Assembly: GCA_035577985.1 (NCBI GenBank)
Contig: DATJZY010000014.1
Coordinates: 569 to 64,568, forward strand
DNA length: 64,000 nucleotides
Reading direction: 5' to 3'
Source of the DNA: Candidatus Eiseniibacteriota bacterium
GTDB lineage: Bacteria; Desulfobacterota; Binatia; DP-6
Positions 1 through 64,000 of the stretch are shown piece after piece; the stretch's first letter is position 1; each line of letters begins with the position of its first letter. The notes beneath the pieces were generated by a model, which worked only from the letters and a program-made list of their open reading frames with translations, was not told the origin of the DNA and searched no databases. A program made the position numbers and the translations under genes.

Positions 1-2614
1 TGAGGAAGCCCTGGCCGGTGCCGTTCGGATCGGTGTTCGCCGCCGGGATGCAGAACACGGTGGCGAGGGTTGCCGCGTGCGACGAATTGAGTGGCATGAG
101 GCTCCCCGATGGGGTTCCTTGCTCGCGGATGTGACGTGCCAGCGTACCGGCGCGCACGCAGCTCCCGGTGGGACCGCCACAGGTGCCGCCGCTGGCCGCC
201 GAGCAGATGTCACCCGCGGGGCACGTGCCCTGCATTCCGGGACCGCCGGAGCACGTTGCGTTGCTGCCGCATCCCGTGGCTCCCGTGGCCGCCGTGCAGC
301 CCTTGCCGACCCGGCTGCCGGACGCACACATGTTGTTCACGTTGCCCAACCGGCAGGTGAAGGTGGCACCGCAGTCGGCGGTCTGCGTCGCGACGGTGCA
401 CGGCAGCCCGCTGTTCGGGCCGTCGAGGCAGACGTTGGTGAGGAACGCGCCGGCCTGGCCAGCGCCCTGCGCGATGCACCGCGGAACCGCGGTCGTGCCG
501 GGGCAGTCGGTATCGACGGTGCACGTGTTGCCGTAGTTCGTGCCGCCGACGCAGCGCGCCTGCGTGCAGAAGAGACCGCTCGCGTTCGACATGTTGGTGA
601 GGCCGGTCGTGAGCGGCGAGAGGTTCACGGGGATGTTGCCGACGAAGATCGCGCAGACGCCGCCGCCGGGGCACTGCGCGTTCGACGTGCAGGCGCCGTT
701 GTTGTTGCTGCCCTTGTAGCAACGGTTCCCGAGCGCGCTCGACGCCGGTGCCGGGCAGTCGTTCGTGAGACCGGAGGAGTTCGTGCTGGTGCATGGATCG
801 CCCTGGTTCGGGCTACCTTCGCAGACGCCGGTGCACGGCGAGCCGGGGGTGCCGGCACACGGAGCGCCGGCGATCGTCCCGATGCGACAGAGCGGGCACG
901 GCTGCGCGGCGTTGCCCGTGACGACCGTCACCGAGCTGAGAGGCAGGGTGAGCGACGCGGCACCGGTCGACGTGTCGAGGGTGCCGCTCGCCGGCGCCGC
1001 GAAGACGTTCTGGACGCAGGTCGTCGTTCCGGCGTTCGGAATCGGCAACGGCGTGCCGAACACGCACCCGGTGTTGGTGCACTTGAAGCCGACCCCGTTG
1101 GCCAGCGTCGCGCCGATGGTGCAGCTCGAGCCCGTGCAGCTGGTCGTGAAGCGGCTCGTGGCGCCGTCCGGCGTCGGCCCCTCGGCCACGGTGGCCGAGC
1201 CGCCGCCGATGTCCAGACCGCTGCAGCCGAGGTTCTTCAGGACGGGGCCTGAGGCGGCCACGTCGCGGAACGTCTGGCCACAGTTCCCCACCCCCGCCGT
1301 CGTCGTGAAGTCGAGGAACGACGGCGTCGCGCCGCCCGTGGTCGTGGTGGTCGACGTCGTGGTGCTGGTGGTGGTGGTCGATGACGTCGAGGTGCTGGTC
1401 GTCGTGCTGGTCGTGGTCGACGTGGTCGTCACGGTCGACGTGGTCGTCGAGGTCGTGGTGCTGGTCGTCGTGCTGGTCGACGTCGACGTCGTGGTCGACG
1501 TGCTGGTGGTCGAGGGCAGCGACGTGCTCGTCGTCGTCGTCGACGACGTGCTGGTCGACGTGGTCGTCGTGGACGACGTCGAGGTCGACGTGGTCGTCGT
1601 CGACGAGGTGCTCGTCGAGGTCGTGCTCGACGTGCTGGTCGACGTGGTCGTGGTGGTCGTGTTGGCCTGGCACTCGGGCGGCAGCGGGCTCACGAACTCC
1701 GGCACCGCGAGGGCGTCGATGCAGTCGACCTTGAACTCGGTGATGCAATCGACGCACTCGACGATGTCGTTCGTGCTCGAGATCGTGGCCGAGCAGCTCG
1801 AGCTGCCGGGCGGCGTCAGCGCCGGGCACACCGGGACGAAGCCGATGGCGCCGGGCGTGAGATCGCCGTTGCCGTCACACATCTTGTCGGGGCCGCCGCA
1901 CGCCTTGCAGATGGAGTCCTGCTTCTTCGACTCGGCGGTCGAGATGAGGATCGCGGCCTTGCCGTCGCCCGGGCTCGGGCACGGATTCGAGTGGATGCCT
2001 TTGATGCGGGCGTCCCAGCACTTCTGCAGGGCCTTCGATTTGGCCTGCAGGAACTTCGCCGTGGCCTTGCCGATCGCCTGCTGGCACTTGTTGACCGTGC
2101 TGTTGGTGCCGAACTCGGCGGTGTTGAGGGCGCCGTAGTAGAGCGCAATGGCCTGATCGACGAGGCCGTTGGCGCTGCACTCGAGACAGGTGCTGATGTC
2201 GTCGCAGTTGTTGATCGCGTTGTTGCAGCCGAAGCTCTCGATGTCGGGACAGAACGGAACGCTGGCCCACCCGATCGACGACAGCGGATCGTCGTCGCCG
2301 CCCGCGCCGCAGATCTTGTCGGCGCCGCCGCACACCTTGGCGATGCCCGTGTCCAGCTTCGTCACGAGCTTGCCGAGCAGCAGCATCGTCTTGGACTCCA
2401 TGGTGCAGTCCTGGGTCGGCGGGAGCGCACCCTTGGTCTTCTGGTCCTCGCACTTCTGGAGGGCCTTGCTGCGCCCCTGGACGTACTTCGCGGACGACTT
2501 GGTGATGCCGCGCTCGCACTTCGCCGGGTCGGCCGAAGCCCCCTGAACGCTCGCGAACAGGATCGCGATCGCAATGAGCCAGCCAGCCCGGATTCGGTGC
2601 GCGTTCTTCGTCAT
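1..2614 (-). CDS. Secreted cysteine-rich modular protein with long Ser/Thr linker; partial, 3' end runs off the left window edge
   Basis: Absent from the ORF track because there is no stop inside the window. Minus-strand ATG at 2614..2612 is preceded by GGAGGGGGATCCC. Translation starts MTKNAHRIRAGWLIAIAILFASVQGASA (signal peptide). It continues with two KC(E/Q)..I.K..AK(Y/F).Q..SKALQKC repeats, a poly-Thr/Ser linker, then a Cys/Gly-rich region. The frame stays open to nt 1, and no listed minus ORF uses this frame. Confidence 0.8.
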   Translation of the reverse strand, partial: MTKNAHRIRAGWLIAIAILFASVQGASADPAKCERGITKSSAKYVQGRSKALQKCEDQKTKGALPPTQDCTMESKTMLLLGKLVTKLDTGIAKVCGGADKICGAGGDDDPLSSIGWASVPFCPDIESFGCNNAINNCDDISTCLECSANGLVDQAIALYYGALNTAEFGTNSTVNKCQQAIGKATAKFLQAKSKALQKCWDARIKGIHSNPCPSPGDGKAAILISTAESKKQDSICKACGGPDKMCDGNGDLTPGAIGFVPVCPALTPPGSSSCSATISSTNDIVECVDCITEFKVDCIDALAVPEFVSPLPPECQANTTTTTTSTSTSSTTSTSTSSTTTTSTSTSSTTTTSTSTSSTTTTSTSLPSTTSTSTTTSTSTSTTTSTTTSTTTSTVTTTSTTTSTTTSTSTSSTTTTSTTTSTTTTTGGATPSFLDFTTTAGVGNCGQTFRDVAASGPVLKNLGCSGLDIGGGSATVAEGPTPDGATSRFTTSCTGSSCTIGATLANGVGFKCTNTGCVFGTPLPIPNAGTTTCVQNVFAAPASGTLDTSTGAASLTLPLSSVTVVTGNAAQPCPLCRIGTIAGAPCAGTPGSPCTGVCEGSPNQGDPCTSTNSSGLTNDCPAPASSALGNRCYKGSNNNGACTSNAQCPGGGVCAIFVGNIPVNLSPLTTGLTNMSNASGLFCTQARCVGGTNYGNTCTVDTDCPGTTAVPRCIAQGAGQAGAFLTNVCLDGPNSGLPCTVATQTADCGATFTCRLGNVNNMCASGSRVGKGCTAATGATGCGSNATCSGGPGMQGTCPAGDICSAASGGTCGGPTGSCVRAGTLARHIREQGTPSGSLMPLNSSHAATLATVFCIPAANTDPNGTGQGFL
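1338..1668. repeat. Low-complexity codon repeat (ACG/ACC/TCG/AGC) encoding a Thr/Ser linker
   Basis: Degenerate gtcgacgtggtcgtc-type tandem repeats. On the minus strand they read TTTTTSTSTSSTTSTSTSSTTTT.... In other frames they create the ghost ORFs 765..2138, 813..1829 and 1381..1734. Confidence 0.85.
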
Positions 2615-2766
2615 GGGATCCCCCTCCAATGTGCGCGGCACGCCGCCCACGCCGGGCACCCGGCATGTGGCGAGCCTTGGCGTCTGACGTATCGCGCCCC
2701 GCGCGAAGCCGTCAAGGGATTTTCGGGGATATCCAGGGCCGGGCGCAGCCGGATCAGATCGTCAGG

Positions 2767-3348
2767 TTAGACCCAGGGCCAGCCCGGAACGTCGGTGCAA
2801 AAGCCCGGAATGGTGAGCCTCGCCGACGGCGCGGGCTTGAGCAGCTCGACCTTCACGCCCGAGAAGCCGTCGTCGTTGCCGACGATCACGGCGAACGGCA
2901 TGCACTCGATGACGGGGCGGTCCAGGAGGAGTAGCCGGGAGAAGTCGACACCGGCGAGCGCGAAGCGAACGCGATAGGTCCCATCCTGATTGAGGATCAG
3001 ACGGAACGAACGAACGCCCCGGTCGGTCCTGCTCTTGTAGGAGAACCGCTTGCCGCTCTTCGACTCCTTCAGCATCCCGGCCGGGATCCGGAACGTCTCC
3101 TCGGCGATCGCGATGATGACGGGCTCGGTTGCGGGGCTGATGCCGTCCGTCGTGGGCGAGAGGGTGAAGTCCCAGCGGCGGACCGACAACATCGCGCTGC
3201 CGGTGTTCGGATCGACGCGGCCCTTGCCCGGTCGGATGACGAGCCGACCGTGGTTCACGGGCTGCGCGCTCGCGCGCTGCGGGGCGGCGCCGATCAGAAC
3301 GCTCGCGACGGCGATCGCGACCCCCATGCTCCACTTCGTGCCTCGCAT
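2767..3348 (-). CDS. Secreted hypothetical protein
   Basis: ORF 2767..3381 trimmed to ATG 3348 (MRGTKWSMGVAIAVASVLIGAAPQRASA signal peptide), with GAGGAG 7 nt upstream. Amino-acid composition looks like a real protein. Confidence 0.7.
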   Translation of the reverse strand: MRGTKWSMGVAIAVASVLIGAAPQRASAQPVNHGRLVIRPGKGRVDPNTGSAMLSVRRWDFTLSPTTDGISPATEPVIIAIAEETFRIPAGMLKESKSGKRFSYKSRTDRGVRSFRLILNQDGTYRVRFALAGVDFSRLLLLDRPVIECMPFAVIVGNDDGFSGVKVELLKPAPSARLTIPGFCTDVPGWPWV

Positions 3349-3367
3349 CGTGACGTCTCCTCGTACC

Positions 3368-4396
3368 CTAGCCCTGCCCACGCGATCGCGCCAACCGCAC
3401 TCTGACGCGGGTCCTTGCGCGATTGGGGCGCATGGCGACCGCCGTGCGGGCGATCAGCCCACCGCTCTCGACGACGAGCGAACCCTCCGGCGCAGCCGTC
3501 AGATCGGCGATGCCCGGCCCGCGCAGGCGGATCCGGTACGCGAGGCGTCCGGGCCGTCGCAGCGGCATCACCGACACACGGCTGCCGTCGAACGCCGTCG
3601 CGGCGAATCCCTTCCGGCCCGCCGCCGCCAGCCCGCCGTCGAGCCGCAGCTCCATCGCCGGCGCGGGCCCCAGACGGAGCGTCGTCGGCGTGGTGTCGAA
3701 GGACGCGGGAAGGATCGAATTGGCTTCCAGCACCATCGTCAGCGTTCGCGCGTGGGACGTCGCCAGGCCCGCCACGCGTGACAGACGAGGCGCGAGCGCG
3801 AACTGGTCGAGATCGGGCACCGGCGCCAGCGTGCAGGACAGCGTGAGCAGCAGGTCGACGTCGGCGAGCGGCGGCGACAGCGCGGCCGATCGCCCCACCC
3901 CGACGAGCGCGAATGCACCCGACGCGTCGATCGGCGCCCCGACCACCAGGGTACCACCGGCCATCGCGAAGCCGGACGTGAAGTCCATGGCAACCGAGTC
4001 CGACGTGCCGTCGAGCGTGATCGCCATCGGGAGATCCGCGCGCCGCAGCTCCCCGCTCGAGAGGAGCTGGATCCCGACGAACGCGGGGAACGCGATCGAC
4101 CCGGTGTGCGGGCCCGCGGTGAACGGGCGCGGGCGGATCGCCCCGCAACGGTTCGCTGGATCGATCGGATCCGCGGGGCATACCTGCACGCGGCTCAACG
4201 TCGGGCTCGTCGACGGATCGTACATGACGCGCAGGAGGTCGCCCGCCGCTGGCGCCGCCACGTCGGCGACCACGCCGCCGGCCGGAGCGGAGAGTCCCAT
4301 CGTCACGGCGCACGTGCTCGGAAAGATGGTGACCATGTGCGCGTCAGCCGTGACGGCGACCAGGAAGGCGAACGCGAGGACGGCGCGAACGATCAT
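3368..4396 (-). CDS. Secreted hypothetical protein
   Basis: C-terminal 342 codons of listed ORF 3368..5413, starting MIVRAVLAFAFLVAVTADA (signal peptide). Its ATG overlaps the upstream stop as ATGA (4396..4393). Confidence 0.7.
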   Translation of the reverse strand: MIVRAVLAFAFLVAVTADAHMVTIFPSTCAVTMGLSAPAGGVVADVAAPAAGDLLRVMYDPSTSPTLSRVQVCPADPIDPANRCGAIRPRPFTAGPHTGSIAFPAFVGIQLLSSGELRRADLPMAITLDGTSDSVAMDFTSGFAMAGGTLVVGAPIDASGAFALVGVGRSAALSPPLADVDLLLTLSCTLAPVPDLDQFALAPRLSRVAGLATSHARTLTMVLEANSILPASFDTTPTTLRLGPAPAMELRLDGGLAAAGRKGFAATAFDGSRVSVMPLRRPGRLAYRIRLRGPGIADLTAAPEGSLVVESGGLIARTAVAMRPNRARTRVRVRLARSRGQG

Positions 4397-5547
4397 GGCA
4401 ACCCCGACACGTCGCAATCGCCCCCGGGGGCCGCGTCGTAGACGAGCGCCGTGATCCCGCATACCTCGTCGTCCACGCTGTCGCCGGCGACGTCGTTGGC
4501 CGGCACGCACGCCGCCTGGCCGGGACAGTCGGGGCTGTGCGGCATCGCGAGCGAGCACGGTGCCGCCGGATGGCCGACGCCCCCGGGGACGACGCCCGGT
4601 GTCTCCTCGCATCCGAGCCGAACCGGCGACGACCGGGCACCGTTGTCGAGCCAGCAGCCGTAGCGCAGCGCCTCGCCGGCGCCCACGGCAAGTGCCGACG
4701 AGAAGCCGAGCGCACCCGGGTCGGTGAAGTCGAGGCCGACGAAGAGCTGGCGGCGTCCGGGCGCGCACAGGTTCTCGGGGCTCCCTGTCGGGTTCTTCGT
4801 CTGACCGTCGGTACCGAGGAGATCGACGCCGGCACAGCGTCCGCGGCGGTGCATCTGGCTCGAGAGCCCGAGCACGCACGTATCGGCCGGTGCCGTCCAG
4901 CGAGCGTCGACGAGATTCTCGGTCGCTCCCTCGCTGAACGGAGGAACGAGGATCCCCGCCTCGGCGGTCCGGTCGGAGAGCGGCCGGGCCGTGCGGCGCA
5001 CCTGCTTCGGCTTGGCCGCGCGCAGCACCAGGCGCGTCGACACGACGTGCGTCTTGGTGTCGGCGTTGCCCCAGTTCGTGTCGATGAGCAGCCCGATCGC
5101 CGCCGGCGCGCCGCCGGGTGCATCGGCCACCGGTGCGAGCTCGGCGGCGACCCCCTTCGGCAGCGTTCGCACGAGCTTCTGATTCGAGCCGGCGGTCGCC
5201 ACCAGCACCCGCCGGTCGCGATCGACGGGCCCCAGATCGATGCAGCCGCGGCTCTGCAGCAACGTCTTCTCGGGGAACTCGGCGAGCCGCTCGCCCGTAT
5301 ACAGGTACACGAGAAAGTGGCGTGCTCCCGTGCGACTCTTCGTCCCGGCGTGCGCGACACGCCACGAGCCGAGCGCGAATGGAGCGGTGGCCGGAACCTT
5401 CACGAAATAGCACGTCTCCAGATCGCTCCCCGGTGGGAGCGAAACTCGGGGAACCTTCACGGTGATCGTCCGCCGGTCCCGGCCTTCGGCGACGCCTCCG
5501 GCAACGAGCGCGACGAGAACGAGCAGGACGGGAAGCCGGCGCGTCAT
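4393..5547 (-). CDS. Secreted protein, degenerate paralogue of the C-terminal His-cluster domain of the 29540..31639 gene
   Basis: ORF 4393..5664 trimmed to ATG 5547 (MTRRLPVLLVLVALVAGGVAEG). Shares blocks with the 29540 gene: SPVRLGCEETPGVVPG vs TPVRLGCEEVPGVPPG, and CVPANDVAG vs CVPANLVFG. Confidence 0.75.
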   Translation of the reverse strand: MTRRLPVLLVLVALVAGGVAEGRDRRTITVKVPRVSLPPGSDLETCYFVKVPATAPFALGSWRVAHAGTKSRTGARHFLVYLYTGERLAEFPEKTLLQSRGCIDLGPVDRDRRVLVATAGSNQKLVRTLPKGVAAELAPVADAPGGAPAAIGLLIDTNWGNADTKTHVVSTRLVLRAAKPKQVRRTARPLSDRTAEAGILVPPFSEGATENLVDARWTAPADTCVLGLSSQMHRRGRCAGVDLLGTDGQTKNPTGSPENLCAPGRRQLFVGLDFTDPGALGFSSALAVGAGEALRYGCWLDNGARSSPVRLGCEETPGVVPGGVGHPAAPCSLAMPHSPDCPGQAACVPANDVAGDSVDDEVCGITALVYDAAPGGDCDVSGLP

Positions 5548-5822
5548 CGGACTCCCGAAAGGATCTACCATGCGGACGGGATCCCGGTAACCCGCCGCCT
5601 CGCCCGTCGTGGACGGCCAGTGGCCGATCGTGTGCACCGCATGCCCGCTTGGCCGCGGTACCACGCAGATGCCTCGGCCGATCGGTTCGCCGGCGCCATC
5701 CGGCGTCGTCGCTGGACCTCCCGCACCCTTCCCGCTAACGCCGACCCACGCGCCGGATCCTCTACAGCCTGCTCGTCGCCGCGCTCGCGTGCGGCACGAC
5801 GACCTCGACCGGCACGGGCGAG

Positions 5823-7307
5823 GTGGTGAGCATCGACGCCGATCGGCATGCCATCGTCGTGCGGCGTGCGGACGTGCCGGGCATGTCGACCGGCGTCACG
5901 CTGCGGCTCACGGTCGCCGATCCGGCCCTCGTCGACGGGCTCGGGCCGAACGCCCCGATCACGTTCGAGTATGCGCGACGGGCCTTCGCGCAGCCGGCGC
6001 TCGTGTCGCTGCGTCGCGAGGAGGCGAAGACGGTCCTCATGCACGACCACACGCCACACCACGGCGGCGTGGTCGCGATGGTGGGCGGGCGACATCTCGA
6101 GGCGCGCGCCGAAGCGAACGGTCGCCTCGAAGTGTACGTGACGGACTTCTATCGCCGCCCGCTCGCCGTCGACGGCGCACGCGGCACGATCACGATCGCC
6201 GGCTCGGAGATCGTACCGCTCGCGCCCGAGGGCGAAGCCCTGGTCGGACGCGCGAAGCCGATCGCCGCGCCGCGCATCGACGCCAAGGTGGCGATCGCGC
6301 TCGGCGGCGAGAGCATCGCGATGGACTTCGCGCTCCCGATCGCGCCGGGCGCCGGCGGCGCGGCCGCCGTCGCGCAGTCGGCCTGCGCCCCGCTCGAGCC
6401 CGCGGGACCGTCGCAGCCGCGCTGCCTCATCACCTTCAGCCAGCCGATCTCCGCGCTCGCCGCCTCGCCCGACGGCGCGACGCTGCTCGTCGCGGTCGCG
6501 GGAGCCGGGGTCAGCGTGTGGCGTCTTCCGGAGGGCACGCTCGCGGGCGCGCTCGATCCCGCGCCGCCGATCGCCGTGCCGCCCGGCGAGACGCCGCACC
6601 CCGAGATCGTGAACCGCATCGCGTGGCGGCCCGACGGCACCGAGGCCCTGGTGGTGCTCGAGGGACGCCTGCTGCGCTACGCCCTGCCGAGCGGAAAGCT
6701 CGTGCGCGTGCTCTCGGGCGCGAACGACGTCGTGCGCGACGCCGCCTGGTGGCCGGGCGGACGGCGGATCGTCGTGACCGCGTTCCACGACGTCGCCGCG
6801 CACGTGATCGACGCGGACGACGGGCACGAACTCACGCGCTATCACGCTACGGCCGAGGCGTCGGCGGTCGCGATCGACGCCACCGGCACGCACGTCGCCG
6901 TCGGCGACGAGAGCGGCGCGATCACGCTCTTCGATGCGCGCCAGGGCGCGGGGGAGCCTCCGTGGCACCCGAGCACCCGGGCGGTGACGTCGCTCGGCTT
7001 CGAGACGACGGGGCTCGTCACGCTCACGGCCGACGGCTTCGTGCGCAGCCTCGACCCGGCCGACGGCCGGACGCTCGCTGCGCTCGAGGTCGGCTATACG
7101 CCGGCGCGGCTCGCCGCAGGCCCGAACGGTCGCGTCGCGGTCGGCCTGCCGAGCGGTCGCGTCGTGCTCGTCGATCCGGGACGGGGCGCGATCCTTCGCA
7201 CGCTCGACTGGAGCCAGGCGCAGATCCACGCGCTCGCATGGGCGGGCGCCCAGGTCGCGACGGGCGACGCGGTGGGCCGCGTCGCCCTGTGGAACGTCGG
7301 GAGCTGA
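5823..7307 (+). CDS. Probable lipoprotein with a CusF-like OB domain, a His-rich motif and a 7-bladed WD40-like beta-propeller
   Basis: Listed ORF with a GTG start. CusF-like stretch: IVVRRADVPGMSTGVTLRLTVADPALVDGLGPNAPITFEY. His-rich motif: MHDHTPHHGG. Seven blades of the type SPDGATLLVAVAGAGVSVWRLPEG. The frame is open upstream to 5739 and encodes a lipobox (LVAALAC), so the true start is uncertain. Confidence 0.8.
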   Translation: MVSIDADRHAIVVRRADVPGMSTGVTLRLTVADPALVDGLGPNAPITFEYARRAFAQPALVSLRREEAKTVLMHDHTPHHGGVVAMVGGRHLEARAEANGRLEVYVTDFYRRPLAVDGARGTITIAGSEIVPLAPEGEALVGRAKPIAAPRIDAKVAIALGGESIAMDFALPIAPGAGGAAAVAQSACAPLEPAGPSQPRCLITFSQPISALAASPDGATLLVAVAGAGVSVWRLPEGTLAGALDPAPPIAVPPGETPHPEIVNRIAWRPDGTEALVVLEGRLLRYALPSGKLVRVLSGANDVVRDAAWWPGGRRIVVTAFHDVAAHVIDADDGHELTRYHATAEASAVAIDATGTHVAVGDESGAITLFDARQGAGEPPWHPSTRAVTSLGFETTGLVTLTADGFVRSLDPADGRTLAALEVGYTPARLAAGPNGRVAVGLPSGRVVLVDPGRGAILRTLDWSQAQIHALAWAGAQVATGDAVGRVALWNVGS

Positions 7308-7313
7308 CGCGGC

Positions 7314-8546
7314 TCAGGGCGCGCACGCGCCCGGCGCCGGCGCCAGCTTCGCACTGAACGACTTCGGTGTCTTGAACGTGACCGTACCCGCGAACCGCAT
7401 GCAGTAGTGCTGCGTTCCCATGGTGACGACGACGTCGACCGGATCGGGGTTCGCCGCGAGCGTGTGGCCGAGCTGGCTGCCCTTGGCGGTGATCTTGAGG
7501 ATCTTGTTCGGCTTCACCTGGAACGCCTTCACCGGACCGTTCACCAGCAGGTTGTCCTTGTACTTGTAGCCCTTGTTCTCGCCCTCGTGGCCGACGAGCG
7601 ACCAGAACGACGGGCCGGGCGCGAGGGTGTAGGTGTCGTCGAAGCCGTCGCCGGCCGTCGAGACGATGCGCACCGTCGCGCCGACCGTGCGCGGATCGTC
7701 GCCCGACCCGTTGCCGTCTCCGAGCGTGACGTCGAGGTCCTTCGACTGCACGGTCGCCTTCCGCTTCGCGGCGTTCGCCGGATCGTCCTTCAGCGAGATC
7801 TTGCTGCCGTCGATGAGCTGCGACGGGACGAGCGAGGTCGTGGTGGTGGTCGACGTGGAGGTCGACGTCGTCGACGTGGAGGTGGACGTGGTGGTGACGA
7901 TGGTCGTCGTGGTCGTGGTGGTGCAGCCCGTGAGACTTCCCACGTTGCCGGCGTTGTTCTGCGGTGACGGACACGTGAGGTTGAAGGTCTGGCTACCCGT
8001 CGTGCGCGTCTGGCTCTGCGTGCCGTTGCCCAGCGGTCCCGCGACGACCGGCTGGCCGAGCCGCGTCGGGCCCGTGTAGCCGCCGTAGGCCAGGCAGTCG
8101 ACGTAGTTGTTCACGTCCGCCGCGTTCCACGTCGGCGGGTTCTCGGGGACACTGTTGCCGGGGGCGCCCCAGCAGATGTTGCCGCAGGTCGGATCGATGC
8201 TCCCCGAAAAGGTGAAGTCGGGGTTGATGCCGAAGACCGTGTTGAAGCCGACCGCGCTCGGGCTCGCCATCACCCAGCGCACGTCCTCGCCGGCCATGCC
8301 GACGTTGGCCGGCACCTCGAGAAGGATCGTGGCCGACGTGCCGTCGCAGTTGAAGGCGGTGAGACGGCTGTGCGCCACCAGGTCCTGGAGGATCGCCAGC
8401 ATGCGGATCTCGACGAACTGCACGGTCGGATCGCTCCCGACGCCCGACATGGCCTCGTGGATCTCCGCGAAGTGGAAGCGCGCGCTCGCCGGCGCGACGG
8501 CGAGCAGGACGACGAGCCCGGCAGCGGACAGCGAGCGACCGAACAT
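7314..8546 (-). CDS. Secreted protein: lamin-tail-like N-domain, Thr/Ser linker, C-terminal beta-rich domain
   Basis: ORF 7314..8555. ATG 8546 has GGAGG 8 nt upstream. Signal peptide: MFGRSLSAAGLVVLLAVAPASA. Contains TVQFVEIRM (compare EFxELxN of lamin tail domains) and the linker TTTTTTTIVTTTSTSTSTTSTSTSTTTTTS. Confidence 0.8.
   Translation of the reverse strand: MFGRSLSAAGLVVLLAVAPASARFHFAEIHEAMSGVGSDPTVQFVEIRMLAILQDLVAHSRLTAFNCDGTSATILLEVPANVGMAGEDVRWVMASPSAVGFNTVFGINPDFTFSGSIDPTCGNICWGAPGNSVPENPPTWNAADVNNYVDCLAYGGYTGPTRLGQPVVAGPLGNGTQSQTRTTGSQTFNLTCPSPQNNAGNVGSLTGCTTTTTTTIVTTTSTSTSTTSTSTSTTTTTSLVPSQLIDGSKISLKDDPANAAKRKATVQSKDLDVTLGDGNGSGDDPRTVGATVRIVSTAGDGFDDTYTLAPGPSFWSLVGHEGENKGYKYKDNLLVNGPVKAFQVKPNKILKITAKGSQLGHTLAANPDPVDVVVTMGTQHYCMRFAGTVTFKTPKSFSAKLAPAPGACAP
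7833..7924. repeat. Thr/Ser-linker codon repeat
   Basis: Same gtcgacgtgga/ggtggtg repeat type as 1338..1668. It produces ghost ORFs 7407..7967 and 7633..8079. Confidence 0.8.
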
Positions 8547-8594
8547 GGGCACCACCTCCGTGCGCTCTACGTGCTTACAGACCAGCTCGGATTG

Positions 8595-9293
8595 TCAAGG
8601 GGATTTGACCCGCGGGCGCTGCGTCGACAGCGCCAGACCGGCCAGGACCAGCGCGATCGCGCAGGCCTGCGGAACGGTGATGCCCCACGCGCAGAGGAGA
8701 TCGGTCGCAGCGGGATCGCGCATCGTCTCGAGCGCCACGCGAACGACGCCGTAGCCGATCATCGCGCGGCACGCCGTCGCCCCCGGCGGACCAGGGCTCC
8801 GCACCAGCCAGGCGGCGAGGGCGAAGTCGGCGCCCGCGGCGTAGAGCTGCACGGGATGGCGGGGCGGAGGACCGAGATCCGGCAGCACGATGCCCCACGG
8901 CAGCTCCGTGGGCCGCCCGAAACAGCACCCGGCGAGGAAGCAGCCGATGCGACCGACGCCGAAGCCGAGCAGCGCGCCGGGGGCGAATGCGTCGAGCAGA
9001 TCGAGGCAACGCACACCCGCGAGCCGGCTCGCAGCCGCGACCATCACGATGCCGCCGCCGATGCCGCCCATCGACGCGAGGCCCGCGCCGCCGTGCACGG
9101 CGCGATAGTATGCCCCGGCGCCCCACCACGCGCCCGCGACGACGAGGGGCGCCGCGACCAGGACGACGTCGGGCCGTCGCGCCTGCCGCGTGGCGAGGAT
9201 CATGCCGGCGGCGACGGCGAGCATGACGGCGATGCCGTACAGCGAGACGACGACGTGCACGTCGCCGACCTGTGTCTCGAGCGTCGGGAGCAT
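8595..9293 (-). CDS. lgt: Prolipoprotein diacylglyceryl transferase
   Basis: Multi-TM protein with the Lgt signature GVGRIGCFLAGCCFGRPTELPWGIV. Trimmed to ATG 9293 (MLPTLETQVG). Confidence 0.85.
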   Translation of the reverse strand: MLPTLETQVGDVHVVVSLYGIAVMLAVAAGMILATRQARRPDVVLVAAPLVVAGAWWGAGAYYRAVHGGAGLASMGGIGGGIVMVAAASRLAGVRCLDLLDAFAPGALLGFGVGRIGCFLAGCCFGRPTELPWGIVLPDLGPPPRHPVQLYAAGADFALAAWLVRSPGPPGATACRAMIGYGVVRVALETMRDPAATDLLCAWGITVPQACAIALVLAGLALSTQRPRVKSP

Positions 9294-9387
9294 GCGCTCC
9301 CCGATGCACGCGCCGTACCCGGACGGAGCGGCCGCGCCGCGGCATCGCACGGTCGCCGGCGCAACGGCCGCCGCAACGACCCCGTTG

Positions 9388-9909
9388 CTAGTCGCGGCGG
9401 AAGTCGGTCACCGGTGAGCGCGCTCGGAGCGAATGGCGGGCCCGGAGCGCCATCACCGCGTCGTCGTCGGTGAGGGCGCGGCTCTGCCACGCGAACTCCA
9501 GCATGAGGCCGTTCGGGTCCTTGAAGTAGATGGACTCCATCCACCCCTCGTGGTCGACGATCGGCGTCACCCTGACGCCCTTGGCGAGCAGCGCGTTGCG
9601 CTTCGCGACCAGGGCGGCGTGCGACTCGACGTCGAACGCGAAGTGGTAGAACGCGTCGGGCACGCCGAGGCCGCGGTTGATGCCGGCGTCGTACTCGGCG
9701 GGGACGCCGGGAACGCCCTTCGGCTCCATGAAGGCCATCATCTGGCCGTTCCCGCAGTCGAAGAAGACGTGACGGATACGGCCGCCCTCCTCGAACTCCA
9801 TGATGTCGCAGCGCACCGCCCGGAAGCCGAGCACGCCCTCGTAGAAGGCGCGCGTCGCGTCGAGGTCGAGCGTCGAAAGGCCGACGTGCGAAAAGCCCTT
9901 GGGTGTCAT
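9388..9909 (-). CDS. VOC (glyoxalase/bleomycin resistance/dioxygenase) family protein
   Basis: FSHVGLSTLDLDATRAFYEGVLGF ... HFAFDV ... SIYFKDPNGLMLEF is the typical VOC fold pattern. Confidence 0.85.
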   Translation of the reverse strand: MTPKGFSHVGLSTLDLDATRAFYEGVLGFRAVRCDIMEFEEGGRIRHVFFDCGNGQMMAFMEPKGVPGVPAEYDAGINRGLGVPDAFYHFAFDVESHAALVAKRNALLAKGVRVTPIVDHEGWMESIYFKDPNGLMLEFAWQSRALTDDDAVMALRARHSLRARSPVTDFRRD

Positions 9910-9949
9910 GGTCCCTCCTACGTCGCAGGACGGCCCCGATGGATCTCCC

Positions 9950-10891
9950 CTACCCCTTCTTCTGCGCGGCCGCCGCGGCGGCCGCCTTCATCGCGGGCGT
10001 GACCGGAATGCCGGGTACCGAGAGGTGCTCGAAGAACGCCGCGTCGAAGTTCTTCGCGATCTCCCCGGCCGACCAGCCGCCTTCCTTGAACATGGCGGCG
10101 AGCGGCTTCGGCGTCTGGAAGAGGGTGTAGGCGTAGCCGCGGCGACCGAAGATCTGGCCGTTGACGTGCTTCGCCTCCTCGGACGCGACGTAGGCGACGA
10201 TGGGCCCGTTCAGATCGGGGTTCATCTCCGGCGGCACCGGACGGCCTTCCATGCCGGGGATCTGGCCCACCATGCGGGTCATGCCGGCGGGCGCGAGCGC
10301 GTTGGCCGTGATCGAGTACTTGCCCTCGGCGTTGCCCTTCATGTGCTCGACGGCGATGACGAAGGTGAGCCCCATGAGCCCGGCCTTGGCGGCGCCGTAG
10401 TTCGCCTGCCCGAAGTTTCCGCGCAGGCCGGCGCTCGAGACGATGTTGATGATGCGGCCGTAGCCCTTCTCGCGCATGTGCGGCAGCGCGTGCCGGCAGC
10501 AGTTGAAGCCGCCGTAGAGGTGGACTTTCAGGACCGCGTCGAAATCTTCGGGCGCCATGTTGACGAGCTGCTTGTCGCGCAGGATGCCGGCGTTGTTGAC
10601 CAGGATGTCGATGCGTCCCCACTTGTCGACCGCCGCCTTGATGATGTTCCCCGCGCTGTCGAACTCGGCGACGCTGTCGTAGTTGGGAATCGCCTCGCTG
10701 CCGAGCGCGGCGATCTCCTTGCAGACCCCCGCCGCCGGATCGGCGTCGGTGCCGCGCCCGTCGGTCGCGCAGCCGACGTCGTTCACGACCACCTTGGCAC
10801 CCTCGGTCGCGAGCGCGAGCGCGATGCCGCGCCCGATGCCCCGGCCCGACCCGGTGACCACGGCGACCTTGCCTTCGAGAAGCTTGCCCAT
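9950..10891 (-). CDS. SDR family oxidoreductase (MFE-2-type dehydrogenase-like)
   Basis: TGSGRGIG Rossmann motif, NNAG, and catalytic YGAAK. GGAGG lies 4 nt before the ATG. Confidence 0.9.
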   Translation of the reverse strand: MGKLLEGKVAVVTGSGRGIGRGIALALATEGAKVVVNDVGCATDGRGTDADPAAGVCKEIAALGSEAIPNYDSVAEFDSAGNIIKAAVDKWGRIDILVNNAGILRDKQLVNMAPEDFDAVLKVHLYGGFNCCRHALPHMREKGYGRIINIVSSAGLRGNFGQANYGAAKAGLMGLTFVIAVEHMKGNAEGKYSITANALAPAGMTRMVGQIPGMEGRPVPPEMNPDLNGPIVAYVASEEAKHVNGQIFGRRGYAYTLFQTPKPLAAMFKEGGWSAGEIAKNFDAAFFEHLSVPGIPVTPAMKAAAAAAAQKKG

Positions 10892-10932
10892 CTGTCCTCC
10901 GATGCGGTGTGGAAGTGCGTCGAAAGCGGGTC

Positions 10933-10961
10933 GGCTAACACGCGCTCGGAAGGGGTGTCAA
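10933..10961 (-). promoter_or_regulatory. Candidate sigma-70 promoter for the SDR gene
   Basis: Minus strand reads TTGACA-N17-TTAGCC (or N18-TAGCCG), about 40 nt upstream of the GGAGG/ATG and just after the upstream stop codon. Confidence 0.35.
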
Positions 10962-10982
10962 TCGAACGACCGATCGGTCCTG

Positions 10983-11657
10983 CTACTCGGCGACCTCGAC
11001 CGCGACCTTCCCGAGCGGGCCGAAGTCGGCCTCGATCTTGTCTCCCGCCCGGACGGACAGGGGCTGGATGAGCGATCCCGCGATGATCCAGTCGCCCGCC
11101 TCGAGCCACTCCCCGTAGCGGGCGAGGAGCCCCGAGACGTGGCGCAGGACCGCGCCCGGATCCATCGCCAGGAGCTTCGGCTCGCGACGCGAGACCTCGG
11201 TGCCGTTGCGGTAGAGGTGCGGCCAGGAGCTGCCGTCGAGCGACACCGGCGGCACCTCGGCGCCGAGCACGACGGCCTCGTGGTAGATGTTGTGCTCGAG
11301 CGCCCCCTCGAGCGAGTTGGCGGGCAGACTGAAATTCACGAGCTCGAGCGCGGGTGCCTGGAGCGACACCGCCCCGCCGCCGACGTGGAGCGCGATCTCG
11401 GCCTCGACGAAGACGCGCGTGCCGCGACGGAGCACGTAGCGATCGCCGGAGCGCATCGCGCGATCGCCCGCGAGCCAGCCGATCGCCGGCTCGGCGAGGC
11501 CGAGGCGCTCGAGCATGCGCGGATCGTTGATGCCGATCTTCCAGCCGAGGCGCGGCATGCCCTCGTTCAGCGCGTGACGGAAGTTGCGGAGCTGAGCCTC
11601 CATGCCGCGATCGAGCTGCCCCCTCACCTCTTTCGCGGTCGGCCGTTCGGTCTGCAT
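10983..11657 (-). CDS. 2-keto-4-pentenoate hydratase / fumarylacetoacetate hydrolase family protein
   Basis: GWKIGINDPRMLERLGLAEPAIGWL and a C-terminal GDWIIAGSL pattern. Trimmed to ATG 11657 (MQTERPTAKE). Confidence 0.75.
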   Translation of the reverse strand: MQTERPTAKEVRGQLDRGMEAQLRNFRHALNEGMPRLGWKIGINDPRMLERLGLAEPAIGWLAGDRAMRSGDRYVLRRGTRVFVEAEIALHVGGGAVSLQAPALELVNFSLPANSLEGALEHNIYHEAVVLGAEVPPVSLDGSSWPHLYRNGTEVSRREPKLLAMDPGAVLRHVSGLLARYGEWLEAGDWIIAGSLIQPLSVRAGDKIEADFGPLGKVAVEVAE

Positions 11658-11740
11658 CGCGCTTCCGGTGCGCACCACTCTGGCATGCTTCCGGGAGCTT
11701 CGAAACCCGAGGTTGTTGGACACCTGGGCCGCGGGCCCGG

Positions 11741-12766
11741 ATGATGGCCGCTCGGATGCAGGATCGCCTCGTCTTCCTGATCGGCGCCCCGCGCTCGGGA
11801 ACGACGCTGCTGGCGCGCATGCTCTCGGCCCACTCGCTCGTCTACGGCCGCGCCGAGCCGCACGTCGTCACGCCGCTCGCCCACCTCGGCTACTTCGGGA
11901 AGGTCCAGAAGGCGCCCTACGATCCCAACAACGTCGAGCAGGCGATCCGCGAGATCGTCGCCGAGCTTCCGCGCGGCGAGGCCGGCTATCTCGACGCGCT
12001 GCGCGCCTACACCGACTCGGTCTACGGCCAGCTCCTCGAGCTGGCGCCGGCGGAGAAGCGCTTCTTCCTCGACAAGACGCCCGCCTACGCGCTCGTCCTG
12101 CCGTTCCTGACGAAGCTCTATCCGGGCGCCCGCTACGTCGTGCTGACGCGCCACCCGCTCGCCGTGCTCTCGTCCTACGCCGAGTCCTTCTTCGACGGCG
12201 ACTATCGCGTCGCGATCACGCACAATCCGATCCTGCAGCGCTACGTGCCCGCGCTCGCGAGCTTCGTGCGCGACCGTCCGGTGCCGCACGTGTGGGTCAA
12301 GTACGAGGAACTCGTGAAGGATCCGGAGACGCACTTCCGGCGCGTCTGCGAGCACCTGGGGATCCCGTTCGAGGAGAAGGCGATCAGCTACGGCGAGAGC
12401 GGCGAGGAGTGGAAAGGGCTCGGCGATCCGACCGGCGTCGCGCGGCACGCGCGACCGGTGACCTCGTCGGTCAGCAAGTGGGCGGCGGAGATCGCGTCCA
12501 ACCCCGAGGTGCTGGGGCTCGTCGCCGGCGTGCTCGACGAGCTCGACCCCGCCGACCTCGAGACGCTCGGCTACGCGCGCGAGAAGATCGTGGCCCAGCT
12601 CGAAGCCGCGACGGGCGCACCGGTGCCCGTGAAGGCGAAGGGGCCGCTGCGCTATCGCGTGGAGCGGAAGGTCCTGGTCGCGCTGCGCCGGAACATCCAC
12701 GAGAACGCGCTGGGGCGCGTCCTCGGACGGCTCCGCTTCGCCCTCGACGTCCTGTTGCGCGAGTAG
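11741..12766 (+). CDS. Sulfotransferase family protein
   Basis: PAPS-binding loop GAPRSGTTLL and RHPLAVLSS. The start may instead be ATG 11756. Confidence 0.85.
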   Translation: MMAARMQDRLVFLIGAPRSGTTLLARMLSAHSLVYGRAEPHVVTPLAHLGYFGKVQKAPYDPNNVEQAIREIVAELPRGEAGYLDALRAYTDSVYGQLLELAPAEKRFFLDKTPAYALVLPFLTKLYPGARYVVLTRHPLAVLSSYAESFFDGDYRVAITHNPILQRYVPALASFVRDRPVPHVWVKYEELVKDPETHFRRVCEHLGIPFEEKAISYGESGEEWKGLGDPTGVARHARPVTSSVSKWAAEIASNPEVLGLVAGVLDELDPADLETLGYAREKIVAQLEAATGAPVPVKAKGPLRYRVERKVLVALRRNIHENALGRVLGRLRFALDVLLRE

Positions 12767-12790
12767 GGATCGCCGCCGCATCATGCGCGG

Positions 12791-14605
12791 ATGCGGCGAG
12801 CGACGGCTCTGGCACTGGCCATCTCGCTCCTCGGCGGATGCCGGGGGGGACGGACGGAAGAGGTTCGGGTCGCGGATCCCGCCTCGCGACGTCCGACCAC
12901 GAGCGGCGAGGTGGTGGGCTTCGTCGGACGCTACGGGAGCTTCGTCTGGATGGGCATTCCGTTCGCCGCCCCGCCGGCCGGCGAGCACCGCTGGCGCGCG
13001 CCGGCGGCGCCCGCGGCGTGGACGGGCGTGCGGGAGGCGATCGCACCCGGCTCGGCGTGCGTGCAGTACGCGAGCCCGTTCGGCGGCGTCACGACCGCCA
13101 AAGTGAACACGGCGGTCGGCAGCGAGGATTGCCTGTACCTGAACGTCTGGGCGCCCAGGACCGCGACGCCCGCCTCGCGCCTCCCGGTCATGGTATGGAT
13201 CCACGGCGGCGGCAATTCGATCGGCGCCGGGAGCTTCTACGACGGCGGCAACCTTGCGACGCTGCGCGACGTGGTGGTCGTGTCGATGAACTACCGGCTG
13301 GGACCGTTCGGCTGGTTCCGGCACGAGGCGATCCGCGCGAGCGCCACCAGCGACGTCGAGCGCTCGGGCAACTTCGGCACGCTCGACCTCGTCCGCGCCC
13401 TCGAATGGGTGCGCGACAACGTCGCCGCGTTCGGCGGCGATCCGTCGCGCGTCACCATCTTCGGCGAGTCGGCCGGCGGCATGAACGTGCTGAGCCTGCT
13501 CCTCTCGCCGCAGGCGCGCGGGCTCTTCCAGCGGGCGATCGTCGAGAGCGCCGGCGTGCGCATGGCGGACCCCGTCCTCGCCGAGGCGTCCGCCGACGGG
13601 CCGTCGCCGGTCGCGAACAACAGCTCGAACGAAGCGCTGGCGCGCCTGTGGGTGCGCGACGGCCGCGCCACCGATCGTGCCGACGCGAAGGCGCGCCTCG
13701 CGACGACCGCGCCCGCCGAGATCGCGGGCTACCTGCGCGCCGAGGACGCCCTGAAGCTCCTCGAGGCGTATCAGCCGCTCCCCGGCATCGGCATGATCCG
13801 CATGCCGCTCGTCTTCGCCGACGGGACCGTGCTGCCGAGCGACGGGCCGGTGGAACGCCTGCGGCGGGCGGACGGATGGAATCGCGTGCCGGTCATGATC
13901 GGGACCAACCGCGACGAGAACAAGCTCTTCATGTTCGGCGATCCGCGCTGGGTGCGGTGGTGGCTCTGGATCCTGCCCCGCCTGCGCGATCCGGAGCGCT
14001 ACGACGTCACGGCCGAGATCATGTCGAAGATGTGGAAGGCGAACGGCGCCGACCAGCTCGCGACCGCGATGCGGGCGTCGGGCGCGGCAAACGTCTACGT
14101 CTACCGCTTCGACTGGGACGAGGAGTCGACGCCCCTCGGCACCGATCTGCCGCGCATGCTGGGCGCGTGCCACGGATTCGAGATCCCGTTCGTGTTCGAC
14201 CACTTCGACTTCGGCCGCGACGGCCGAGCGCTGTTCACCGAGGCGAACGAGCCGGGGCGGAAGGAGCTCTCCACGGCGATGACGTCGTACTGGACGGCGT
14301 TTGCGGCGACCGGCGACCCCGGGCGCGGTCGCGACGGCGCCCTGCCCGAATGGCCCGCGTGGAGCGCTCCGCCGCGCTTCATGGTTCTCGACACGACGGC
14401 CGGAGGCGGTGTGCGAACGTCGCCCGACACGGTCACGCGCGAGAGCGTCCTCGCCCTGGTCGAGTCCGATCCGCGGCTCCCGACGCCGCGCGATCGATGC
14501 ATGATCTACCACGACCTCGTCGACTGGACGGACGCGATGACGCGCGCGTCGTACGAGGCCAAGTGCCCGGACCTGCCGTTCGACGGCTACCCCTGGGGTA
14601 GCTGA
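12791..14605 (+). CDS. Carboxylesterase/lipase family lipoprotein (type B)
   Basis: Lipobox LLGGC, EDCLYLNVW, HGGG, and the nucleophile elbow FGESAGG. Confidence 0.9.
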   Translation: MRRATALALAISLLGGCRGGRTEEVRVADPASRRPTTSGEVVGFVGRYGSFVWMGIPFAAPPAGEHRWRAPAAPAAWTGVREAIAPGSACVQYASPFGGVTTAKVNTAVGSEDCLYLNVWAPRTATPASRLPVMVWIHGGGNSIGAGSFYDGGNLATLRDVVVVSMNYRLGPFGWFRHEAIRASATSDVERSGNFGTLDLVRALEWVRDNVAAFGGDPSRVTIFGESAGGMNVLSLLLSPQARGLFQRAIVESAGVRMADPVLAEASADGPSPVANNSSNEALARLWVRDGRATDRADAKARLATTAPAEIAGYLRAEDALKLLEAYQPLPGIGMIRMPLVFADGTVLPSDGPVERLRRADGWNRVPVMIGTNRDENKLFMFGDPRWVRWWLWILPRLRDPERYDVTAEIMSKMWKANGADQLATAMRASGAANVYVYRFDWDEESTPLGTDLPRMLGACHGFEIPFVFDHFDFGRDGRALFTEANEPGRKELSTAMTSYWTAFAATGDPGRGRDGALPEWPAWSAPPRFMVLDTTAGGGVRTSPDTVTRESVLALVESDPRLPTPRDRCMIYHDLVDWTDAMTRASYEAKCPDLPFDGYPWGS

Positions 14606-14668
14606 CGCGGATTGGCGCCCGGGGACCGACTTCGCTATTCATCCCGCCGATCGCACACACCCTCATCA

Positions 14669-14689
14669 GCGGGTGCCTTCGGCACCCGC
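14669..14689 (+). terminator. Hairpin after the esterase gene
   Basis: gcgggtgcc-ttc-ggcacccgc, a 9-bp perfect stem. There is no U-tract. Confidence 0.35.
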
Positions 14690-14708
14690 GCCTTCATGGA
14701 GACGATTC

Positions 14709-15170
14709 ATGGACGACAAGGAGCTCGAAGCCAAGATCAAGGCGCTCACGTTCTCGAGCGGCAAGAACAACATGACGCTCGAGGACATGGCGACGATCCA
14801 ACCCGGTCTCGCGCGCATCATGCCCGAGATCGGCGCGCGCACCTGGAAGCTCTTCTACGCCGCCAAGCTCCAGAACTGGCCCATGGCCAAGTTCCAGTAC
14901 AAGGAGATCATCGGCCTCTTCGAGCTGGGCGCCTTCATGCGTCCCAAGCACGAGGCCGCCCTCAACCAGTACATGGAAGAGAACTGGAAGCCGCTCGAAG
15001 CGACGATCGCGGACAAGGACTTCCCGGCCTTCGAGAAGGCGTTCCACGCCGCCATCGACGCCGCGAACGCGTACCACGAGCTGAAGGAGAAGCCCTACAT
15101 CTACTGGAAGCTGCCCGACACGCCGCCGCCCGACCTGGACCTGCGCCCGCGCGGCGCGGCCAAGAAGTAG
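14709..15170 (+). CDS. Hypothetical protein
   Basis: ORF 14673..15170 trimmed to ATG 14709 (MDDKELEAKIKALTF), with GGAGA 6 nt upstream. Composition is balanced and not Arg/Ala junk. Confidence 0.7.
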   Translation: MDDKELEAKIKALTFSSGKNNMTLEDMATIQPGLARIMPEIGARTWKLFYAAKLQNWPMAKFQYKEIIGLFELGAFMRPKHEAALNQYMEENWKPLEATIADKDFPAFEKAFHAAIDAANAYHELKEKPYIYWKLPDTPPPDLDLRPRGAAKK

Positions 15171-15176
15171 GCGCGG

Positions 15177-17102
15177 TCAGTCCCCGCCACCGCCGCCGCC
15201 GACGCAGTAGCCGTGCAGGTAGTCGGTGACGGCGGTGATGTCGGCCGCGGAGAACCTCGGGTAGCTGGGCATCTCGTCCGGACCGGACCGGATCGCGTCG
15301 GACATGTCGCCGGCGCTCTGGCACTGGATCTCGGGGCCGTGGACACCGCTCGAGTCGCGGCCACCGCCGCCCGTGGGACCGTGGCACGAGGCGCAGTTCG
15401 AGACGTAGAGGTCGGCCGGCCGATCGGGCCCGCTCGCGGCGCAGAGCCCGTCCAGGTACGTCTGCACGCCCGTCACGTCGGCGTTGGACAGCTCGATCGC
15501 CGTGAAGGCCGGCATGGCGCCGGCGTTCCGGCCGCGGCGAACCGCGTCGGCGATGTCGACGGCGCAGCGCACGTTCGGATCGCCGTTGGCGCCGCGGCCG
15601 TCGGCCGCGTGACAGGCCCCGCAGTTGCTCGTGTAGAGATCCACGCCCGTGCGACCGCTCGCGTCGCAGAGTCCCGTCAGGTACCCGGCGAGCGTCGCGA
15701 TGTCGGCGTCGCTGAGATTGGCGAACGCCGGCATCGCGTCCGGACCGGTGCCCTGTCCGAGGCGCACCGGGTCGTGGATCTTCACCGCGCAGCGCACGTC
15801 GGGCCGGCCCTGGACGCCGCGCGCGTCGGTGCCGTGACACGAGCCGCAGTTCGACTCGTAGAGATCGGCCGGCCGATCGATTCCGCTCGCGGTGCACAGC
15901 CCGGCGAGATACGCCTCGATGCTCGCGACGTCCGCATTCGACAGCTCGGCGGACGAGTACGCCGGCATGTCGCTGCCCTTGCCGCTGCGAACGGCGTCGT
16001 TGACGTCCGACGAGCAGCGCACGTTCGGGTTGTCGCCGACGCCGCGCGCGTCGGCGCCGTGGCACGTCGAGCAGTTGCTCGTGTAGAGATCCACGCCCGT
16101 GCGGCCGCTCGCGTCGCAGAGGCCCGCGAGGTAGCCCGCCAGCGTCGTGATGTCGGCGTCGGTCAGGTTGTCGAACTTCGGCATCGCGTCGGGGCCCGTG
16201 CCCTTGCCGAGGCGTACCGGGTCGTGGATCTTCACCGCGCAGCGGATGTCGGGGCGACCCTGGAGCCCGCGTGCGTCGTCGCCGTGGCACGACGCGCAGT
16301 TGTCGGCGTAGAGCTGCTGCTCGGGCGAGCCGCTTCCCGGCCCGCCGCCCGGCGGGCCGCCGCATACGCCCTGCACGACGAGGTCGACCCAGTGCCGCAG
16401 GATCTGCTCCTCGGGGCTCCCGGCCACGAGGCGTTGGCCGCCGCCGTGGGGGATGAGGTTCAGGGGCTTGCGGAGAATGCGCGACGCGTCCGGATTGGCG
16501 ACGTTGATGTGAAGCGCCACGCTGGCCTGCGTCGCGAGCGGATCGCCCGGCGTCACGCGGAAGGTCGTCATCGCCGCCTGCCCGGTCGCGCTGTGGCAGG
16601 CCTGGCAGACGGGCACCAGCACCTTCGGCATCACCTCGTCGGTGAAGTACGAGTTGTCGCACGCCGGCGGGCCTCCACCGCCCGAGGAGTCGGTCGTGCG
16701 GCGCGTGAGTCGCATCCGTCCACGGACCTTCATCCCGGGTCGCGCGAGCAGCGCCCGACCGCGGAGCCCGTCGGCCGTCACCTTGCCGAGCCACACGAGG
16801 CGCGTCCCGTCGGTGCTCGCGCCCACGAGGCGCACGCGGCGCCTGCGGACGCGACCCTGCATCGTGTAGATCGTCGACGCGCTCATGCTCATCGCACCCA
16901 GCGCCAGCGTGCCGGTGACGGTCGAGCCGAACGCCTGGAGCGCACCCGCCACGTCTGCAGTTTCTTGCGAGTGCGCGACCGTGACCTGACCTTCGTACGA
17001 GGCCGTGAGGTCGACCGCCGCGGACGCGGCGTCCCCATCGGGCGCCCACGCGAGCGCCAGGAGTGCCAGAATCAGCGCGCGGGTGCGAACGGCGATACGC
17101 AT
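15177..17102 (-). CDS. Secreted multihaem c-type cytochrome with six CxxCH motifs, five of them in tandem class-I-like domains
   Basis: Haem motifs: CQACH, CASCH, CSTCH, CGSCH, CGACH, CASCH. Each ~75-aa domain also has an xMP Met ligand and two further Cys. Signal peptide: MRIAVRTRALILALLALAWA, starting at ATG 17102. Confidence 0.9.
   Translation of the reverse strand: MRIAVRTRALILALLALAWAPDGDAASAAVDLTASYEGQVTVAHSQETADVAGALQAFGSTVTGTLALGAMSMSASTIYTMQGRVRRRRVRLVGASTDGTRLVWLGKVTADGLRGRALLARPGMKVRGRMRLTRRTTDSSGGGGPPACDNSYFTDEVMPKVLVPVCQACHSATGQAAMTTFRVTPGDPLATQASVALHINVANPDASRILRKPLNLIPHGGGQRLVAGSPEEQILRHWVDLVVQGVCGGPPGGGPGSGSPEQQLYADNCASCHGDDARGLQGRPDIRCAVKIHDPVRLGKGTGPDAMPKFDNLTDADITTLAGYLAGLCDASGRTGVDLYTSNCSTCHGADARGVGDNPNVRCSSDVNDAVRSGKGSDMPAYSSAELSNADVASIEAYLAGLCTASGIDRPADLYESNCGSCHGTDARGVQGRPDVRCAVKIHDPVRLGQGTGPDAMPAFANLSDADIATLAGYLTGLCDASGRTGVDLYTSNCGACHAADGRGANGDPNVRCAVDIADAVRRGRNAGAMPAFTAIELSNADVTGVQTYLDGLCAASGPDRPADLYVSNCASCHGPTGGGGRDSSGVHGPEIQCQSAGDMSDAIRSGPDEMPSYPRFSAADITAVTDYLHGYCVGGGGGGD
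15621..16310. repeat. Intragenic tandem duplication with a 450-nt period (two-domain cytochrome unit)
   Basis: gcagttgctcgtgtagagatccacgcccgtgcg recurs at 15621 and 16071. The flanking ~240 nt are nearly identical between the two copies. Confidence 0.8.
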
Positions 17103-17124
17103 CGGTGGATCTCGGCGCTTTTGC

Positions 17125-17140
17125 AGCAATTGCCCTGCCA
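17125..17140 (-). promoter_or_regulatory. Sigma-54 (-24/-12) promoter candidate for the multihaem cytochrome gene
   Basis: Minus strand reads TGGCAG-GGCAA-TTGCT, in the 45-nt gap after the upstream stop. There are 23 nt between TTGC and the ATG, the same spacing as at 35685..35700. Confidence 0.55.
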
Positions 17141-17147
17141 ACGGACG

Positions 17148-17702
17148 CTATGTCGTCGGCGTCCGTCCTCCGCGGGCCACCGTGTTTCCTAAAGCCTTGA
17201 TGAAGTCACGAAGCCGCGCTCGGACGAGGCCCCGGCGCGGCTCGATTCCCGTGCGCAGGAATGCCAACACGCCGGCGGCGCTGACGCGGCCCGCGGTTCG
17301 ATCGATCGACCGGTAGCGCACCGTACGATCGCGTCCGATCACGAACACGGACGGCACCGCGATGCCGCCGTGCTCTTTCGGGTTGTAGATGTCCCACGCA
17401 CGGACGACCTCACGGCGCTGGTCACAGAGGATCGGAAAGCCGAGGCCCAGTTCGCGGCGCACGGGCTCGGAACGGCCCGCGTCGTCAACGGACACGGCGA
17501 CGAGGTCCGCGCCCAGCGCGCGGAGCGTGTCGCGTTGCGCCTCGTACTCCGCCAACTGGCGAAGACAGAACGGTCACCAGTGCCCACGGTAGAAGATGAG
17601 GACGAGGTCGCGCGTCGCCGTGAGCGCGGAGAGCGCACGCGGCGCGCCGGTCGTGTCGGGAAGGATGAAGTCGGGCGCGGTCTGACCGACCTCGGGCGTC
17701 AT
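17148..17702 (-). CDS. Peroxiredoxin-like (PRX_like2/AhpC-TSA) thiol oxidoreductase with in-frame TGA at the catalytic Cys position; candidate selenoprotein
   Basis: Translation from ATG 17702: MTPEVGQTAPDFILPDTTGAPRALSALTATRDLVLIFYRGHW-TGA(17576..17574)-PFCLRQLAEYEAQRD.... It runs in frame into listed ORF 17148..17555. The family motif FxRGxWCPxC places the TGA on the first Cys. Confidence 0.65.
17547..17564 (-). promoter_or_regulatory. Candidate bacterial SECIS hairpin
   Basis: CUUCGCC-AGUU-GGCGGAG, 7 bp including one G-U pair. It starts 9 nt after the UGA, and the G/U-containing loop begins 17 nt after the UGA. Confidence 0.45.
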
Positions 17703-17715
17703 CTGCCTGCGCTCT

Positions 17716-18297
17716 CTACCGATCGGGCAGCAGCGAGTCCACCTCGATCCGCACGTCGGTGAACGCCGCGAGATCGATCGTGTCTCCGCGGCGCGCCGTC
17801 GTCACGCGGCGGTAGCGGCGTCCTCGCCGATCGGGCCGCCGCCGGATCTCGACCGTGTCGTCCCGCAGGTTGACGATCCAGTAGTCCTGGACGCCGCGCG
17901 CCGCGTAGATGGCCGCCTTGGTCAGGCGATCCTGGGGTAGCGACGATTCCGCGACCTCGACGACGAGGAGTGCGTCGGTGGGATGCGCGTGGTCGTAGGC
18001 GTGATCGTCGCCCACCGCCATGACGACGTCGGGCTCGGGTACGGACGCCGGTGGCAAGACGAGCGAGGACTGGCAGCGGAGGGTCGCCCGCGAGCCCACG
18101 GCTCGCAGCAGGGCGCGGAAGACGTGATTCACCGCAGCATCGTGCCGCGCCGTCCGGGGAGCCATCGCCACCACCACCCCTTCCAGCAGCTCGACGCGAT
18201 CCTCCTCTGCCAGCACGCCCCGCGTGGTGAGCGCGAGGTACTGCTTGACGGTGAGTCGCTTCGATGCCGCGGGTTCCTTGCGGGCGGGCAGCGTCAC
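17716..18297 (-). CDS. Uma2 (DUF820) family endonuclease
   Basis: LTVKQYLALTTRGVLAEEDRVELLEGVVVAMAP ... ALLVVEVAESS ... KAAIYAARGVQDYWIVN. GTG 18297 was chosen as the first start after the upstream stop. Confidence 0.75.
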   Translation of the reverse strand: MTLPARKEPAASKRLTVKQYLALTTRGVLAEEDRVELLEGVVVAMAPRTARHDAAVNHVFRALLRAVGSRATLRCQSSLVLPPASVPEPDVVMAVGDDHAYDHAHPTDALLVVEVAESSLPQDRLTKAAIYAARGVQDYWIVNLRDDTVEIRRRPDRRGRRYRRVTTARRGDTIDLAAFTDVRIEVDSLLPDR

Positions 18298-18308
18298 GGC
18301 TGCGAAGC

Positions 18309-19400
18309 CTAGACCTCCGGGCGCGGAGCGACAATCCCTCGGGTCGTCACATGACGGCGCGAGCGGTCGAGCATCGGCGCCTCGACGAGATGCCACGAGG
18401 CGATCGCGAACGGCAGTGTGACGAGAAACGCGGCAACGAAGAAGGGCCGCTCGGGGAGCTTCGGCCCGAAGACGTGCAGGATCACCTGCTGCACGGGATA
18501 CGCGTACAGGTAGAGGCCGTACGAGAAGTCGCCGAAGCGCCCGAAGCGCGCGAGCGGAAGCCACGACGCGCAGGCGAGGTAGAGGAGCAGGTAGGCACCG
18601 GCGACCGGGAAGATCCAGACGAGTCCGCCCGCGCGCGCGGCGACGAGGAGCGCCACGGCCGCGGCCGCCGCGAGCGCGCCGCGATAGGGAACGTGGTCGC
18701 GGAATTCGTAGAGCGCCATGCCGGTCGCGTAGCAGGCGAGGAGCTTCGCGCCCCAGCTCGCCCAGGTGGGCGCGGCGACGCCGGAGGCGTGCAGCAGGGC
18801 GTTTCCGGCGACCGACCCGGCGGCGATCGCGATCACGGCCGGCCGCCAGATCCGCCGGCCGAGCATGCCCACGATGCCGGTCATGACGTAGCAGGCGATC
18901 TCGTAGCGCAGCGACCAGAGCGAGCCGTTCAGCTGGTTCTTGAACGTGTTGCGTGGGAACACGCCGGGGACGGCACTCCACGCGTGCGCGAAGAGCCCGG
19001 GGAAGTGGAGCCACGTCCGCGCCGACGTGAGGTACGTGCCGAGCGGCTGCGTCGTGACGAAGGGGCCGATCGCGAAGACGCCGACGGCCATCGCCACGAG
19101 GAGCCCCGGCAGCACGCGCCGCGCCCGTTTCTCGGCGAAGCGGGCGAGGCCGGCCGTTCCGAGCCAGCTCTGCGTCACCAGGAAGCCCGACACGATGAAG
19201 AAGCCCTCGACGCCGACGGCGCCCCCGCTCATCTGCCGCCCGGAGAAGGCGAGGAGCGGATCGAGCTCGGCGTCGAGCGAGTACGCGTGCGACCACAGGA
19301 CCAAGGTCGCGAGCGCGAAGCGGAGCGCGTCGAAGTTGTTGCGGCCGCGATCGTACGCCGTCGCGAGCGTTCGGCCCACGTCAGTCGAGCTCGAACTCAC
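18309..19400 (-). CDS. Acyltransferase family 3 (OafA-like O-acyltransferase) membrane protein
   Basis: NNFDALRFALATLVLWSHAY ... GVEGFFIVSGFLV ... WSLRYEIACY, with about 10 TM segments. Confidence 0.85.
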   Translation of the reverse strand: MSSSSTDVGRTLATAYDRGRNNFDALRFALATLVLWSHAYSLDAELDPLLAFSGRQMSGGAVGVEGFFIVSGFLVTQSWLGTAGLARFAEKRARRVLPGLLVAMAVGVFAIGPFVTTQPLGTYLTSARTWLHFPGLFAHAWSAVPGVFPRNTFKNQLNGSLWSLRYEIACYVMTGIVGMLGRRIWRPAVIAIAAGSVAGNALLHASGVAAPTWASWGAKLLACYATGMALYEFRDHVPYRGALAAAAAVALLVAARAGGLVWIFPVAGAYLLLYLACASWLPLARFGRFGDFSYGLYLYAYPVQQVILHVFGPKLPERPFFVAAFLVTLPFAIASWHLVEAPMLDRSRRHVTTRGIVAPRPEV

Positions 19401-21207
19401 GGCGCCAGTCGACGTCGTCCGAGAGGGGCGGCTGCCGCTCCTTCAGGAGGACGAACGAGCCGATGACGAGCGCGTCCATCTCGGTGCGCATGAAGCACCG
19501 CCACGAGTCGCGCGGCGTGCACACGATGGGCTCGCCGCGGACGTTGAAGCTCGTGTTGACGACGACCGGGCATCCCGTGAGCTCGTGGAAGCGCGAGAGC
19601 AGCGCGTGGTAGCGCGGATTCGTCTCGCGGTGCACGGTCTGGATGCGCGCCGAGTAGTCGACGTGGGTCACCGCCGGGATCGACGAGCGCGGCACGTTCA
19701 GGCGCTCGATGCCGAACAGGCGCTCCTGCTCGGGCGTCATCGCGATCCGGTGCTCGGGCCTCACGGCGGCAACCAGCAGCATGTACGGCGAATCGACGTC
19801 GAGCTCGAACCACTCGCGCACGTGCTCGCGCAGCACCGACGGCGCGAACGGCCGGAAGCTCTCGCGGTGCTTGATCTTGAGGTTCATCACCGACTGCATC
19901 TTCGGCGAGCGCGCATCGCCCAGGATGCTGCGGGCGCCGAGCGCGCGCGGACCGAACTCCATGCGGCCCTGGTGCCAGCCGACGACCTTCTCGTCGGCGA
20001 GCAGGCGCGCCGTGCGGTCGACGAGCGCCGCCTCCGAGTCGCAGCGCTCGTACACCGCGCCGAGCTCCCGCAGGACGCGCTCGACGTCGGCGTCGCCGTC
20101 GGCCGGACCCAGGTACGCGCCGCGCATCGCGTCGCCCTCGGAGTAGAGCCGGCGATCGTTGCCGAGCACCTTGTGGTGGATGGCGAGCGCGACGCCCACG
20201 GCGCCGCCCGCGTCGCCGGCGGCGGGCTGGATCCACAGGCGCCGGAAGGGCCCTTCGCGCAGCAGCCGGCCGTTGCCGACGCAGTTGAGCGCAACGCCGC
20301 CCGCGAGGCAGAGGTTCTCCATCCCCGTCTCGCGGTGCACGTGCCGCGCCATGCGCAGCATGATCTCTTCGGTCACGACCTGGATCGACGCTGCGATGTC
20401 CATCTCCCGCTGGGTGAGCGGCGCCTCGGGCCTGCGCGGCGGTCCGTCGAACACCTCGTCGAACGCGGGACGCGTCATGGTGAGGCCGTCGAGGTAGCCG
20501 AAGTGGCGCATGTCGAGCTTGAGCGAGCCGTCGTCTTTCAGCTCGACGATGCGCTCGAAGATCCGGTCGACGTACTTCGGCGTCCCGTAGGGCGCGAGGC
20601 CCATCACCTTGTACTCGCCGGAGTTGACCTTGAACCCGGTGTAGTAGGTGAACGCCGAGTAGAGGAGCCCGAGCGAATGCGGATAGTGGAGCTCCGCCCA
20701 CAGCTCGAGGTCCTTGCCGCGGCCGACGCCGTACGACGACGTCGCCCACTCACCCACGCCGTCGATCGTGAGCACCGCCGCCTCGACGAACGGCGACGGG
20801 TAGAACGCGCTCGCGGCGTGCGACTCGTGATGCTCCGTGAACAGGAACTCGCCCGCGAAGCCGTCGAGCTCGCGCGCGAGGAGGCCGCGTGTGAAGAGCT
20901 TCTCCTTCAGCCACACCGGCATCGCGGCGAGGAAGGACCGCAGCCCGCGCGGCGCCACGCCGAGGTACTGCTCCAGCAGCCGTTCGAACTTGAGGAGGGG
21001 CTTGTCGTAGAAGCCGACGTAGTCGACGTCGCGGATCGTGATCCCGGCTTCGCGCAGCACGTAGGCGACGGCGTGGCGGGGAAACGACGCGTCGTGCTTC
21101 TTGCGGGTGAAGCGCTCCTCCTGCGCCGCCGCGACGATCTCGCCGTCGCGCACGAGGCACGCCGCCGAGTCGTGGTAGAACGCGGAGAGACCGAGGATCG
21201 TCGCCAT
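19381..21207 (-). CDS. Carbamoyltransferase (NodU/CmcH family)
   Basis: C-terminal 608 codons of ORF 19381..22458: MATILGLSAFYHDSAACLV ... HHESHAASAF ... VVNTSFNVRGEPIV. Its ATG overlaps the upstream stop as TGATG. Confidence 0.9.
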   Translation of the reverse strand: MATILGLSAFYHDSAACLVRDGEIVAAAQEERFTRKKHDASFPRHAVAYVLREAGITIRDVDYVGFYDKPLLKFERLLEQYLGVAPRGLRSFLAAMPVWLKEKLFTRGLLARELDGFAGEFLFTEHHESHAASAFYPSPFVEAAVLTIDGVGEWATSSYGVGRGKDLELWAELHYPHSLGLLYSAFTYYTGFKVNSGEYKVMGLAPYGTPKYVDRIFERIVELKDDGSLKLDMRHFGYLDGLTMTRPAFDEVFDGPPRRPEAPLTQREMDIAASIQVVTEEIMLRMARHVHRETGMENLCLAGGVALNCVGNGRLLREGPFRRLWIQPAAGDAGGAVGVALAIHHKVLGNDRRLYSEGDAMRGAYLGPADGDADVERVLRELGAVYERCDSEAALVDRTARLLADEKVVGWHQGRMEFGPRALGARSILGDARSPKMQSVMNLKIKHRESFRPFAPSVLREHVREWFELDVDSPYMLLVAAVRPEHRIAMTPEQERLFGIERLNVPRSSIPAVTHVDYSARIQTVHRETNPRYHALLSRFHELTGCPVVVNTSFNVRGEPIVCTPRDSWRCFMRTEMDALVIGSFVLLKERQPPLSDDVDWRREFELD

Positions 21208-21602
21208 CAGAACTGCTGCCGGTAGCGCGCCGGATCGACCGGTCCGCGCTGGCGCTTGACCCAGTTCGACGCGCGACCATCGCGCATGGTGCGATCGAGG
21301 GGATCGCCCGAGAGCCGCCGGATCCACCCGACCGGCGTGATCACGAGATAGAACAGCGCGGTGAGGATGATGCGCGTGTTCACCCGCCCCAGGACCTCGG
21401 CCATGGCCATCCAGGCGCGCTCGACCGGAGCGAGGAGCGCGGGCGCGACCAGCCCGCCCACGACCAGCGGACCGCCGAGCGCCCACATGACGCGCGGGGC
21501 GATCACGTGGCCGCGCCACCAACTGACGCTGCCGAGCAACAGGAACACGCCGCCGACGGAGAGGCCGAACCTCCGCAGCGCCGACCGCGAGGGCGCGGGC
21601 AT
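21207..21602 (-). CDS. SxtJ family membrane protein
   Basis: Trimmed to ATG 21602 (MPAPSRSALRRFGLSVGGVFLLLG). Two TM segments, and the conserved position upstream of a carbamoyltransferase. Confidence 0.7.
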   Translation of the reverse strand: MPAPSRSALRRFGLSVGGVFLLLGSVSWWRGHVIAPRVMWALGGPLVVGGLVAPALLAPVERAWMAMAEVLGRVNTRIILTALFYLVITPVGWIRRLSGDPLDRTMRDGRASNWVKRQRGPVDPARYRQQF

Positions 21603-21769
21603 CAGAAGATCGTGTAGATGAACGGCGCGACTGCCGAGCTCTGCGCGAGCACGAGGAACCCACCGAACAGGGCGAGCACGACGATGATGGGCCCGAGCCA
21701 CCACTTCTTGCGCTCGCGCAGGAAGGCCCAGATCTCACCCACGGTGGACACCTGACCGGATCGCGGCAT
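21602..21769 (-). CDS. DUF5989-like small membrane protein (55 aa; not in ORF track)
   Basis: MPRSGQVSTVGEIWAFLRERKKWWLGPIIVVLALFGGFLVLAQSSAVAPFIYTIF. Its stop overlaps the next ATG as TGATG. An alternative GTG start lies at 21751. Confidence 0.65.
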   Translation of the reverse strand: MPRSGQVSTVGEIWAFLRERKKWWLGPIIVVLALFGGFLVLAQSSAVAPFIYTIF

Positions 21770-21818
21770 GCCGATTCTCGCGCGCCACAGTCTGCTACGC
21801 GGCCGGGACCTGTCAAGC

Positions 21819-21848
21819 TTGGCCGCCCGACCACGACCGTGCTTTGAT
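21819..21848 (+). promoter_or_regulatory. Candidate sigma-70 promoter, leaderless-type, for the nitroreductase gene
   Basis: TTGGCC-N18-TTTGAT, then 7 nt to ATG 21856. Confidence 0.3.
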
Positions 21849-21855
21849 CCGCGCC

Positions 21856-22494
21856 ATGGAGCTCACCATGCCCCTCGAGGAGGCGATGCGGACCCAGCGT
21901 GCGATCCGCCGCCTGAAGCCCGATCCGGTCGACGACGCGCTCGTGCTGCGGCTGATCGAGCTCGCGCTGAAGGCGCCGTCGGGATCGAACCAGCAGAACT
22001 GGGAGTTCGTGGTCGTGAAGGACCGCGCCGTGAAGGAGAAGCTCGGGCGCCTCAACGCCGGCATGTTCCGCATCTACGGGGGGATCGGCCGGCGCATGTC
22101 GCGCGACCAGCCGAAGATGCTTCGCATCCTCGACGCCGTACGGTGGCAGACCGAGCACTTCGCCGAGATTCCCGTGCTGGTGGTCGCGTGCCTGCGCGGC
22201 TTCCGCGCCGCGTGGCCGCCGGTCATCGCCACCAGCTACTACGGGTCGATCTACCCGTCGGTGCAGAACCTGCTGCTCGCCGCGCGCGCCGCCGGCCTCG
22301 GCGCCGCGCTCATCACGATGCCGCTGTGGAGCACGTTCCTCGCGCGCCGCGCGCTGGGCCTCCCGTGGAGCGTCACGCCCTGCGCCGTCGTCCCCCTCGG
22401 CTGGCCGCTCGGCAAGTACGGCCCGACCACCCGCCGTCCCGTCGGCGAGGTCGTCCACCTGGACCGCTACGGCAACCAGCCCTTCAAGAGCTGA
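21856..22494 (+). CDS. Nitroreductase family protein
   Basis: RAIRRLKPDPVDDALVLRLIELALKAPSGSNQQNWEFVVV. ATG 21856 is preferred over the listed TTG 21844. Confidence 0.85.
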   Translation: MELTMPLEEAMRTQRAIRRLKPDPVDDALVLRLIELALKAPSGSNQQNWEFVVVKDRAVKEKLGRLNAGMFRIYGGIGRRMSRDQPKMLRILDAVRWQTEHFAEIPVLVVACLRGFRAAWPPVIATSYYGSIYPSVQNLLLAARAAGLGAALITMPLWSTFLARRALGLPWSVTPCAVVPLGWPLGKYGPTTRRPVGEVVHLDRYGNQPFKS

Positions 22495-22498
22495 GCAG

Positions 22499-23647
22499 CT
22501 ACCGCACCGCCCGGAAGAACGCGCGCACGTCGTCGACCAGCGCCGCCGGCTCCTCCATGGCGGCGAAGTGCCCGCCCGCCGGGAAGCGCGTCCAGCGCGC
22601 GACGTCGTAGAGCTTCTCCACCCACGAGCGCGGCGGCCGGAAGAGCTCCTTCGGGAAGATCGCGCAGCCGACCGGGACGTTCACGCGAAAGCCCTGCGGC
22701 GGGAATTTCCCGGCGTGGACCATCTCGTAGTAGAGCCGCGCCGAGCTGGTCGCGGTCTCCGGGACCCAGTAGAGCATGATGTTCGTCAGCAGCTCGTCCT
22801 TGGTGAAGCGCCGCTCGACGTCGCCGTCGCAGTCGCTCCAGGTGCGGAACTTCTCGACGATCCAGGCGGCGAGCCCCGCGGGCGAGTCGTTGAGGGCGTA
22901 GCCCAGCGTCTGCGGCTTCGTGCCCTGGATGCGCTGGTAGCCCGTTTCCTCCTCCAGAAAATGCTGCATCGGCATCATGTCGACGACCTCGTCCTGGGTG
23001 AGGCCGTCGAGCGGATTCGCCGGGTCGGGCGGGAACGCCACGACCATGTTCAGGTGGACGCCGGCGACGACGTTCGCGTGGTTCGCGCCGAGGTACGTGC
23101 TCACCATCGAGCCCCAGTCGCCGCCCTGCGCACCGAAGCGCGTGTAGCCGAGCCCGGGCATGAGCTCCGCCCAGAGCGCGGCGATCCGCTCGGCGTCCAT
23201 GCCGGGCGCGCGCGCGTGATCCGAGAAGCCGTAGCCCGGCATCGACGGGCACACGACGTCGAAAGCGTCGGCCGGATCGCCGCCGTGGGCCGCCGGGTCG
23301 GTGAGCGGCCCGATGATCTTCACGAACTCCGCGACCGACCCCGGCCAGCCGTGCGTCACGACCAGCGGGAACGGCTTCGGCCCCTTCCCCTTCACGTGGA
23401 TGAAGTGGATGCCGAGGTCGCCGACGCGGGCGCGGAACTGCGGAAACGCGTTGAGGGCAGCCTCGTGCCGCCGCCAGTCGTAGCGATCCCGCCAGTACGC
23501 GACCAGCTCCTTGGCGTAGGCGAGGTTGGTCCCGTAGGTCCAGGCGGAGTCCGCGATCTCGTCGGGAAAGCGCGTGCGCGCGAGGCGCTCGCGGAGATCT
23601 GCGAGCACCCCGTCGGATACGCTGATGCGGAACGGCTCGACGTGCAT
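22499..23647 (-). CDS. Epoxide hydrolase (microsomal EH-like alpha/beta hydrolase)
   Basis: N-terminal EHN region (FRISVSDGVLADLRERLARTRFPDE), HGWPGS, and GGDWGS. Confidence 0.9.
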   Translation of the reverse strand: MHVEPFRISVSDGVLADLRERLARTRFPDEIADSAWTYGTNLAYAKELVAYWRDRYDWRRHEAALNAFPQFRARVGDLGIHFIHVKGKGPKPFPLVVTHGWPGSVAEFVKIIGPLTDPAAHGGDPADAFDVVCPSMPGYGFSDHARAPGMDAERIAALWAELMPGLGYTRFGAQGGDWGSMVSTYLGANHANVVAGVHLNMVVAFPPDPANPLDGLTQDEVVDMMPMQHFLEEETGYQRIQGTKPQTLGYALNDSPAGLAAWIVEKFRTWSDCDGDVERRFTKDELLTNIMLYWVPETATSSARLYYEMVHAGKFPPQGFRVNVPVGCAIFPKELFRPPRSWVEKLYDVARWTRFPAGGHFAAMEEPAALVDDVRAFFRAVR

Positions 23648-23669
23648 GCGGCGCTTCTACACTCGATTT

Positions 23670-23694
23670 CGAGCCACGACTACGTCGTGGCTCG
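23670..23694. repeat. GC-rich palindrome, REP-like family member a
   Basis: cgagccacgac-tac-gtcgtggctcg, an 11-bp stem. Confidence 0.7.
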
Positions 23695-23753
23695 AGGTGG
23701 GACGCGAGAGTGTCGCGATCGTTCCACCAACGCCCCACCCTCGCGTCCTTCCC

Positions 23754-23780
23754 CCGAGCCAAGACGTCGTCTTGGCTCGG
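23754..23780. repeat. GC-rich palindrome, REP-like family member b; likely terminator of the gene ending at 23783
   Basis: ccgagccaagacg-t-cgtcttggctcgg, 3 nt after the stop codon. On the minus strand it is followed by GGAAGGACGCGAGGGTGG. Confidence 0.7.
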
Positions 23781-23782
23781 TT

Positions 23783-25849
23783 CTACGGCAGGCCGTAGGC
23801 GCGAACGCCTCCTGCGGCACCGAGCCCGTAGCCGACGTAGAGCGTCCCGTCGACGATCGTCGGGCCGGCCGCGACCGAACCCGGCAGGGTGAACGTCTTC
23901 AGCCGCGTGCCGGTGGTCGCGTCGTAGACGTAGACGTCGGTCCCCGCCAGCGACCCCGCGACGACGAGCCCGCCGCCGATGCCGACGCTGCCCCACGACG
24001 GCCCGATCTCGTCCTCCCACGCCGTCGACCCGTCGACGGCGCTGAACGCCATCAGGTGCTTCGGCGCCGGGTTGAGCGACGGCGAGTGATCGTAGAGCGC
24101 CGCGAAGAAGCGGTCGCCCGCGAAGCCGACGGCGCCGTTGAAGAGCCCGAAGCCCGCGAACGCCGGCGTGACCGGGATCGGCACGACGGCGCGCGTCCAG
24201 ATCGCCCCTCCGGACGCGGGGTCGCGCGCGTACAGCGATCCGTTCTTGCTGCCGGAGACGACCAGCTCGCGCGTTCCGCCGAGGCCGTCGTCGGCCTCGA
24301 CCACGATCGGACCGTTCAAGAACCCGAAGTCGTGGTACACCGACTTCGGATTGCACGCGCCACCGCCGACGAAGGCGCAGTCGGCCGAGCCGCGACAATC
24401 GACCGACGTGTCGTTGGCACAGGCGTTGAACTGCTCGGGCGGATTGACCCGTGTCTTCCACACGACGTTGCCGGTCGCGGCGTCGAGCTTCAGGATCGAA
24501 TCCTCGTCGCCGATCGACGGGAAGGTGAAGCAGCCGACGGTGTTCGCGTAGACGAAGTCGCCGGTCGCGTCGGTCGAGACGGTCGCGGTGACGCCGGCAC
24601 CGCGGGCCTGGATGCAGGCGCCGCCGTCCGGGCACTCGGCGTCCGTGGTGCAGGCGATCGCGGTGTCGGAGTCGCAGATCTTGTCGGGGATCATCGCGTG
24701 GACCCACTGGACGCTGCCGGTGTCGAGATCGAGCGCCACCAGGCGGCCCTGCGTGCACGGGACGTCGGAGTGCGACGCGATGCCGATGAAGACGCGGCTG
24801 CCCACGACGGTGGGCGAGGCCCAGATTTGGTCGACAGAGGCGTCGCCGATCGGTGTCTTCCACAGGAGCTTGCCCGTCTTCCCGTCGAGGCAGTGTACGA
24901 CCGCCGCCGCGTCGCCGACCAGGACGCGGCCGTCCGCCGTGAGCGTCACGGAGCCCGTGATCCCCGGCGCGAGTCCGATCGACTGCGACTGCGTGTCGTA
25001 CTTCCACTTGAGGCCGCCGTTCGTCTGCTTGGCGGCCACCACGAACCCGTTCCAGGAGCCCACGTAGACGAGGCCGAAGCCGACGGTCGGCGTCGACGTC
25101 ACGGCGTTGGTCGAGGCGCCGATCTCGGTCTGCAGATCGAGCGCCCACTTCTGCACGAGCGTGCTCGCGTTGCCGGGGTTGAGGACGGTCTCGAGCGGCG
25201 TCGCGCGCGTGTTGCGGTGATCGTAGCCGTGGCTCGGCCAGCCGCGCGGGATGCAGGTGAGCTTCAAGGTATCCGCGTCGACCCCGGCCGCCGTCGTCGC
25301 CTTCAGCTTCACCTTCTTCTTGGCTCGCTTGAAGCGGCCGAGCCCGTCGGGGCCCTTGAGCGGGACCGTGAGCGTGCGGCCCGTCGTGCACACGTTCGCC
25401 GTCGCCGGCACGAGCGCCGAGAGCGCGCTCTGCAGCGCGGCCAGCTCCGCGTCCTTGGTGGTCCCGCTCACCGCGACGGCCGTCACATCGGCGGGGGTGC
25501 AGCTCGGCAGCGCGGGATCGGCGTTCCGCAGACAGACGTCGACGTCGAACACGCACTGGTCGTTGGCGACGCCGTCGCGGTCGCACGCGACGTCGCCGTC
25601 GAAGCAGCGTACCTCCTTGCCGGCCTTCGGGCGCGCCGGATCGAATGCGGGATAGTTGAGACGGATCCCCTCGCTCGTGAACTCGGCCTGGCAGTCGAGC
25701 GCCGGATTGGCGCCGCCGGGGATCGCGCACGACGGCGGGCAGACGGCGTACGCGCCCAGTGGCACCAGCAGGGCCGCGAGGACTGTTGAAAGCGGGTGCG
25801 CAGCGCGCACCCGCGCAGGCGTGACACGAATGCGAGCGACGTTCGTCAT
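23783..25849 (-). CDS. Secreted PQQ-like beta-propeller repeat protein with an N-terminal Cys-rich module
   Basis: Trimmed to ATG 25849. Cys-rich module: CFDGDVACDRDGVANDQCVFDVDVC ... TLKLTCIP. It is followed by repeated G.V.ALD..TG...W propeller blades. Confidence 0.85.
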   Translation of the reverse strand: MTNVARIRVTPARVRAAHPLSTVLAALLVPLGAYAVCPPSCAIPGGANPALDCQAEFTSEGIRLNYPAFDPARPKAGKEVRCFDGDVACDRDGVANDQCVFDVDVCLRNADPALPSCTPADVTAVAVSGTTKDAELAALQSALSALVPATANVCTTGRTLTVPLKGPDGLGRFKRAKKKVKLKATTAAGVDADTLKLTCIPRGWPSHGYDHRNTRATPLETVLNPGNASTLVQKWALDLQTEIGASTNAVTSTPTVGFGLVYVGSWNGFVVAAKQTNGGLKWKYDTQSQSIGLAPGITGSVTLTADGRVLVGDAAAVVHCLDGKTGKLLWKTPIGDASVDQIWASPTVVGSRVFIGIASHSDVPCTQGRLVALDLDTGSVQWVHAMIPDKICDSDTAIACTTDAECPDGGACIQARGAGVTATVSTDATGDFVYANTVGCFTFPSIGDEDSILKLDAATGNVVWKTRVNPPEQFNACANDTSVDCRGSADCAFVGGGACNPKSVYHDFGFLNGPIVVEADDGLGGTRELVVSGSKNGSLYARDPASGGAIWTRAVVPIPVTPAFAGFGLFNGAVGFAGDRFFAALYDHSPSLNPAPKHLMAFSAVDGSTAWEDEIGPSWGSVGIGGGLVVAGSLAGTDVYVYDATTGTRLKTFTLPGSVAAGPTIVDGTLYVGYGLGAAGGVRAYGLP

Positions 25850-25903
25850 GCAGAACCTCGACGGGACTATGCCATTGCTCGTGCGCCGGCGGGAAGGAGA
25901 AAG

Positions 25904-25932
25904 TTGCATTCACCCATCCGACCCTCGATAAG
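25904..25932 (+). promoter_or_regulatory. Candidate sigma-70 promoter for slyD
   Basis: TTGCAT-N17-GATAAG. AGGAGG follows 7 nt later, and the ATG is at 25958. Confidence 0.4.
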
Positions 25933-25957
25933 CCGGCCAGGAGGGGCCACTCCAATC

Positions 25958-26437
25958 ATGCAGGTCGCACGTCATACCGTCGTCTCGATCGACTACACGC
26001 TCACGAACGACGAGGGCGAAGTCATCGACACCTCGAAGGGCGCCGAGCCCCTCTCCTACATTCACGGCACGGGGCAGATCGTCCCCGGGCTCGAGGCCGC
26101 GATGACCGGGCGCGGCGTCGGCGATTCGTTCCGCATCCGGATCGAAGCCTCGGAGGGCTACGGCGAGCGCGATCCCGATCTCGTCCAGGCCGCGAAGCCC
26201 TCGCAGTTCGGCGGCGAGACGCCCGAAGTCGGAATGCAAGTGCGCGCCGACGGGCCCGACGGCGCGCAGATCTTCACGATCGTCGGGGTCGAAGGCGACC
26301 GGGTGACGCTCGACGGCAACCACCCGCTCGCGGGCATGCCGCTCACGTTCGACGTCGCGATCGTCGGCGTGCGCGCGGCCACGGCGCAGGAGGTCCAGCA
26401 CGGCCACGCGCACGGGGACCACGGCAAGGATCACTGA
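25958..26437 (+). CDS. slyD: FKBP-type peptidyl-prolyl cis-trans isomerase SlyD
   Basis: VVSIDYTLTNDEGEVIDTS ... LDGNHPLAGMPLTFDV, plus the His-rich tail HGHAHGDHGKDH. Confidence 0.9.
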   Translation: MQVARHTVVSIDYTLTNDEGEVIDTSKGAEPLSYIHGTGQIVPGLEAAMTGRGVGDSFRIRIEASEGYGERDPDLVQAAKPSQFGGETPEVGMQVRADGPDGAQIFTIVGVEGDRVTLDGNHPLAGMPLTFDVAIVGVRAATAQEVQHGHAHGDHGKDH

Positions 26438-26449
26438 GCGAGGAGCACG

Positions 26450-28099
26450 ATGGCGGACACGACGGGGCACACGACGCACGAGGTCACGAACCAGCCGCCG
26501 CTCCTCGAGGGCTACGATCTCTTCTCCACCGACCGGGTGCTCGGCGAGGCGGTCGAGCGTGAGGGCGCCGCGTGGGCCCGCGACCGGCTCGTCCGGCTCG
26601 GCACGTTTCTCGGCGGTGCGCCGCTCGAGTGGGGACGGCTCGCGAACGCCTACCCGCCCGTGCTGCGCACCCACGATCGCTTCGGGCATCGGATCGACGA
26701 GGTCGAGTTCCATCCGGCCTGGCACGACCTCATGCGCACGTCGGTCGCCCACGAGCTGCACGCGCTCCCGTGGCGCGACCCGCGCCGCGGCGCGCACGCG
26801 GCGCGCGCGGCCCTGTTCTACCTCATGTCCGAAGTCGAGGCCGGCCACGGCTGCCCGATCTCGATGACGTACTCCGCCGTGCCGGCGCTCCGCATGCAGC
26901 CCGAGGTGGCGGCCGAATGGGAGCCGCGCGTCACGTCGACGTCCTACGATCCGAGCTGCAGGCCGGCCACCGAGAAGTCCGGTGCGCTCTGCGGCATGGC
27001 GATGACCGAGAAGCAGGGCGGCTCCGACGTGCGCGCGAACACGACCCGCGCCGTCGCGCTCGGCCGTCCGGGGCCCGGCGGCGAGTACGCGATCACCGGC
27101 CACAAGTGGTTCTGCTCGGCGCCGATGTGCGACGTGTTCCTCGTCCTCGCCCACACCGACCGCGGCCTCTCGTGTTTCCTCTTGCCGCGCTGGCTGCCCG
27201 ACGGAACGCGCAACCGTTTCCACATCCAGCGCTTGAAGGACAAGCTCGGCAACCGCTCCAACGCCTCGAGCGAGGTCGAGTTCCACGGCGCCTGGGCGCG
27301 CATGGTCGGCGAGGAGGGACGCGGCGTGCCCACCATCATCGAGATGGTGAACCACACGCGGCTCGACTGCGTGATCGGCGCCTCCGGCGGCATGCGCTCG
27401 GCGCTGGTGCAGGCCCTGCACCACACGCGCCATCGCAGCGCGTTCGGCAAGCGCCTGGTCGAGCACGCCCTCATGCAGAACGTCCTCGCCGACCTCGCGA
27501 TCGAGAGCGAGGCCGCGACCGTCGCCATGATGCGGCTCGCGCGCGCCTACGACGACGGGGTGCCCGCCGAGGAGCAGGCGTTCGCCCGCCTCGCGACGGC
27601 GGTCGTGAAGTACTGGGTGTGCAAGCGGCAACCGCCGCTGGTCGTCGAAGCGCTCGAGTGCCTCGGCGGCGGCGGATACGTCGAGGAGTCGATCATGCCT
27701 CGCCTGTTCCGCGAGTCGCCGCTCAACGGCATCTGGGAGGGCTCGGGCAACGTCATCTGCCTCGACGCCCTCCGCGCGATGGGCCGCGAGCCCGAGTCGG
27801 TCGAGGCGTTCTTCGCCGAGCTCGACCGTTCGCGCGGGCGCGACCCCCGGCTCGACGCCTTCGTCGACGGCGTGCGCGCCGAGCTCGGGGACTTCACCGA
27901 CATCGAGCGCCGCGCCCGCCGCGTGGTGGAGCGGCTCGCGCTGGCGCTGCAGGGCGCGCTCCTGGTCCGGCACGGCGACCCGGCGGCGGCCGACGCCTTC
28001 TGCGCGTCGCGCCTCGCGGGCGACCACGGCAAGGCCTTCGGCACCCTCCCGCGCGACACCGATTTCGCGCGCATCATCGAGCGCGCGACGCCGGCCTGA
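26450..28099 (+). CDS. AidB-like acyl-CoA dehydrogenase family protein
   Basis: MTEKQGGSDV ... KWFCSAP ... LKDKLGNRSNASSEVEF ... NGIWEGSGNV. Confidence 0.85.
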   Translation: MADTTGHTTHEVTNQPPLLEGYDLFSTDRVLGEAVEREGAAWARDRLVRLGTFLGGAPLEWGRLANAYPPVLRTHDRFGHRIDEVEFHPAWHDLMRTSVAHELHALPWRDPRRGAHAARAALFYLMSEVEAGHGCPISMTYSAVPALRMQPEVAAEWEPRVTSTSYDPSCRPATEKSGALCGMAMTEKQGGSDVRANTTRAVALGRPGPGGEYAITGHKWFCSAPMCDVFLVLAHTDRGLSCFLLPRWLPDGTRNRFHIQRLKDKLGNRSNASSEVEFHGAWARMVGEEGRGVPTIIEMVNHTRLDCVIGASGGMRSALVQALHHTRHRSAFGKRLVEHALMQNVLADLAIESEAATVAMMRLARAYDDGVPAEEQAFARLATAVVKYWVCKRQPPLVVEALECLGGGGYVEESIMPRLFRESPLNGIWEGSGNVICLDALRAMGREPESVEAFFAELDRSRGRDPRLDAFVDGVRAELGDFTDIERRARRVVERLALALQGALLVRHGDPAAADAFCASRLAGDHGKAFGTLPRDTDFARIIERATPA

Positions 28100-28104
28100 G
28101 CCGT

Positions 28105-29331
28105 TCAGACCTCGTTCTGCAGGATCTGGTCGAGCGTCTGCCGCTTGCGGAGGAGGCGCAGCTTCCCGCCCGTCTCGAGCATCACCTCGGGCGCCTGCGG
28201 GTAGGTGTTGTAGTTGATCGTCGACATGCCGGCGCAGTACGCGCCCGCGCCGCCCACCACGACCAGGTCGCCGATCGACGGCCGTGGAACCCGGCGCGGC
28301 GCCAGCCCCTCGGGATCGCCGGGCGCCGGTGTCAGGATGTCGCCCGACTCGCAGCATGGGCCGCAGAAGACGACGTCGGTCGCGGGTGCCTCGGCGAACA
28401 CGTCGATCGGGTGCTGCGCCCCGTAGAGCGACGGGCGCGTCACCTCCGTCATGCCGGTGTCGAGCTTCGCGAACGTGTAGCCGTCCGTGCCGGTGTCGAC
28501 CACGTCGATGCAGGTGGCGACGACGGCCCCCGCGTTCGCGACCAGGTACGTCCCCGGCTCGATCTCGAGGTGCAACGCACGCCCGTACCGCTCGCGGAAA
28601 CGGACGAACTCGTCCTTTATCGGCGCGCCGCACTCCTGGAGGTCGGTCCCCTGCTCGCCCGGGACCCGCGCCACCTTGAAGCCGCCGCCGAGGTTCACCG
28701 TCGTCACGTCGGGAAGCCTCGCCGCCAGCTCGAGCGTCATGCGCGAGACGCGCTGCCAGACCGCCGGATCCGATCCCGAGCCGATATGCGAGTGCAGGCG
28801 CCGGATGCGGAGGCCGTGCTTCGATGCGAGCGCCGTCACCTCGCCCAGATGCTCGTGCCAGATGCCGAAGCTGGAGCCGGGCCCGCCCGTGTTGGTGCGG
28901 TTCGTGGATCCACTGCCGAGCCCCGGGTTCATGCGCACGCAGACGTCGGTGCGGGGAAAGGCGCTCCCGTATTCGTCGAGCTGGTGCAGCGAGCAGGCGG
29001 TGTAGAGCACGCCGCGTCCGACCAGATCGCGCAGGTTCCGCGACGGCATCTGCGAGGTGAGCTGGATGCGGGCCGGCGGCGCCCCGATGCGCAGCGCGCG
29101 CTCGACCTCGAAATCGCTCGACGCGTCGACGTGGAGCCCGAGGTCGAGGAAGAGCCGCAGGATGGCGGCGTTCGGGTTCGCCTTCATGGCGTAGCGGACC
29201 GTGAGCCCGAACGCGTTCGGGAAGGCGAGCGCCCGCTTCGCAGCCGCCTCGAGCGAAGCCCGGTCGTAGACGTAGCAGGGCGTCCCGAAACGCTCGCGCA
29301 CCTCGCTGGCATTGGCCGGCGTCAAGAACAT
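28105..29331 (-). CDS. Diaminopimelate decarboxylase family (type III PLP-dependent decarboxylase)
   Basis: YAMKANPN (PLP Lys), HSHIGSG, GGGF, CESGD. Confidence 0.85.
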   Translation of the reverse strand: MFLTPANASEVRERFGTPCYVYDRASLEAAAKRALAFPNAFGLTVRYAMKANPNAAILRLFLDLGLHVDASSDFEVERALRIGAPPARIQLTSQMPSRNLRDLVGRGVLYTACSLHQLDEYGSAFPRTDVCVRMNPGLGSGSTNRTNTGGPGSSFGIWHEHLGEVTALASKHGLRIRRLHSHIGSGSDPAVWQRVSRMTLELAARLPDVTTVNLGGGFKVARVPGEQGTDLQECGAPIKDEFVRFRERYGRALHLEIEPGTYLVANAGAVVATCIDVVDTGTDGYTFAKLDTGMTEVTRPSLYGAQHPIDVFAEAPATDVVFCGPCCESGDILTPAPGDPEGLAPRRVPRPSIGDLVVVGGAGAYCAGMSTINYNTYPQAPEVMLETGGKLRLLRKRQTLDQILQNEV

Positions 29332-29404
29332 GCCCGACTTTTAGCCCGCTCCGTCGCGCCGACGCCAGCACGCGCCGGATGGGCGCGGAGGGCGGCGTAG
29401 GTCG

Positions 29405-29525
29405 CGCGAGGTCGGGGACGGGGCGGAGGCGCCTGCGAAGCGGCGCGACGAAATGAAGGGCCATGACGCCGTATATGTTTGTCGCGCGGCGGAGCCGAAG
29501 CCGAAGCCCCGTCCCCGACCTCGCG
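29405..29525. repeat. 121-nt nested inverted repeat (20-bp perfect outer arms)
   Basis: cgcgaggtcggggacggggc (29405..29424) pairs with gccccgtccccgacctcgcg (29506..29525). Inner arms are gcgcgacgaaa and tttgtcgcgc, around an AT-richer centre (gtatatgttt). Confidence 0.8.
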
Positions 29526-29539
29526 GCACCAACGTCCGC

Positions 29540-31639
29540 CTACTCGGCGCTACCGCCGACGCACGGCGTGCCGTCCGTCGGGCACCGGTAGTACAGGCCC
29601 GGCAGGATGCACATGTCGTCGTCCGCGAGCTCGCCGAAGACGAGGTTCGCCGGCACGCAGCGGCCGGTGCCGAAGCCGGCGCAGTCGGCGTCGGTGCGGC
29701 ACCACTTCGACGCCCCGCCGTATGTGTCGCCGCCCGCGAGCACCTGCTCCACGATCGACTTCCCGGGCGGCACGCCCGGCACCTCTTCGCAGCCGAGGCG
29801 CACCGGGGTCGTGACGCCGTTGTCGTGCGTGCAGGTGTAGACGAGCTTCTCGCCCTTCTGGACGATGATCGGCGGCCAGAAGGCGCGGCTCACCGGGTCG
29901 GAGTACTCGGTGCTGACGGCGAGATGCTTCGACCCGTCGGTCGCGTCGGTCATGTCGTCGGGCTGCTCGATGCGCTTGCCGTCGAGGCCGAAGAGGTCGG
30001 TCACGAAGTTCGTGGCGCGCTTGTGCATGTGGGACGTGACGCCCATCAGCGCGAAGCTGTCGCCCACCGGGTCGGCCTCGCCCGCGAGGCTGCAGAACGG
30101 ATCGGGAGCGCCGGTCGCCGGGTTGGCGTAGAACGCGCACGAGAGGTAGCTCGCCGCGTCGCTCACCTGCCCCGGTGGGACCTTGATGAAGACGTTCGCG
30201 ATCTCCTCGAACAGGATGCGCGCCCGGTGCGTCACGAGCGACGAATCGACCGGCGTCACGTTCACCCACACCTCCGCCATCGTGTCGGCGAACGGGTTCG
30301 TGTAGTGCGAGTTCAAGAGCAGCGGCTGGTTCTTGTGCATGTGCAGCGCGACGCCGGTCTCCGCCGTCTGGTAGTCGACCAGGTAGTGCGGCGTCTGCCC
30401 GCCGACGACGAACGCCCAGTCGTACCCGAACTGCTCGCAGGGGACGAAGCCGGTCGGGAAGCGGGCGTCGAAGCCCGGCTCGTCGCAGTCGGAGATGCCG
30501 TTGTCGTCCCGATCGAGGCAGCGGTTCGCACGCAGGATGAAGTGGTGGCTGCCCTCGTGCATGAAGAGCTCCCACTGCCCCACGTCGAATTCGCTCTCGT
30601 TGCCGAGGCGCACCATCTGGCACCCCTCGGTCTCCGGCAGGTCGCCCAGCATGAACGGGTCCATGTGAGCCTGGAAGCCGCCCGCGGGCACGGCCGGCGC
30701 CGGGATGCGCGGCTGCCGGTCGACCTCGCCCGAGAGGCTACCGCTGATGACGCGCTCGCGCGGCGCGCCGGCGAGGATCCACTTGCGGATCATCTCGACC
30801 TGGTCGTCGGGAAGTGGCTTCCGCCCCTGGGGCATCTGCACGCCCTCGCCGGGCGCGAGCTTCCCCTCGAGCTTGTCCATGAGGAAGCTCGTCTCCGGCG
30901 CACCGGGGACCACGCGCTTCTTGCCGGCGAACTGCGCGACCGAGGTGGTCGCGATCTGTCCGACGAGGCTCTGGTAGACGCCGTCGCCGGCGAGCACGAG
31001 CCCCGCCTGCGGGTTCTCGACGCCGTGGCAGCCCGAGAAGGCGCAGCTCTTGTCGAACACGCGCTTCTGGATCGTCGCGAAGCTGATCCCACCGCGACGC
31101 TTCTCCTTCACGGGGGGCTTGCAGAGGAACGTCACGCCGTCGGCGTCGCCGGTGCCGTCCCCTGCCGTGGTCGCGAGCGCGAACCGCTTGCGCCCCGCGC
31201 GGGCGCTGCCGTTCGCGCGCGTGCCGAGGGGCACCGTCAGCGTCGTCATGGCCCCGCAGGCGTCGGCGGTCGTCGCGGGCTTGTCGACCAGGTCGAGCGT
31301 GCGCGAGAGCATCTCCAGGTCGGCGTCGCCGCCCGCACCGGTGACCGCCGCGCTCGTGACGCCGCCCGCCGCACACGCTTCGCTGCCGTCGAGGCACACG
31401 CGCACCCAGTACTCGCACTTGCCGTTGACGAGATGGTCGCGGTCGCAGACGCGATCGCCGTCGTGACACGAGACGACTCGCGCGCGCGGCGCCGCCGACG
31501 CGCCCGTGACGTCGAGGGTCGCCAGGCAATCGCCCGCCTTGGGCCCGCCCCCCATGAGCTGCGTCGCACCGCCCGGCGCGGCCTGGGCGACGACCATCCC
31601 GAGCGTGAGCGCCAGCGGCAGCATGGCGAAGCGTCGCAT
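29540..31639 (-). CDS. Secreted three-part protein: Cys-rich module, CX4CH haem-like motif region, and a His-cluster domain reminiscent of a type-2 Cu monooxygenase
   Basis: Signal peptide: MRRFAMLPLALTLGMVVAQA. Cys-rich module: CHDGDRVCDRDHLVNGKCEYWVRVC ... VTFLCKP. Haem-like region: KSCAFSGCHGVENPQAGLVLAG. His cluster: GSHHFIL, NSHYTNP, TSHMHKRA. Confidence 0.8.
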   Translation of the reverse strand: MRRFAMLPLALTLGMVVAQAAPGGATQLMGGGPKAGDCLATLDVTGASAAPRARVVSCHDGDRVCDRDHLVNGKCEYWVRVCLDGSEACAAGGVTSAAVTGAGGDADLEMLSRTLDLVDKPATTADACGAMTTLTVPLGTRANGSARAGRKRFALATTAGDGTGDADGVTFLCKPPVKEKRRGGISFATIQKRVFDKSCAFSGCHGVENPQAGLVLAGDGVYQSLVGQIATTSVAQFAGKKRVVPGAPETSFLMDKLEGKLAPGEGVQMPQGRKPLPDDQVEMIRKWILAGAPRERVISGSLSGEVDRQPRIPAPAVPAGGFQAHMDPFMLGDLPETEGCQMVRLGNESEFDVGQWELFMHEGSHHFILRANRCLDRDDNGISDCDEPGFDARFPTGFVPCEQFGYDWAFVVGGQTPHYLVDYQTAETGVALHMHKNQPLLLNSHYTNPFADTMAEVWVNVTPVDSSLVTHRARILFEEIANVFIKVPPGQVSDAASYLSCAFYANPATGAPDPFCSLAGEADPVGDSFALMGVTSHMHKRATNFVTDLFGLDGKRIEQPDDMTDATDGSKHLAVSTEYSDPVSRAFWPPIIVQKGEKLVYTCTHDNGVTTPVRLGCEEVPGVPPGKSIVEQVLAGGDTYGGASKWCRTDADCAGFGTGRCVPANLVFGELADDDMCILPGLYYRCPTDGTPCVGGSAE

Positions 31640-31648
31640 GGGTCGGTG

Positions 31649-32254
31649 TTACGAGGCGACCCGTCGAGCTGTCAACCGACCGATCAGCCGCGGAACGAAG
31701 CGCCCCGTCCGCTGCGCGTAGTCGGCGTACGCCGGACCGAACCGGGCCTCGAGCAGCCGCTCCTCGACGCGCGCCTCGGCGGTCGTCGCGACGAGATATA
31801 GCGGCCACAGCGCGAGCAGCACGACGTCGAGCGTCGCGAGCGCGGCGCCGAGCCAGAGCGCGAGATCGCCCGAATACGCCGGGTGGCGCACGAGCGCATA
31901 CGGACCCGACGTCGCGAGCGCGTGGTCGGGGAACACGACGGCCTGCGGGACGAGCTGTCGTCCCAGCGTCGCCGCCGCCCGGAGCATCATGACCGCCGCG
32001 TACAGACCGAGCGCGAGGCCCGCGAGCCGCACGACGGGCCACGCGCGGTCGAGCTCGCCCACGCGGGCGAGCATGATCGCGGCCGGCACGAGGAAGGCCA
32101 CCGGCAGCAGCACCGCCGGCAGCCATCGCCGCGCACCGGTCGCCCGCTGCGCCGATCCGGGAATGCGCGCCGCCAACGGCAGCACGCGCACGACGAGCAC
32201 GACGAGCGCGACGGCGTAGCCGGCCAGAAAGCCGAAGCGGAGGGCGTCGGCCAT
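31649..32254 (-). CDS. Isoprenylcysteine carboxyl methyltransferase (ICMT/PEMT) family membrane protein
   Basis: TSGPYALVRHPAYSGDLALWLG, with 4-5 TM segments. Confidence 0.8.
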   Translation of the reverse strand: MADALRFGFLAGYAVALVVLVVRVLPLAARIPGSAQRATGARRWLPAVLLPVAFLVPAAIMLARVGELDRAWPVVRLAGLALGLYAAVMMLRAAATLGRQLVPQAVVFPDHALATSGPYALVRHPAYSGDLALWLGAALATLDVVLLALWPLYLVATTAEARVEERLLEARFGPAYADYAQRTGRFVPRLIGRLTARRVAS

Positions 32255-32263
32255 GCGACCGCC

Positions 32264-32998
32264 TCAGCGCGCGGCCGTCGCCGCCGCGGCGGGTGCCGGC
32301 GTCGGGATCACCATCGGCACCAGGTTCGGCCGCTTGGCGCGCTTCAGCTCCTCGAGCTGCGCGCGCGCCGTCCGCTCGGCCTCGGCGTCGCGGATCGTGC
32401 CGAGGCGCTTCTCGAGCAGAGGATCGCCCCCGTCACGCACGAGGTTCGCCTCGGTGACGATGCGGTTCACGTGGTCCCGGACCTCCTCGAGCGCCCGGAT
32501 GTCGGCCTCAGGCGAGAGCCCGGAGAGCGTCTCGTGGAGACGCAGGCGCGCCTTGGCGTTGGCGAGGCGTGCGAGCATGCGCGTCCGTTCGTCGCGCAGG
32601 CGCTGGATCTCCTGCTGGAAGCCGACGAGGTTCTTCTTGGCGGCGTCGGCCTCGCTCGTGAGGTCGCGCAGCTCGTCGCCGAGGCGTGTCACGTCGTTCG
32701 AGAGCGCGTCGCGACGCGCGATCAGCGCGAGCGCCGCCGTGTCGTCGTCGCGCTCGACCGCGACGTCGAGCTGGCGCCGGACGCGGCCGAGCTCGTCGGT
32801 ACGCTGGCCGAGCTCGCGCTCGAGCTTCTGGCGCATGTAGATGACGCCGGCGGCGGCTTCGCGCAGCTTCCCGTACTGCACGACGCGCTCGGCGATCGCG
32901 GCTTCGTAGACCGCGCCGGGATTGCGGTGCTCGCGCTCGCCGATCCACCGGCCGAGCACACCACGGACGAGATTCGACAACCGTGCGAAGAATCGCAT
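32264..32998 (-). CDS. pspA: PspA/IM30 family protein
   Basis: C-terminal 244 codons of ORF 32264..33706: MRFFARLSNLVRGVLGRWIGEREHRNPGAVYEAAI. The rest is long coiled coil. Confidence 0.85.
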   Translation of the reverse strand: MRFFARLSNLVRGVLGRWIGEREHRNPGAVYEAAIAERVVQYGKLREAAAGVIYMRQKLERELGQRTDELGRVRRQLDVAVERDDDTAALALIARRDALSNDVTRLGDELRDLTSEADAAKKNLVGFQQEIQRLRDERTRMLARLANAKARLRLHETLSGLSPEADIRALEEVRDHVNRIVTEANLVRDGGDPLLEKRLGTIRDAEAERTARAQLEELKRAKRPNLVPMVIPTPAPAAAATAAR

Positions 32999-33042
32999 GC
33001 CATCCTCCTGCGCCGGCACGCGGCCGGCGCGTCGTTGCCGGC

Positions 33043-34434
33043 CTACTTGCCGGCGTCCTCGGCGGTGATGCCGAGCTCGCGCATCTTCTGCTGGAAATTC
33101 TGCCGGTACATCCCGACGTCCTCGGCCGCCTTGGTGATGTTGCCCCCGTGTCGGCGGAGCGCCTGCAGGATGAAGTCGCGCTCGAACGCCGCGACCACCC
33201 GCTCCTTCGCGTCGCGGAACGATCGCCCGTCGCCGTTGCTCGGCGGGACGGCCGGCGGCGCCGCCCCTTCGGGAACCGTGAAGAGATCCGTCGTGGCGAT
33301 CTCGTCGCCGGGCGCGAGCAGCAGCGCCTGCTCGATCGCCGACTTCAGCTCCCGCACGTTGCCCTTCCACTGGTGCGCCACGCAGGCCCGGAGCGCGTCG
33401 GCGGTGAGCGGCTTCACGGGACGCCCGAAGCGTGCCGCGGCGTCGGCGAGGAAGCGATCGACCAGCAGCGGGATGTCCTCGCGCCGTTCGGCGAGCGGCG
33501 GGATCACGAGCTCGATCACGCGCAGCCGGTAGTAGAGGTCCTCGCGGAAGCGGCCGGCCTTGACCGCCGCCTCGAGGTCCTGGTTCGTCGCCGCGATCAG
33601 TCGCACGTCGACCTTGATGGGCTGGTTCCCGCCGACGCGCTCGAACTCCTTCTCCTGGATCGCGCGCAGGAGCTTCGCCTGCGTCTCGAGCGGCATGTCG
33701 CCGCACTCGTCCAGGAAGAGCGTGCCGCCGTCGGCTGCTTCGAACTTGCCCTCGCGGCGCGCGACCGCGCCCGTGAACGCGCCCTTCTCGTGCCCGAAGA
33801 GCTCGCTCTCGACCAGCTCGCGCGAGAGGGCCGCGCAGTTCATCTTCACGAGCGGCCGGGCGCGACGCGGGCTGCGGTAGTGGAGCGCGTTCGCCACCAG
33901 CTCCTTGCCCGTCCCGCTCTCGCCGCGCACGAGCACCGTGACGTCCGTGTCGGCGACGCGCGCGATGGTCTCGAACACGCGCCGCATGGCCGGGCTCGCG
34001 CCGATCAGCTGCTCGAAGCCGTACGCGCCGGCCACCTGCTCGACGAGCCGGCGGTGGTCGCGCTTCAAGAGCGCGCCCTCCATGGCGCGGCGGACGACGA
34101 CGCGCAGCTCGTCGTTGTCGAACGGCTTCGGCAGGTAGTCGGCGGCGCCGAGCTTCATCGCCTGCACGGCCGCCTTCTCCGACCCGTGCGCCGTGATCAT
34201 GACGACCGCGAGGTCGGGATCGACGGCCCGCGCGCGCTCGAGCACCTGCATGCCGCTGATGCCTTCCATGCTGAGGTCGGTCACGACGACGTGGAAGCTG
34301 CCGGCCTCGATCTTGCGGACCGCCTCCTCGCCCGAGGACGCCGTCTCCACCTCGTAGCCTTCCTTGGTGAACAGGCCCCGGAGCGCCACCAGGATGGCCT
34401 TCTCGTCGTCGACGATGAGGATGCGTCCCGCCAT
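33043..34434 (-). CDS. Sigma-54-dependent response regulator (NtrC family)
   Basis: REC domain (ILIVDDE ... VVTDLSMEG), AAA+ domain (GESGTGKE, GAFTGA, GGTLFLDE), and a C-terminal Fis-type HTH. Confidence 0.95.
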   Translation of the reverse strand: MAGRILIVDDEKAILVALRGLFTKEGYEVETASSGEEAVRKIEAGSFHVVVTDLSMEGISGMQVLERARAVDPDLAVVMITAHGSEKAAVQAMKLGAADYLPKPFDNDELRVVVRRAMEGALLKRDHRRLVEQVAGAYGFEQLIGASPAMRRVFETIARVADTDVTVLVRGESGTGKELVANALHYRSPRRARPLVKMNCAALSRELVESELFGHEKGAFTGAVARREGKFEAADGGTLFLDECGDMPLETQAKLLRAIQEKEFERVGGNQPIKVDVRLIAATNQDLEAAVKAGRFREDLYYRLRVIELVIPPLAERREDIPLLVDRFLADAAARFGRPVKPLTADALRACVAHQWKGNVRELKSAIEQALLLAPGDEIATTDLFTVPEGAAPPAVPPSNGDGRSFRDAKERVVAAFERDFILQALRRHGGNITKAAEDVGMYRQNFQQKMRELGITAEDAGK

Positions 34435-34438
34435 CGCG

Positions 34439-35662
34439 TCACTTCGTCGGCAGCGGCAGCGTCACCTGGAACTCGGTGCCGCGCCCGACCGCGCTCTCGA
34501 CCTCGATCGTGCCCGTGTGCGCCTCGACGATCTTCTTCGCGATGGCCATGCCGAGCCCGGTGCCGTGGTCCTTGGTCGTGAAGAAGGGGTTGAAGATGCG
34601 ATCGAGCCGCTCCTTCGAGATGCCCGCCCCGTTGTCGCGGATGCGCACCGTCGCGTTCCGGCCGCCGTTCTCGAGTGAGCACTCGATCCGGCGTCCCTCG
34701 GCCACGTTCGCGAACGAGTCGATGGCGTTGTCGATGATGTTGACGAAGACCGACTTCAGCTTCTCCGGATCGGCGTTGACGGTCGGACCCGTGATGTAGT
34801 GGCGCACGGCGGCGACCTTCGCGCCTTCGAGCTTGCTCTTCATCTGGGTCAGCGACGCATCGACGATCGTGGCGAGGTTCACGTGCTGGAACGCGTAGTC
34901 CTCCTCCTTGGCGTACTTGAGGAGGTGCGAGATGCGCCGCTCGACGCGATCGAGCTCGTCGATGGCGACCTTCGCGTACTCGACGTGCTCGACCGATCCG
35001 GGATCCTCACCCATCTGCTGGACGAGCGACTTCGCGGCCGCGATGGGGTTGCGGATCTCGTGCGCGATCGTCGACGTGAGCTCCGAGAGGTCGGCCTGCT
35101 TCTCGGTCTGGAACACCGCCTTCTCGCGCTGCACCTCACGCGCGACGGCGGGATCGAAATACCGCTCCTTCAGGCGCCGCGATCCGAAGACCGCCATGTA
35201 GTGCGCGACGAGCCCGATGCCCCACCCGAGCGCGGGCCACAGGAACCACGGATACCAGCTGGTGAAGACGTTGATCAGCGCCAGGAACGCGATGACGGCG
35301 AGGTAGCTCTGCAGGTGCGCGTAGAAGGCCACCTCGTGCCCGGCGCGGACGCGCGCGCGACGCAGGATCTCCTCGTCGGTGAGCTCGGTCTTCGGGGGCG
35401 GCGGCGGTGGCGGCGCGGTCTGCGCCGTCTCCGGGGTCGGATAGCCGTAGCGGCGAGCCCAGCGTCGTGCTTCGCGCTCGGCCCGGCGCTTGTGCCGCTC
35501 CCAGTCGCGCGTCCAGTCGCGCTCCCACTTGGTGTGGTGCTTGGACGAGGCGCCGCACCCCCACGGGCTGTCGTCCTGCCCGATCCGCCGCGCGTATCCC
35601 CGATACTGCCGCATGAAGTGCTTGAAGAGGCACAGGGCGACGATGAATCCGATGAGCGCCAT
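34439..35662 (-). CDS. Sensor histidine kinase with an N-terminal 2TM-type membrane domain
   Basis: H-box STIAHEIRNPIAAA, N-box NIIDNAIDS, DNGAGI, GTGLGMAIAKK. The 2TM-like stretch is FYAHLQSYLAVIAFLALINVFTSWYPWFLWPALGWGIGLVAHY. Confidence 0.9.
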   Translation of the reverse strand: MALIGFIVALCLFKHFMRQYRGYARRIGQDDSPWGCGASSKHHTKWERDWTRDWERHKRRAEREARRWARRYGYPTPETAQTAPPPPPPPKTELTDEEILRRARVRAGHEVAFYAHLQSYLAVIAFLALINVFTSWYPWFLWPALGWGIGLVAHYMAVFGSRRLKERYFDPAVAREVQREKAVFQTEKQADLSELTSTIAHEIRNPIAAAKSLVQQMGEDPGSVEHVEYAKVAIDELDRVERRISHLLKYAKEEDYAFQHVNLATIVDASLTQMKSKLEGAKVAAVRHYITGPTVNADPEKLKSVFVNIIDNAIDSFANVAEGRRIECSLENGGRNATVRIRDNGAGISKERLDRIFNPFFTTKDHGTGLGMAIAKKIVEAHTGTIEVESAVGRGTEFQVTLPLPTK

Positions 35663-35684
35663 GTCCGTCTTGAGCGTCTCCTAG

Positions 35685-35700
35685 GGCAACCGGCGTGCCA
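35685..35700 (-). promoter_or_regulatory. Sigma-54 (-24/-12) promoter for the kinase / regulator / pspA operon
   Basis: Minus strand reads TGGCAC-GCCGG-TTGCC, matching all 10 core positions of TGGCAC-N5-TTGC. There are 23 nt between TTGC and ATG 35662. Confidence 0.65.
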
Positions 35701-35937
35701 GATGGTAGGCGAAGCGGGGCCCCTCGGTAAACCGGGCACTTGAGTGCCGCGCGCGGCCTGGTCCGCATGCGCCACGCTGCGGGGCGGGCGGGAGCTCCGC
35801 ATGACTGCGACTGCGTGCGTGGGTGAGGGCGCCGGTCGAGCGGCATCGCCGCGCGTACCCAGCATGCCGCGCCGGCTCCGCCGGCCGCGGCACCCCGCCC
35901 GCGCGAGCCACCGAAGGCTCCACCCTCGCGTCCTCTT

Positions 35938-35963
35938 CCGACCCGAGCCGTGGCTCGGGTCGG
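35938..35963. repeat. GC-rich palindrome, REP-like family member c; likely terminator of the radical SAM gene
   Basis: ccgacccgagcc-gt-ggctcgggtcgg, 5 nt after stop 35968. It is followed by GGAAGAGGACGCGAGGGTGG, as at 23.75 kb. Confidence 0.7.
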
Positions 35964-35967
35964 GGTT

Positions 35968-37056
35968 CTAGAAGAGCCGCTGCTGCTCGCCCGCCTGCGG
36001 CGGGCGGCGGAAGGCGTCGGTCCGCAGCGGCGGCAGCGGCTCGTCGAGGCCGTGACGGCGGGCACCCACCCGGAAGAGCTGCGCGATCTGCTCGGCGTAG
36101 GGTCCTTGCCCCCGCATGCGCCGACCGAACTGCGCGCTGCTGATGGCGCCGCCGCGCGTGTCGCGGATGCGATGCAGGACGCGGCTCTTCTTCTCGGGGA
36201 AGTGATCGCCGAGCCAGCCCTCGAAGATCGCGTCGAGGGGCGTCGGCAGCCGCAGCAGCACCCACGAGGCGCTGCGCGCGCCGGCCTTGGCGGCGGCTTC
36301 GAGGATGCGCGGGATCTCCTCGTCGTTGAGCCCGGGAATCACGGGCCCGATCAGGACGGCCGTCGGGACGCCCGCCGCCGTGAGGCTCGCGATGGCGTCG
36401 AGCCGGCGATGCGGCCGCGCGGCGCGCGGCTCCAGCCGACCGGCGAGCTCGGCGTCGAGCGTCGTGATCGAGCAGAACACGTGCGCCGCCCCGTGGCGCG
36501 CGAGCTGGCCGAGCAGGTCCGCGTCGCGCGCGACGAGGGCCGACTTCGTGACCACGCCGACCGGGTTGCGGAACTCCGCGAACACCTCGAGGCAACGGCG
36601 CGTGATCCCGAGCGTGCGCTCGACCGGCTGATAGCAGTCGGTGTTGCCCGAGAGCGATACGAGCTCGGGCTCCCAACGCGGTGCCAGAAACGTCTTCCGC
36701 AGCAGCTCGGGCGCGTCGGGCTTCACCATGATGCGGGTCTCGAAGTCGATCCCGGCGTTGAAGCCGAGCTGCTCGTGCGACGGGCGGGCGTAGCAGTAGC
36801 CACAGCCGTGCTCGCAACCGCGATACGGATTGAGGCTCCATCGGAACGGCACGTCTGGACTGTGATTCTCCGCCAGGACGGTGCGGCTCGCGTCGCGGTA
36901 GTAGTGCGTCGCGACCTTCTCCGGCAGGGTGCGGCCGGTGTCGGGATCGGGCTCCAGCTCGACGTGCAGCTCGTCGTAGCGGTTGGGCGGCGCCGCGTCG
37001 GTGCCCCGTCCCTTGATCACGAGGCGAAAATTAGGCGAAGCCGAGCGTCGGGTCAA
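35968..37056 (-). CDS. Radical SAM protein (PA0069/SplB-like family)
   Basis: SLNPYRGCEHGCGYCYARPSH, with a CxxxCxxC-type cluster. Confidence 0.85.
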   Translation of the reverse strand: MTRRSASPNFRLVIKGRGTDAAPPNRYDELHVELEPDPDTGRTLPEKVATHYYRDASRTVLAENHSPDVPFRWSLNPYRGCEHGCGYCYARPSHEQLGFNAGIDFETRIMVKPDAPELLRKTFLAPRWEPELVSLSGNTDCYQPVERTLGITRRCLEVFAEFRNPVGVVTKSALVARDADLLGQLARHGAAHVFCSITTLDAELAGRLEPRAARPHRRLDAIASLTAAGVPTAVLIGPVIPGLNDEEIPRILEAAAKAGARSASWVLLRLPTPLDAIFEGWLGDHFPEKKSRVLHRIRDTRGGAISSAQFGRRMRGQGPYAEQIAQLFRVGARRHGLDEPLPPLRTDAFRRPPQAGEQQRLF

Positions 37057-37093
37057 TCCCTCTCTCGTTGCGAGGCTTGTCCGAGCGGATCGC

Positions 37094-38464
37094 TCAGGGG
37101 ACGCAGGCGAGCTTGAGGGTGTCGGCGTCGCGCAGTCCGCTGCCCGTACCCATCGTGCGCGCCCGCAGCGTGAGCCGCCTTCGCACCGGCACCGCGATCG
37201 TCACGTCGGCAGCGCACGCGCCGAGCGCCGTGAGCGGCGGAGAGAAGGTGACGGCGGCACCGGCGACGGTCGACGGCGCGAGCGCGGCGACGGACGCGAG
37301 CAGCGCCGTGACCCCGGCGTCGGCCGGATCGACCTTGCCCGCGAGGCTCCAGCTCCCGACCGCGGCGGGGCTGCACTTCGCGAAGCGGGCGTCGGCCCGG
37401 TTGAAGCACGCCGCGACCGTGAAGACGCAGGTGCCGTTGCGCGCGCCGTCGCCGTCGCAGCCCGGGTCGCCGTCGCGGCACTTCTGCCGCGGCGGGAGCA
37501 CGCCCGATTCGTTCGGCCCACCGGTCGTGCTGGCGAGCCGCCACTCGCCCAGGCAGTCGGTCTTGCGGGGGCCGCCGCCGGGCACGAAGAACGCGGGGTC
37601 GCAGCCCGCGAGCGTCAGCGAGCAGGTCTCGGTGCAGGCGAGCTCGCCCCCGGCATAGCCGATCGACTCGCACGTGCGGTCGCCGAGATCGCCACCGTCG
37701 CACTCCTCCTTGCCGTTGATCGCATCGTTGCCGCACAGCGTGCACGCGCTCGTGTCGTAGTGGCACTGCACGCAGGCGAGCTTGCCCTTGACGAAGCCGA
37801 GCGACGCGCACGTGGCCCCGCCGAGCGCGCTACCGTCGCACTCCTCGCCCTGCGAGATGATCTCGTCGCCGCACAGGGTCGGCGGCAGGGGGCCGGTCTT
37901 GCCGGCGTTGCTCTCGAGCACCGGATCGAGGGCGCCGGTCCAGTCCGCCCGGTTCTTCCCGGTGAGCTGAGTCCGCCGCAGCACGCGATTGTCGGGCGTC
38001 ACGCGCGTCGGCACGCCGAAGGCGAAATTGTCGCCCGTGAACGTCCCGTACGCGATGCAATCGACGGGTGCGAACCCGCTGCTCGTGACGACCGCGTAGC
38101 ACACCCGCCCGTTGCGCGGGCGCAGGAACCCGGCCGGCAGCACGAAGTCCGGCTCCACCCCGGCGGCGTCGCCCGCCTTCGCCGATGCCACCAGGATCTT
38201 GGCGTTCACGACCCCGCGCGCGACGTTCTGCGTGAGGATGGCGGTGCGACGCCCCTCACTCGAGCCCGTCGCGTCGTCGAAGACGAGCGCACCGACGTTC
38301 GCGACGGCGTTCTGCCCCGCGTCGAGCATGCGCAGCTCGACGTACTGCATCTCGTCGTCGCCGAGCCAGCTGCCGAGGATCTCGTCGAGCACGATCCGCG
38401 TCTGGGCACGCGCGAGTCCCGTCCCCAGGAGCACCCCCACCGCCACTACGAGCAACCGCATCAT
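37094..38464 (-). CDS. Secreted protein: lamin-tail-like N-domain, two Myxococcus-type Cys-rich repeats, C-terminal Cys-rich module
   Basis: Signal peptide: MMRLLVVAVGVLLGTGLARA. N-domain motif: MQYVELRM. Cys-rich repeats: CGDEIISQGEECDG and CGNDAINGKEECDGGD. C-terminal module: CRDGDPGCDGDGARNGTCVFTVAAC ... TLKLACVP. Confidence 0.85.
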   Translation of the reverse strand: MMRLLVVAVGVLLGTGLARAQTRIVLDEILGSWLGDDEMQYVELRMLDAGQNAVANVGALVFDDATGSSEGRRTAILTQNVARGVVNAKILVASAKAGDAAGVEPDFVLPAGFLRPRNGRVCYAVVTSSGFAPVDCIAYGTFTGDNFAFGVPTRVTPDNRVLRRTQLTGKNRADWTGALDPVLESNAGKTGPLPPTLCGDEIISQGEECDGSALGGATCASLGFVKGKLACVQCHYDTSACTLCGNDAINGKEECDGGDLGDRTCESIGYAGGELACTETCSLTLAGCDPAFFVPGGGPRKTDCLGEWRLASTTGGPNESGVLPPRQKCRDGDPGCDGDGARNGTCVFTVAACFNRADARFAKCSPAAVGSWSLAGKVDPADAGVTALLASVAALAPSTVAGAAVTFSPPLTALGACAADVTIAVPVRRRLTLRARTMGTGSGLRDADTLKLACVP

Positions 38465-38603
38465 CGACCTCTACCTCTGGGCACGCCCCAACGCACACCG
38501 CGAAGCGACTTCCAGGTACCATGAGTAATCGCACCCCACAATTCGGCGCAGGATGTGCGGAGATGCTTGACTACCGGACCGGATCAGAGGAATTTTTCGA
38601 GCC

Positions 38604-39434
38604 GTGCTGAGAAACGGACGGGCCCCGCTGTTCGGCATCACCGACCGCAAGCGCAAGCCCCGCAAGACCGGCCTGACCCAGGTGCTCGACAAGGGCCTGT
38701 CGACGGCCGAGATCGAGAGCATGCTCGAGGTTGCGGCCGACTTCGTCGACATCGTGAAGTTCGGCTGGGCGACGTCGGTCATCGTCCAGAACCTCGACGC
38801 CAAGCTCGAGACCTATCGCCGCCACGACATCGACGTGTGCTGCGGCGGGAGCCTGTTCGAGCTCGCGGTCGTGAAGAAGCAGCTCCCGGAGTACATCGCG
38901 TTCCTGAAGGACCACGGCTTCGAGCACGTCGAGGTGTCCGACGGCGTCATCGAGATCTCGCGCACCGAGAAGCTCAAGTACATCGAGCGCCTGTCGCGGC
39001 ACTTCACCGTGTTCTCCGAAGTCGGGCGCAAGGATCGCACGAACGTCGTCGCGCCCGCGCGCTGGGTGAAGGACATCAAGGAGGAGCTCGCGGCCGGCGC
39101 GTGGAAGGTGATCTGCGAGGGGCGCGAGTCCGGCACGGTCGGCATCTACCAGGGCACCGGCGAGGTGAAGGCCGGCCTCATCCAGGAGATCGAAGCGCAG
39201 ATCAATCCCGGCCGCGTGATGTTCGAGGCTCCGCAGAAGCACCAGCAGGTGTGGCTCGTGAAGCACTTCGGGCCGAACGTGAACCTGGGCAACATCCCGC
39301 CGCGCGACGTCATCTCGGTCGAGACCATCCGTCAGGGTCTGCGGGCCGACACGCTGCTCTTGATGCATGCGGATTCAAAGGCTGCAGCTGCTCGACGGCG
39401 CCCGGAGAGCGCGCGGGCTCACCGTCATCATTGA
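38604..39434 (+). CDS. comA: Phosphosulfolactate synthase
   Basis: RKRKPRKTGLTQVLDKGL ... VDIVKFGWATS ... FEHVEVSDG ... VICEGRESG. GAGGA lies 10 nt before the GTG. The last ~22 codons overlap comB. Confidence 0.85.
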   Translation: MLRNGRAPLFGITDRKRKPRKTGLTQVLDKGLSTAEIESMLEVAADFVDIVKFGWATSVIVQNLDAKLETYRRHDIDVCCGGSLFELAVVKKQLPEYIAFLKDHGFEHVEVSDGVIEISRTEKLKYIERLSRHFTVFSEVGRKDRTNVVAPARWVKDIKEELAAGAWKVICEGRESGTVGIYQGTGEVKAGLIQEIEAQINPGRVMFEAPQKHQQVWLVKHFGPNVNLGNIPPRDVISVETIRQGLRADTLLLMHADSKAAAARRRPESARAHRHH

Positions 39435-40053
39435 CGTCTTCCGTGCCTTCAGCACGGCGGCCCATGCGTTCGATCGCGGCGCAACGGAGGTCGTGCTGGT
39501 GGGCGGGGTGGAAGACGCCTTCGCGCTCCGGCGGCGCTGGCCCGAGGCTCGTCTCATGGGCGAGGTGCACGGACGGCGCGTCGACGGCTTCGACTTCGGC
39601 AACTCGACGAGCGCCATCGCGCGCGCCGACCTCGCCGGCCGCCGCCTGATCCAGCGAACGAGCGCCGGCACGCAGGGCGTCGTCGCGGCGCGGAACGCCG
39701 AGACGATCCTGCTCGGCAGCTTCGTGTGCGCCGCCGCCATCGTCCGTTACGTCCGTCGGGCGGCGCCGGAGCTCCTCTCCCTCGTCGCCATGGGCATGCG
39801 CGCCGAGCGCCCGGCGGCCGAGGACGATGCCTGCGCCGACCTCATCGAGGCGCGCCTCACCGGCCGGCCGCTCGACGAGACGGCGCTCCTGCGCGACCTC
39901 GTGCACGGCGGCGCCGGCGCCCGATTCGAGGAGGATTCCGAGGACTTCCCCCGCGCCGACGTCGAGCATTGCCTGCGGCTCGACACGTTCGACTTCGTGA
40001 TGCGTGTCGACTCCCGCGAGGGTCTGCTCGTCGCGACGCGCGTCGATGTTTGA
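39367..40053 (+). CDS. comB: 2-phosphosulfolactate phosphatase
   Basis: VIIDVFRAFSTAAHAF ... GFDFGNS ... TSAGTQG. Confidence 0.8.
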   Translation: MRIQRLQLLDGARRARGLTVIIDVFRAFSTAAHAFDRGATEVVLVGGVEDAFALRRRWPEARLMGEVHGRRVDGFDFGNSTSAIARADLAGRRLIQRTSAGTQGVVAARNAETILLGSFVCAAAIVRYVRRAAPELLSLVAMGMRAERPAAEDDACADLIEARLTGRPLDETALLRDLVHGGAGARFEEDSEDFPRADVEHCLRLDTFDFVMRVDSREGLLVATRVDV

Positions 40054-41314
40054 CCCCGCCCGAGGCCGGGACATACATTTCGCCCCCGGCATGCAGCCCG
40101 CGAGAGACGACGCGCCGCCGGCGCCCGCGACGGCGCCCCGCCACGTGCTGTTCGTCGAAGGCAGCCTGGGTGGCGTGGTCGGCGGCTCGCTGACGGGCAT
40201 CCTCGAGCTGCTGCCCTACCTCGACCGGCGGCGCTACGAGCCCGCGCTCGTGCTGGCAGAGTCGAAGCCCGGCCTCTCGCTCCCGGACACGACGATCCAC
40301 GTCCTCGACCCGCGGAGCGACGCGGGGCCGGTGACGCTCGCCACCTCGCTCCTGCGCACGCTCCGCCGCGGCGTGCAGGTCTTCACGGTCGTCGTGCCGC
40401 GGGCGCGCGAGCTCCATGCCCTCTTCCGTCGCGAGCGCCCGGCGCTCGTCTACCTCGCGAGCGGCCTCAACTCGAACCTCGCGACGGTGGTCGCGGCAGC
40501 CCGCACGGGCGTGCCCGTCGTGTGCCACTTCAAGGGGTTTCGCCGCATCGGGCCGGTGGATCGCTTCCTGTCGCGCTGGATCGCGGTCGCGATCACCATG
40601 ACCGACGAGATCGCGGCGCACTACCGCGCGCGCCGCGTGCACGCGCGCCGCTTCGTCACCATCTACGACGGGATCGACCCGACGCGTTTCGCGTCCGGCG
40701 GCGGCGCGGCCGTGCGCCGCGAGTTCGGCATTCCGGACGGCGCGCCGCTGGTCGGCATCGTCGGCCACATCCAGGAATGGAAGGGGCAGCTCCTGGTCGC
40801 CGAGGCGGTCGCGCGCGCACGCCGCGACATGCCGGAGCTGCGCTGCCTGGTCGTGGGCGGCGTGCACAAGTTCGGCGCCGAGTACGCGGCGCGCCTGCGG
40901 GCGCGCATCGCCGAGCCCGACCTCGCCGGGCACGTGATCCTCACCGGCGCGCGGCGCGACGTCGCGGCCTGCATGGACGCCATGGACGTCGTGATCCACG
41001 CCTCCAACCGCGAGCCCTTCGGCCGCGTGCTGCTGGAAGCGATGGCCGTCGGGCGTCCGGTGATCGCGCCGCGGGAGGGCGGACCCACCGAGATCGTCGC
41101 CGACGGCGAGACGGGCCTGCTGGTTCCGCCGCGCGACGCGGGCGCGCTCGCCGCCGCCATCGCGACCCTCCTTCGCGATCCCGCACGACGCGCCGCCATG
41201 GCGCGTGCCGCGCGCGCCCGCGTCGCCGCGGTCTTCGACATCCACGCCCATGCGCGCGCCGTCGAACGCGTGTTCGACGAGATCCTCGACTCCCCGACCG
41301 GATCCCGCCCGTGA
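40046..41314 (+). CDS. Glycosyltransferase family 4
   Basis: EPFGRVLLEAMAVGRPVIAPREGGPTEIVADGETGLLVPP. The start is ATG 40046 (8-nt overlap with comB) or ATG 40091. Confidence 0.85.
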   Translation: MFDPARGRDIHFAPGMQPARDDAPPAPATAPRHVLFVEGSLGGVVGGSLTGILELLPYLDRRRYEPALVLAESKPGLSLPDTTIHVLDPRSDAGPVTLATSLLRTLRRGVQVFTVVVPRARELHALFRRERPALVYLASGLNSNLATVVAAARTGVPVVCHFKGFRRIGPVDRFLSRWIAVAITMTDEIAAHYRARRVHARRFVTIYDGIDPTRFASGGGAAVRREFGIPDGAPLVGIVGHIQEWKGQLLVAEAVARARRDMPELRCLVVGGVHKFGAEYAARLRARIAEPDLAGHVILTGARRDVAACMDAMDVVIHASNREPFGRVLLEAMAVGRPVIAPREGGPTEIVADGETGLLVPPRDAGALAAAIATLLRDPARRAAMARAARARVAAVFDIHAHARAVERVFDEILDSPTGSRP

Positions 41315-42546
41315 GCCCCGAGAGCGCCACGCGCAAGGTGCTCGTCCTCGGCAAGAGCGATTCGAGCTTCCTCACGGTCATCCGCTCGCTCGGCCGCAAG
41401 GACATCGAGGTCCACGTCGCGTGGTGCCCGCGCGATGCCGTGGCCCTGCGCTCGCGATACGTCGCCGCCGTGCACGAGCTGCCGCCCTACTCGCCCGAGG
41501 ACGACGCGTGGAAGAAGGCGCTGATCGCGCTCTGCCGGCGGGAGTCCTTCGACCTCGTGATCCCCACCAACGACCCGACCATCATCCCGCTCCAGGAGCA
41601 TCGCGCCGACCTCGAGCCGCACGCGAAGTTCTACCTCTTGAGCGAGAAGGCGTTCGAGATCGGCTACGACAAGCTGAAGAGCTACGAGGTCTGCAAGGCG
41701 CTCGGCGTGCGCTGCCCGCGCTACGCGATCCTGCGCGTGCCCGCCGATCCCGCGGCGGTGCTGCGCGACTTCCGGCTGCCCGTGGTGGTGAAAGCGCGCT
41801 CGTCGTTCCGCGCGGAGGACCTCGGCGACCGCCGGCGCACCCGCGTCGCGCGCGACGAGGCGGGGTTGCGCGAGTTCCTGCGCATCCTCGAAGGGCGCGC
41901 CGACGACGTCCTCATCGAGGAGTACTTCGAGGGCGACGGCGGCGGCATCGACGTGCTGTGCGCCGACGGCGAGGTCGTCCACGCCTTCCAGCACCTGCGG
42001 CTGCACGAGGGACGGACGTACTCGTCGGCGCCCTACCGGGTGAGCGCGCCGGTCCACCCGGGGATGCTCGAGGACACGCGCAAGTACGTCCGCGCGCTCG
42101 GCTACACCGGCGTCCTCATGCTGGAGTTCCGCCTGAACGCGCAGACGGGCGAGTGGATCTTCCACGACTTCAACGCGCGCTTCTGGGCGGCGCTGCCGCT
42201 CACCGTCGCGGCGGGCGCCGACTATCCGTACTGGCTCTACCAGGTGCTGGTCGAGGGCAAGCGCGACTTCCCGCCCGACTTCCGCGTCGGCATCGCGTGC
42301 CGGAACTGGCGGCTCGACCTCCTCTGGTTGAAGGAGTGGCTCGGCCTGCCGCCCGCGGAGCGGACGCCCGCAGGCGAGATCGCGAAGGAGCTCTGGCGCG
42401 CGCTCACGTTCCGCGAGTGGATGGACACGCTCACGCTCGACGATCCGCGTCCTGGCCTGCTCGACGTCTCCCGCATCGCCGGACGTCTCGGCCGCAACCT
42501 CGGTCGCGTCGCCGGCATCCGCGCCCGTCCGGCGCCTACGACCTGA
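41311..42546 (+). CDS. ATP-grasp domain protein
   Basis: GTG 41311 overlaps the GT4 stop as GTGA. Motifs: PVVVKARSS ... VLIEEYFEG ... GVLMLEFRL ... HDFNARFW. Confidence 0.8.
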   Translation: MSPESATRKVLVLGKSDSSFLTVIRSLGRKDIEVHVAWCPRDAVALRSRYVAAVHELPPYSPEDDAWKKALIALCRRESFDLVIPTNDPTIIPLQEHRADLEPHAKFYLLSEKAFEIGYDKLKSYEVCKALGVRCPRYAILRVPADPAAVLRDFRLPVVVKARSSFRAEDLGDRRRTRVARDEAGLREFLRILEGRADDVLIEEYFEGDGGGIDVLCADGEVVHAFQHLRLHEGRTYSSAPYRVSAPVHPGMLEDTRKYVRALGYTGVLMLEFRLNAQTGEWIFHDFNARFWAALPLTVAAGADYPYWLYQVLVEGKRDFPPDFRVGIACRNWRLDLLWLKEWLGLPPAERTPAGEIAKELWRALTFREWMDTLTLDDPRPGLLDVSRIAGRLGRNLGRVAGIRARPAPTT

Positions 42547-43888
42547 GGGCGGCGAGACCGGGCATGCGGCGCGCCATGCGCCGCGCGGCCCGTGCGAGAT
42601 CGCCCAAGTCGGTTCGCCGGACGAGCAGCGTCTCGCGGAGCCCGAGCCCCGACTCCCGCACGAACGCGTAGAGCAGGATGAGCGACGCGGTGCCGTACGA
42701 GATCCCGTTGGCGAGCGCGGCGCCCTCCGGGCCGAAGCGGGGGTCGAGGAGGAAGTTGAGACCGACGTTCAGCACGAGGGCCGTCACGGCCGCGAAGATG
42801 TTCACCTCCTGCTTGGCGCGGCTCGTGAACTGGCGCGAGAGGATCTGGTAGAGCGCCATCAGGAGCGCGCCCGGCAAGAGGATCAGCATCGGGCGGATCG
42901 CACGGTCGAACTTGTGGCCGTAGAGGAGCGGGATGCCGATCGGTCCCGCGATCGCGAGCCCGAGCGCGCCGAGCGCCGTCAAGAAGAGGGTGTTCCGGCA
43001 GACCCGCGTCGTCGCCAGCTCGGCCTCGCGCTGCTCGGAGCCGGCCAGACGCGGGAACAGCACCGTGCCGGTCGCGTCGGGGATCTTCAGGAGCAGGCTC
43101 ACGATGTTGACCCCGATCATGTAGAAGGCGACGTCGGCGGGGCTCCGGAGATAGGCGAGCAGGTACTGGTCGATCCGCAAGTGCAGCGTCGCGGCGAGGG
43201 TCTGGACGTAGGACTTGGAGCCGAAGCCCAGCATGTCGCGCAGGAGGCGCGTGTCCATCCGCACCTGGAGCGGCGCCTCGCGATGCACGCGCACCGTCAG
43301 CCAGATCGACGTGAAGACGACGATGGCGGCCTGTGCGAGAACGGCCGCCACGAGCCCCCGCTTCATCACGACCAGCACGACGAACATGCCGACCAGCGAG
43401 AGCAGGTTCGGCACGATCTGGCGGATGTTGTACTCGTGGAACCGCTCCTGTGCCTGGGCGACGCCCAGGAGGTAGAACTGCAGGAGCGCGAACGGCACGA
43501 GCGCGAGCGTCGGGAGCACGAGCGACGCCGGGCACTCCTTCAGGATCTTGGCGAGCATCCAGTCGCGCCAGATCCACGCCACGACGGCGATCGCGGTGCC
43601 CATCGTGAAGGCGAACCACAGCGAGTTCGACGCGACGGCCGACGCCGACGCGCCCTTGCGGCGCATGAAGTAGACGCTCGCCTGCGGGATGCCGAGCTTC
43701 ACGAAGTTCGAGAGCGTGGTCGGGAGCAGGGTCAGGAGCTGGAAGAGCCCGCGGTTCTGCGGTCCGAGCCAGCGCGCCGTGATGACGCCGGTCAACATGC
43801 CGATGGCGGTCATGGCGACCTGACCGCCGAGCACGCGAAGCGCGTCCCGCACGAAGCGCGGGGGACCGGGCGTCGCCTTCTCAGCCAC
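42536..43888 (-). CDS. Oligosaccharide flippase (Wzx/MOP superfamily)
   Basis: About 12 TM segments with a polysaccharide-biosynthesis-protein pattern. GTG 43888 gives an 8-nt overlap with the upstream stop. The 3' end overlaps the convergent ATP-grasp gene by 11 nt. Confidence 0.8.
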   Translation of the reverse strand: MAEKATPGPPRFVRDALRVLGGQVAMTAIGMLTGVITARWLGPQNRGLFQLLTLLPTTLSNFVKLGIPQASVYFMRRKGASASAVASNSLWFAFTMGTAIAVVAWIWRDWMLAKILKECPASLVLPTLALVPFALLQFYLLGVAQAQERFHEYNIRQIVPNLLSLVGMFVVLVVMKRGLVAAVLAQAAIVVFTSIWLTVRVHREAPLQVRMDTRLLRDMLGFGSKSYVQTLAATLHLRIDQYLLAYLRSPADVAFYMIGVNIVSLLLKIPDATGTVLFPRLAGSEQREAELATTRVCRNTLFLTALGALGLAIAGPIGIPLLYGHKFDRAIRPMLILLPGALLMALYQILSRQFTSRAKQEVNIFAAVTALVLNVGLNFLLDPRFGPEGAALANGISYGTASLILLYAFVRESGLGLRETLLVRRTDLGDLARAARRMARRMPGLAALRS

Positions 43889-45749
43889 GCGGGGCTCCCG
43901 GCGCGACGTAGAGCGCATAGCCGCCGGCGGCGAGCACCGGCGCGCCCAGCCGATCCGTCGTGGCACGCCACAGCGTCGTCACGCGCTGCTCGAAGGGATC
44001 GGCCGCCGCGTCGAGCCCCTTCACGTCGACGGCGACGTGCGTGGCGCCGAGGGCGCGCAGGGTGTCGAGCAGTGCGTCGGGCGTCGTCACGGTGCGGAAG
44101 TCGACCATGCCCTGCTCCAGGTACGAGAGCAGCACGAAGGGGCGGTCGATGTAGTACGGATGCGGGATCTTCTCCAGCACCACCACCTTCCCGGCCGGCG
44201 GCACGGCGCGATTCGCCTCGCGCCAGAAGAGGTAGCGATCGGAATAGGCGGCGAGAAACGCGTCCGGCGACATGCGGCCGAACGCGACCCGCACCTGATC
44301 GGGCCACATCGGTCGCAGCATGCGCGAGGTGAGCGCGACGTCGCCGAGCACCGTACCGAGCACGATCCACCCGAGCAGCCGGCGGCCCACGAGCGCCTCC
44401 GCCCCGGCGACCGCCGCCGTCATCACGAGCGCCGTCCCGGGCAGGACGTAGCGGGGATGCGCCCACGCGCCTGCGGCGATGATCGCGCCGTAGGCGACGC
44501 CGATCGCCCCGATCGCCGGCGCCTGCCATCGCGACCGCACGAGCAGGAGCACCGCTGGCGCGAACGCGAGCGGGAACGGGCTCACGTCCTGGCCCTGCCG
44601 CTTGCCGTTCTCGAACGACTCGGGATGCATCGTGAGATCCCACGGGAAGCGCAGCACCTCCAGGCCCACGTACGGCTTCCCACCGCGATCGCCGGCTTCC
44701 CGGGTGCGGTACTGGTCGTAGTACGTGTCGAGGTAGGCGGCGGCCTCGGCGCTCCAGTGGCGTCCCGGAAACGCGCCCTGGCCGAACGGATAGAGGGGAT
44801 TGCCGGTGTCGATCGCGTTGCGCACGTAGCACGGCGCGAGCAGCACGAGCGCGATGACGCCGTAGGCGAGCGCGTCCGCGATGCGACGGCCGAGCGGCCG
44901 GCGCCGGCGCACGAGCACGACGAGGACGCCGATGCCGACCAGCGTCGGCACGAGAAGCCCCATCACCTTCGACGCGCCGCCGAAGCCGGCGAACACCGCC
45001 GTGCGCCGCAGATCGCCGGCGCGCCCGCTCGCCGCCCAGTCGAGCCACGCGCTGGTCGCGAGCGCCGCGTACAGGACGACGCTCATGTCGGCGCCCGAAC
45101 GCGTCATCTGCGACCACGTCATCGGCATGGTGAAGAAGAGCGCACCGGCGAGGACGCCGAGCCCCCCGCCGAGGTGACGGCGTGCGAGCGTCGCGAGACC
45201 GAGCGCCGCCATGACGCCCGCGACGGCGTTCACGAGGCGGGCCAGGTCCTCGCCGCGCACCGCGTAGGCGATCGCGAACAGGAAGTTCTGCAGCCATTGC
45301 TGCTGGCCCCAGAACGACCACGGGGTCGCGACGAGCCCGCCCGCCTCCGCGTACAGCCGCGGGAAGGCGAGGTGATACTTCGTCTGATCGCCACCGACGG
45401 GCGGCGCGAACCACGTCGGCGCTTCGGCGAGCAGGACGAGCCCGCAGATGGCGACGAGCACCCACGCGAGGCCGCCGCGTGGAAGCCGCACGGCCCCGAG
45501 TGCGCGCACGAGCGTCCTGCCGCCCGCCACGAGCGCGGCCGCTCCGGCGACGGTGAGCGGGAGCGGCCGCAGCATCTGGAGCGCCGCCAGGCCCAGGGCG
45601 ACCATGCTCGCGAGGCCGAGGCCCGCCGCGAGCCCGGCCAGCAGATGATCGCTCTCCTCCGCCGGCAGCGCATCCGCCGTGCGCAGTGCGACGAGCCCGG
45701 CCGCGGCGCTCGCGGTGAGGATCACCGCGAGCAGCGCGACGTCGATCAC
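43881..45749 (-). CDS. Large polytopic membrane protein, GT-C (ArnT/PMT-like) glycosyltransferase candidate
   Basis: More than 10 TM segments followed by a ~170-aa soluble C-terminal domain. Placed in a glycan cluster directly upstream of the flippase. Confidence 0.6.
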   Translation of the reverse strand: MIDVALLAVILTASAAAGLVALRTADALPAEESDHLLAGLAAGLGLASMVALGLAALQMLRPLPLTVAGAAALVAGGRTLVRALGAVRLPRGGLAWVLVAICGLVLLAEAPTWFAPPVGGDQTKYHLAFPRLYAEAGGLVATPWSFWGQQQWLQNFLFAIAYAVRGEDLARLVNAVAGVMAALGLATLARRHLGGGLGVLAGALFFTMPMTWSQMTRSGADMSVVLYAALATSAWLDWAASGRAGDLRRTAVFAGFGGASKVMGLLVPTLVGIGVLVVLVRRRRPLGRRIADALAYGVIALVLLAPCYVRNAIDTGNPLYPFGQGAFPGRHWSAEAAAYLDTYYDQYRTREAGDRGGKPYVGLEVLRFPWDLTMHPESFENGKRQGQDVSPFPLAFAPAVLLLVRSRWQAPAIGAIGVAYGAIIAAGAWAHPRYVLPGTALVMTAAVAGAEALVGRRLLGWIVLGTVLGDVALTSRMLRPMWPDQVRVAFGRMSPDAFLAAYSDRYLFWREANRAVPPAGKVVVLEKIPHPYYIDRPFVLLSYLEQGMVDFRTVTTPDALLDTLRALGATHVAVDVKGLDAAADPFEQRVTTLWRATTDRLGAPVLAAGGYALYVAPGAPRG

Positions 45750-45835
45750 GGTTGTCCTCGCAGGTAGCCGAGCCAGTAGACCGCGTAGACGGCCGCGGCC
45801 CAGGCCGCGAGCACGACGCGCGTCACGCCCGGCAT
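45746..45835 (-). CDS. Candidate 29-aa hydrophobic peptide, translationally coupled to the GT-C gene
   Basis: MPGVTRVVLAAWAAAVYAVYWLGYLRGQP. Its stop overlaps the downstream GTG as GTGA. No clear SD; below the ORF-track size cut-off. Confidence 0.3.
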   Translation of the reverse strand: MPGVTRVVLAAWAAAVYAVYWLGYLRGQP

Positions 45836-45881
45836 GGGGTCGGAGAATACCCGGCGGCCCGCCGGATGACGAGCGGCGCGG

Positions 45882-46388
45882 CTACTGCTCCTGCTCCGCC
45901 CACTTGATCTTCACGCGGTACTTCCCGATGGCGCCTGGCCAGACCCGGGCTTCGCCGGCCGCGCCCGTGTACGGGTTCGCGAGGCCGAGCTTCACGACGG
46001 TCCGCCCCTCCTCGCTCTCGACGCGGCTGTTCGTGACGACGATGCCACCGCGCCCCAGCTCCTCGATCGTGACGCTCTTGGCCGGCGTCGGCTGCTCGCC
46101 CTGCTCCTCCCACTGCAGCCACTCGAGCACGACCTCGCTGCGCATGTTCCGGCGCCCGCCGCTCCGTACGACGACGCGGAAGATGCCCGAGCGGCCGCCC
46201 TCCTCCCACGTGCCGCCGGTCGCGATGTCGGACACGGCGGCATCCACCGGCGGCGCCGGTGGGCGCGCCGCAGGCGTGCTGGGCGCGGGACGCGGAGCCG
46301 GCTTCGGCGCTCGCCGCGCGCACCCCGCAAGGAGCACGACGGCGACCAGCGCGACCACCGCGGCGACGGGGCCGAACGTTCGGATCAT
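45882..46388 (-). CDS. Hypothetical lipoprotein
   Basis: Lipobox VVLLAGC, a Pro/Ala-rich tether, then a globular domain. Confidence 0.7.
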   Translation of the reverse strand: MIRTFGPVAAVVALVAVVLLAGCARRAPKPAPRPAPSTPAARPPAPPVDAAVSDIATGGTWEEGGRSGIFRVVVRSGGRRNMRSEVVLEWLQWEEQGEQPTPAKSVTIEELGRGGIVVTNSRVESEEGRTVVKLGLANPYTGAAGEARVWPGAIGKYRVKIKWAEQEQ

Positions 46389-46392
46389 GGCC

Positions 46393-47604
46393 TCACATAC
46401 CCCGCTTGAGGCTCCCGGTCAGGTCCTTTTCGACGTGTGCGCCGCCGCGCGCGACCGCGTCGTCCCCGAACCGCGCGACCAGCCGGTCGAGCGCCGTGTT
46501 GAGCGCCGCGCGGCGATCGACGCCGGGGGCGAAGAGCCCGAGCTGTCGGGCGCCGCTCGCGACGATCCCGCTCGCCGCGACGCCGACCAGGCGGATCGCG
46601 CCGCGCGGCCGATGCGCGTCCCACAGCGTGAGCGCCGCGTCCGACAGGACCTTGCCGTCGTCGGTCGGCGCGCCGAGCGTCGTGCGCCGCGTGAGCAGGC
46701 GGAACTTGCCGGGCCCGATGCGCTCGGCGAGCTTCATCTTCAGTACGACGACGCGCCCGCGCACGCCGTCGTGACGCAGGCGCCGCGCGACCGCCTCCGC
46801 ATGCGCGATGATGGTCGGGCGGACGACGTCGTCGTCGCGCACGTCCGCGCCGAACGTGTTCTCCTCGCCGTACGACTTGGCCTCGCGATCGGGCTCGACC
46901 GCGCGCGGGTCCTCGCCCCGCGCGAGCTGCCGCAGATGCTCCGCGGCGGGGCCCGCCACGCGGCGCAGGGCCGCATCGTCCAGGGCCGCGAGATCGCCGA
47001 TCGTGCGAATGCCGCGGCGCTCGAGTACGGCGCGCGTGACCGGCCCGACGCCCCACAGTCGCCCGACGGGCAGCGGATCGAGGAAGGCGCGCACCTGGTC
47101 GGGCCGCACCTCGTAGAGCCCGTCCGGCTTCGAGACGTCGCTCGCGATCTTCGCGATCATCTTCGCCGGCCCGATGCCGACCGAGACGGTGAGCTCCGTC
47201 GCCGCCCGCACGCGGTCCTTCACGAGGCGGCCGATGGCCAGCGGCTCGCCGAAGAGCCGCTCCGACGCGGACACGTCGATGAAGGCCTCGTCGATCGAGA
47301 GCGGCTCCACCTCGGGGCTGACGGTCTCGAAGATGGTGCGGATCTCGGCGCCGACGCGGCGGTACTTCGCCATGTCGCCGCGTACGAACACGCCCTCCGG
47401 GCAGAGCTTCCGCGCCTGGGCCGTCGGCATGGCCGAGTGGACGCCGTAGCGACGCGCCTCGTACGACGCGGCCATGACGACGCCGCGCCCGGAGGTGCCG
47501 CCGACGATGACCGGACGCCCGCGCAGCTCGGGACGGTCGCGCTGCTCGACGGACGCGTAGAACGCGTCCATGTCGGCGTGCAGGATGACGCGCGGGTCGC
47601 TCAC
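46393..47604 (-). CDS. dinB: DNA polymerase IV
   Basis: ILHADMDAFYASVEQRD ... SIDEAFIDV ... SVGIGPAKMIAKIASD. GTG 47604 overlaps the upstream stop as GTGA. Confidence 0.9.
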   Translation of the reverse strand: MSDPRVILHADMDAFYASVEQRDRPELRGRPVIVGGTSGRGVVMAASYEARRYGVHSAMPTAQARKLCPEGVFVRGDMAKYRRVGAEIRTIFETVSPEVEPLSIDEAFIDVSASERLFGEPLAIGRLVKDRVRAATELTVSVGIGPAKMIAKIASDVSKPDGLYEVRPDQVRAFLDPLPVGRLWGVGPVTRAVLERRGIRTIGDLAALDDAALRRVAGPAAEHLRQLARGEDPRAVEPDREAKSYGEENTFGADVRDDDVVRPTIIAHAEAVARRLRHDGVRGRVVVLKMKLAERIGPGKFRLLTRRTTLGAPTDDGKVLSDAALTLWDAHRPRGAIRLVGVAASGIVASGARQLGLFAPGVDRRAALNTALDRLVARFGDDAVARGGAHVEKDLTGSLKRGM

Positions 47605-47954
47605 GAGCCGAACCAGTCGTGCACCTTCGCGCGCGCCTTGGCCTTCACGTCGGGCGTCACGTAGACGCTCACGATGAGGAGCGCCACCAGCATCGTCCCG
47701 AGATCGTCGGTGTAGCCGATCGCAGGCACGAAATCGGGGATGACGTCGATCGGGATGACGAAGTACGCGAGCGCCGCGTAGATGACGCGCTTCGCCCACT
47801 CCGGCGTCCCCGGATGCTGGGCGGCGTAGTAGAGCCGCAGCGCGCGCTCGACGACGAAGCGCCCCGCGACGCGGGCGAAGCGACCGAGCTTCGAGAACAG
47901 CCGCTCCGCGGAGTAGCTGCCCACGACCTCCGGTGTGCGTACCTCGTTCGCCAT
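47601..47954 (-). CDS. YkvA/DUF1232 family membrane protein
   Basis: ALAYFVIPIDVIPDFVPAIGYTDDLG. Confidence 0.8.
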   Translation of the reverse strand: MANEVRTPEVVGSYSAERLFSKLGRFARVAGRFVVERALRLYYAAQHPGTPEWAKRVIYAALAYFVIPIDVIPDFVPAIGYTDDLGTMLVALLIVSVYVTPDVKAKARAKVHDWFGS

Positions 47955-48016
47955 GGCGGCGTCGTGCCCTCATGCCACGGCCGGCGACACCCTCCAACAC
48001 GACGACGGGGCGACGC

Positions 48017-48178
48017 TCAGTCGAGGATCGAGTCGGCGAAGCGGCGGCCGTAGTACACGCCGGCGGCGGTACCGAGGATGCTCACCATGTAGGCGGTCAT
48101 GAAGCCGACCTTGGCGCCGATGATCCAGCCGACCCAGCCGCCGGCGGTGGCCCCGATTCCCGCGAAGAGCCGTCCCAT
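48017..48178 (-). CDS. Small Gly-rich membrane protein (53 aa)
   Basis: ORF 48017..48322 trimmed to ATG 48178: MGRLFAGIGATAGGWVGWIIGAKVGFMTAYMVSILGTAAGVYYGRRF. Confidence 0.55.
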   Translation of the reverse strand: MGRLFAGIGATAGGWVGWIIGAKVGFMTAYMVSILGTAAGVYYGRRFADSILD

Positions 48179-48207
48179 GCGTCCACTACGCCACCCGGGC
48201 GCCCGAG

Positions 48208-48236
48208 TTGCGAGCGCCGCGGCGCTGCGGCCTAAT
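48208..48236 (+). promoter_or_regulatory. Candidate sigma-70 promoter, leaderless-type, for the thiolase gene
   Basis: TTGCGA-N17-CCTAAT, then 7 nt to ATG 48244. Confidence 0.4.
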
Positions 48237-48243
48237 CCGGGCC

Positions 48244-49422
48244 ATGTCGCATGCGTTCGTCGTCGCGACCGCCCGCACGCCGATCGGGAGCTTCGCCGGA
48301 ACGCTCTCCGCGCTCGCCGCACCGGCGCTCGGCGCCGCGGCGGTGCGCGCCGCGGTCGAGCGGAGCCGCATCCCCGCGGACGCGGTCGAGCAGGTGATCA
48401 TGGGCAACGTCATCGGGGCCGGGCTCGGGCAGGCCCCGGCGCGGCAGGCGGGGATCGGCGCGGGCATTCCGACCTCGCACGGCGCGCTCACCGTGAACAA
48501 GGTGTGCGGCTCGGGCCTGGTGGCGATCGGCCTCGCCGCCCAGGCGATCCGGCTGGGCGAAGCCGAGGTCGTCGTCGCCGGCGGCATGGAGAGCATGAGC
48601 AACGCGCCCTACCTCCTGCCGCAGGCGCGCGCGGGGTATCGGCTCGGCCACGGGCGCGTCGTCGACGCGATGATCCACGACGGCCTGTGGGACCCGTACG
48701 ACGACTTCCACATGGGCAGCGCGGCCGAGCGCTGCGCCAAGAGCCACGACGTGTCGCGCGCCGCCCAGGACGCGTACGCGACCGAGAGCTACCGCCGGGC
48801 GCAGGCCGCGATCGCCGAGGGCCGCTTTCGCGACGAGATCGTCGCGGTCGAGATTCCGGGACGGCGCGGGTCCACGCGAGTCGACACCGACGAGGAGCCG
48901 GCGCGTGTCGACTTCGATCGCATCGGGAGCTTGAAGCCCGCCTTCGAGGCCGGCGGCACGATCACCGCCGCGAACGCATCCACCATTGCGGACGGCGCCG
49001 CGGCGGCGCTGGTCGCGAGCGAGGCGGCGTGCAAACGGCACGGCCTCGCGCCGCGGGCCCGCATCGTCGCGACGGCGAGCGCCGGACGCGCACCGGCCGA
49101 GTTCCCGATCGCACCCGTCGACGCCGTGCGGCAGGTGCTGGAGCGCGCCGGCCTGTCCACGACGGACATCGATCTGTACGAGATCAACGAGGCGTTCGCG
49201 GTCGTCGCCATCGCCTGTATGCGCGCGCTCGGCCTCGACCAGGCGCGCGTCAACGTGCACGGCGGCGCGATCGCCCTCGGCCATCCGATCGGCGCCAGCG
49301 GTGCCCGCGTGCTGGTGACGCTGCTCCACGCCCTGGAGCAGCGTGATCTCCGCCGGGGTCTCGCCACCCTCTGCCTCGGCGGCGGCGAGGCGATCGCGAT
49401 GGTGATCGATCGCGAGGTCTAG
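48244..49422 (+). CDS. Acetyl-CoA C-acetyltransferase (thiolase II)
   Basis: VVATARTPIGSF ... NKVCGSGL ... NVHGGAIALGHPIGASG ... LCLGGG. Confidence 0.95.
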   Translation: MSHAFVVATARTPIGSFAGTLSALAAPALGAAAVRAAVERSRIPADAVEQVIMGNVIGAGLGQAPARQAGIGAGIPTSHGALTVNKVCGSGLVAIGLAAQAIRLGEAEVVVAGGMESMSNAPYLLPQARAGYRLGHGRVVDAMIHDGLWDPYDDFHMGSAAERCAKSHDVSRAAQDAYATESYRRAQAAIAEGRFRDEIVAVEIPGRRGSTRVDTDEEPARVDFDRIGSLKPAFEAGGTITAANASTIADGAAAALVASEAACKRHGLAPRARIVATASAGRAPAEFPIAPVDAVRQVLERAGLSTTDIDLYEINEAFAVVAIACMRALGLDQARVNVHGGAIALGHPIGASGARVLVTLLHALEQRDLRRGLATLCLGGGEAIAMVIDREV

Positions 49423-49426
49423 GATA

Positions 49427-49453
49427 CCGACCCAAGACGGAGTCTCGGGTCGG
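49427..49453. repeat. GC-rich palindrome, REP-like family member d, between convergent genes
   Basis: ccgacccaagac-gga-gtctcgggtcgg with one mismatch. It lies 5 nt from each flanking stop codon. Confidence 0.65.
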
Positions 49454-49457
49454 CTTC

Positions 49458-50009
49458 CTAGTCGCGCATCGCGTCGGCGATGGTCACGCTCCCCGTGCCG
49501 AAGGGGCCGGGGTAGGCCGTCAGCGGTCGCGTCGCCGGCGAGCCGTAGAACGTGAGCAGGGCCAGCGACCGGATGCCGCGGAACACCGAGCGCTTCAGCT
49601 CGAGCCGAGAGGTCATGCACTCCGCGAGCACGCCGTCCTGCGCGTCGGGGGGGAGCGACGTGAACGGCCGCACCTTCGCGACCAGGGGCCAGACGCCGAA
49701 CTCGAGCACGAGCAGCGCCTGCGCGAGCGGGCCCGCGACGCTCGGCGCGGCCACCAGCCATGCGTCGGCGAGCCGCCCGACGTCGACGCGTCGAGCGGCG
49801 ATGAGCTCGGCGCCGCGCGGCCCGACGATGCGCATCGCCGCCGCCGTGAACACGGCGTAGGTGCGGGGCGAGAGCACCGCGAGCGTCACCTCGGGTGGCG
49901 GCGCGAGGCCGTCGGGGACCCCGCCACATCCGGTCGGCACGATGCCGGTCGCCGCCGCGACGCCGGCGAGACGAAGGAACGTCCGGCGATCGAGCGACGC
50001 CGCAGCCAT
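49458..50009 (-). CDS. Gluconate 2-dehydrogenase subunit 3 family protein (Tat signal)
   Basis: C-terminal 183 codons of ORF 49458..51314: MAAASLDRRTFLRLAGVAAATGIVPTGC. Confidence 0.75.
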   Translation of the reverse strand: MAAASLDRRTFLRLAGVAAATGIVPTGCGGVPDGLAPPPEVTLAVLSPRTYAVFTAAAMRIVGPRGAELIAARRVDVGRLADAWLVAAPSVAGPLAQALLVLEFGVWPLVAKVRPFTSLPPDAQDGVLAECMTSRLELKRSVFRGIRSLALLTFYGSPATRPLTAYPGPFGTGSVTIADAMRD

Positions 50010-50032
50010 GCGGAGCTCGGCCGGGAGCGCGC

Positions 50033-51490
50033 TCACGCCGGCCCTCGCACGATCCCCTCGGCGATGCGGAGCGCGTTCGCGATCACCGTGATCTGCGGAT
50101 TGACGCCGGTCGCCGACGGCAGGCTCGAGGCGCAGGCGACGTAGAGCCCGCGCACGCCGAACACCGCGCCGGACGCATCGCACGCGCCCTGCGCGGGCGA
50201 CCCCGCCATCGCCGCCCCGCCGAAGAGGTGCACGGCGTACAGGAGGGCGAGATCGCTCGGCCGAAGCGGCCGCGTCTTCATCGCCGCCAGGTCCGCCTCG
50301 CGACGGATCGGCTCCGTCCCGTTGATGGGCAGCAGCACCTCCTCGGCGCCGGCGTTGAGGTAGCAGCTCGCGGCGCCGACCATGCCCGCCCACAGGCGCT
50401 CCAGGTCCTCGGGCGCGAGCTCGTATCGCACGGCACCCTCCGCGCCGATCGTGCCGCGCGTGCGATCGTGGATCACGACGAGCGCACGGGCGAGATTCGG
50501 CAGCGCCGCCATGGTCTCGGCGTGGGCTGCGCCGAACCCGGGCAGCGCCGATGCCGCGACGATCGGGTGCACCGTGACGCTCTCGATCATGGCACCGGGC
50601 CCGCGGTGCCCGTGCACGTCGGACAGCTCGTCGACGGCCCACGCCATCGTCGGCCCGTAGTAGCCGTGCACCGGCTCGGCGAAACGCGCCGTCACGTGGA
50701 CGCTGGAATGGAACTGCAGCCCCTGCCCCGCGCGCCCGCCGACGCCGCTGCGCAGGAGCAACGCCGGCGTTTCGAGCACGCCCGCGGCGACGCAGACGAG
50801 CGGCGCGTCGATCGCGACCTGCGTGCCGTCCGCGCGGGCGGCGTCGACGCCGCGTGCGACGCCCGCCTCGATGCGAACGCGCAGCGCGCGCGTGCCGGCG
50901 AGCGTGCGCGCACCCGCGCGCTCGGCCCGCGGCACGTACGTGACCAGCGTCGACTGCTTGGCGTTGCTGGGGCACCCGTAGTTGCACAGGCCCAGGTTCG
51001 CGCAGTCGCGCACGCTCCGCGGCGTCGCCGACGCCGACCAGCCGAGCCGTCTGGCGCCCAGGGCCAGCAGGCGGGCGTTGCGGTTCAGATGATCCGGCCC
51101 GGTCGCCTCGGCGTGAACGTCGGTCCACGCGCGCTCGACGAACGGCGCCCACGCGGCGTCGGTGAGCCCGGCGAGGCCGTGGGCGTCGCGCCACTCGGCG
51201 AGCACCTCCGGTGCCGGCCGGAAGCAGAGCGCGTCGTTGATGACCGTCGAGCCGCCGACGCATGCGCCGGCATAGAGGTTCATGGTCGTGTCGGCGGTCG
51301 ACGCCACCTTCCACAGGCGCGCCGTCATCTCGCCCTCGTCGCCGGTGAAGTCGCCGGCTTCGAGCCGCGGGCCGGCCTCGACCACGATCACGCGCCGGCC
51401 GGACTCCGCGAGCACGGCGGCCGCGGGACCGCCGCCGGCGCCGCTTCCGACGACGACGGCATCGGCCGCGAGCCGCTCGGGCGGGCTCAC
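50033..51490 (-). CDS. GMC family FAD-dependent oxidoreductase
   Basis: VVVGSGAGGGPAAAVLAESGRRVIVVEAG, and a C-terminal GVNPQITVIANA. Confidence 0.9.
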   Translation of the reverse strand: MSPPERLAADAVVVGSGAGGGPAAAVLAESGRRVIVVEAGPRLEAGDFTGDEGEMTARLWKVASTADTTMNLYAGACVGGSTVINDALCFRPAPEVLAEWRDAHGLAGLTDAAWAPFVERAWTDVHAEATGPDHLNRNARLLALGARRLGWSASATPRSVRDCANLGLCNYGCPSNAKQSTLVTYVPRAERAGARTLAGTRALRVRIEAGVARGVDAARADGTQVAIDAPLVCVAAGVLETPALLLRSGVGGRAGQGLQFHSSVHVTARFAEPVHGYYGPTMAWAVDELSDVHGHRGPGAMIESVTVHPIVAASALPGFGAAHAETMAALPNLARALVVIHDRTRGTIGAEGAVRYELAPEDLERLWAGMVGAASCYLNAGAEEVLLPINGTEPIRREADLAAMKTRPLRPSDLALLYAVHLFGGAAMAGSPAQGACDASGAVFGVRGLYVACASSLPSATGVNPQITVIANALRIAEGIVRGPA

Positions 51491-51500
51491 GGCCTCGGCG

Positions 51501-52661
51501 TCACGGCGTCGCGACGATGCAGATGCCGCACGCCTGCGGCGCGCCGCCGATGTTGTGCGACAGCGCCACGTTCGCGCGCTTCACCTGGCGCTTCTCCGCC
51601 TTGCCCTGGAGCTGCTTGTAGTTCTCGTAGATCATTCGGACGCCGGTGGCGCCGGTCGGGTGGCCGAAGGTCTTGAGGCCGCCGTCGGTGTTGACCGGCA
51701 GCTCGCCGCCCAGCTCGAAGACGCCGCTCTTCACGTGCTCCTTCGCCGAGCCCTTCTCGCAGAAGCCGAGGTCCTCGTAGGCGAGCAGCTCGGTCAGCGT
51801 GAAGCAGTCGTGGACCTGCGCGAGGTCGATCTCCTTGCGCGGGTTCGTGATGCCGGCTTGGGCATAGACCTGCCGCGCGGCCATCTCCGTCGCCTTCCAG
51901 CGCAGGAAGTCGAAGCTCGGGTCCTCCTGCGGATTCGGCGCGAGGGCGATGCCGATCGCCCGCACGAGGATGTAGTCGTCGCGGTAGCCCTTGGCGAGCT
52001 CGCGCCGCGTGATGACGGCGGCGGCGGCGCCGTCGGACTGCGCGGCGCAGTCGTAGAGGCCGAACGGCCACGAGATGACGCGCGCGGCCAGCACGTCCTC
52101 GACCGTGATCTCGCGCTTCAGCATGGACTTGGGCGCGAGCGTGCCGTTGTGGTGGTTCTTGACGGCGATGCGCGCCAGGTCCTCGCGCGACGCGCCGTAG
52201 GTCTCGAAGTACTGCGCGGCGCAGAGGGAGAACCAGCCGGCCGGCGTCGCGGGCAGGCCGCGCACGCCCGTCACGGCGACGCTCGGGCCCGAGACGCCGC
52301 GGTCCTTCGGCTTGTCGAACCCGACGACGAGCACGGTGTCGTACATGCCGCACGCGACCGAGAAGACGGCGCAGCGGAATGCGTCGGTGCCCGTCGCGCA
52401 GTAGTTGACGACCATCGTGACCGGCCGATCGAAGAGCTTCAAGGCGTCGGCCACCTCGGCCGAGCCCTTGGAGGGATATTGCGCGCCGCAGAACACGGCC
52501 TCGATCTGCTTCTGCGGGTTGTCGATGCCGGCGTCCTGGTAGGCCTCGTACGCCGCCTCGACGATCATGTCCTGCGGGTCCTTGTCCCAGTTCTCGCCGA
52601 ACTTGCAGCAGCCCATGCCGACGATGGCGACCTTGTCGCGAATGGCGTCCGTCTTGCCCAT
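51501..52661 (-). CDS. SCP-x/archaeal-type thiolase (the type that partners DUF35 proteins)
   Basis: C-terminal 386 codons of ORF 51501..54203: VAIVGMGCCKFG ... NYCATGTDAF ... GGLKTFGHPTGATG. Confidence 0.85.
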   Translation of the reverse strand: MGKTDAIRDKVAIVGMGCCKFGENWDKDPQDMIVEAAYEAYQDAGIDNPQKQIEAVFCGAQYPSKGSAEVADALKLFDRPVTMVVNYCATGTDAFRCAVFSVACGMYDTVLVVGFDKPKDRGVSGPSVAVTGVRGLPATPAGWFSLCAAQYFETYGASREDLARIAVKNHHNGTLAPKSMLKREITVEDVLAARVISWPFGLYDCAAQSDGAAAAVITRRELAKGYRDDYILVRAIGIALAPNPQEDPSFDFLRWKATEMAARQVYAQAGITNPRKEIDLAQVHDCFTLTELLAYEDLGFCEKGSAKEHVKSGVFELGGELPVNTDGGLKTFGHPTGATGVRMIYENYKQLQGKAEKRQVKRANVALSHNIGGAPQACGICIVATP

Positions 52662-52669
52662 GACGGGCG

Positions 52670-52698
52670 AAGCTACGACCCGCGCCCGGGAACTGCAA
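52670..52698 (-). promoter_or_regulatory. Candidate sigma-70 promoter, copy 1 of a conserved pair
   Basis: Minus strand reads GCGGCTTGCAGTT..N..TCGTAGCTTCGCCCG. This gives TTGCAG-N17-TAGCTT, then 8 nt to ATG 52661. Confidence 0.5.
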
Positions 52699-52702
52699 GC
52701 CG

Positions 52703-54217
52703 CTAGAGGGTCGCGAGAAGGGCGCCCACCTGCTGGCGATAGCGCGCGATGTGGTCGTGCATCCCCTGGGCGCACGTTCCGGTGACGAGGCGACCCACGG
52801 CCTTGTCGGTCGCGCCGAGGAGGCGCAGCGTCTTGCGGAGAAGCTTCTTCTGCTTCCCGGGCGCTCCGGCGCCCGCGGCCTGGCGCGCCGCCTGCACGGC
52901 CTTGCGCATCTTGCGGAACGGGACGGTCGAGATCGACCCCGTGCAGTCGACCGTGAGGAGACCGAGCGCCACCTCGCACGCGGCTTCGGCGACCGGCGTC
53001 GCGGGGAGAAGGCTCGCGGGATACGCGAAGTCCGCGGCGTCGATGTCGTCCTGCCCGAGGCGCGCGCCGCGCCCGTCGTCGTGGGCCGAGAAGTACATGA
53101 GCGCGTCGAGCTTCACCGGATCCGTCTCGGCGGGGTTCTCGGACGAGTGGCCGAATCCGATCGCGTGGCCGAGCTCGTGGCCCACCACCTCGGCGAGCCC
53201 CACCGCATCGGCGAGGCACATGCCGACCTCGGGATTCAACACCACGTCCCCCTCGAACGCCTTCCCGAAGATCGTACCGTTGACGATGCGCTGGAGCTCG
53301 GAGATCTCCGTGGAGCTCGCCGAGAAGACGCCGCCGATGGCGAGCACGCCGGTGCAATTGGCGAGGTTCGGCACGTCGCCGAACGGGTCGCCGAACATGA
53401 CGACGTTGTCGCCGTCGAGCGTGCCGCCGACGCCCGACGGCGCGGCGGGAACGACGCTGCCCGCCAGCAGCGTGATCGACGCGTCCGGCGCGCCGGTCCA
53501 CGCCGCCGTGCCGGCCGCGAGCGCGCTCGCGCTCACGCCGTCGTCGAACGCCGGGTCGGCGCCGGCGCGGTCGAACGTGATCGGCAGCCCGCAGTCCGCC
53601 TCGAACCAGCGCGCCCCGATGCCGGCGTCGTCGGTCGAGAGCGTGAAGGCCTCCGACAGGAAGGTCGGCGGCTCGATGCCGATGCCGCTCCGTCCGTCCG
53701 TGCGCGCACCGGTGCCGGCGCGCGCGAGCTCGCCCACCCGTGCGACCAGCGTCGCGAGCGGGCGCGCATCGACCGTGGGCCCGGCGCGCCGCGCGATGGG
53801 AACGCCGTCGCGCGCGGCGAGGATCGCGTACTTCCCGAGCGCGAGCGAGTTCGTGGTGAGGCTGCCGTCGCGACGCGCCCGCAGGAAGACGAGCGCGCGC
53901 TCGCCCTGCGCGTAGCTCGGCGCTCCGAACACGACGCTGCGGATGCCGGCGACGTCGCCGCCCGCGTCCGTCACGACCACGCTGGGACCGCCGGGATCGC
54001 CCTTCACGGCTTGCTCGACCGCGATCGTGACGCGCGTCATCACGCGGTTCGTACCCAGGAGCACGGACGCGACACGCTCGACCGTGCCGACCACGACGAG
54101 GTCGGAGGTCGCGACCAGGTCCTCGTCGGACATCGGGACGATGACCGTCCCGCGCGCGACCGACGTCGCGAGCACGAGCCCGAACCCCATCCCCCACACC
54201 CACCAGCCTCGCGACAT
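52703..54217 (-). CDS. Secreted metzincin (matrixin-like) zinc metalloprotease
   Basis: HELGHAIGFGHS (HExxHxxGxxH). N-terminal signal MSRGWWVWGMGFGLVLATSVARG. GGGAGG lies upstream of ATG 54217. Confidence 0.85.
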   Translation of the reverse strand: MSRGWWVWGMGFGLVLATSVARGTVIVPMSDEDLVATSDLVVVGTVERVASVLLGTNRVMTRVTIAVEQAVKGDPGGPSVVVTDAGGDVAGIRSVVFGAPSYAQGERALVFLRARRDGSLTTNSLALGKYAILAARDGVPIARRAGPTVDARPLATLVARVGELARAGTGARTDGRSGIGIEPPTFLSEAFTLSTDDAGIGARWFEADCGLPITFDRAGADPAFDDGVSASALAAGTAAWTGAPDASITLLAGSVVPAAPSGVGGTLDGDNVVMFGDPFGDVPNLANCTGVLAIGGVFSASSTEISELQRIVNGTIFGKAFEGDVVLNPEVGMCLADAVGLAEVVGHELGHAIGFGHSSENPAETDPVKLDALMYFSAHDDGRGARLGQDDIDAADFAYPASLLPATPVAEAACEVALGLLTVDCTGSISTVPFRKMRKAVQAARQAAGAGAPGKQKKLLRKTLRLLGATDKAVGRLVTGTCAQGMHDHIARYRQQVGALLATL

Positions 54218-54231
54218 CTCGCCTCCCAGCG

Positions 54232-55611
54232 TCAACGAACGACCACGGTCTTTACGTTGACAAACTCCCGTATGCCGTATTCCGACAGCTCGCGTCCATA
54301 CCCGGACGCCTTGATGCCTCCGAACGGCAGGCGCGGATCGGAGCGGACCTGTCCGTTCACGAACACGCTCCCCACCTCGAGCGCCGCGGCGAGGCGATCG
54401 GCGCGCGGGGGGTCGCGCGTCCAGACGGACGCGGCGAGGCCGTACGGCGACCGGTTCGCGAGGCGCACCGCCTCGGCCTCGTCCCGTACCCGCACGACGG
54501 CGGCGACGGGCCCGAACGTCTCCTCGTCGAATGCCGGCTGGCCCGGCGCGACGCCCGCGAGGACGGTCGGCGGGTAGAACGCGCCGGGTCCATCCGGAAT
54601 GCTGCCGCCCAGCAGCGCGCGCGCGCCGAGCGCGAGTGACGAGGCGACCTGCCGGTGGAGCTCGTCGCGCAGGTCCTTGCGCGCGAGCGGACCCACGGTG
54701 GTCGCGCGATCGAGCGGATTGCCGACGCGCGCGCCGCGCATGTGCTCCACGAAGCGCGCGACGAACCCGTCCGCCACCGCCTCGACCACGATGAACCGCT
54801 TGGCAGCGATGCAGCTCTGGCCCGCGTTCACGAGCCGCGCCTCGGCCGCCACGCGTGCGGCGGCGTCGAGGTCGGCGTCGTCGAGGACGAGGAAGGCGTC
54901 GCTGCCGCCCAGCTCGAGGACGCTCTTCTTGAGCGCACGACCCGCGGCGGCCGCCACGGCGCGTCCGGCGCCGGTGCTTCCCGTGAGCGTGACGGCGTGG
55001 ATGCGATCGTCCGCGATCACGTCGTCCAGTCGCGACGGCTCCAGCAGGACGACCTCGAACGCGCCCGCCGGCAGTCCCGCCGCCTCCAGCGCCGCACCCA
55101 TCTCGAGCGCGCAGCGCGAGACGTTGGCGGCGTGCTTCAGCACCATCGTGTTGCCCGCCATGAGGGTCGGCGCCGCGCACCGAAAGACCTGCCAGAACGG
55201 ATAGTTCCACGGCATCACCGCGAGCACCGTGCCGAGCGGGTCGAAGCGGACGTAGCTGCGCGGCGCATCGCTCGGCCGTGGCTGCGCCGCGAGCATGCCC
55301 GCGGCCTCGGCGGCGAAGTACTCGCAGGCCCACGCGCACTTCTCGATCTCCGCCTCGCCCTGCGCGACCGGCTTTCCCATCTCGCGCGCCATCGTGCGGG
55401 CGTACGCCCCCGCCCGCTCGCGCAGCACCCGCGCCGCCGCCGCAAGACACGCGCCGCGCGCTTCGAAGGACATTTCGCCCCACGCGGCGCGCGCACGCCC
55501 GGCGCGCGCGAGCGCGTCGCCGACCTGCTGCCGCGTGGTCTCGGCGAACGTCTCGATCGTCTCACCGCTCACCGGGTCGACGGACGCGAACACACCGTCA
55601 GCGTGCCTCAC
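54232..55611 (-). CDS. NAD(P)-dependent aldehyde dehydrogenase (succinate-semialdehyde dehydrogenase-like)
   Basis: PWNYPFWQV, LELGGSDAF, NAGQSCIAAKRF, EETFGPV. The start is uncertain (GTG 55611 or GTG 55593). The listed ATG 55710 lies inside a 24-bp inverted repeat. Confidence 0.85.
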   Translation of the reverse strand: MRHADGVFASVDPVSGETIETFAETTRQQVGDALARAGRARAAWGEMSFEARGACLAAAARVLRERAGAYARTMAREMGKPVAQGEAEIEKCAWACEYFAAEAAGMLAAQPRPSDAPRSYVRFDPLGTVLAVMPWNYPFWQVFRCAAPTLMAGNTMVLKHAANVSRCALEMGAALEAAGLPAGAFEVVLLEPSRLDDVIADDRIHAVTLTGSTGAGRAVAAAAGRALKKSVLELGGSDAFLVLDDADLDAAARVAAEARLVNAGQSCIAAKRFIVVEAVADGFVARFVEHMRGARVGNPLDRATTVGPLARKDLRDELHRQVASSLALGARALLGGSIPDGPGAFYPPTVLAGVAPGQPAFDEETFGPVAAVVRVRDEAEAVRLANRSPYGLAASVWTRDPPRADRLAAALEVGSVFVNGQVRSDPRLPFGGIKASGYGRELSEYGIREFVNVKTVVVR

Positions 55612-55629
55612 CCTCCGCCTTCGGTCCAG

Positions 55630-55714
55630 CACGATGGTGCGTTCGGCAACCGGGGGGCCGCGCAGCACGGCCCGCGCACAACCGCGCCCGCCGGTTGCCG
55701 AACGCACCATCGTG
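55630..55714. repeat. Perfect 24-bp inverted repeat with a 37-nt spacer, in a divergent intergenic region
   Basis: cacgatggtgcgttcggcaaccgg (55630..55653) pairs with ccggttgccgaacgcaccatcgtg (55691..55714). The spacer contains its own gggccg/cggccc hairpin. Confidence 0.85.
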
Positions 55715-55730
55715 ATGTACCCCGCACCCG

Positions 55731-56228
55731 ATGCCGCACCTTCTTCGCCGGACGCTGCTCACGCTCGCCGTCGCAGGGTACCTCGCCGCGTGCGGAGGAT
55801 CGGAGCCCTTGCCCGGACCGCCGGCAAAGAAGCCGCCGTCCAAGGAAGCGCAGGAGCTGGCGACCTACACCGGGACGACGATCCCCGCGCCGAAGGAGCC
55901 GTCGGTCAAGGTCGTCGGCATCGACATCGGCTCGGCGATCGGACCGGACAAGAACATCACCACCAAGACGACCACCTTCGCACCGATGGACACCGTCCAC
56001 GTCGCCGTGCGCACCGAGGGCACCGCCGAGTTCGTGAACTTCCAGGCGCGCTGGCACGATCCCGCGAACTCCGTGATCCTGATCGCCAACCAGAGCACCA
56101 AGACCACGGGCCCGGCGGCGACCGAGTTCCACTACTCGACCCTGCAGGGTCTCGCGCCCGGTACGTGGACCGTCGAGATCCTGGTCGACAGCATCCCCGT
56201 GGGCACGACGACGTTCGAGGTCAAGTGA
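55731..56228 (+). CDS. Hypothetical lipoprotein
   Basis: MPHLLRRTLLTLAVAGYLAACGGS (lipobox), followed by a beta-rich domain. Confidence 0.75.
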   Translation: MPHLLRRTLLTLAVAGYLAACGGSEPLPGPPAKKPPSKEAQELATYTGTTIPAPKEPSVKVVGIDIGSAIGPDKNITTKTTTFAPMDTVHVAVRTEGTAEFVNFQARWHDPANSVILIANQSTKTTGPAATEFHYSTLQGLAPGTWTVEILVDSIPVGTTTFEVK

Positions 56229-57019
56229 CGGCGGACGGGACCCACGTCGAGCTCTCGGACCTGAACCACGTCGAGTCGTACCGCGAGCTGTCGCGACGCG
56301 CGGGCGGGATCGTGCTCGACGAGCCCGGCCTCACCTACTGGATCGGCGGCGACGCGCTCCCCGTGCTGGCCAACGGCGTCGCCCGCACCGATCGATCGGT
56401 GACGCCGGCCGCGGTGCTCGAACGGGCGCGACGGTTCTTCGCGACCCATCGGCGCGGCTTCACGATCCTGCTCCACGGCGAGCGCGACGCCGACCTGCGC
56501 GCCGCCTGCGAGGCCGCGGGCATGATGCAGATGGGCGACAGCCCCGGCATGGTGCTCGAGCGCCGGCTCGCCGACGCCGTAGCGCCGCCCGGCGTCGCGC
56601 TGCGCCGCGTGGAGACGGCCGACGACGCGCTCGCCTTCGCGCGCGTCAACGGCGAGGCCTACGCGACCTACGGCATGCCGCCGGGCTGTGCCGAGAAGCT
56701 GCTCGGGCAGCTGGGCGTCGTGCGGGCACCGCACATCGTGTCGATCCTCGGCTGCGTGGACGGCGTTCCGGCATCGGCCGCCATGGTCATCCTCACGCAC
56801 GGGATCGGCGGCGTGTACTGGGTCGGCACCACGCCCGCCGCGCGCGGCAAGGGGCTCGCCGAGCTGTGCACGCGCGCCGTCGGCAACGTCGCCTTCGACA
56901 TGGGCGCCCGCTTCGTCGCGCTGCAGGCCTCGGTCATGGGCGAGCCGATCTACCGGCGCATGGGCTACGTCGAGGTGACGCGCTACCCCTACTTCGTCCA
57001 GTTCGCGCCGCCCAAGTAG
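56225..57019 (+). CDS. GNAT family N-acetyltransferase
   Basis: GTG 56225 overlaps the upstream stop as GTGA. WVGTTPAARGKGLAELCTRA is an acetyl-CoA-binding-type motif. Confidence 0.7.
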   Translation: MTADGTHVELSDLNHVESYRELSRRAGGIVLDEPGLTYWIGGDALPVLANGVARTDRSVTPAAVLERARRFFATHRRGFTILLHGERDADLRAACEAAGMMQMGDSPGMVLERRLADAVAPPGVALRRVETADDALAFARVNGEAYATYGMPPGCAEKLLGQLGVVRAPHIVSILGCVDGVPASAAMVILTHGIGGVYWVGTTPAARGKGLAELCTRAVGNVAFDMGARFVALQASVMGEPIYRRMGYVEVTRYPYFVQFAPPK

Positions 57020-57020
57020 T

Positions 57021-57047
57021 CCGCCCCAAGACTACGTCTTGGGGCGG
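57021..57047. repeat. GC-rich palindrome, REP-like family member e
   Basis: ccgccccaagac-tac-gtcttggggcgg, 2 nt after stop 57019. Confidence 0.7.
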
Positions 57048-57107
57048 GGGCGAGTATGGGGTGCGGGTGGCACGCTGGTCGCGCGTAGTTCGAACGTCCG
57101 GGTGCTC

Positions 57108-57134
57108 CCGAGCCAAGACGGAGTCCTGGCTCGG
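57108..57134. repeat. GC-rich palindrome, REP-like family member f
   Basis: ccgagccaagac-gga-gtcctggctcgg with one mismatch, 5 nt from stop 57139. Confidence 0.65.
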
Positions 57135-57138
57135 CGTG

Positions 57139-58548
57139 CTATCGGAGCGGGGTCGACTTCCAGAAGTAGTTCGGGGTGCCGCCGGCTTCGTGGATCTTGC
57201 GGAAGGTGAGCTCGACCGGCATGGCGAGCTTCACCTCCTTCGGATCGACGTCGGTCATCTGTAGGTAGAGGCGTGCGCCCTCCACCTCCACGATGCCGGC
57301 CACCAGCGGCGGGGTCGGACTGCCCGCGAAGTTGTCGAAGGTGAACGAGCGCACGGCGCCGACCTTGTCCGACAGGCGCACCTTGTCGAATTCGTCCTTC
57401 GCGAAGCACGAGAAGCACACGCGCTGGCGCGGGAACTGCGCCTGGCCGCAGCGCCGGCACTTCTGCGCGATGAGCGTCAGGTCCTCGTCGCGATCGCGGA
57501 AGTGCTTGGTCGCCGAGAGACCGGCGCCCGCGCGGCGGTCGTGCTCGGTGGCGATGAACTGCCGGAAGCGGAGGTAGGTGTCGTAGCTCTTCATCTCGGC
57601 GCGGCGGGCCAGATGCCAGGCGATGCCGCGCCGCCCCTCGAGCCGCTCGACGAGCGGCGTCGTCTCGAGCAGCAGCGCGTCCGCACCGTCGCCGTAGGCG
57701 ACGACGAGGAGCTTGTGCCCCGCCTTGGCCTGCTCGAGCGCGCCGGCGAGGAGCAGCGGCGCCAGCGCCGCCCCGGCGCTGCCGACCTTCCCGAACAGAG
57801 CGTCCTGCACCTGAGCCTGCGGGTCGAGCCCCAGCTCGCGCACGACCGTCGCGTGGGCGCGTGCGTCCGGACCGTAGACGGCGGCTTTGGTGACGTCCTT
57901 GGGTCCGATGCCGGCCTTCGCGAGGAGCCCCTTCACCACCTCGCGCACGTTGTGCCGATAGCCGTGATCGACGACGAAGCGGTCTTCCCAGGCGTGCACG
58001 AAGGGATCGCCCTCGGTCCGCCACACGTCGATGATCTCGTCGGCGACCGAGTGCGCGACGCGGATCTCCGCCGCGACCTCGGTGTCGCCGAGCAGGAACG
58101 CCGCCGCCGCGTCGCCGAGATTGCTTTCGGGTGCGCTGCGCGGCGCGGCCATGCGCGTGTCCGATACGACGACGAGGACGCGCTTGGCCGACCCGGCCTG
58201 GATGGCGTCGAGCCCGGCGCGGAGCGCGTTCGTCCCGGCGCGCAGGGAATCGCCGAGGTCGGCGGTGTAGACGTCGCGACGCAGGTCGAGCGCCTTTGCG
58301 ACGATCGCCGCACCCTGTTTCTCCTTGAACGGATAGGTCGTCGACGCGAACAGCACCGCGTCGACCGAGGCGCGATCGACGCCGCGCAGGCAGTCGATGG
58401 CCGCCGCGACGCCCATCGTGATGCTGTCCTCGTCCCAGCCGGCGACGGCCTTCTCGGGGCCGCCCGGCTTCGGCGCGCCGCCACCGATTGCGGCGAGCGG
58501 GAGGCGCAGGCGGGGAATGTAGGCACCGTACGACGTGATTCCGGGCAT
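57139..58548 (-). CDS. Fusion of an HMG-CoA-synthase/FabH-like condensing-enzyme fold with a DUF35 zinc-ribbon/OB-fold domain
   Basis: N-terminal part: ITSYGAYIPRLRL ... KRVLVVVSD ... VVAYGDG. C-terminal part: CRRCGQAQFPRQRVCFSCF, then an OB fold. Confidence 0.8.
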   Translation of the reverse strand: MPGITSYGAYIPRLRLPLAAIGGGAPKPGGPEKAVAGWDEDSITMGVAAAIDCLRGVDRASVDAVLFASTTYPFKEKQGAAIVAKALDLRRDVYTADLGDSLRAGTNALRAGLDAIQAGSAKRVLVVVSDTRMAAPRSAPESNLGDAAAAFLLGDTEVAAEIRVAHSVADEIIDVWRTEGDPFVHAWEDRFVVDHGYRHNVREVVKGLLAKAGIGPKDVTKAAVYGPDARAHATVVRELGLDPQAQVQDALFGKVGSAGAALAPLLLAGALEQAKAGHKLLVVAYGDGADALLLETTPLVERLEGRRGIAWHLARRAEMKSYDTYLRFRQFIATEHDRRAGAGLSATKHFRDRDEDLTLIAQKCRRCGQAQFPRQRVCFSCFAKDEFDKVRLSDKVGAVRSFTFDNFAGSPTPPLVAGIVEVEGARLYLQMTDVDPKEVKLAMPVELTFRKIHEAGGTPNYFWKSTPLR

Positions 58549-58554
58549 CGGGCG

Positions 58555-58583
58555 AAGCTACGATCCGGCCCGCGAAACTGCAA
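58555..58583 (-). promoter_or_regulatory. Candidate sigma-70 promoter, copy 2 of a conserved pair
   Basis: TTGCAG-N17-TAGCTT, then 6 nt to ATG 58548. It shares the identical 13-mer GCGGCTTGCAGTT and 15-mer TCGTAGCTTCGCCCG with 52664..52703. Confidence 0.5.
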
Positions 58584-58600
58584 GCCGCGATCGCGGCCGG

Positions 58601-58630
58601 TTGACGCCGTCGACGGCGCGGCCGTACAAG
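58601..58630 (+). promoter_or_regulatory. Candidate sigma-70 promoter for the NTF2-like gene
   Basis: TTGACG-N18-TACAAG, then 10 nt to ATG 58641. Confidence 0.3.
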
Positions 58631-58640
58631 CGGCGCCGCG

Positions 58641-59075
58641 ATGTCGTCCGAGCCGAGCGCCCTTGCCGATCGCCTCGCCATCGACGACCAGATCACGCGC
58701 TACTGCCGGGCGATCGACACCGGCGATTGGGATCTCCTCGACACCATCTTCACGCCCGACGCCGTGCTCGACTACGTGTCGAGCGGCGGGATGCGCGGCG
58801 CGTTCCCCGAGGTGAAGGCGTGGCTGGCGGGCGTGCTCCCCTTCTTCGCCATGCGCCAGCACATCGTGACCAACCGCGAGATAACGGTGACCGGCGACAC
58901 CGCGACCAGCCGGTCCTCGCTCTACAACCCGATGGGCCGCACGCGCGCCGACGGCGGGCTCGACCTCTTCTTCACGGGCGCCACGTACCACGACCGGTGG
59001 CGGCGCACCGCCGGCGGCTGGCGCATCACCGAGCGCACGCTCGTGGAGCACTGGCGCATGAGCGCCCCGCAGTGA
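58641..59075 (+). CDS. Nuclear transport factor 2 (SnoaL-like) family protein
   Basis: LAIDDQITRYCRAIDTGDWDLLDTIFTPDAVLDY ... GGWRITER. Confidence 0.8.
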   Translation: MSSEPSALADRLAIDDQITRYCRAIDTGDWDLLDTIFTPDAVLDYVSSGGMRGAFPEVKAWLAGVLPFFAMRQHIVTNREITVTGDTATSRSSLYNPMGRTRADGGLDLFFTGATYHDRWRRTAGGWRITERTLVEHWRMSAPQ

Positions 59076-59102
59076 GGAGGCGGCATCCGAGCAGCGAGCC
59101 GC

Positions 59103-59948
59103 TCACGTCGTGAGCCGGAACAGCTCGCGCGGCTCGCCCAGCCCCTTCAGCTCGTGGACGCCGGCAGACTCGAACGCGAGCCCGGCGCCGGTGAGCAGCA
59201 GCTTGGTGGTGGCGGAGACGAGCACGTCGCCCGCCTGTCCGATGCCCGCCACCCGCACGGCTTCGTAAACGGTGAGCCCTCGAGCCTGATTGGAGACGAA
59301 CTCGACCTCGCCCGTGTGAACGCCGGCGCGAATCGCGATGCCGAGCCCGGCGACTGCGCGTCCCATGGTCTCGGCACATCGGACGGCGCGTGCCGCTCCG
59401 TCGAAGACGGCGAGGAAGCCGTCGCCTGTGGTGGCGAACTCGCGACCGCGGAACGCGTTGAGCTGCAGGCGGAGCCGCTGGTTGTGCTGGAGCAGCAGCT
59501 CGCGCCATGCCGTGTCGCCGAGGCGCCGGAGGTGCGCCGTGGAGTCGACGATGTCCGTGCAAAGCACGGTCGCGAGAACGCGATCACCGTCGGCCGGCAC
59601 GCCGTAGATGTGGGCGCTCGCGAACTCGATGGCGACGAACGGCTCGTCGCCGACCACCCAGGCGTCGTGTCCGGGCGGCAGGTCGTACACGTCGTCCACG
59701 CCGACTTCGCCGACGACGCCGTCGTCGGTCTCGACGTGCAGCCGACCCGACAGGACGACGCCCTGATGATGCATCTGGCACGACTGCGTGCCCGCGATCG
59801 GGCCGACGTCGCGCGACCAGCGCCAGCCCGGCTCGAGGACGAACCGACCGACGGTGACCTCCTGGTGGGTGACGGTCTCGATGCGCCCGTTGGGGAACCG
59901 TCGAACCTCCTGCGGATTGCGGAAGCTGCGGACTCGGGGGCGCGTCAT
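59103..59948 (-). CDS. Cupin domain plus class III adenylate/guanylate cyclase
   Basis: VLCTDIVDSTAHLRRLGD ... TTGDGFLAVFDGAARAV ... IRAGVHTGEVE. Trimmed to the internal ATG (MTRPRVRSF). Confidence 0.85.
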   Translation of the reverse strand: MTRPRVRSFRNPQEVRRFPNGRIETVTHQEVTVGRFVLEPGWRWSRDVGPIAGTQSCQMHHQGVVLSGRLHVETDDGVVGEVGVDDVYDLPPGHDAWVVGDEPFVAIEFASAHIYGVPADGDRVLATVLCTDIVDSTAHLRRLGDTAWRELLLQHNQRLRLQLNAFRGREFATTGDGFLAVFDGAARAVRCAETMGRAVAGLGIAIRAGVHTGEVEFVSNQARGLTVYEAVRVAGIGQAGDVLVSATTKLLLTGAGLAFESAGVHELKGLGEPRELFRLTT

Positions 59949-60050
59949 ACGCCTGGACGGAAGGGTATGCGATGGCGTCGCCGGGCTCAAGCTTTCGGGG
60001 GGGCGGCGGTCCGATCCACACCATTCGGCGATATCGCCGCTGCAGGAGCG

Positions 60051-62192
60051 CTACTTGCAGCGGACCGTCGAGCCCGACGTCCTGCAGCGCAGCGCCCGCT
60101 GCGCGCACACGTCGCCGCTCTCGAGCCCCAGCGCGAGGCGTTTCTGGCCGACGGTGCCGGCGGGGAGGCCCGCGAGCGCGAGCGCGACCTTGAACCCGCG
60201 CTTTCCCGCCGGCGTCAGCGCGAGCGAGCGCACGATGCTCTCGTCGGCGCCTGCATAGCTGATCGTCGTGCCGTCGGTGACGAGGCCCGTGAGCGCCTCG
60301 TCGACGGCGAGCGTGGCGGCGCCGGCGACCCCGAGCGTCACCTGCGCGCCTTCGCGCACCGGGTCGATGCTCGTCTTGCGCGGGAGCTTGAGCGTCCCGG
60401 TGAGAGCCAGCGTGCCGTCCGTGGCGCCGGTCGCGCGGAGCTTCGCGATCCCGCCCCGACAGGTGAGGAGGTTGTGGCGCTCGGCGATCACGAGACCGCC
60501 GTCGTAGTCCGTCCCGTCGCCGCGCGTGCCGTGCGGATTGCCGTTCGACGGCTGCGTCCACTTGCGCTGGTCGGCGAGCGGCTTGAATGCCCGGCGATAC
60601 CAGAGCTGCGTGTCGACTCGCAGGTCGCGCTTGGCCCAGTTCTTCGGAAGGGCGAAGCGATAGGTCGTCGTGTCGGTCGCACCGGCGGCGACGCGGTTGT
60701 CGAACTCGCCGACCGCCTCGGTGAAGAGCACGTTCTCGACCAGGTTCTCGTCCACGAGGACGCGCGCGTAGCCCTTGCCCGCGAGACCCGCGAAGTCGTG
60801 CTCGGCGGGATCGCCGACGCCGCCCCAGTTGGGGACGCGCGGCCCGCCGCCCTCCTGCGCGCTCCGCTGCTCGAGCGCCTCGCCGTCCTTCGTGGCGGGC
60901 GACACGACCAGGATGAGGTTCCGCAGCGTCACGCCCGTGGGCACGTCGTGCCCCGCGCCCGAGTTCGTGAGGTCGACGCGCACGACCAGGTCCTCGCCGT
61001 CGATGGTGGAGCGAGCGCGCAACGTGACGGCCTGGCGCAGGAACTCCGGCGTCGTGCCCGGGAACTCGTGCGAGCGCACCTGGCTCTGGTCGCGCGTGAA
61101 CGGAACCCGGTTGCAGAAGTGGTCCAGGCCGGCGAGCGGCATGTGGCAGTCCTGGCACTGCACGCCCTGCGCCGCGTACGGGCTCGCGGCCCATTCGCTG
61201 TACGTCGTCTGCGACGGCGGCCCGTCGTAGGTCTCGGTGAAGTCGTCGTTTGCGTCGCGCGGGTCGGCGTGGTCCTCGTGGCAGGCGGCGCAGAGCTTGG
61301 ACGAGTGGATCACCGCCCCGTACGCCGCCCGCATCTCGAGCCCGCCGTCGAAGGTGGCATCGTCGTAGGGTCCGAAGGCGAGACGCGGCTCGGCGGTCGA
61401 GCGCAGCATGGTCGTCTTCGCCGGCAGACCCAGGTCGCCGACCACCAGGTTCGGGCGCCGGATGCCGTCGGGCGAGACGTCGACGTCGACGATCTTGTGG
61501 CAGAACGCGCACGCGATGCCGTGCTTGTCGGCGCCGCTCGCGAGGTTGAAGCTCGTGTTGGTCGGATTGGTGCCGACGTACTCCGGCTGGTGGCAGTTCG
61601 CGCACTCGCCGCTGCGCGTCGGGTTCGCCGGATCGAGGTTGTGGCTCGTGACGAAGCCGAAGTACGGCGGGTTCGCCGGGTCGGGCGGCGGTCCCATCGC
61701 CATGCCGATGTCGGTGCCGTTGTAGAGGTTGTCGACCCAGCGGTTGCGATTGGTGAACGCCATGGTCGACCGCGACCACTGCTCGTAGATCTCCTCGTGG
61801 CAGGTCTTGCACTCCTCGGGGGCACGGAAGACGTGCGCCGGGTCGTCGTCGGTCGGGAGCGGGTCGAGCACGATGTCGAGCGCGCTCGCCCCCGGGGCGA
61901 CGCCGGCGCACTCGCTCCCCCCGTTCTTCCAGCAGCCGATGTAGTGCCCGTCGGCGGCGGCGGCCACGACGGCCGGGCCGGCCGGAACAGCCAGCGTGAA
62001 CACGCCGGCCGCGTCGGTGATCGCGGGTGCGCCGAGACAGGCCTGCACCCGTACGCGCGCGCCGGCGAGCGGACCGCCACCCATGGCCCGCACCGTGCCG
62101 GTGACCGTGCCCGCCGTCGTCGCGCACGGATCGGCTGCCAGGGCAGTGCGTGCGAGGATGGCAACGAGCAGGGTCGCGACGGCGGCCCGCAT
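60051..62192 (-). CDS. Secreted pentahaem c-type cytochrome with an N-terminal carboxypeptidase-regulatory-like domain
   Basis: C-terminal 713 codons of ORF 60051..63989, starting MRAAVATLLVAILARTALAA. Haem motifs: CKTCH, CANCH, CAFCH, CAACH, CQDCH. Its ATG overlaps the upstream stop as TGATG. Confidence 0.85.
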   Translation of the reverse strand: MRAAVATLLVAILARTALAADPCATTAGTVTGTVRAMGGGPLAGARVRVQACLGAPAITDAAGVFTLAVPAGPAVVAAAADGHYIGCWKNGGSECAGVAPGASALDIVLDPLPTDDDPAHVFRAPEECKTCHEEIYEQWSRSTMAFTNRNRWVDNLYNGTDIGMAMGPPPDPANPPYFGFVTSHNLDPANPTRSGECANCHQPEYVGTNPTNTSFNLASGADKHGIACAFCHKIVDVDVSPDGIRRPNLVVGDLGLPAKTTMLRSTAEPRLAFGPYDDATFDGGLEMRAAYGAVIHSSKLCAACHEDHADPRDANDDFTETYDGPPSQTTYSEWAASPYAAQGVQCQDCHMPLAGLDHFCNRVPFTRDQSQVRSHEFPGTTPEFLRQAVTLRARSTIDGEDLVVRVDLTNSGAGHDVPTGVTLRNLILVVSPATKDGEALEQRSAQEGGGPRVPNWGGVGDPAEHDFAGLAGKGYARVLVDENLVENVLFTEAVGEFDNRVAAGATDTTTYRFALPKNWAKRDLRVDTQLWYRRAFKPLADQRKWTQPSNGNPHGTRGDGTDYDGGLVIAERHNLLTCRGGIAKLRATGATDGTLALTGTLKLPRKTSIDPVREGAQVTLGVAGAATLAVDEALTGLVTDGTTISYAGADESIVRSLALTPAGKRGFKVALALAGLPAGTVGQKRLALGLESGDVCAQRALRCRTSGSTVRCK

Positions 62193-64000
62193 CACGGGCC
62201 CTTCACCAGCGTGCCCTTCTTGTTCGCCTTGAACGGCCGCGTGACGCCGGCGACGTCGAGCCCGATCTCGAGCGCCAGCGTCCAGTCCGACGTCACGCCG
62301 CGCAGGAACGCGAGATCGGTGCGCGCGGCGGCCTTGAGCGTCAGCTTGCCGCCCTTCACCACCAGCGTGAGGGTCTTGAGACCGCTGACGCCCGCGCCCT
62401 TCCCCTTGACGCGATAGCGTCCGTTCTTCCCCTTGAGGGCGCCGCTCGGGATCTCCCACGCGACGAGCGTCATCCGCGACCCACCCGGTACGCCGACGGA
62501 GAGCACGACGGACCCGGTCGCCGGATCGAAGTGCTGCTCGCTCGTCAGACGCGCCGTCGCCGCCAGCGCGAAGGTGTCGGCGCCCGCGCGCTTGCCGAAG
62601 CGCACGCGAAGCTTTCGCACCTCGAGCGGCGTGCCGCGGACGGCGATCGACTCGCCGATCGGCCCGTGCGCGGCTTCCTCGAACGCCGCCAGGTCGTTCA
62701 GCTGCCGGGCCGACAGGAACGACGTTCCACCGTGCTGGTCGTTGACGTTTCGTCCCTTGCCGGCCACGAGGCAGTCGCCGAACTGCCGCGCGCACGGCCG
62801 CACGACGTCGAGCAGCGTCGCGGCCGTGCCGTCGTGCAGATACGGTGCCGTGTTCCACGCGTCGCTCAGCACGGAGGTGATGTAGGCGCTCAGCGTGTCC
62901 CGGTTGCCGGGGATCATGTTCTGCTCGTTCTGGAACAGCGTGAACCCGAGCAGGCCGTCCTCGTCGCTCGCGATGCGGAGTGGATTCGTCTGGTCGAAGA
63001 CGTTGGCGGTGCCGACGTCGTGGACGAAGAACGGGTTGTTGAGGTCGGCGCGCGGCGTCGAGTTCGGGTCGTAGTCGATGGCCGGCTTCTTGTCCGAGAA
63101 CTGCTGCGGCGAGGGCGGCGCGCTGTTGTGACAGAAGCTGCACTTGACCACCGGGTCGTTGAAGAGGAGCCGGCCGCGCTCGGCCGCGTCGGACGGCGCC
63201 GCGCCGCCCGCGCCGAGGTTCGGGTTGCGCGGGAACTCCGTCAGGCTGTAGACGAAGTCCGCCAGGTGATCGAGGCGCACGCCGCGGTGGCGGTTCGGCT
63301 CGGGCGAGAGGTCGACGCGGATGTCGTCGGCGAGCGAGTGGCGCACGACGAGCGCCCCGACGCACGCGGTCGGGCTGTGCTCGTTGCCGTCGCAGTCGGC
63401 CGCGCCGAGCAGCTCGCGGAGCGTGAACTCGAAGTCCTCGACCTCGTCGCGGTCGCCGTTCCAGTGCGTCGAGCCCATGGGGTTGAAGTAGTTCTCGCGC
63501 ACCGACGGCGTCGCGCTGATGTTCGGCGGGACGAAGAGCGGGTTCGCCGCGCAGCGCGCGCTCCCGCCGCCGCCCGCGGCGCGGCACTCCGCGTCGGTCG
63601 TGCACGCGATGCTCGCATCGTGCGCGCACGTGCCGGGCGCGAAGCTCGCCCGGCCGCGGAGGTCCATCGTGTTCCGCGCGCTCGACCCGAACTGCGAGAA
63701 GTCCCACGTGCGCCCGTCCTGCCCGCCGAAGTCCGGATGGCACGAGGTGCATGCCAGCGAGCCGCCGTCGCGCGCCGTGCTGACGACGTCGCCCGGCATG
63801 ATCGACGTCGCGATCGAGTTCCAGGCCGGGATCGGACCGTGCTGCCCCGCGGCGTCGCGCGCCGAGGTGGAGAAGAGGATCTTGCCGTCGAGGATCTCGG
63901 GCAGCACGGGATCCGACGCCGTCGACGAGACCACCTGCTGGACGAGCGGCATGCAGTCGCCGCCGCCGCAGTCGAGGCGCGTCGTGCACGCAGCCGCCGG
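62192..64000 (-). CDS. Di-haem cytochrome c peroxidase (CCP/MauG) family protein with an extra C-terminal beta-rich domain; partial, 5' end beyond the window
   Basis: CTSCH and CSFCH motifs, and APYLHDG. The frame upstream of the listed ATG 63952 stays open to nt 64000 (..AACTTRLDCGGGDCM..). Confidence 0.8.
   Translation of the reverse strand, partial: PAAACTTRLDCGGGDCMPLVQQVVSSTASDPVLPEILDGKILFSTSARDAAGQHGPIPAWNSIATSIMPGDVVSTARDGGSLACTSCHPDFGGQDGRTWDFSQFGSSARNTMDLRGRASFAPGTCAHDASIACTTDAECRAAGGGGSARCAANPLFVPPNISATPSVRENYFNPMGSTHWNGDRDEVEDFEFTLRELLGAADCDGNEHSPTACVGALVVRHSLADDIRVDLSPEPNRHRGVRLDHLADFVYSLTEFPRNPNLGAGGAAPSDAAERGRLLFNDPVVKCSFCHNSAPPSPQQFSDKKPAIDYDPNSTPRADLNNPFFVHDVGTANVFDQTNPLRIASDEDGLLGFTLFQNEQNMIPGNRDTLSAYITSVLSDAWNTAPYLHDGTAATLLDVVRPCARQFGDCLVAGKGRNVNDQHGGTSFLSARQLNDLAAFEEAAHGPIGESIAVRGTPLEVRKLRVRFGKRAGADTFALAATARLTSEQHFDPATGSVVLSVGVPGGSRMTLVAWEIPSGALKGKNGRYRVKGKGAGVSGLKTLTLVVKGGKLTLKAAARTDLAFLRGVTSDWTLALEIGLDVAGVTRPFKANKKGTLVKGP

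What the first reader, a model, noticed from the sequence alone, without database searches (positions are those of the whole stretch)
17148..17702. Peroxiredoxin-like gene with TGA at the catalytic Cys position plus a downstream hairpin: candidate selenoprotein
The ORF track shows only a fragment (17148..17555) that starts at an internal TTG. Reading the same frame upstream gives ATG 17702 and MTPEVGQTAPDFILPDTTGAPRALSALTATRDLVLIFYRGHW-TGA-PFCLRQLAEYEAQRD. The stop (17576..17574) sits where the PRX_like2/AhpC-TSA family carries the first Cys of FxRGxWCPxC, which would make a U-x-x-C redox centre. Nine nt after the UGA, a 7-bp hairpin CUUCGCC/AGUU/GGCGGAG begins. Its G/U-containing loop lies 17 nt from the UGA, inside the 16-37 nt range used for bacterial SECIS models. 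The gene lies 45 nt upstream of a six-haem cytochrome gene.
Basis: partly seen in the sequence, partly recalled or inferred. Interest (0 to 1): 0.8.

Follow-up and report, generated by a model that had tools for sequence, protein, structure and literature searches.

The report
Miscalled peroxiredoxin-like selenoprotein gene
This is a real gene for a small redox enzyme that uses the rare amino acid selenocysteine, encoded by a "stop" codon that gene finders misread and so truncate the gene; the enzyme family has been known as a selenoprotein family since 2004, so the find is solid but ordinary.

Summary
On the minus strand, ATG 17702 to TAG 17148 is one 184-codon reading frame interrupted only by TGA 17576..17574. 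The Pfam AhpC-TSA profile matches end to end across that TGA.

The same TGA occurs at the same column in all 29 related loci fetched (several phyla by record title, 51-92% nucleotide identity). Full-length homologues carry Cys there. The sequence upstream of the TGA evolves as coding sequence.

An 18-nt hairpin (17564..17547, loop AGUU) lies 16 nt after the UGA and meets every criterion of the published bacterial SECIS model. Its synonymous sites are frozen (p about 1e-5): Leu+7 is always the rare TTG and Ala+8 always GCG. Two Cys-form homologues encoding the same peptide use other codons and have no hairpin.

The Sec residue sits at the first position of a thioredoxin-style U-x-x-C. The second Cys is the one that aligns with the classical peroxidatic Cys. 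This is the catalogued "Prx-like thiol:disulfide oxidoreductase" (PF00578, UxxC) selenoprotein family.

No Sec machinery lies in the window, which says little for 64 kb. Novelty: a new, systematically mis-annotated member of a known kind.

The parts
17148..17702 (-). Complete selenoprotein coding sequence: 184 codons (M1...U43...C46...T184) plus TAG. It encodes a Prx-like thiol:disulfide oxidoreductase with a U-P-F-C centre.
   Evidence: Translation. Pfam AhpC-TSA 7.3e-28 covers residues 5-130, which is profile 1-123 of 124 and crosses the TGA. Orthologues have the same architecture.
17574..17576 (-). In-frame TGA, read as selenocysteine codon 43.
   Evidence: TGA is at this column in 29 of 29 related loci plus the window. 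Cys (TGC) is there in full-length homologues L026 and L031. TGA is otherwise a normal stop in this window, ending 17 of 29 genes.
17547..17564 (-). Bacterial SECIS-type hairpin CUUCGCC-AGUU-GGCGGAG. It has 7 bp in the window and 6 bp in most homologues. The loop starts 16 nt after the UGA.
   Evidence: -9.9 kcal/mol, 0 of 200 shuffles as good. Conserved in all TGA loci. Synonymous sites are frozen, permutation p = 1e-5. Absent from the Cys forms. It meets the bSECIS criteria quoted in PMC13188914.
17565..17567 (-). TGT, Cys46: the second residue of the U-x-x-C centre and the equivalent of the classical peroxidatic Cys of peroxiredoxins.
   Evidence: HMMER alignments to Bcp/PrxQ structures 2cx3 and 2ywn. 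Kept in all full-length subfamily members examined, while the first position varies among U, C, S and A.
17553..17555 (-). TTG, Leu49 (Leu+7 after the Sec codon). It is the invariant codon spanning the hairpin loop and 3' arm, and the artefactual 'start codon' of the truncated 135-aa gene call.
   Evidence: the ORF listing fragment 17148..17555. Truncated database proteins start LAEY/LADY. TTG in 24 of 24 sequences, although TTG is only 3.7% of Leu codons in the window.
17151..17255 (-). Conserved C-terminal extension beyond the Prx domain (residues about 150-184, motif ...DF..A..N....G.RTP), predicted helical.
   Evidence: Conserved columns in the alignment (A121, N124, G129, P133 of the truncated numbering). 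AlphaFold2 model of the Cys homologue has helix 171-184 with block pLDDT about 95. This part is not covered by the solved Prx structures (TM normalised by query about 0.7 against 0.88 by target).

Best explanation
Region 17702..17148 (minus strand) is one intact gene for a 184-residue cytoplasmic, peroxiredoxin-fold redox protein whose codon 43 (UGA) is decoded as selenocysteine.

Proposed mechanism (inferred from the standard bacterial pathway): when the ribosome reaches the UGA, the hairpin 10-27 nt downstream recruits SelB.GTP.Sec-tRNA(Sec), and Sec is inserted instead of terminating. The hairpin has a G-U-containing AGUU tetraloop starting 16 nt after the UGA.

The product carries a thioredoxin-style U43-P-F-C46 centre at the N-terminus of the first long helix of a BCP/AhpE-like Prx scaffold. 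Sec is the exposed nucleophile. C46, the equivalent of the Prx peroxidatic Cys, resolves it through a selenenylsulfide that a cellular thiol reductant re-reduces. The protein would therefore act as a thiol:disulfide or hydroperoxide oxidoreductase.

Shown here: the continuous conserved ORF, the TGA conserved across phyla, the Cys/Sec pairing with homologues, the conserved hairpin with frozen synonymous sites that only the TGA forms have, and the Prx fold.

Inferred: actual Sec insertion in this organism, the SelB-hairpin interaction, the substrate and the reductant.
For: 1. ORF continuity. The Pfam AhpC-TSA profile is matched 1-123 of 124 across the TGA.

2. Conservation of the TGA. All 25 loci, plus L029/L030 and L032/L033, have TGA at the same column in FYRG[HNA]W-U-P[FM]C. 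Record titles name Binatus/Binataceae, 'uncultured delta proteobacterium', Armatimonadota, Acidiferrales and Polyangiaceae. Nucleotide identity among the genes is 51-91%.

3. Cys/Sec pair. Sandaracinus P0003 and L031 read FYRGHW-C-PFCLRQL.

4. The upstream part is coding. It is 61% identical to P0003. Median pN/pS is 0.39 upstream against 0.32 downstream. Against L032 there are 6 synonymous and 3 non-synonymous changes (binomial p = 0.018 against neutral expectation).

5. RNA element. Codon entropy at positions +4..+8 is 0.17 bits against 1.16 elsewhere (p = 1e-5). The only 6-codon windows with more than 90% third-position identity are codons +2..+10. Leu+7 is TTG and Ala+8 is GCG in 24 of 24 sequences. 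All four substitutions at stem bases are C to U opposite G, so wobble pairing is kept. Both Cys forms use CUC/CUG at Leu+7 and form no hairpin.

6. All bSECIS model criteria are met.

7. TGA is otherwise a normal stop here.

8. Lineage uses Sec. The window's Lgt is 76% identical to a Binatia MAG protein. At least 9 Binatia-type loci also carry a UGSC-motif selenoprotein gene about 3.6 kb away.

9. Fold. The AlphaFold2 model has pLDDT 91.6, with the Sec-equivalent residue immediately before helix 48-59. The best PDB matches are BcpB, AhpE and Bcp4.

10. The family is catalogued as a selenoprotein family.
Against: No selA, selB, selD or tRNA-Sec was found in the window or in about 530 kb of related loci, so Sec decoding in this organism is not shown directly.

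The hairpin has no compensatory (double-sided) covariation. Three pairs never vary and three vary on one side only, so the shuffle control is uninformative. The case for the structure rests on conservation and on fit to a deliberately loose model, which 15% of random TGAs in this DNA also satisfy.

The spacing of 16 nt is at the lower limit of the model.

With 5' context included, an alternative fold competes.

The window-versus-L029 comparison alone gives N-terminal dN/dS of about 0.7 on only 42 codons.

No biochemical data exist for this subfamily.
Confidence: 0.9

Rival explanations
1. The gene is a pseudogene, or the TGA is a sequencing or assembly error replacing TGC/TGT. Nothing full-length is made.
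For: Gene callers treat it as a stop, and only the 135-aa fragment is in the databases. No Sec machinery is seen in the window.
Against: The identical TGA occurs in 29 of 29 independently sequenced related loci at 51-92% nucleotide identity. The upstream part is under purifying selection, including in the window's own lineage. A hairpin with frozen synonymous sites accompanies the TGA and is absent from the TGC forms.
Confidence: 0.03
2. UGA terminates here. The locus yields a 42-residue peptide and, separately, a 135-residue protein started at the TTG at 17555. The conserved hairpin would act as a translational coupling or re-initiation element rather than a SECIS.
For: The invariant TTG is a legal start codon lying 21 nt after the stop. 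The conservation data alone cannot separate 'SECIS' from 'some other RNA element' because there is no covariation.
Against: The 135-residue product would lack strands beta1-beta3 and the whole redox motif of the fold. The Pfam profile and the AF2 model need residues 5-46. Full-length single-chain Cys forms exist with Cys exactly at the TGA column. The Sec/Cys alternation at a CxxC-type position is the signature of selenoproteins, and PF00578 with UxxC is a catalogued selenoprotein family. The element fits all bSECIS criteria.
Confidence: 0.04
3. UGA is read through or reassigned to a standard amino acid (Trp, Cys or Gly) without selenocysteine.
For: One distant full-length database homologue reads HW-W-PFC at this column (P0048). 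That could be a true Trp or a TGA translated under genetic code 4.
Against: TGA ends 17 of 29 Pfam-supported genes in the window, so the code is standard. The position is the nucleophilic residue of a redox motif, where Trp or Gly would be inactive. The hairpin is specific to the TGA forms. Related genomes carry a second classic selenoprotein gene, of the UGSC family.
Confidence: 0.02

Closest known systems
Prx-like thiol:disulfide oxidoreductase selenoprotein family (PF00578, UxxC/UxxU). PMC13188914 Table 1 lists it as 'predicted with high confidence' and attributes it to its reference 12, with Geobacter sulfurreducens WP_010940744.1 as representative. It corresponds to 'Prx-like 1' of the GOS survey (PMC2398784).
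   Same: Same Pfam domain. Same U-x-x-C motif, with Sec at the first position. Cys-containing homologues exist. A SECIS hairpin lies directly after the UGA. It is found in 'deltaproteobacterial'-type lineages.
   Different: I could not obtain the representative's sequence, and it was not among the hits or 69 that I examined, so subfamily identity is untested. The clade here has a conserved C-terminal helical tail, an almost invariant hairpin, and mostly Sec forms (about 33 truncated against about 7 full-length clusters among the top 150). No NCBIfam model reaches its cut-off.
Canonical peroxiredoxins of the BCP/PrxQ and AhpE types (PDB 5epf, 1xxu, 3hjp, 2cx3)
   Same: Same fold: TM-score 0.88 normalised by target, rmsd 1.7-2.5 A. 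The peroxidatic Cys aligns with C46.
   Different: The other catalytic residues are replaced. The Pro of PxxxT/SxxC is Arg39, the Thr/Ser is Sec43, and the conserved Arg before the beta-strand is Pro (GIAVP-SVFVI against VAKR-AVFIV). It is therefore not a classical Prx active site but a CxxC-type one. From memory, this matches the description of CDD group PRX_like2 (cd02970); I did not test that here.
PrxU, the Sec-containing peroxiredoxin (TxxU; NCBIfam NF040737)
   Same: A Prx-fold selenoprotein with a SECIS inside the coding region.
   Different: In PrxU the Sec replaces the peroxidatic Cys (T-x-x-U). Here Sec is three residues earlier (U-x-x-C). The score is 28 bits against a cut-off of 270.
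SelL and SelL-related redox proteins (NCBIfam NF040769; PMC2398784 calls SelL 'a Prx-like protein')
   Same: Best NCBIfam hit. A Prx-like scaffold carrying a CxxC-derived motif that contains Sec.
   Different: 41 bits against a cut-off of 120, with only residues 7-105 matched, so it is not a member.
Escherichia coli fdhF-type bacterial SECIS and the bSECISearch consensus model
   Same: A hairpin inside the ORF directly after the UGA, with a small apical loop carrying G then U, as the model's N-G-[G/U]-N pattern requires. From my own knowledge, the fdhF loop is GGUC and begins after a similar spacing.
   Different: It is shorter (6-7 bp, tetraloop, no bulged U), with spacing at the model's lower limit of 16 nt. 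There is no primary-sequence similarity. Binding to SelB is untested.
ResA/CcmG/TlpA thiol-disulfide oxidoreductases of cytochrome c maturation
   Same: W-C-x-x-C-type motif on a thioredoxin-like fold. Sequence hits to ResA structures have E-values of 1e-10 to 1e-6. In the window the gene sits next to a c-type cytochrome gene.
   Different: Those proteins are exported or membrane-anchored. This one has only 4 residues before the domain and so no signal sequence or anchor, whereas the cytochrome has a signal peptide. The adjacency is absent in L029 and in the Binatia-type loci.

Membership tests
Bacterial selenoprotein gene (generic criteria) | In-frame UGA aligned with Cys in full-length homologues (Cys/Sec pair) | tested here: met
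   P0003/L026 and L031 have TGC at the column. P0040, P0041, P0061 and P0070 have Cys there.
Bacterial selenoprotein gene (generic criteria) | UGA-containing homologues in other organisms, with conserved coding sequence on both sides | tested here: met
   29 of 29 related loci. pN/pS is 0.39 upstream and 0.32 downstream.
Bacterial selenoprotein gene (generic criteria) | bSECIS: apical loop of 3-9 nt and upper stem of 4-16 bp | tested here: met
   Loop AGUU (4 nt). Stem of 7 bp in the window and 6 bp in the consensus. Criteria taken from PMC13188914.
Bacterial selenoprotein gene (generic criteria) | bSECIS: G in the first two loop positions, usually followed by G or U | tested here: met
   The loop A-G-U-U is invariant in all sequences.
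Bacterial selenoprotein gene (generic criteria) | bSECIS: 16-37 nt between the UGA and the apical loop | tested here: met
   16 nt, the lower limit.
Bacterial selenoprotein gene (generic criteria) | bSECIS: MFE of -7.5 kcal/mol or lower | tested here: met
   -9.9 kcal/mol (window) and -10.9 kcal/mol (consensus) for the hairpin alone.
Bacterial selenoprotein gene (generic criteria) | Base-pair covariation supporting the SECIS helix | tested here: inconclusive
   0 compensatory pairs. There are 4 one-sided C to U changes that keep G.U pairing, and the shuffle control is uninformative. Support comes instead from frozen synonymous sites.
Bacterial selenoprotein gene (generic criteria) | selA, selB, selC (tRNA-Sec) and selD present in the same genome | not testable with these tools
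   None lies in the 64-kb window or in the fetched loci, and the rest of the genome is not available. Indirect support: UGSC selenoprotein genes in related Binatia-type loci.
Bacterial selenoprotein gene (generic criteria) | Selenium actually incorporated in the protein | not testable with these tools
   This needs 75Se labelling or mass spectrometry.
Prx-like thiol:disulfide oxidoreductase selenoprotein family (PF00578, UxxC/UxxU) | AhpC/TSA (PF00578) domain | tested here: met
   97.4 bits against a cut-off of 26, over the full profile.
Prx-like thiol:disulfide oxidoreductase selenoprotein family (PF00578, UxxC/UxxU) | U-x-x-C redox motif | tested here: met
   W-U-P-F-C. Family definition from PMC13188914 Table 1 and PMC2398784 Table 2.
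Prx-like thiol:disulfide oxidoreductase selenoprotein family (PF00578, UxxC/UxxU) | Detectable orthology to the catalogued representative (WP_010940744.1) | not tested
   That sequence cannot be retrieved with these tools.
Canonical peroxiredoxin | Active-site PxxxT/SxxC plus the conserved Arg | tested here: not met
   Alignments to 2cx3 and 2ywn show Pro replaced by Arg39, Thr/Ser by Sec43 and Arg by Pro. Only the Cys is kept.
PrxU selenoperoxiredoxin (NF040737) | Model score above cut-off; TxxU motif | tested here: not met
   28 bits against 270. The motif is UxxC, not TxxU.
SelL-related redox protein (NF040769) | Model score above cut-off | tested here: not met
   41.1 bits against 120.
ResA/CcmG-type cytochrome c maturation oxidoreductase | N-terminal signal sequence or membrane anchor (periplasmic location) | tested here: not met
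   The domain starts at residue 5 of MTPEVGQTAPDF..., and there is no hydrophobic N-terminal segment. NF002854 ResA scores 41 bits against a cut-off of 170.

The most novel reading that the evidence does not exclude
This could be a distinct, previously uncurated subfamily of Prx-like selenoproteins. Three features would define it. First, the Sec form predominates over the Cys form. Second, an 18-nt SECIS is kept almost base for base across several phyla, which would point to horizontal spread of the gene together with its recoding signal, or to an unusually strict SelB requirement. Third, it has a conserved C-terminal amphipathic helix of unknown role. In the window's lineage it might also be co-transcribed and functionally coupled with an exported six-haem cytochrome c.
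Probability: 0.15. Interest if true: 0.4.

Novelty: new member of a known kind. Interest (0 to 1): 0.3.

Why it matters
The main value is to annotation. In every public source sampled, this gene is recorded as a 129-147-residue 'peroxiredoxin' that starts at an internal TTG and lacks its active site. About 33 of the top 150 clusters at 50% identity are such truncations. No NCBIfam model captures the clade, so automatic pipelines will keep miscalling it.

It also adds evidence that Binatia-type soil bacteria use selenocysteine. Several of those loci carry two selenoprotein genes within 4 kb. No paper in the searched library contains both 'Binatia' and 'selenocysteine'.

The nearly invariant short hairpin is a convenient minimal SECIS for experiments.

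It does not change what is known about Sec decoding or about peroxiredoxin-like proteins.

Tried and rejected
1. Rfam at gathering thresholds and ARAGORN on the window found nothing. ARAGORN on 29 loci found no tRNA at all.

2. tblastn with E. coli SelA, SelB and SelD against the window and all loci (about 530 kb) gave no hits. This is uninformative for such short fragments.

3. A scan of the window for further split ORFs with TGA and coding potential on both sides found no second selenoprotein candidate. The other hits are ordinary stops or antisense frames.

4. The L011 candidate SAY-TGA-PMC proved to be a low-complexity antisense frame and was rejected.

5. The AIRS/AIRS_C gene next to the homologue in L002/L003 was considered as selD. 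It sits in a pur gene cluster (purL, purF, purN-type neighbours) and did not match E. coli SelD, so it is more likely purM.

6. A functional link to the neighbouring cytochrome through conserved synteny was rejected. The adjacency is present only in the 92%-identical relative L032. It is absent in L029 and in all Binatia-type, Armatimonadota and other loci examined.

7. Covariation testing of the hairpin was uninformative, because there are no double-sided changes.

8. The single-sequence folding z-score was not significant in longer contexts.

9. A look-up of the window's own truncated protein in the contig index returned nothing on record.

10. The metagenome scan for Cys forms encoding the identical peptide found only one locus. 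It is a useful control but leaves only two Cys-form controls.
Full report
OBSERVATION. The ATG is at 17702. There are 42 sense codons ending ...LVLIFYRGHW, then TGA at 17576..17574, then PFCLRQLAEYEA... for 141 more codons to TAG at 17150..17148. The mechanical ORF list holds only 17148..17555, which starts at a TTG. The window is 71% G+C.

ONE GENE, NOT TWO. With Cys placed at the TGA, the Pfam AhpC-TSA profile is matched from profile position 1 to 123 of 124 by residues 5-130 (97 bits; Redoxin 72 bits). The TGA therefore lies inside the domain. A product starting at the TTG would lack the first three strands and the redox motif.

HOMOLOGUES.
- A word-indexed search of 5.8 billion proteins returned about 20 proteins of 129-145 residues that cover only about 72% of the query. 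They begin LAEY.../LADY..., just after the TGA column. It also returned one close full-length protein, from Sandaracinus amylolyticus (P0003, 53% identity), which reads FYRGHW-C-PFCLRQL.
- I fetched the DNA for several truncated proteins and for 19 loci from species-representative genomes. Every one reads FYRG[H/N/A]W-TGA-P[F/M]C in frame: 25 of 25 loci, plus L029/L030 and L032/L033.
- Record titles name Candidatus Binatus/Binataceae, 'uncultured delta proteobacterium', Armatimonadota, Candidatus Acidiferrales and Polyangiaceae.
- The 24 distinct genes of the first set are 51-91% identical at the nucleotide level. The window is only 54-61% identical to them.
- In several loci the gene caller even lists a separate 42-46-residue 'gene' immediately upstream.
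- A sequencing error or a private pseudogene cannot explain an identical stop codon at one column across this divergence.

THE UPSTREAM PART IS TRANSLATED.
- The window's 42 N-terminal residues are 61% identical to the Cys-form protein (E = 9e-19). That is higher than the 53% for the whole protein.
- Across 276 pairs, the 38 codons before the TGA have median pN/pS of 0.39, against 0.32 after it.
- Against a 92%-identical syntenic relative (L032, also NCBI GCA_973790065.1), the window differs at 9 codons upstream (6 synonymous) and at 32 downstream (24 synonymous). The TGA and the following 13 codons are unchanged. Six or more synonymous changes out of nine has p = 0.018 under a neutral 28% expectation.
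- The window-versus-L029 pair alone is inconclusive (dN/dS about 0.7 on 42 codons).

THE HAIRPIN.
Alone it folds at -9.9 kcal/mol, with 0 of 200 shuffles as good. The consensus form CUCCGCC AGUU GGCGGAC folds at -10.9 kcal/mol.
- In longer contexts the z-scores are weak (-0.55, -1.37), and a fold that pairs the UGA region itself competes.
- Fifteen per cent of all TGA triplets in this window are followed by chance by a hairpin that passes the model, and 2.3% by one as good. One sequence therefore proves little.
- The comparative picture is different. The element is nearly invariant in all TGA loci.
- Among 70 conserved four- or six-fold degenerate codon columns, mean codon entropy is 1.16 bits outside the hairpin codons. 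In the four that lie in the hairpin (Leu+4, Arg+5, Leu+7, Ala+8) it is 0.17 bits (permutation p = 1e-5).
- The only 6-codon windows in the whole gene with more than 90% third-position identity are codons +2 to +10.
- Leu+7 is TTG in 24 of 24 sequences, although TTG makes up only 3.7% of Leu codons in the window's genes. Ala+8 is GCG in 24 of 24.
- The four substitutions that touch stem bases are all C to U opposite G, so pairing is kept as G.U. One of them (L006) is a non-synonymous Arg to Cys change. At Leu+4 the variant is the rare CUU rather than the common CUG.
- There is no compensatory double change, so formal covariation tests say nothing. The seventh pair (C13-G30) forms in only 3 of 23 distinct sequences, including the window.
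- Two Cys-form controls encode the same C-L-R-Q-L peptide. Sandaracinus uses UGC UUG CGC CAG CUC GGC, and L031 uses UGU CUG CGC CAG CUG GAA. Neither forms the hairpin.
- The exact peptide with Cys is very rare: one hit among 241 million metagenome records.

COMPARISON WITH THE BACTERIAL SECIS MODEL. A 2026 review (PMC13188914) states the model as: a 3-9 nt loop, a 4-16 bp stem, G in the first two loop positions (usually followed by G or U), 16-37 nt between UGA and loop, and an MFE of -7.5 kcal/mol or lower. The element has a 4-nt loop A-G-U-U, 6-7 bp, 16 nt spacing and -9.9 kcal/mol. All criteria are met, with the spacing at the lower limit.

GENETIC CODE AND Sec TRAIT.
- TGA ends 17 of 29 Pfam-supported genes in the window (TAG ends 12, TAA none), so UGA is not reassigned.
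- No tRNA, no Rfam family and no SelA, SelB or SelD homologue lies in the window or in the fetched loci. Pfam annotation of 40 window ORFs found nothing related to selenium. For a 64-kb fragment this is uninformative.
- Indirect support exists. The window's Lgt is 76% identical to a protein of a 'Candidatus Binatia bacterium' MAG.
- In at least nine Binatia-type loci a second gene with an in-frame TGA, EALAD-U-GSCTT, lies about 3.6 kb from the Prx-like gene. This is the catalogued UGSC selenoprotein family, Pfam PF24696.

WHAT THE PROTEIN IS.
- HMMER alignments to solved Bcp/PrxQ structures place the classical peroxidatic Cys opposite C46. The Thr/Ser of the Prx signature PxxxT/SxxC lies opposite the Sec. 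The signature Pro is Arg39 here, and the conserved catalytic Arg is a Pro. The centre is thus a thioredoxin-type W-U-x-x-C on a Prx scaffold, not a classical Prx site.
- An AlphaFold2 model of the full-length Cys homologue is confident (pLDDT 91.6, pTM 0.88). It puts the Sec-equivalent residue immediately before helix 48-59, the usual place of the CxxC nucleophile. It also shows an extra conserved C-terminal helix, 171-184.
- Its best PDB neighbours are M. tuberculosis BcpB and AhpE and S. solfataricus Bcp4, with TM 0.88 over the target.
- An exhaustive HMMER search shows about 33 of the top 150 clusters at 50% identity to be truncated (Sec) calls, and about 7 to be full-length proteins reaching the C-terminal tail. 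In the latter the first motif position is C, S, A or (once) W, while the second Cys is kept.
- The protein has only four residues before the domain, so it has no export signal.

CONTEXT.
- The gene order on the minus strand is acyltransferase_3 (18309..19400), Uma2 nuclease (17719..18318), the selenoprotein gene, and then a 641-residue protein with a signal peptide, six CxxCH motifs and five cbb3-type cytochrome c domains (15177..17102). On the plus strand lie an unknown ORF, a carboxylesterase and a sulfotransferase.
- L032 has the same order, including the cytochrome, but lacks Uma2. The window carries a 614-bp insertion at 17744..18357.
- L029 (75% protein identity) keeps acyltransferase, selenoprotein, esterase and sulfotransferase but has no cytochrome.
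- The other loci have unrelated neighbours. There is therefore no conserved partner.
- No promoter-like or terminator-like site separates the genes.

COMPARISON WITH WHAT IS KNOWN.
- 'Prx-like thiol:disulfide oxidoreductase' (PF00578; UxxC, UxxU) is listed among prokaryotic selenoprotein families 'predicted with high confidence' (PMC13188914 Table 1).
- It was tabulated in Geobacter, Syntrophus and Desulfotalea genomes in 2006 (PMC1794560).
- 'Prx-like 1' (pfam00578, UxxC) had 225 Sec sequences in the GOS ocean survey (PMC2398784).
- The gene here meets the features that define that family. It does not meet those of canonical Prx, PrxU (TxxU; 28 bits against 270) or SelL-related proteins (41 bits against 120).
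- No NCBIfam model reaches its cut-off, and all database entries sampled are truncated. The clade appears uncurated, but it is not a new kind of thing.

VERDICT. This is a bona fide, mis-called selenoprotein gene with a compact conserved SECIS: a new member (possibly a new subfamily) of a known selenoprotein family. My confidence is 0.9. The remainder is mostly the untested presence of Sec machinery in this genome. Interest is modest at 0.3.

Noticed in passing
L006 13347..13868; also L007 about 13600, L009 about 13596, L010 about 4067, L013 about 13612, L015 about 4584, L016 about 13595, L022 about 15050, L025 about 13599: A second selenoprotein gene of the UGSC family (EALAD-TGA-GSCTT, Pfam PF24696) lies about 3.6 kb from the Prx-like gene in Binatia-type genomes. 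Gene callers split it into two ORFs, and it has its own hairpin after the TGA.
   Followed up: partly
window 17744..18357 (Uma2 ORF 17719..18318, minus strand): Relative to the 92%-identical syntenic locus L032, the window carries a 614-bp insertion encoding a Uma2-family putative endonuclease. It is inserted into the 3' end of the acyltransferase gene, and its ORF ends in ancestral sequence only 13 nt before the selenoprotein start codon.
   Followed up: partly
window 15177..17102 (minus strand): A 641-residue exported protein with six CxxCH motifs spaced about 75 residues apart (five cbb3-type mono-haem cytochrome c domains in tandem, plus one earlier site). It lies 45 nt downstream of the selenoprotein gene. 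The adjacency is conserved in L032 but absent in L029.
   Followed up: partly
window 17553..17555 and the database proteins P0001-P0022: The 'start codon' of all the truncated database entries is the invariant TTG (Leu+7) inside the SECIS hairpin. This makes a systematic annotation artefact: about 33 of the top 150 clusters at 50% identity in the exhaustive search.
   Followed up: yes
protein P0048, no locus available: A low-GC full-length homologue reads FYRGHW-W-PFC. The Trp at the Sec column may be a TGA translated under genetic code 4 by the gene caller, which would make it another hidden Sec form. I could not check this because its DNA is not retrievable.
   Followed up: no
window 38604..41314 (plus strand): ComA-like phosphosulfolactate synthase and ComB-like 2-phosphosulfolactate phosphatase genes overlap and are followed by a GT4 glycosyltransferase. 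A polysaccharide flippase and a PMT_2 glycosyltransferase lie nearby. This may be a sulfonated sugar or sulfolactate-related surface polysaccharide locus.
   Followed up: no
window, whole: No TAA stop codon occurs among the 29 Pfam-supported genes (17 TGA, 12 TAG). Several long ORFs with high GC3 have no Pfam match (765..2138, 4393..5664, 7314..8555, 29540..31639, 31883..33532, 37094..38464).
   Followed up: no
L032/L033 13654..14160: The close relative carries a second, uninterrupted AhpC-TSA/thioredoxin-like gene (168 aa) about 3 kb beyond lgt. I did not examine whether the window has the equivalent.
   Followed up: no
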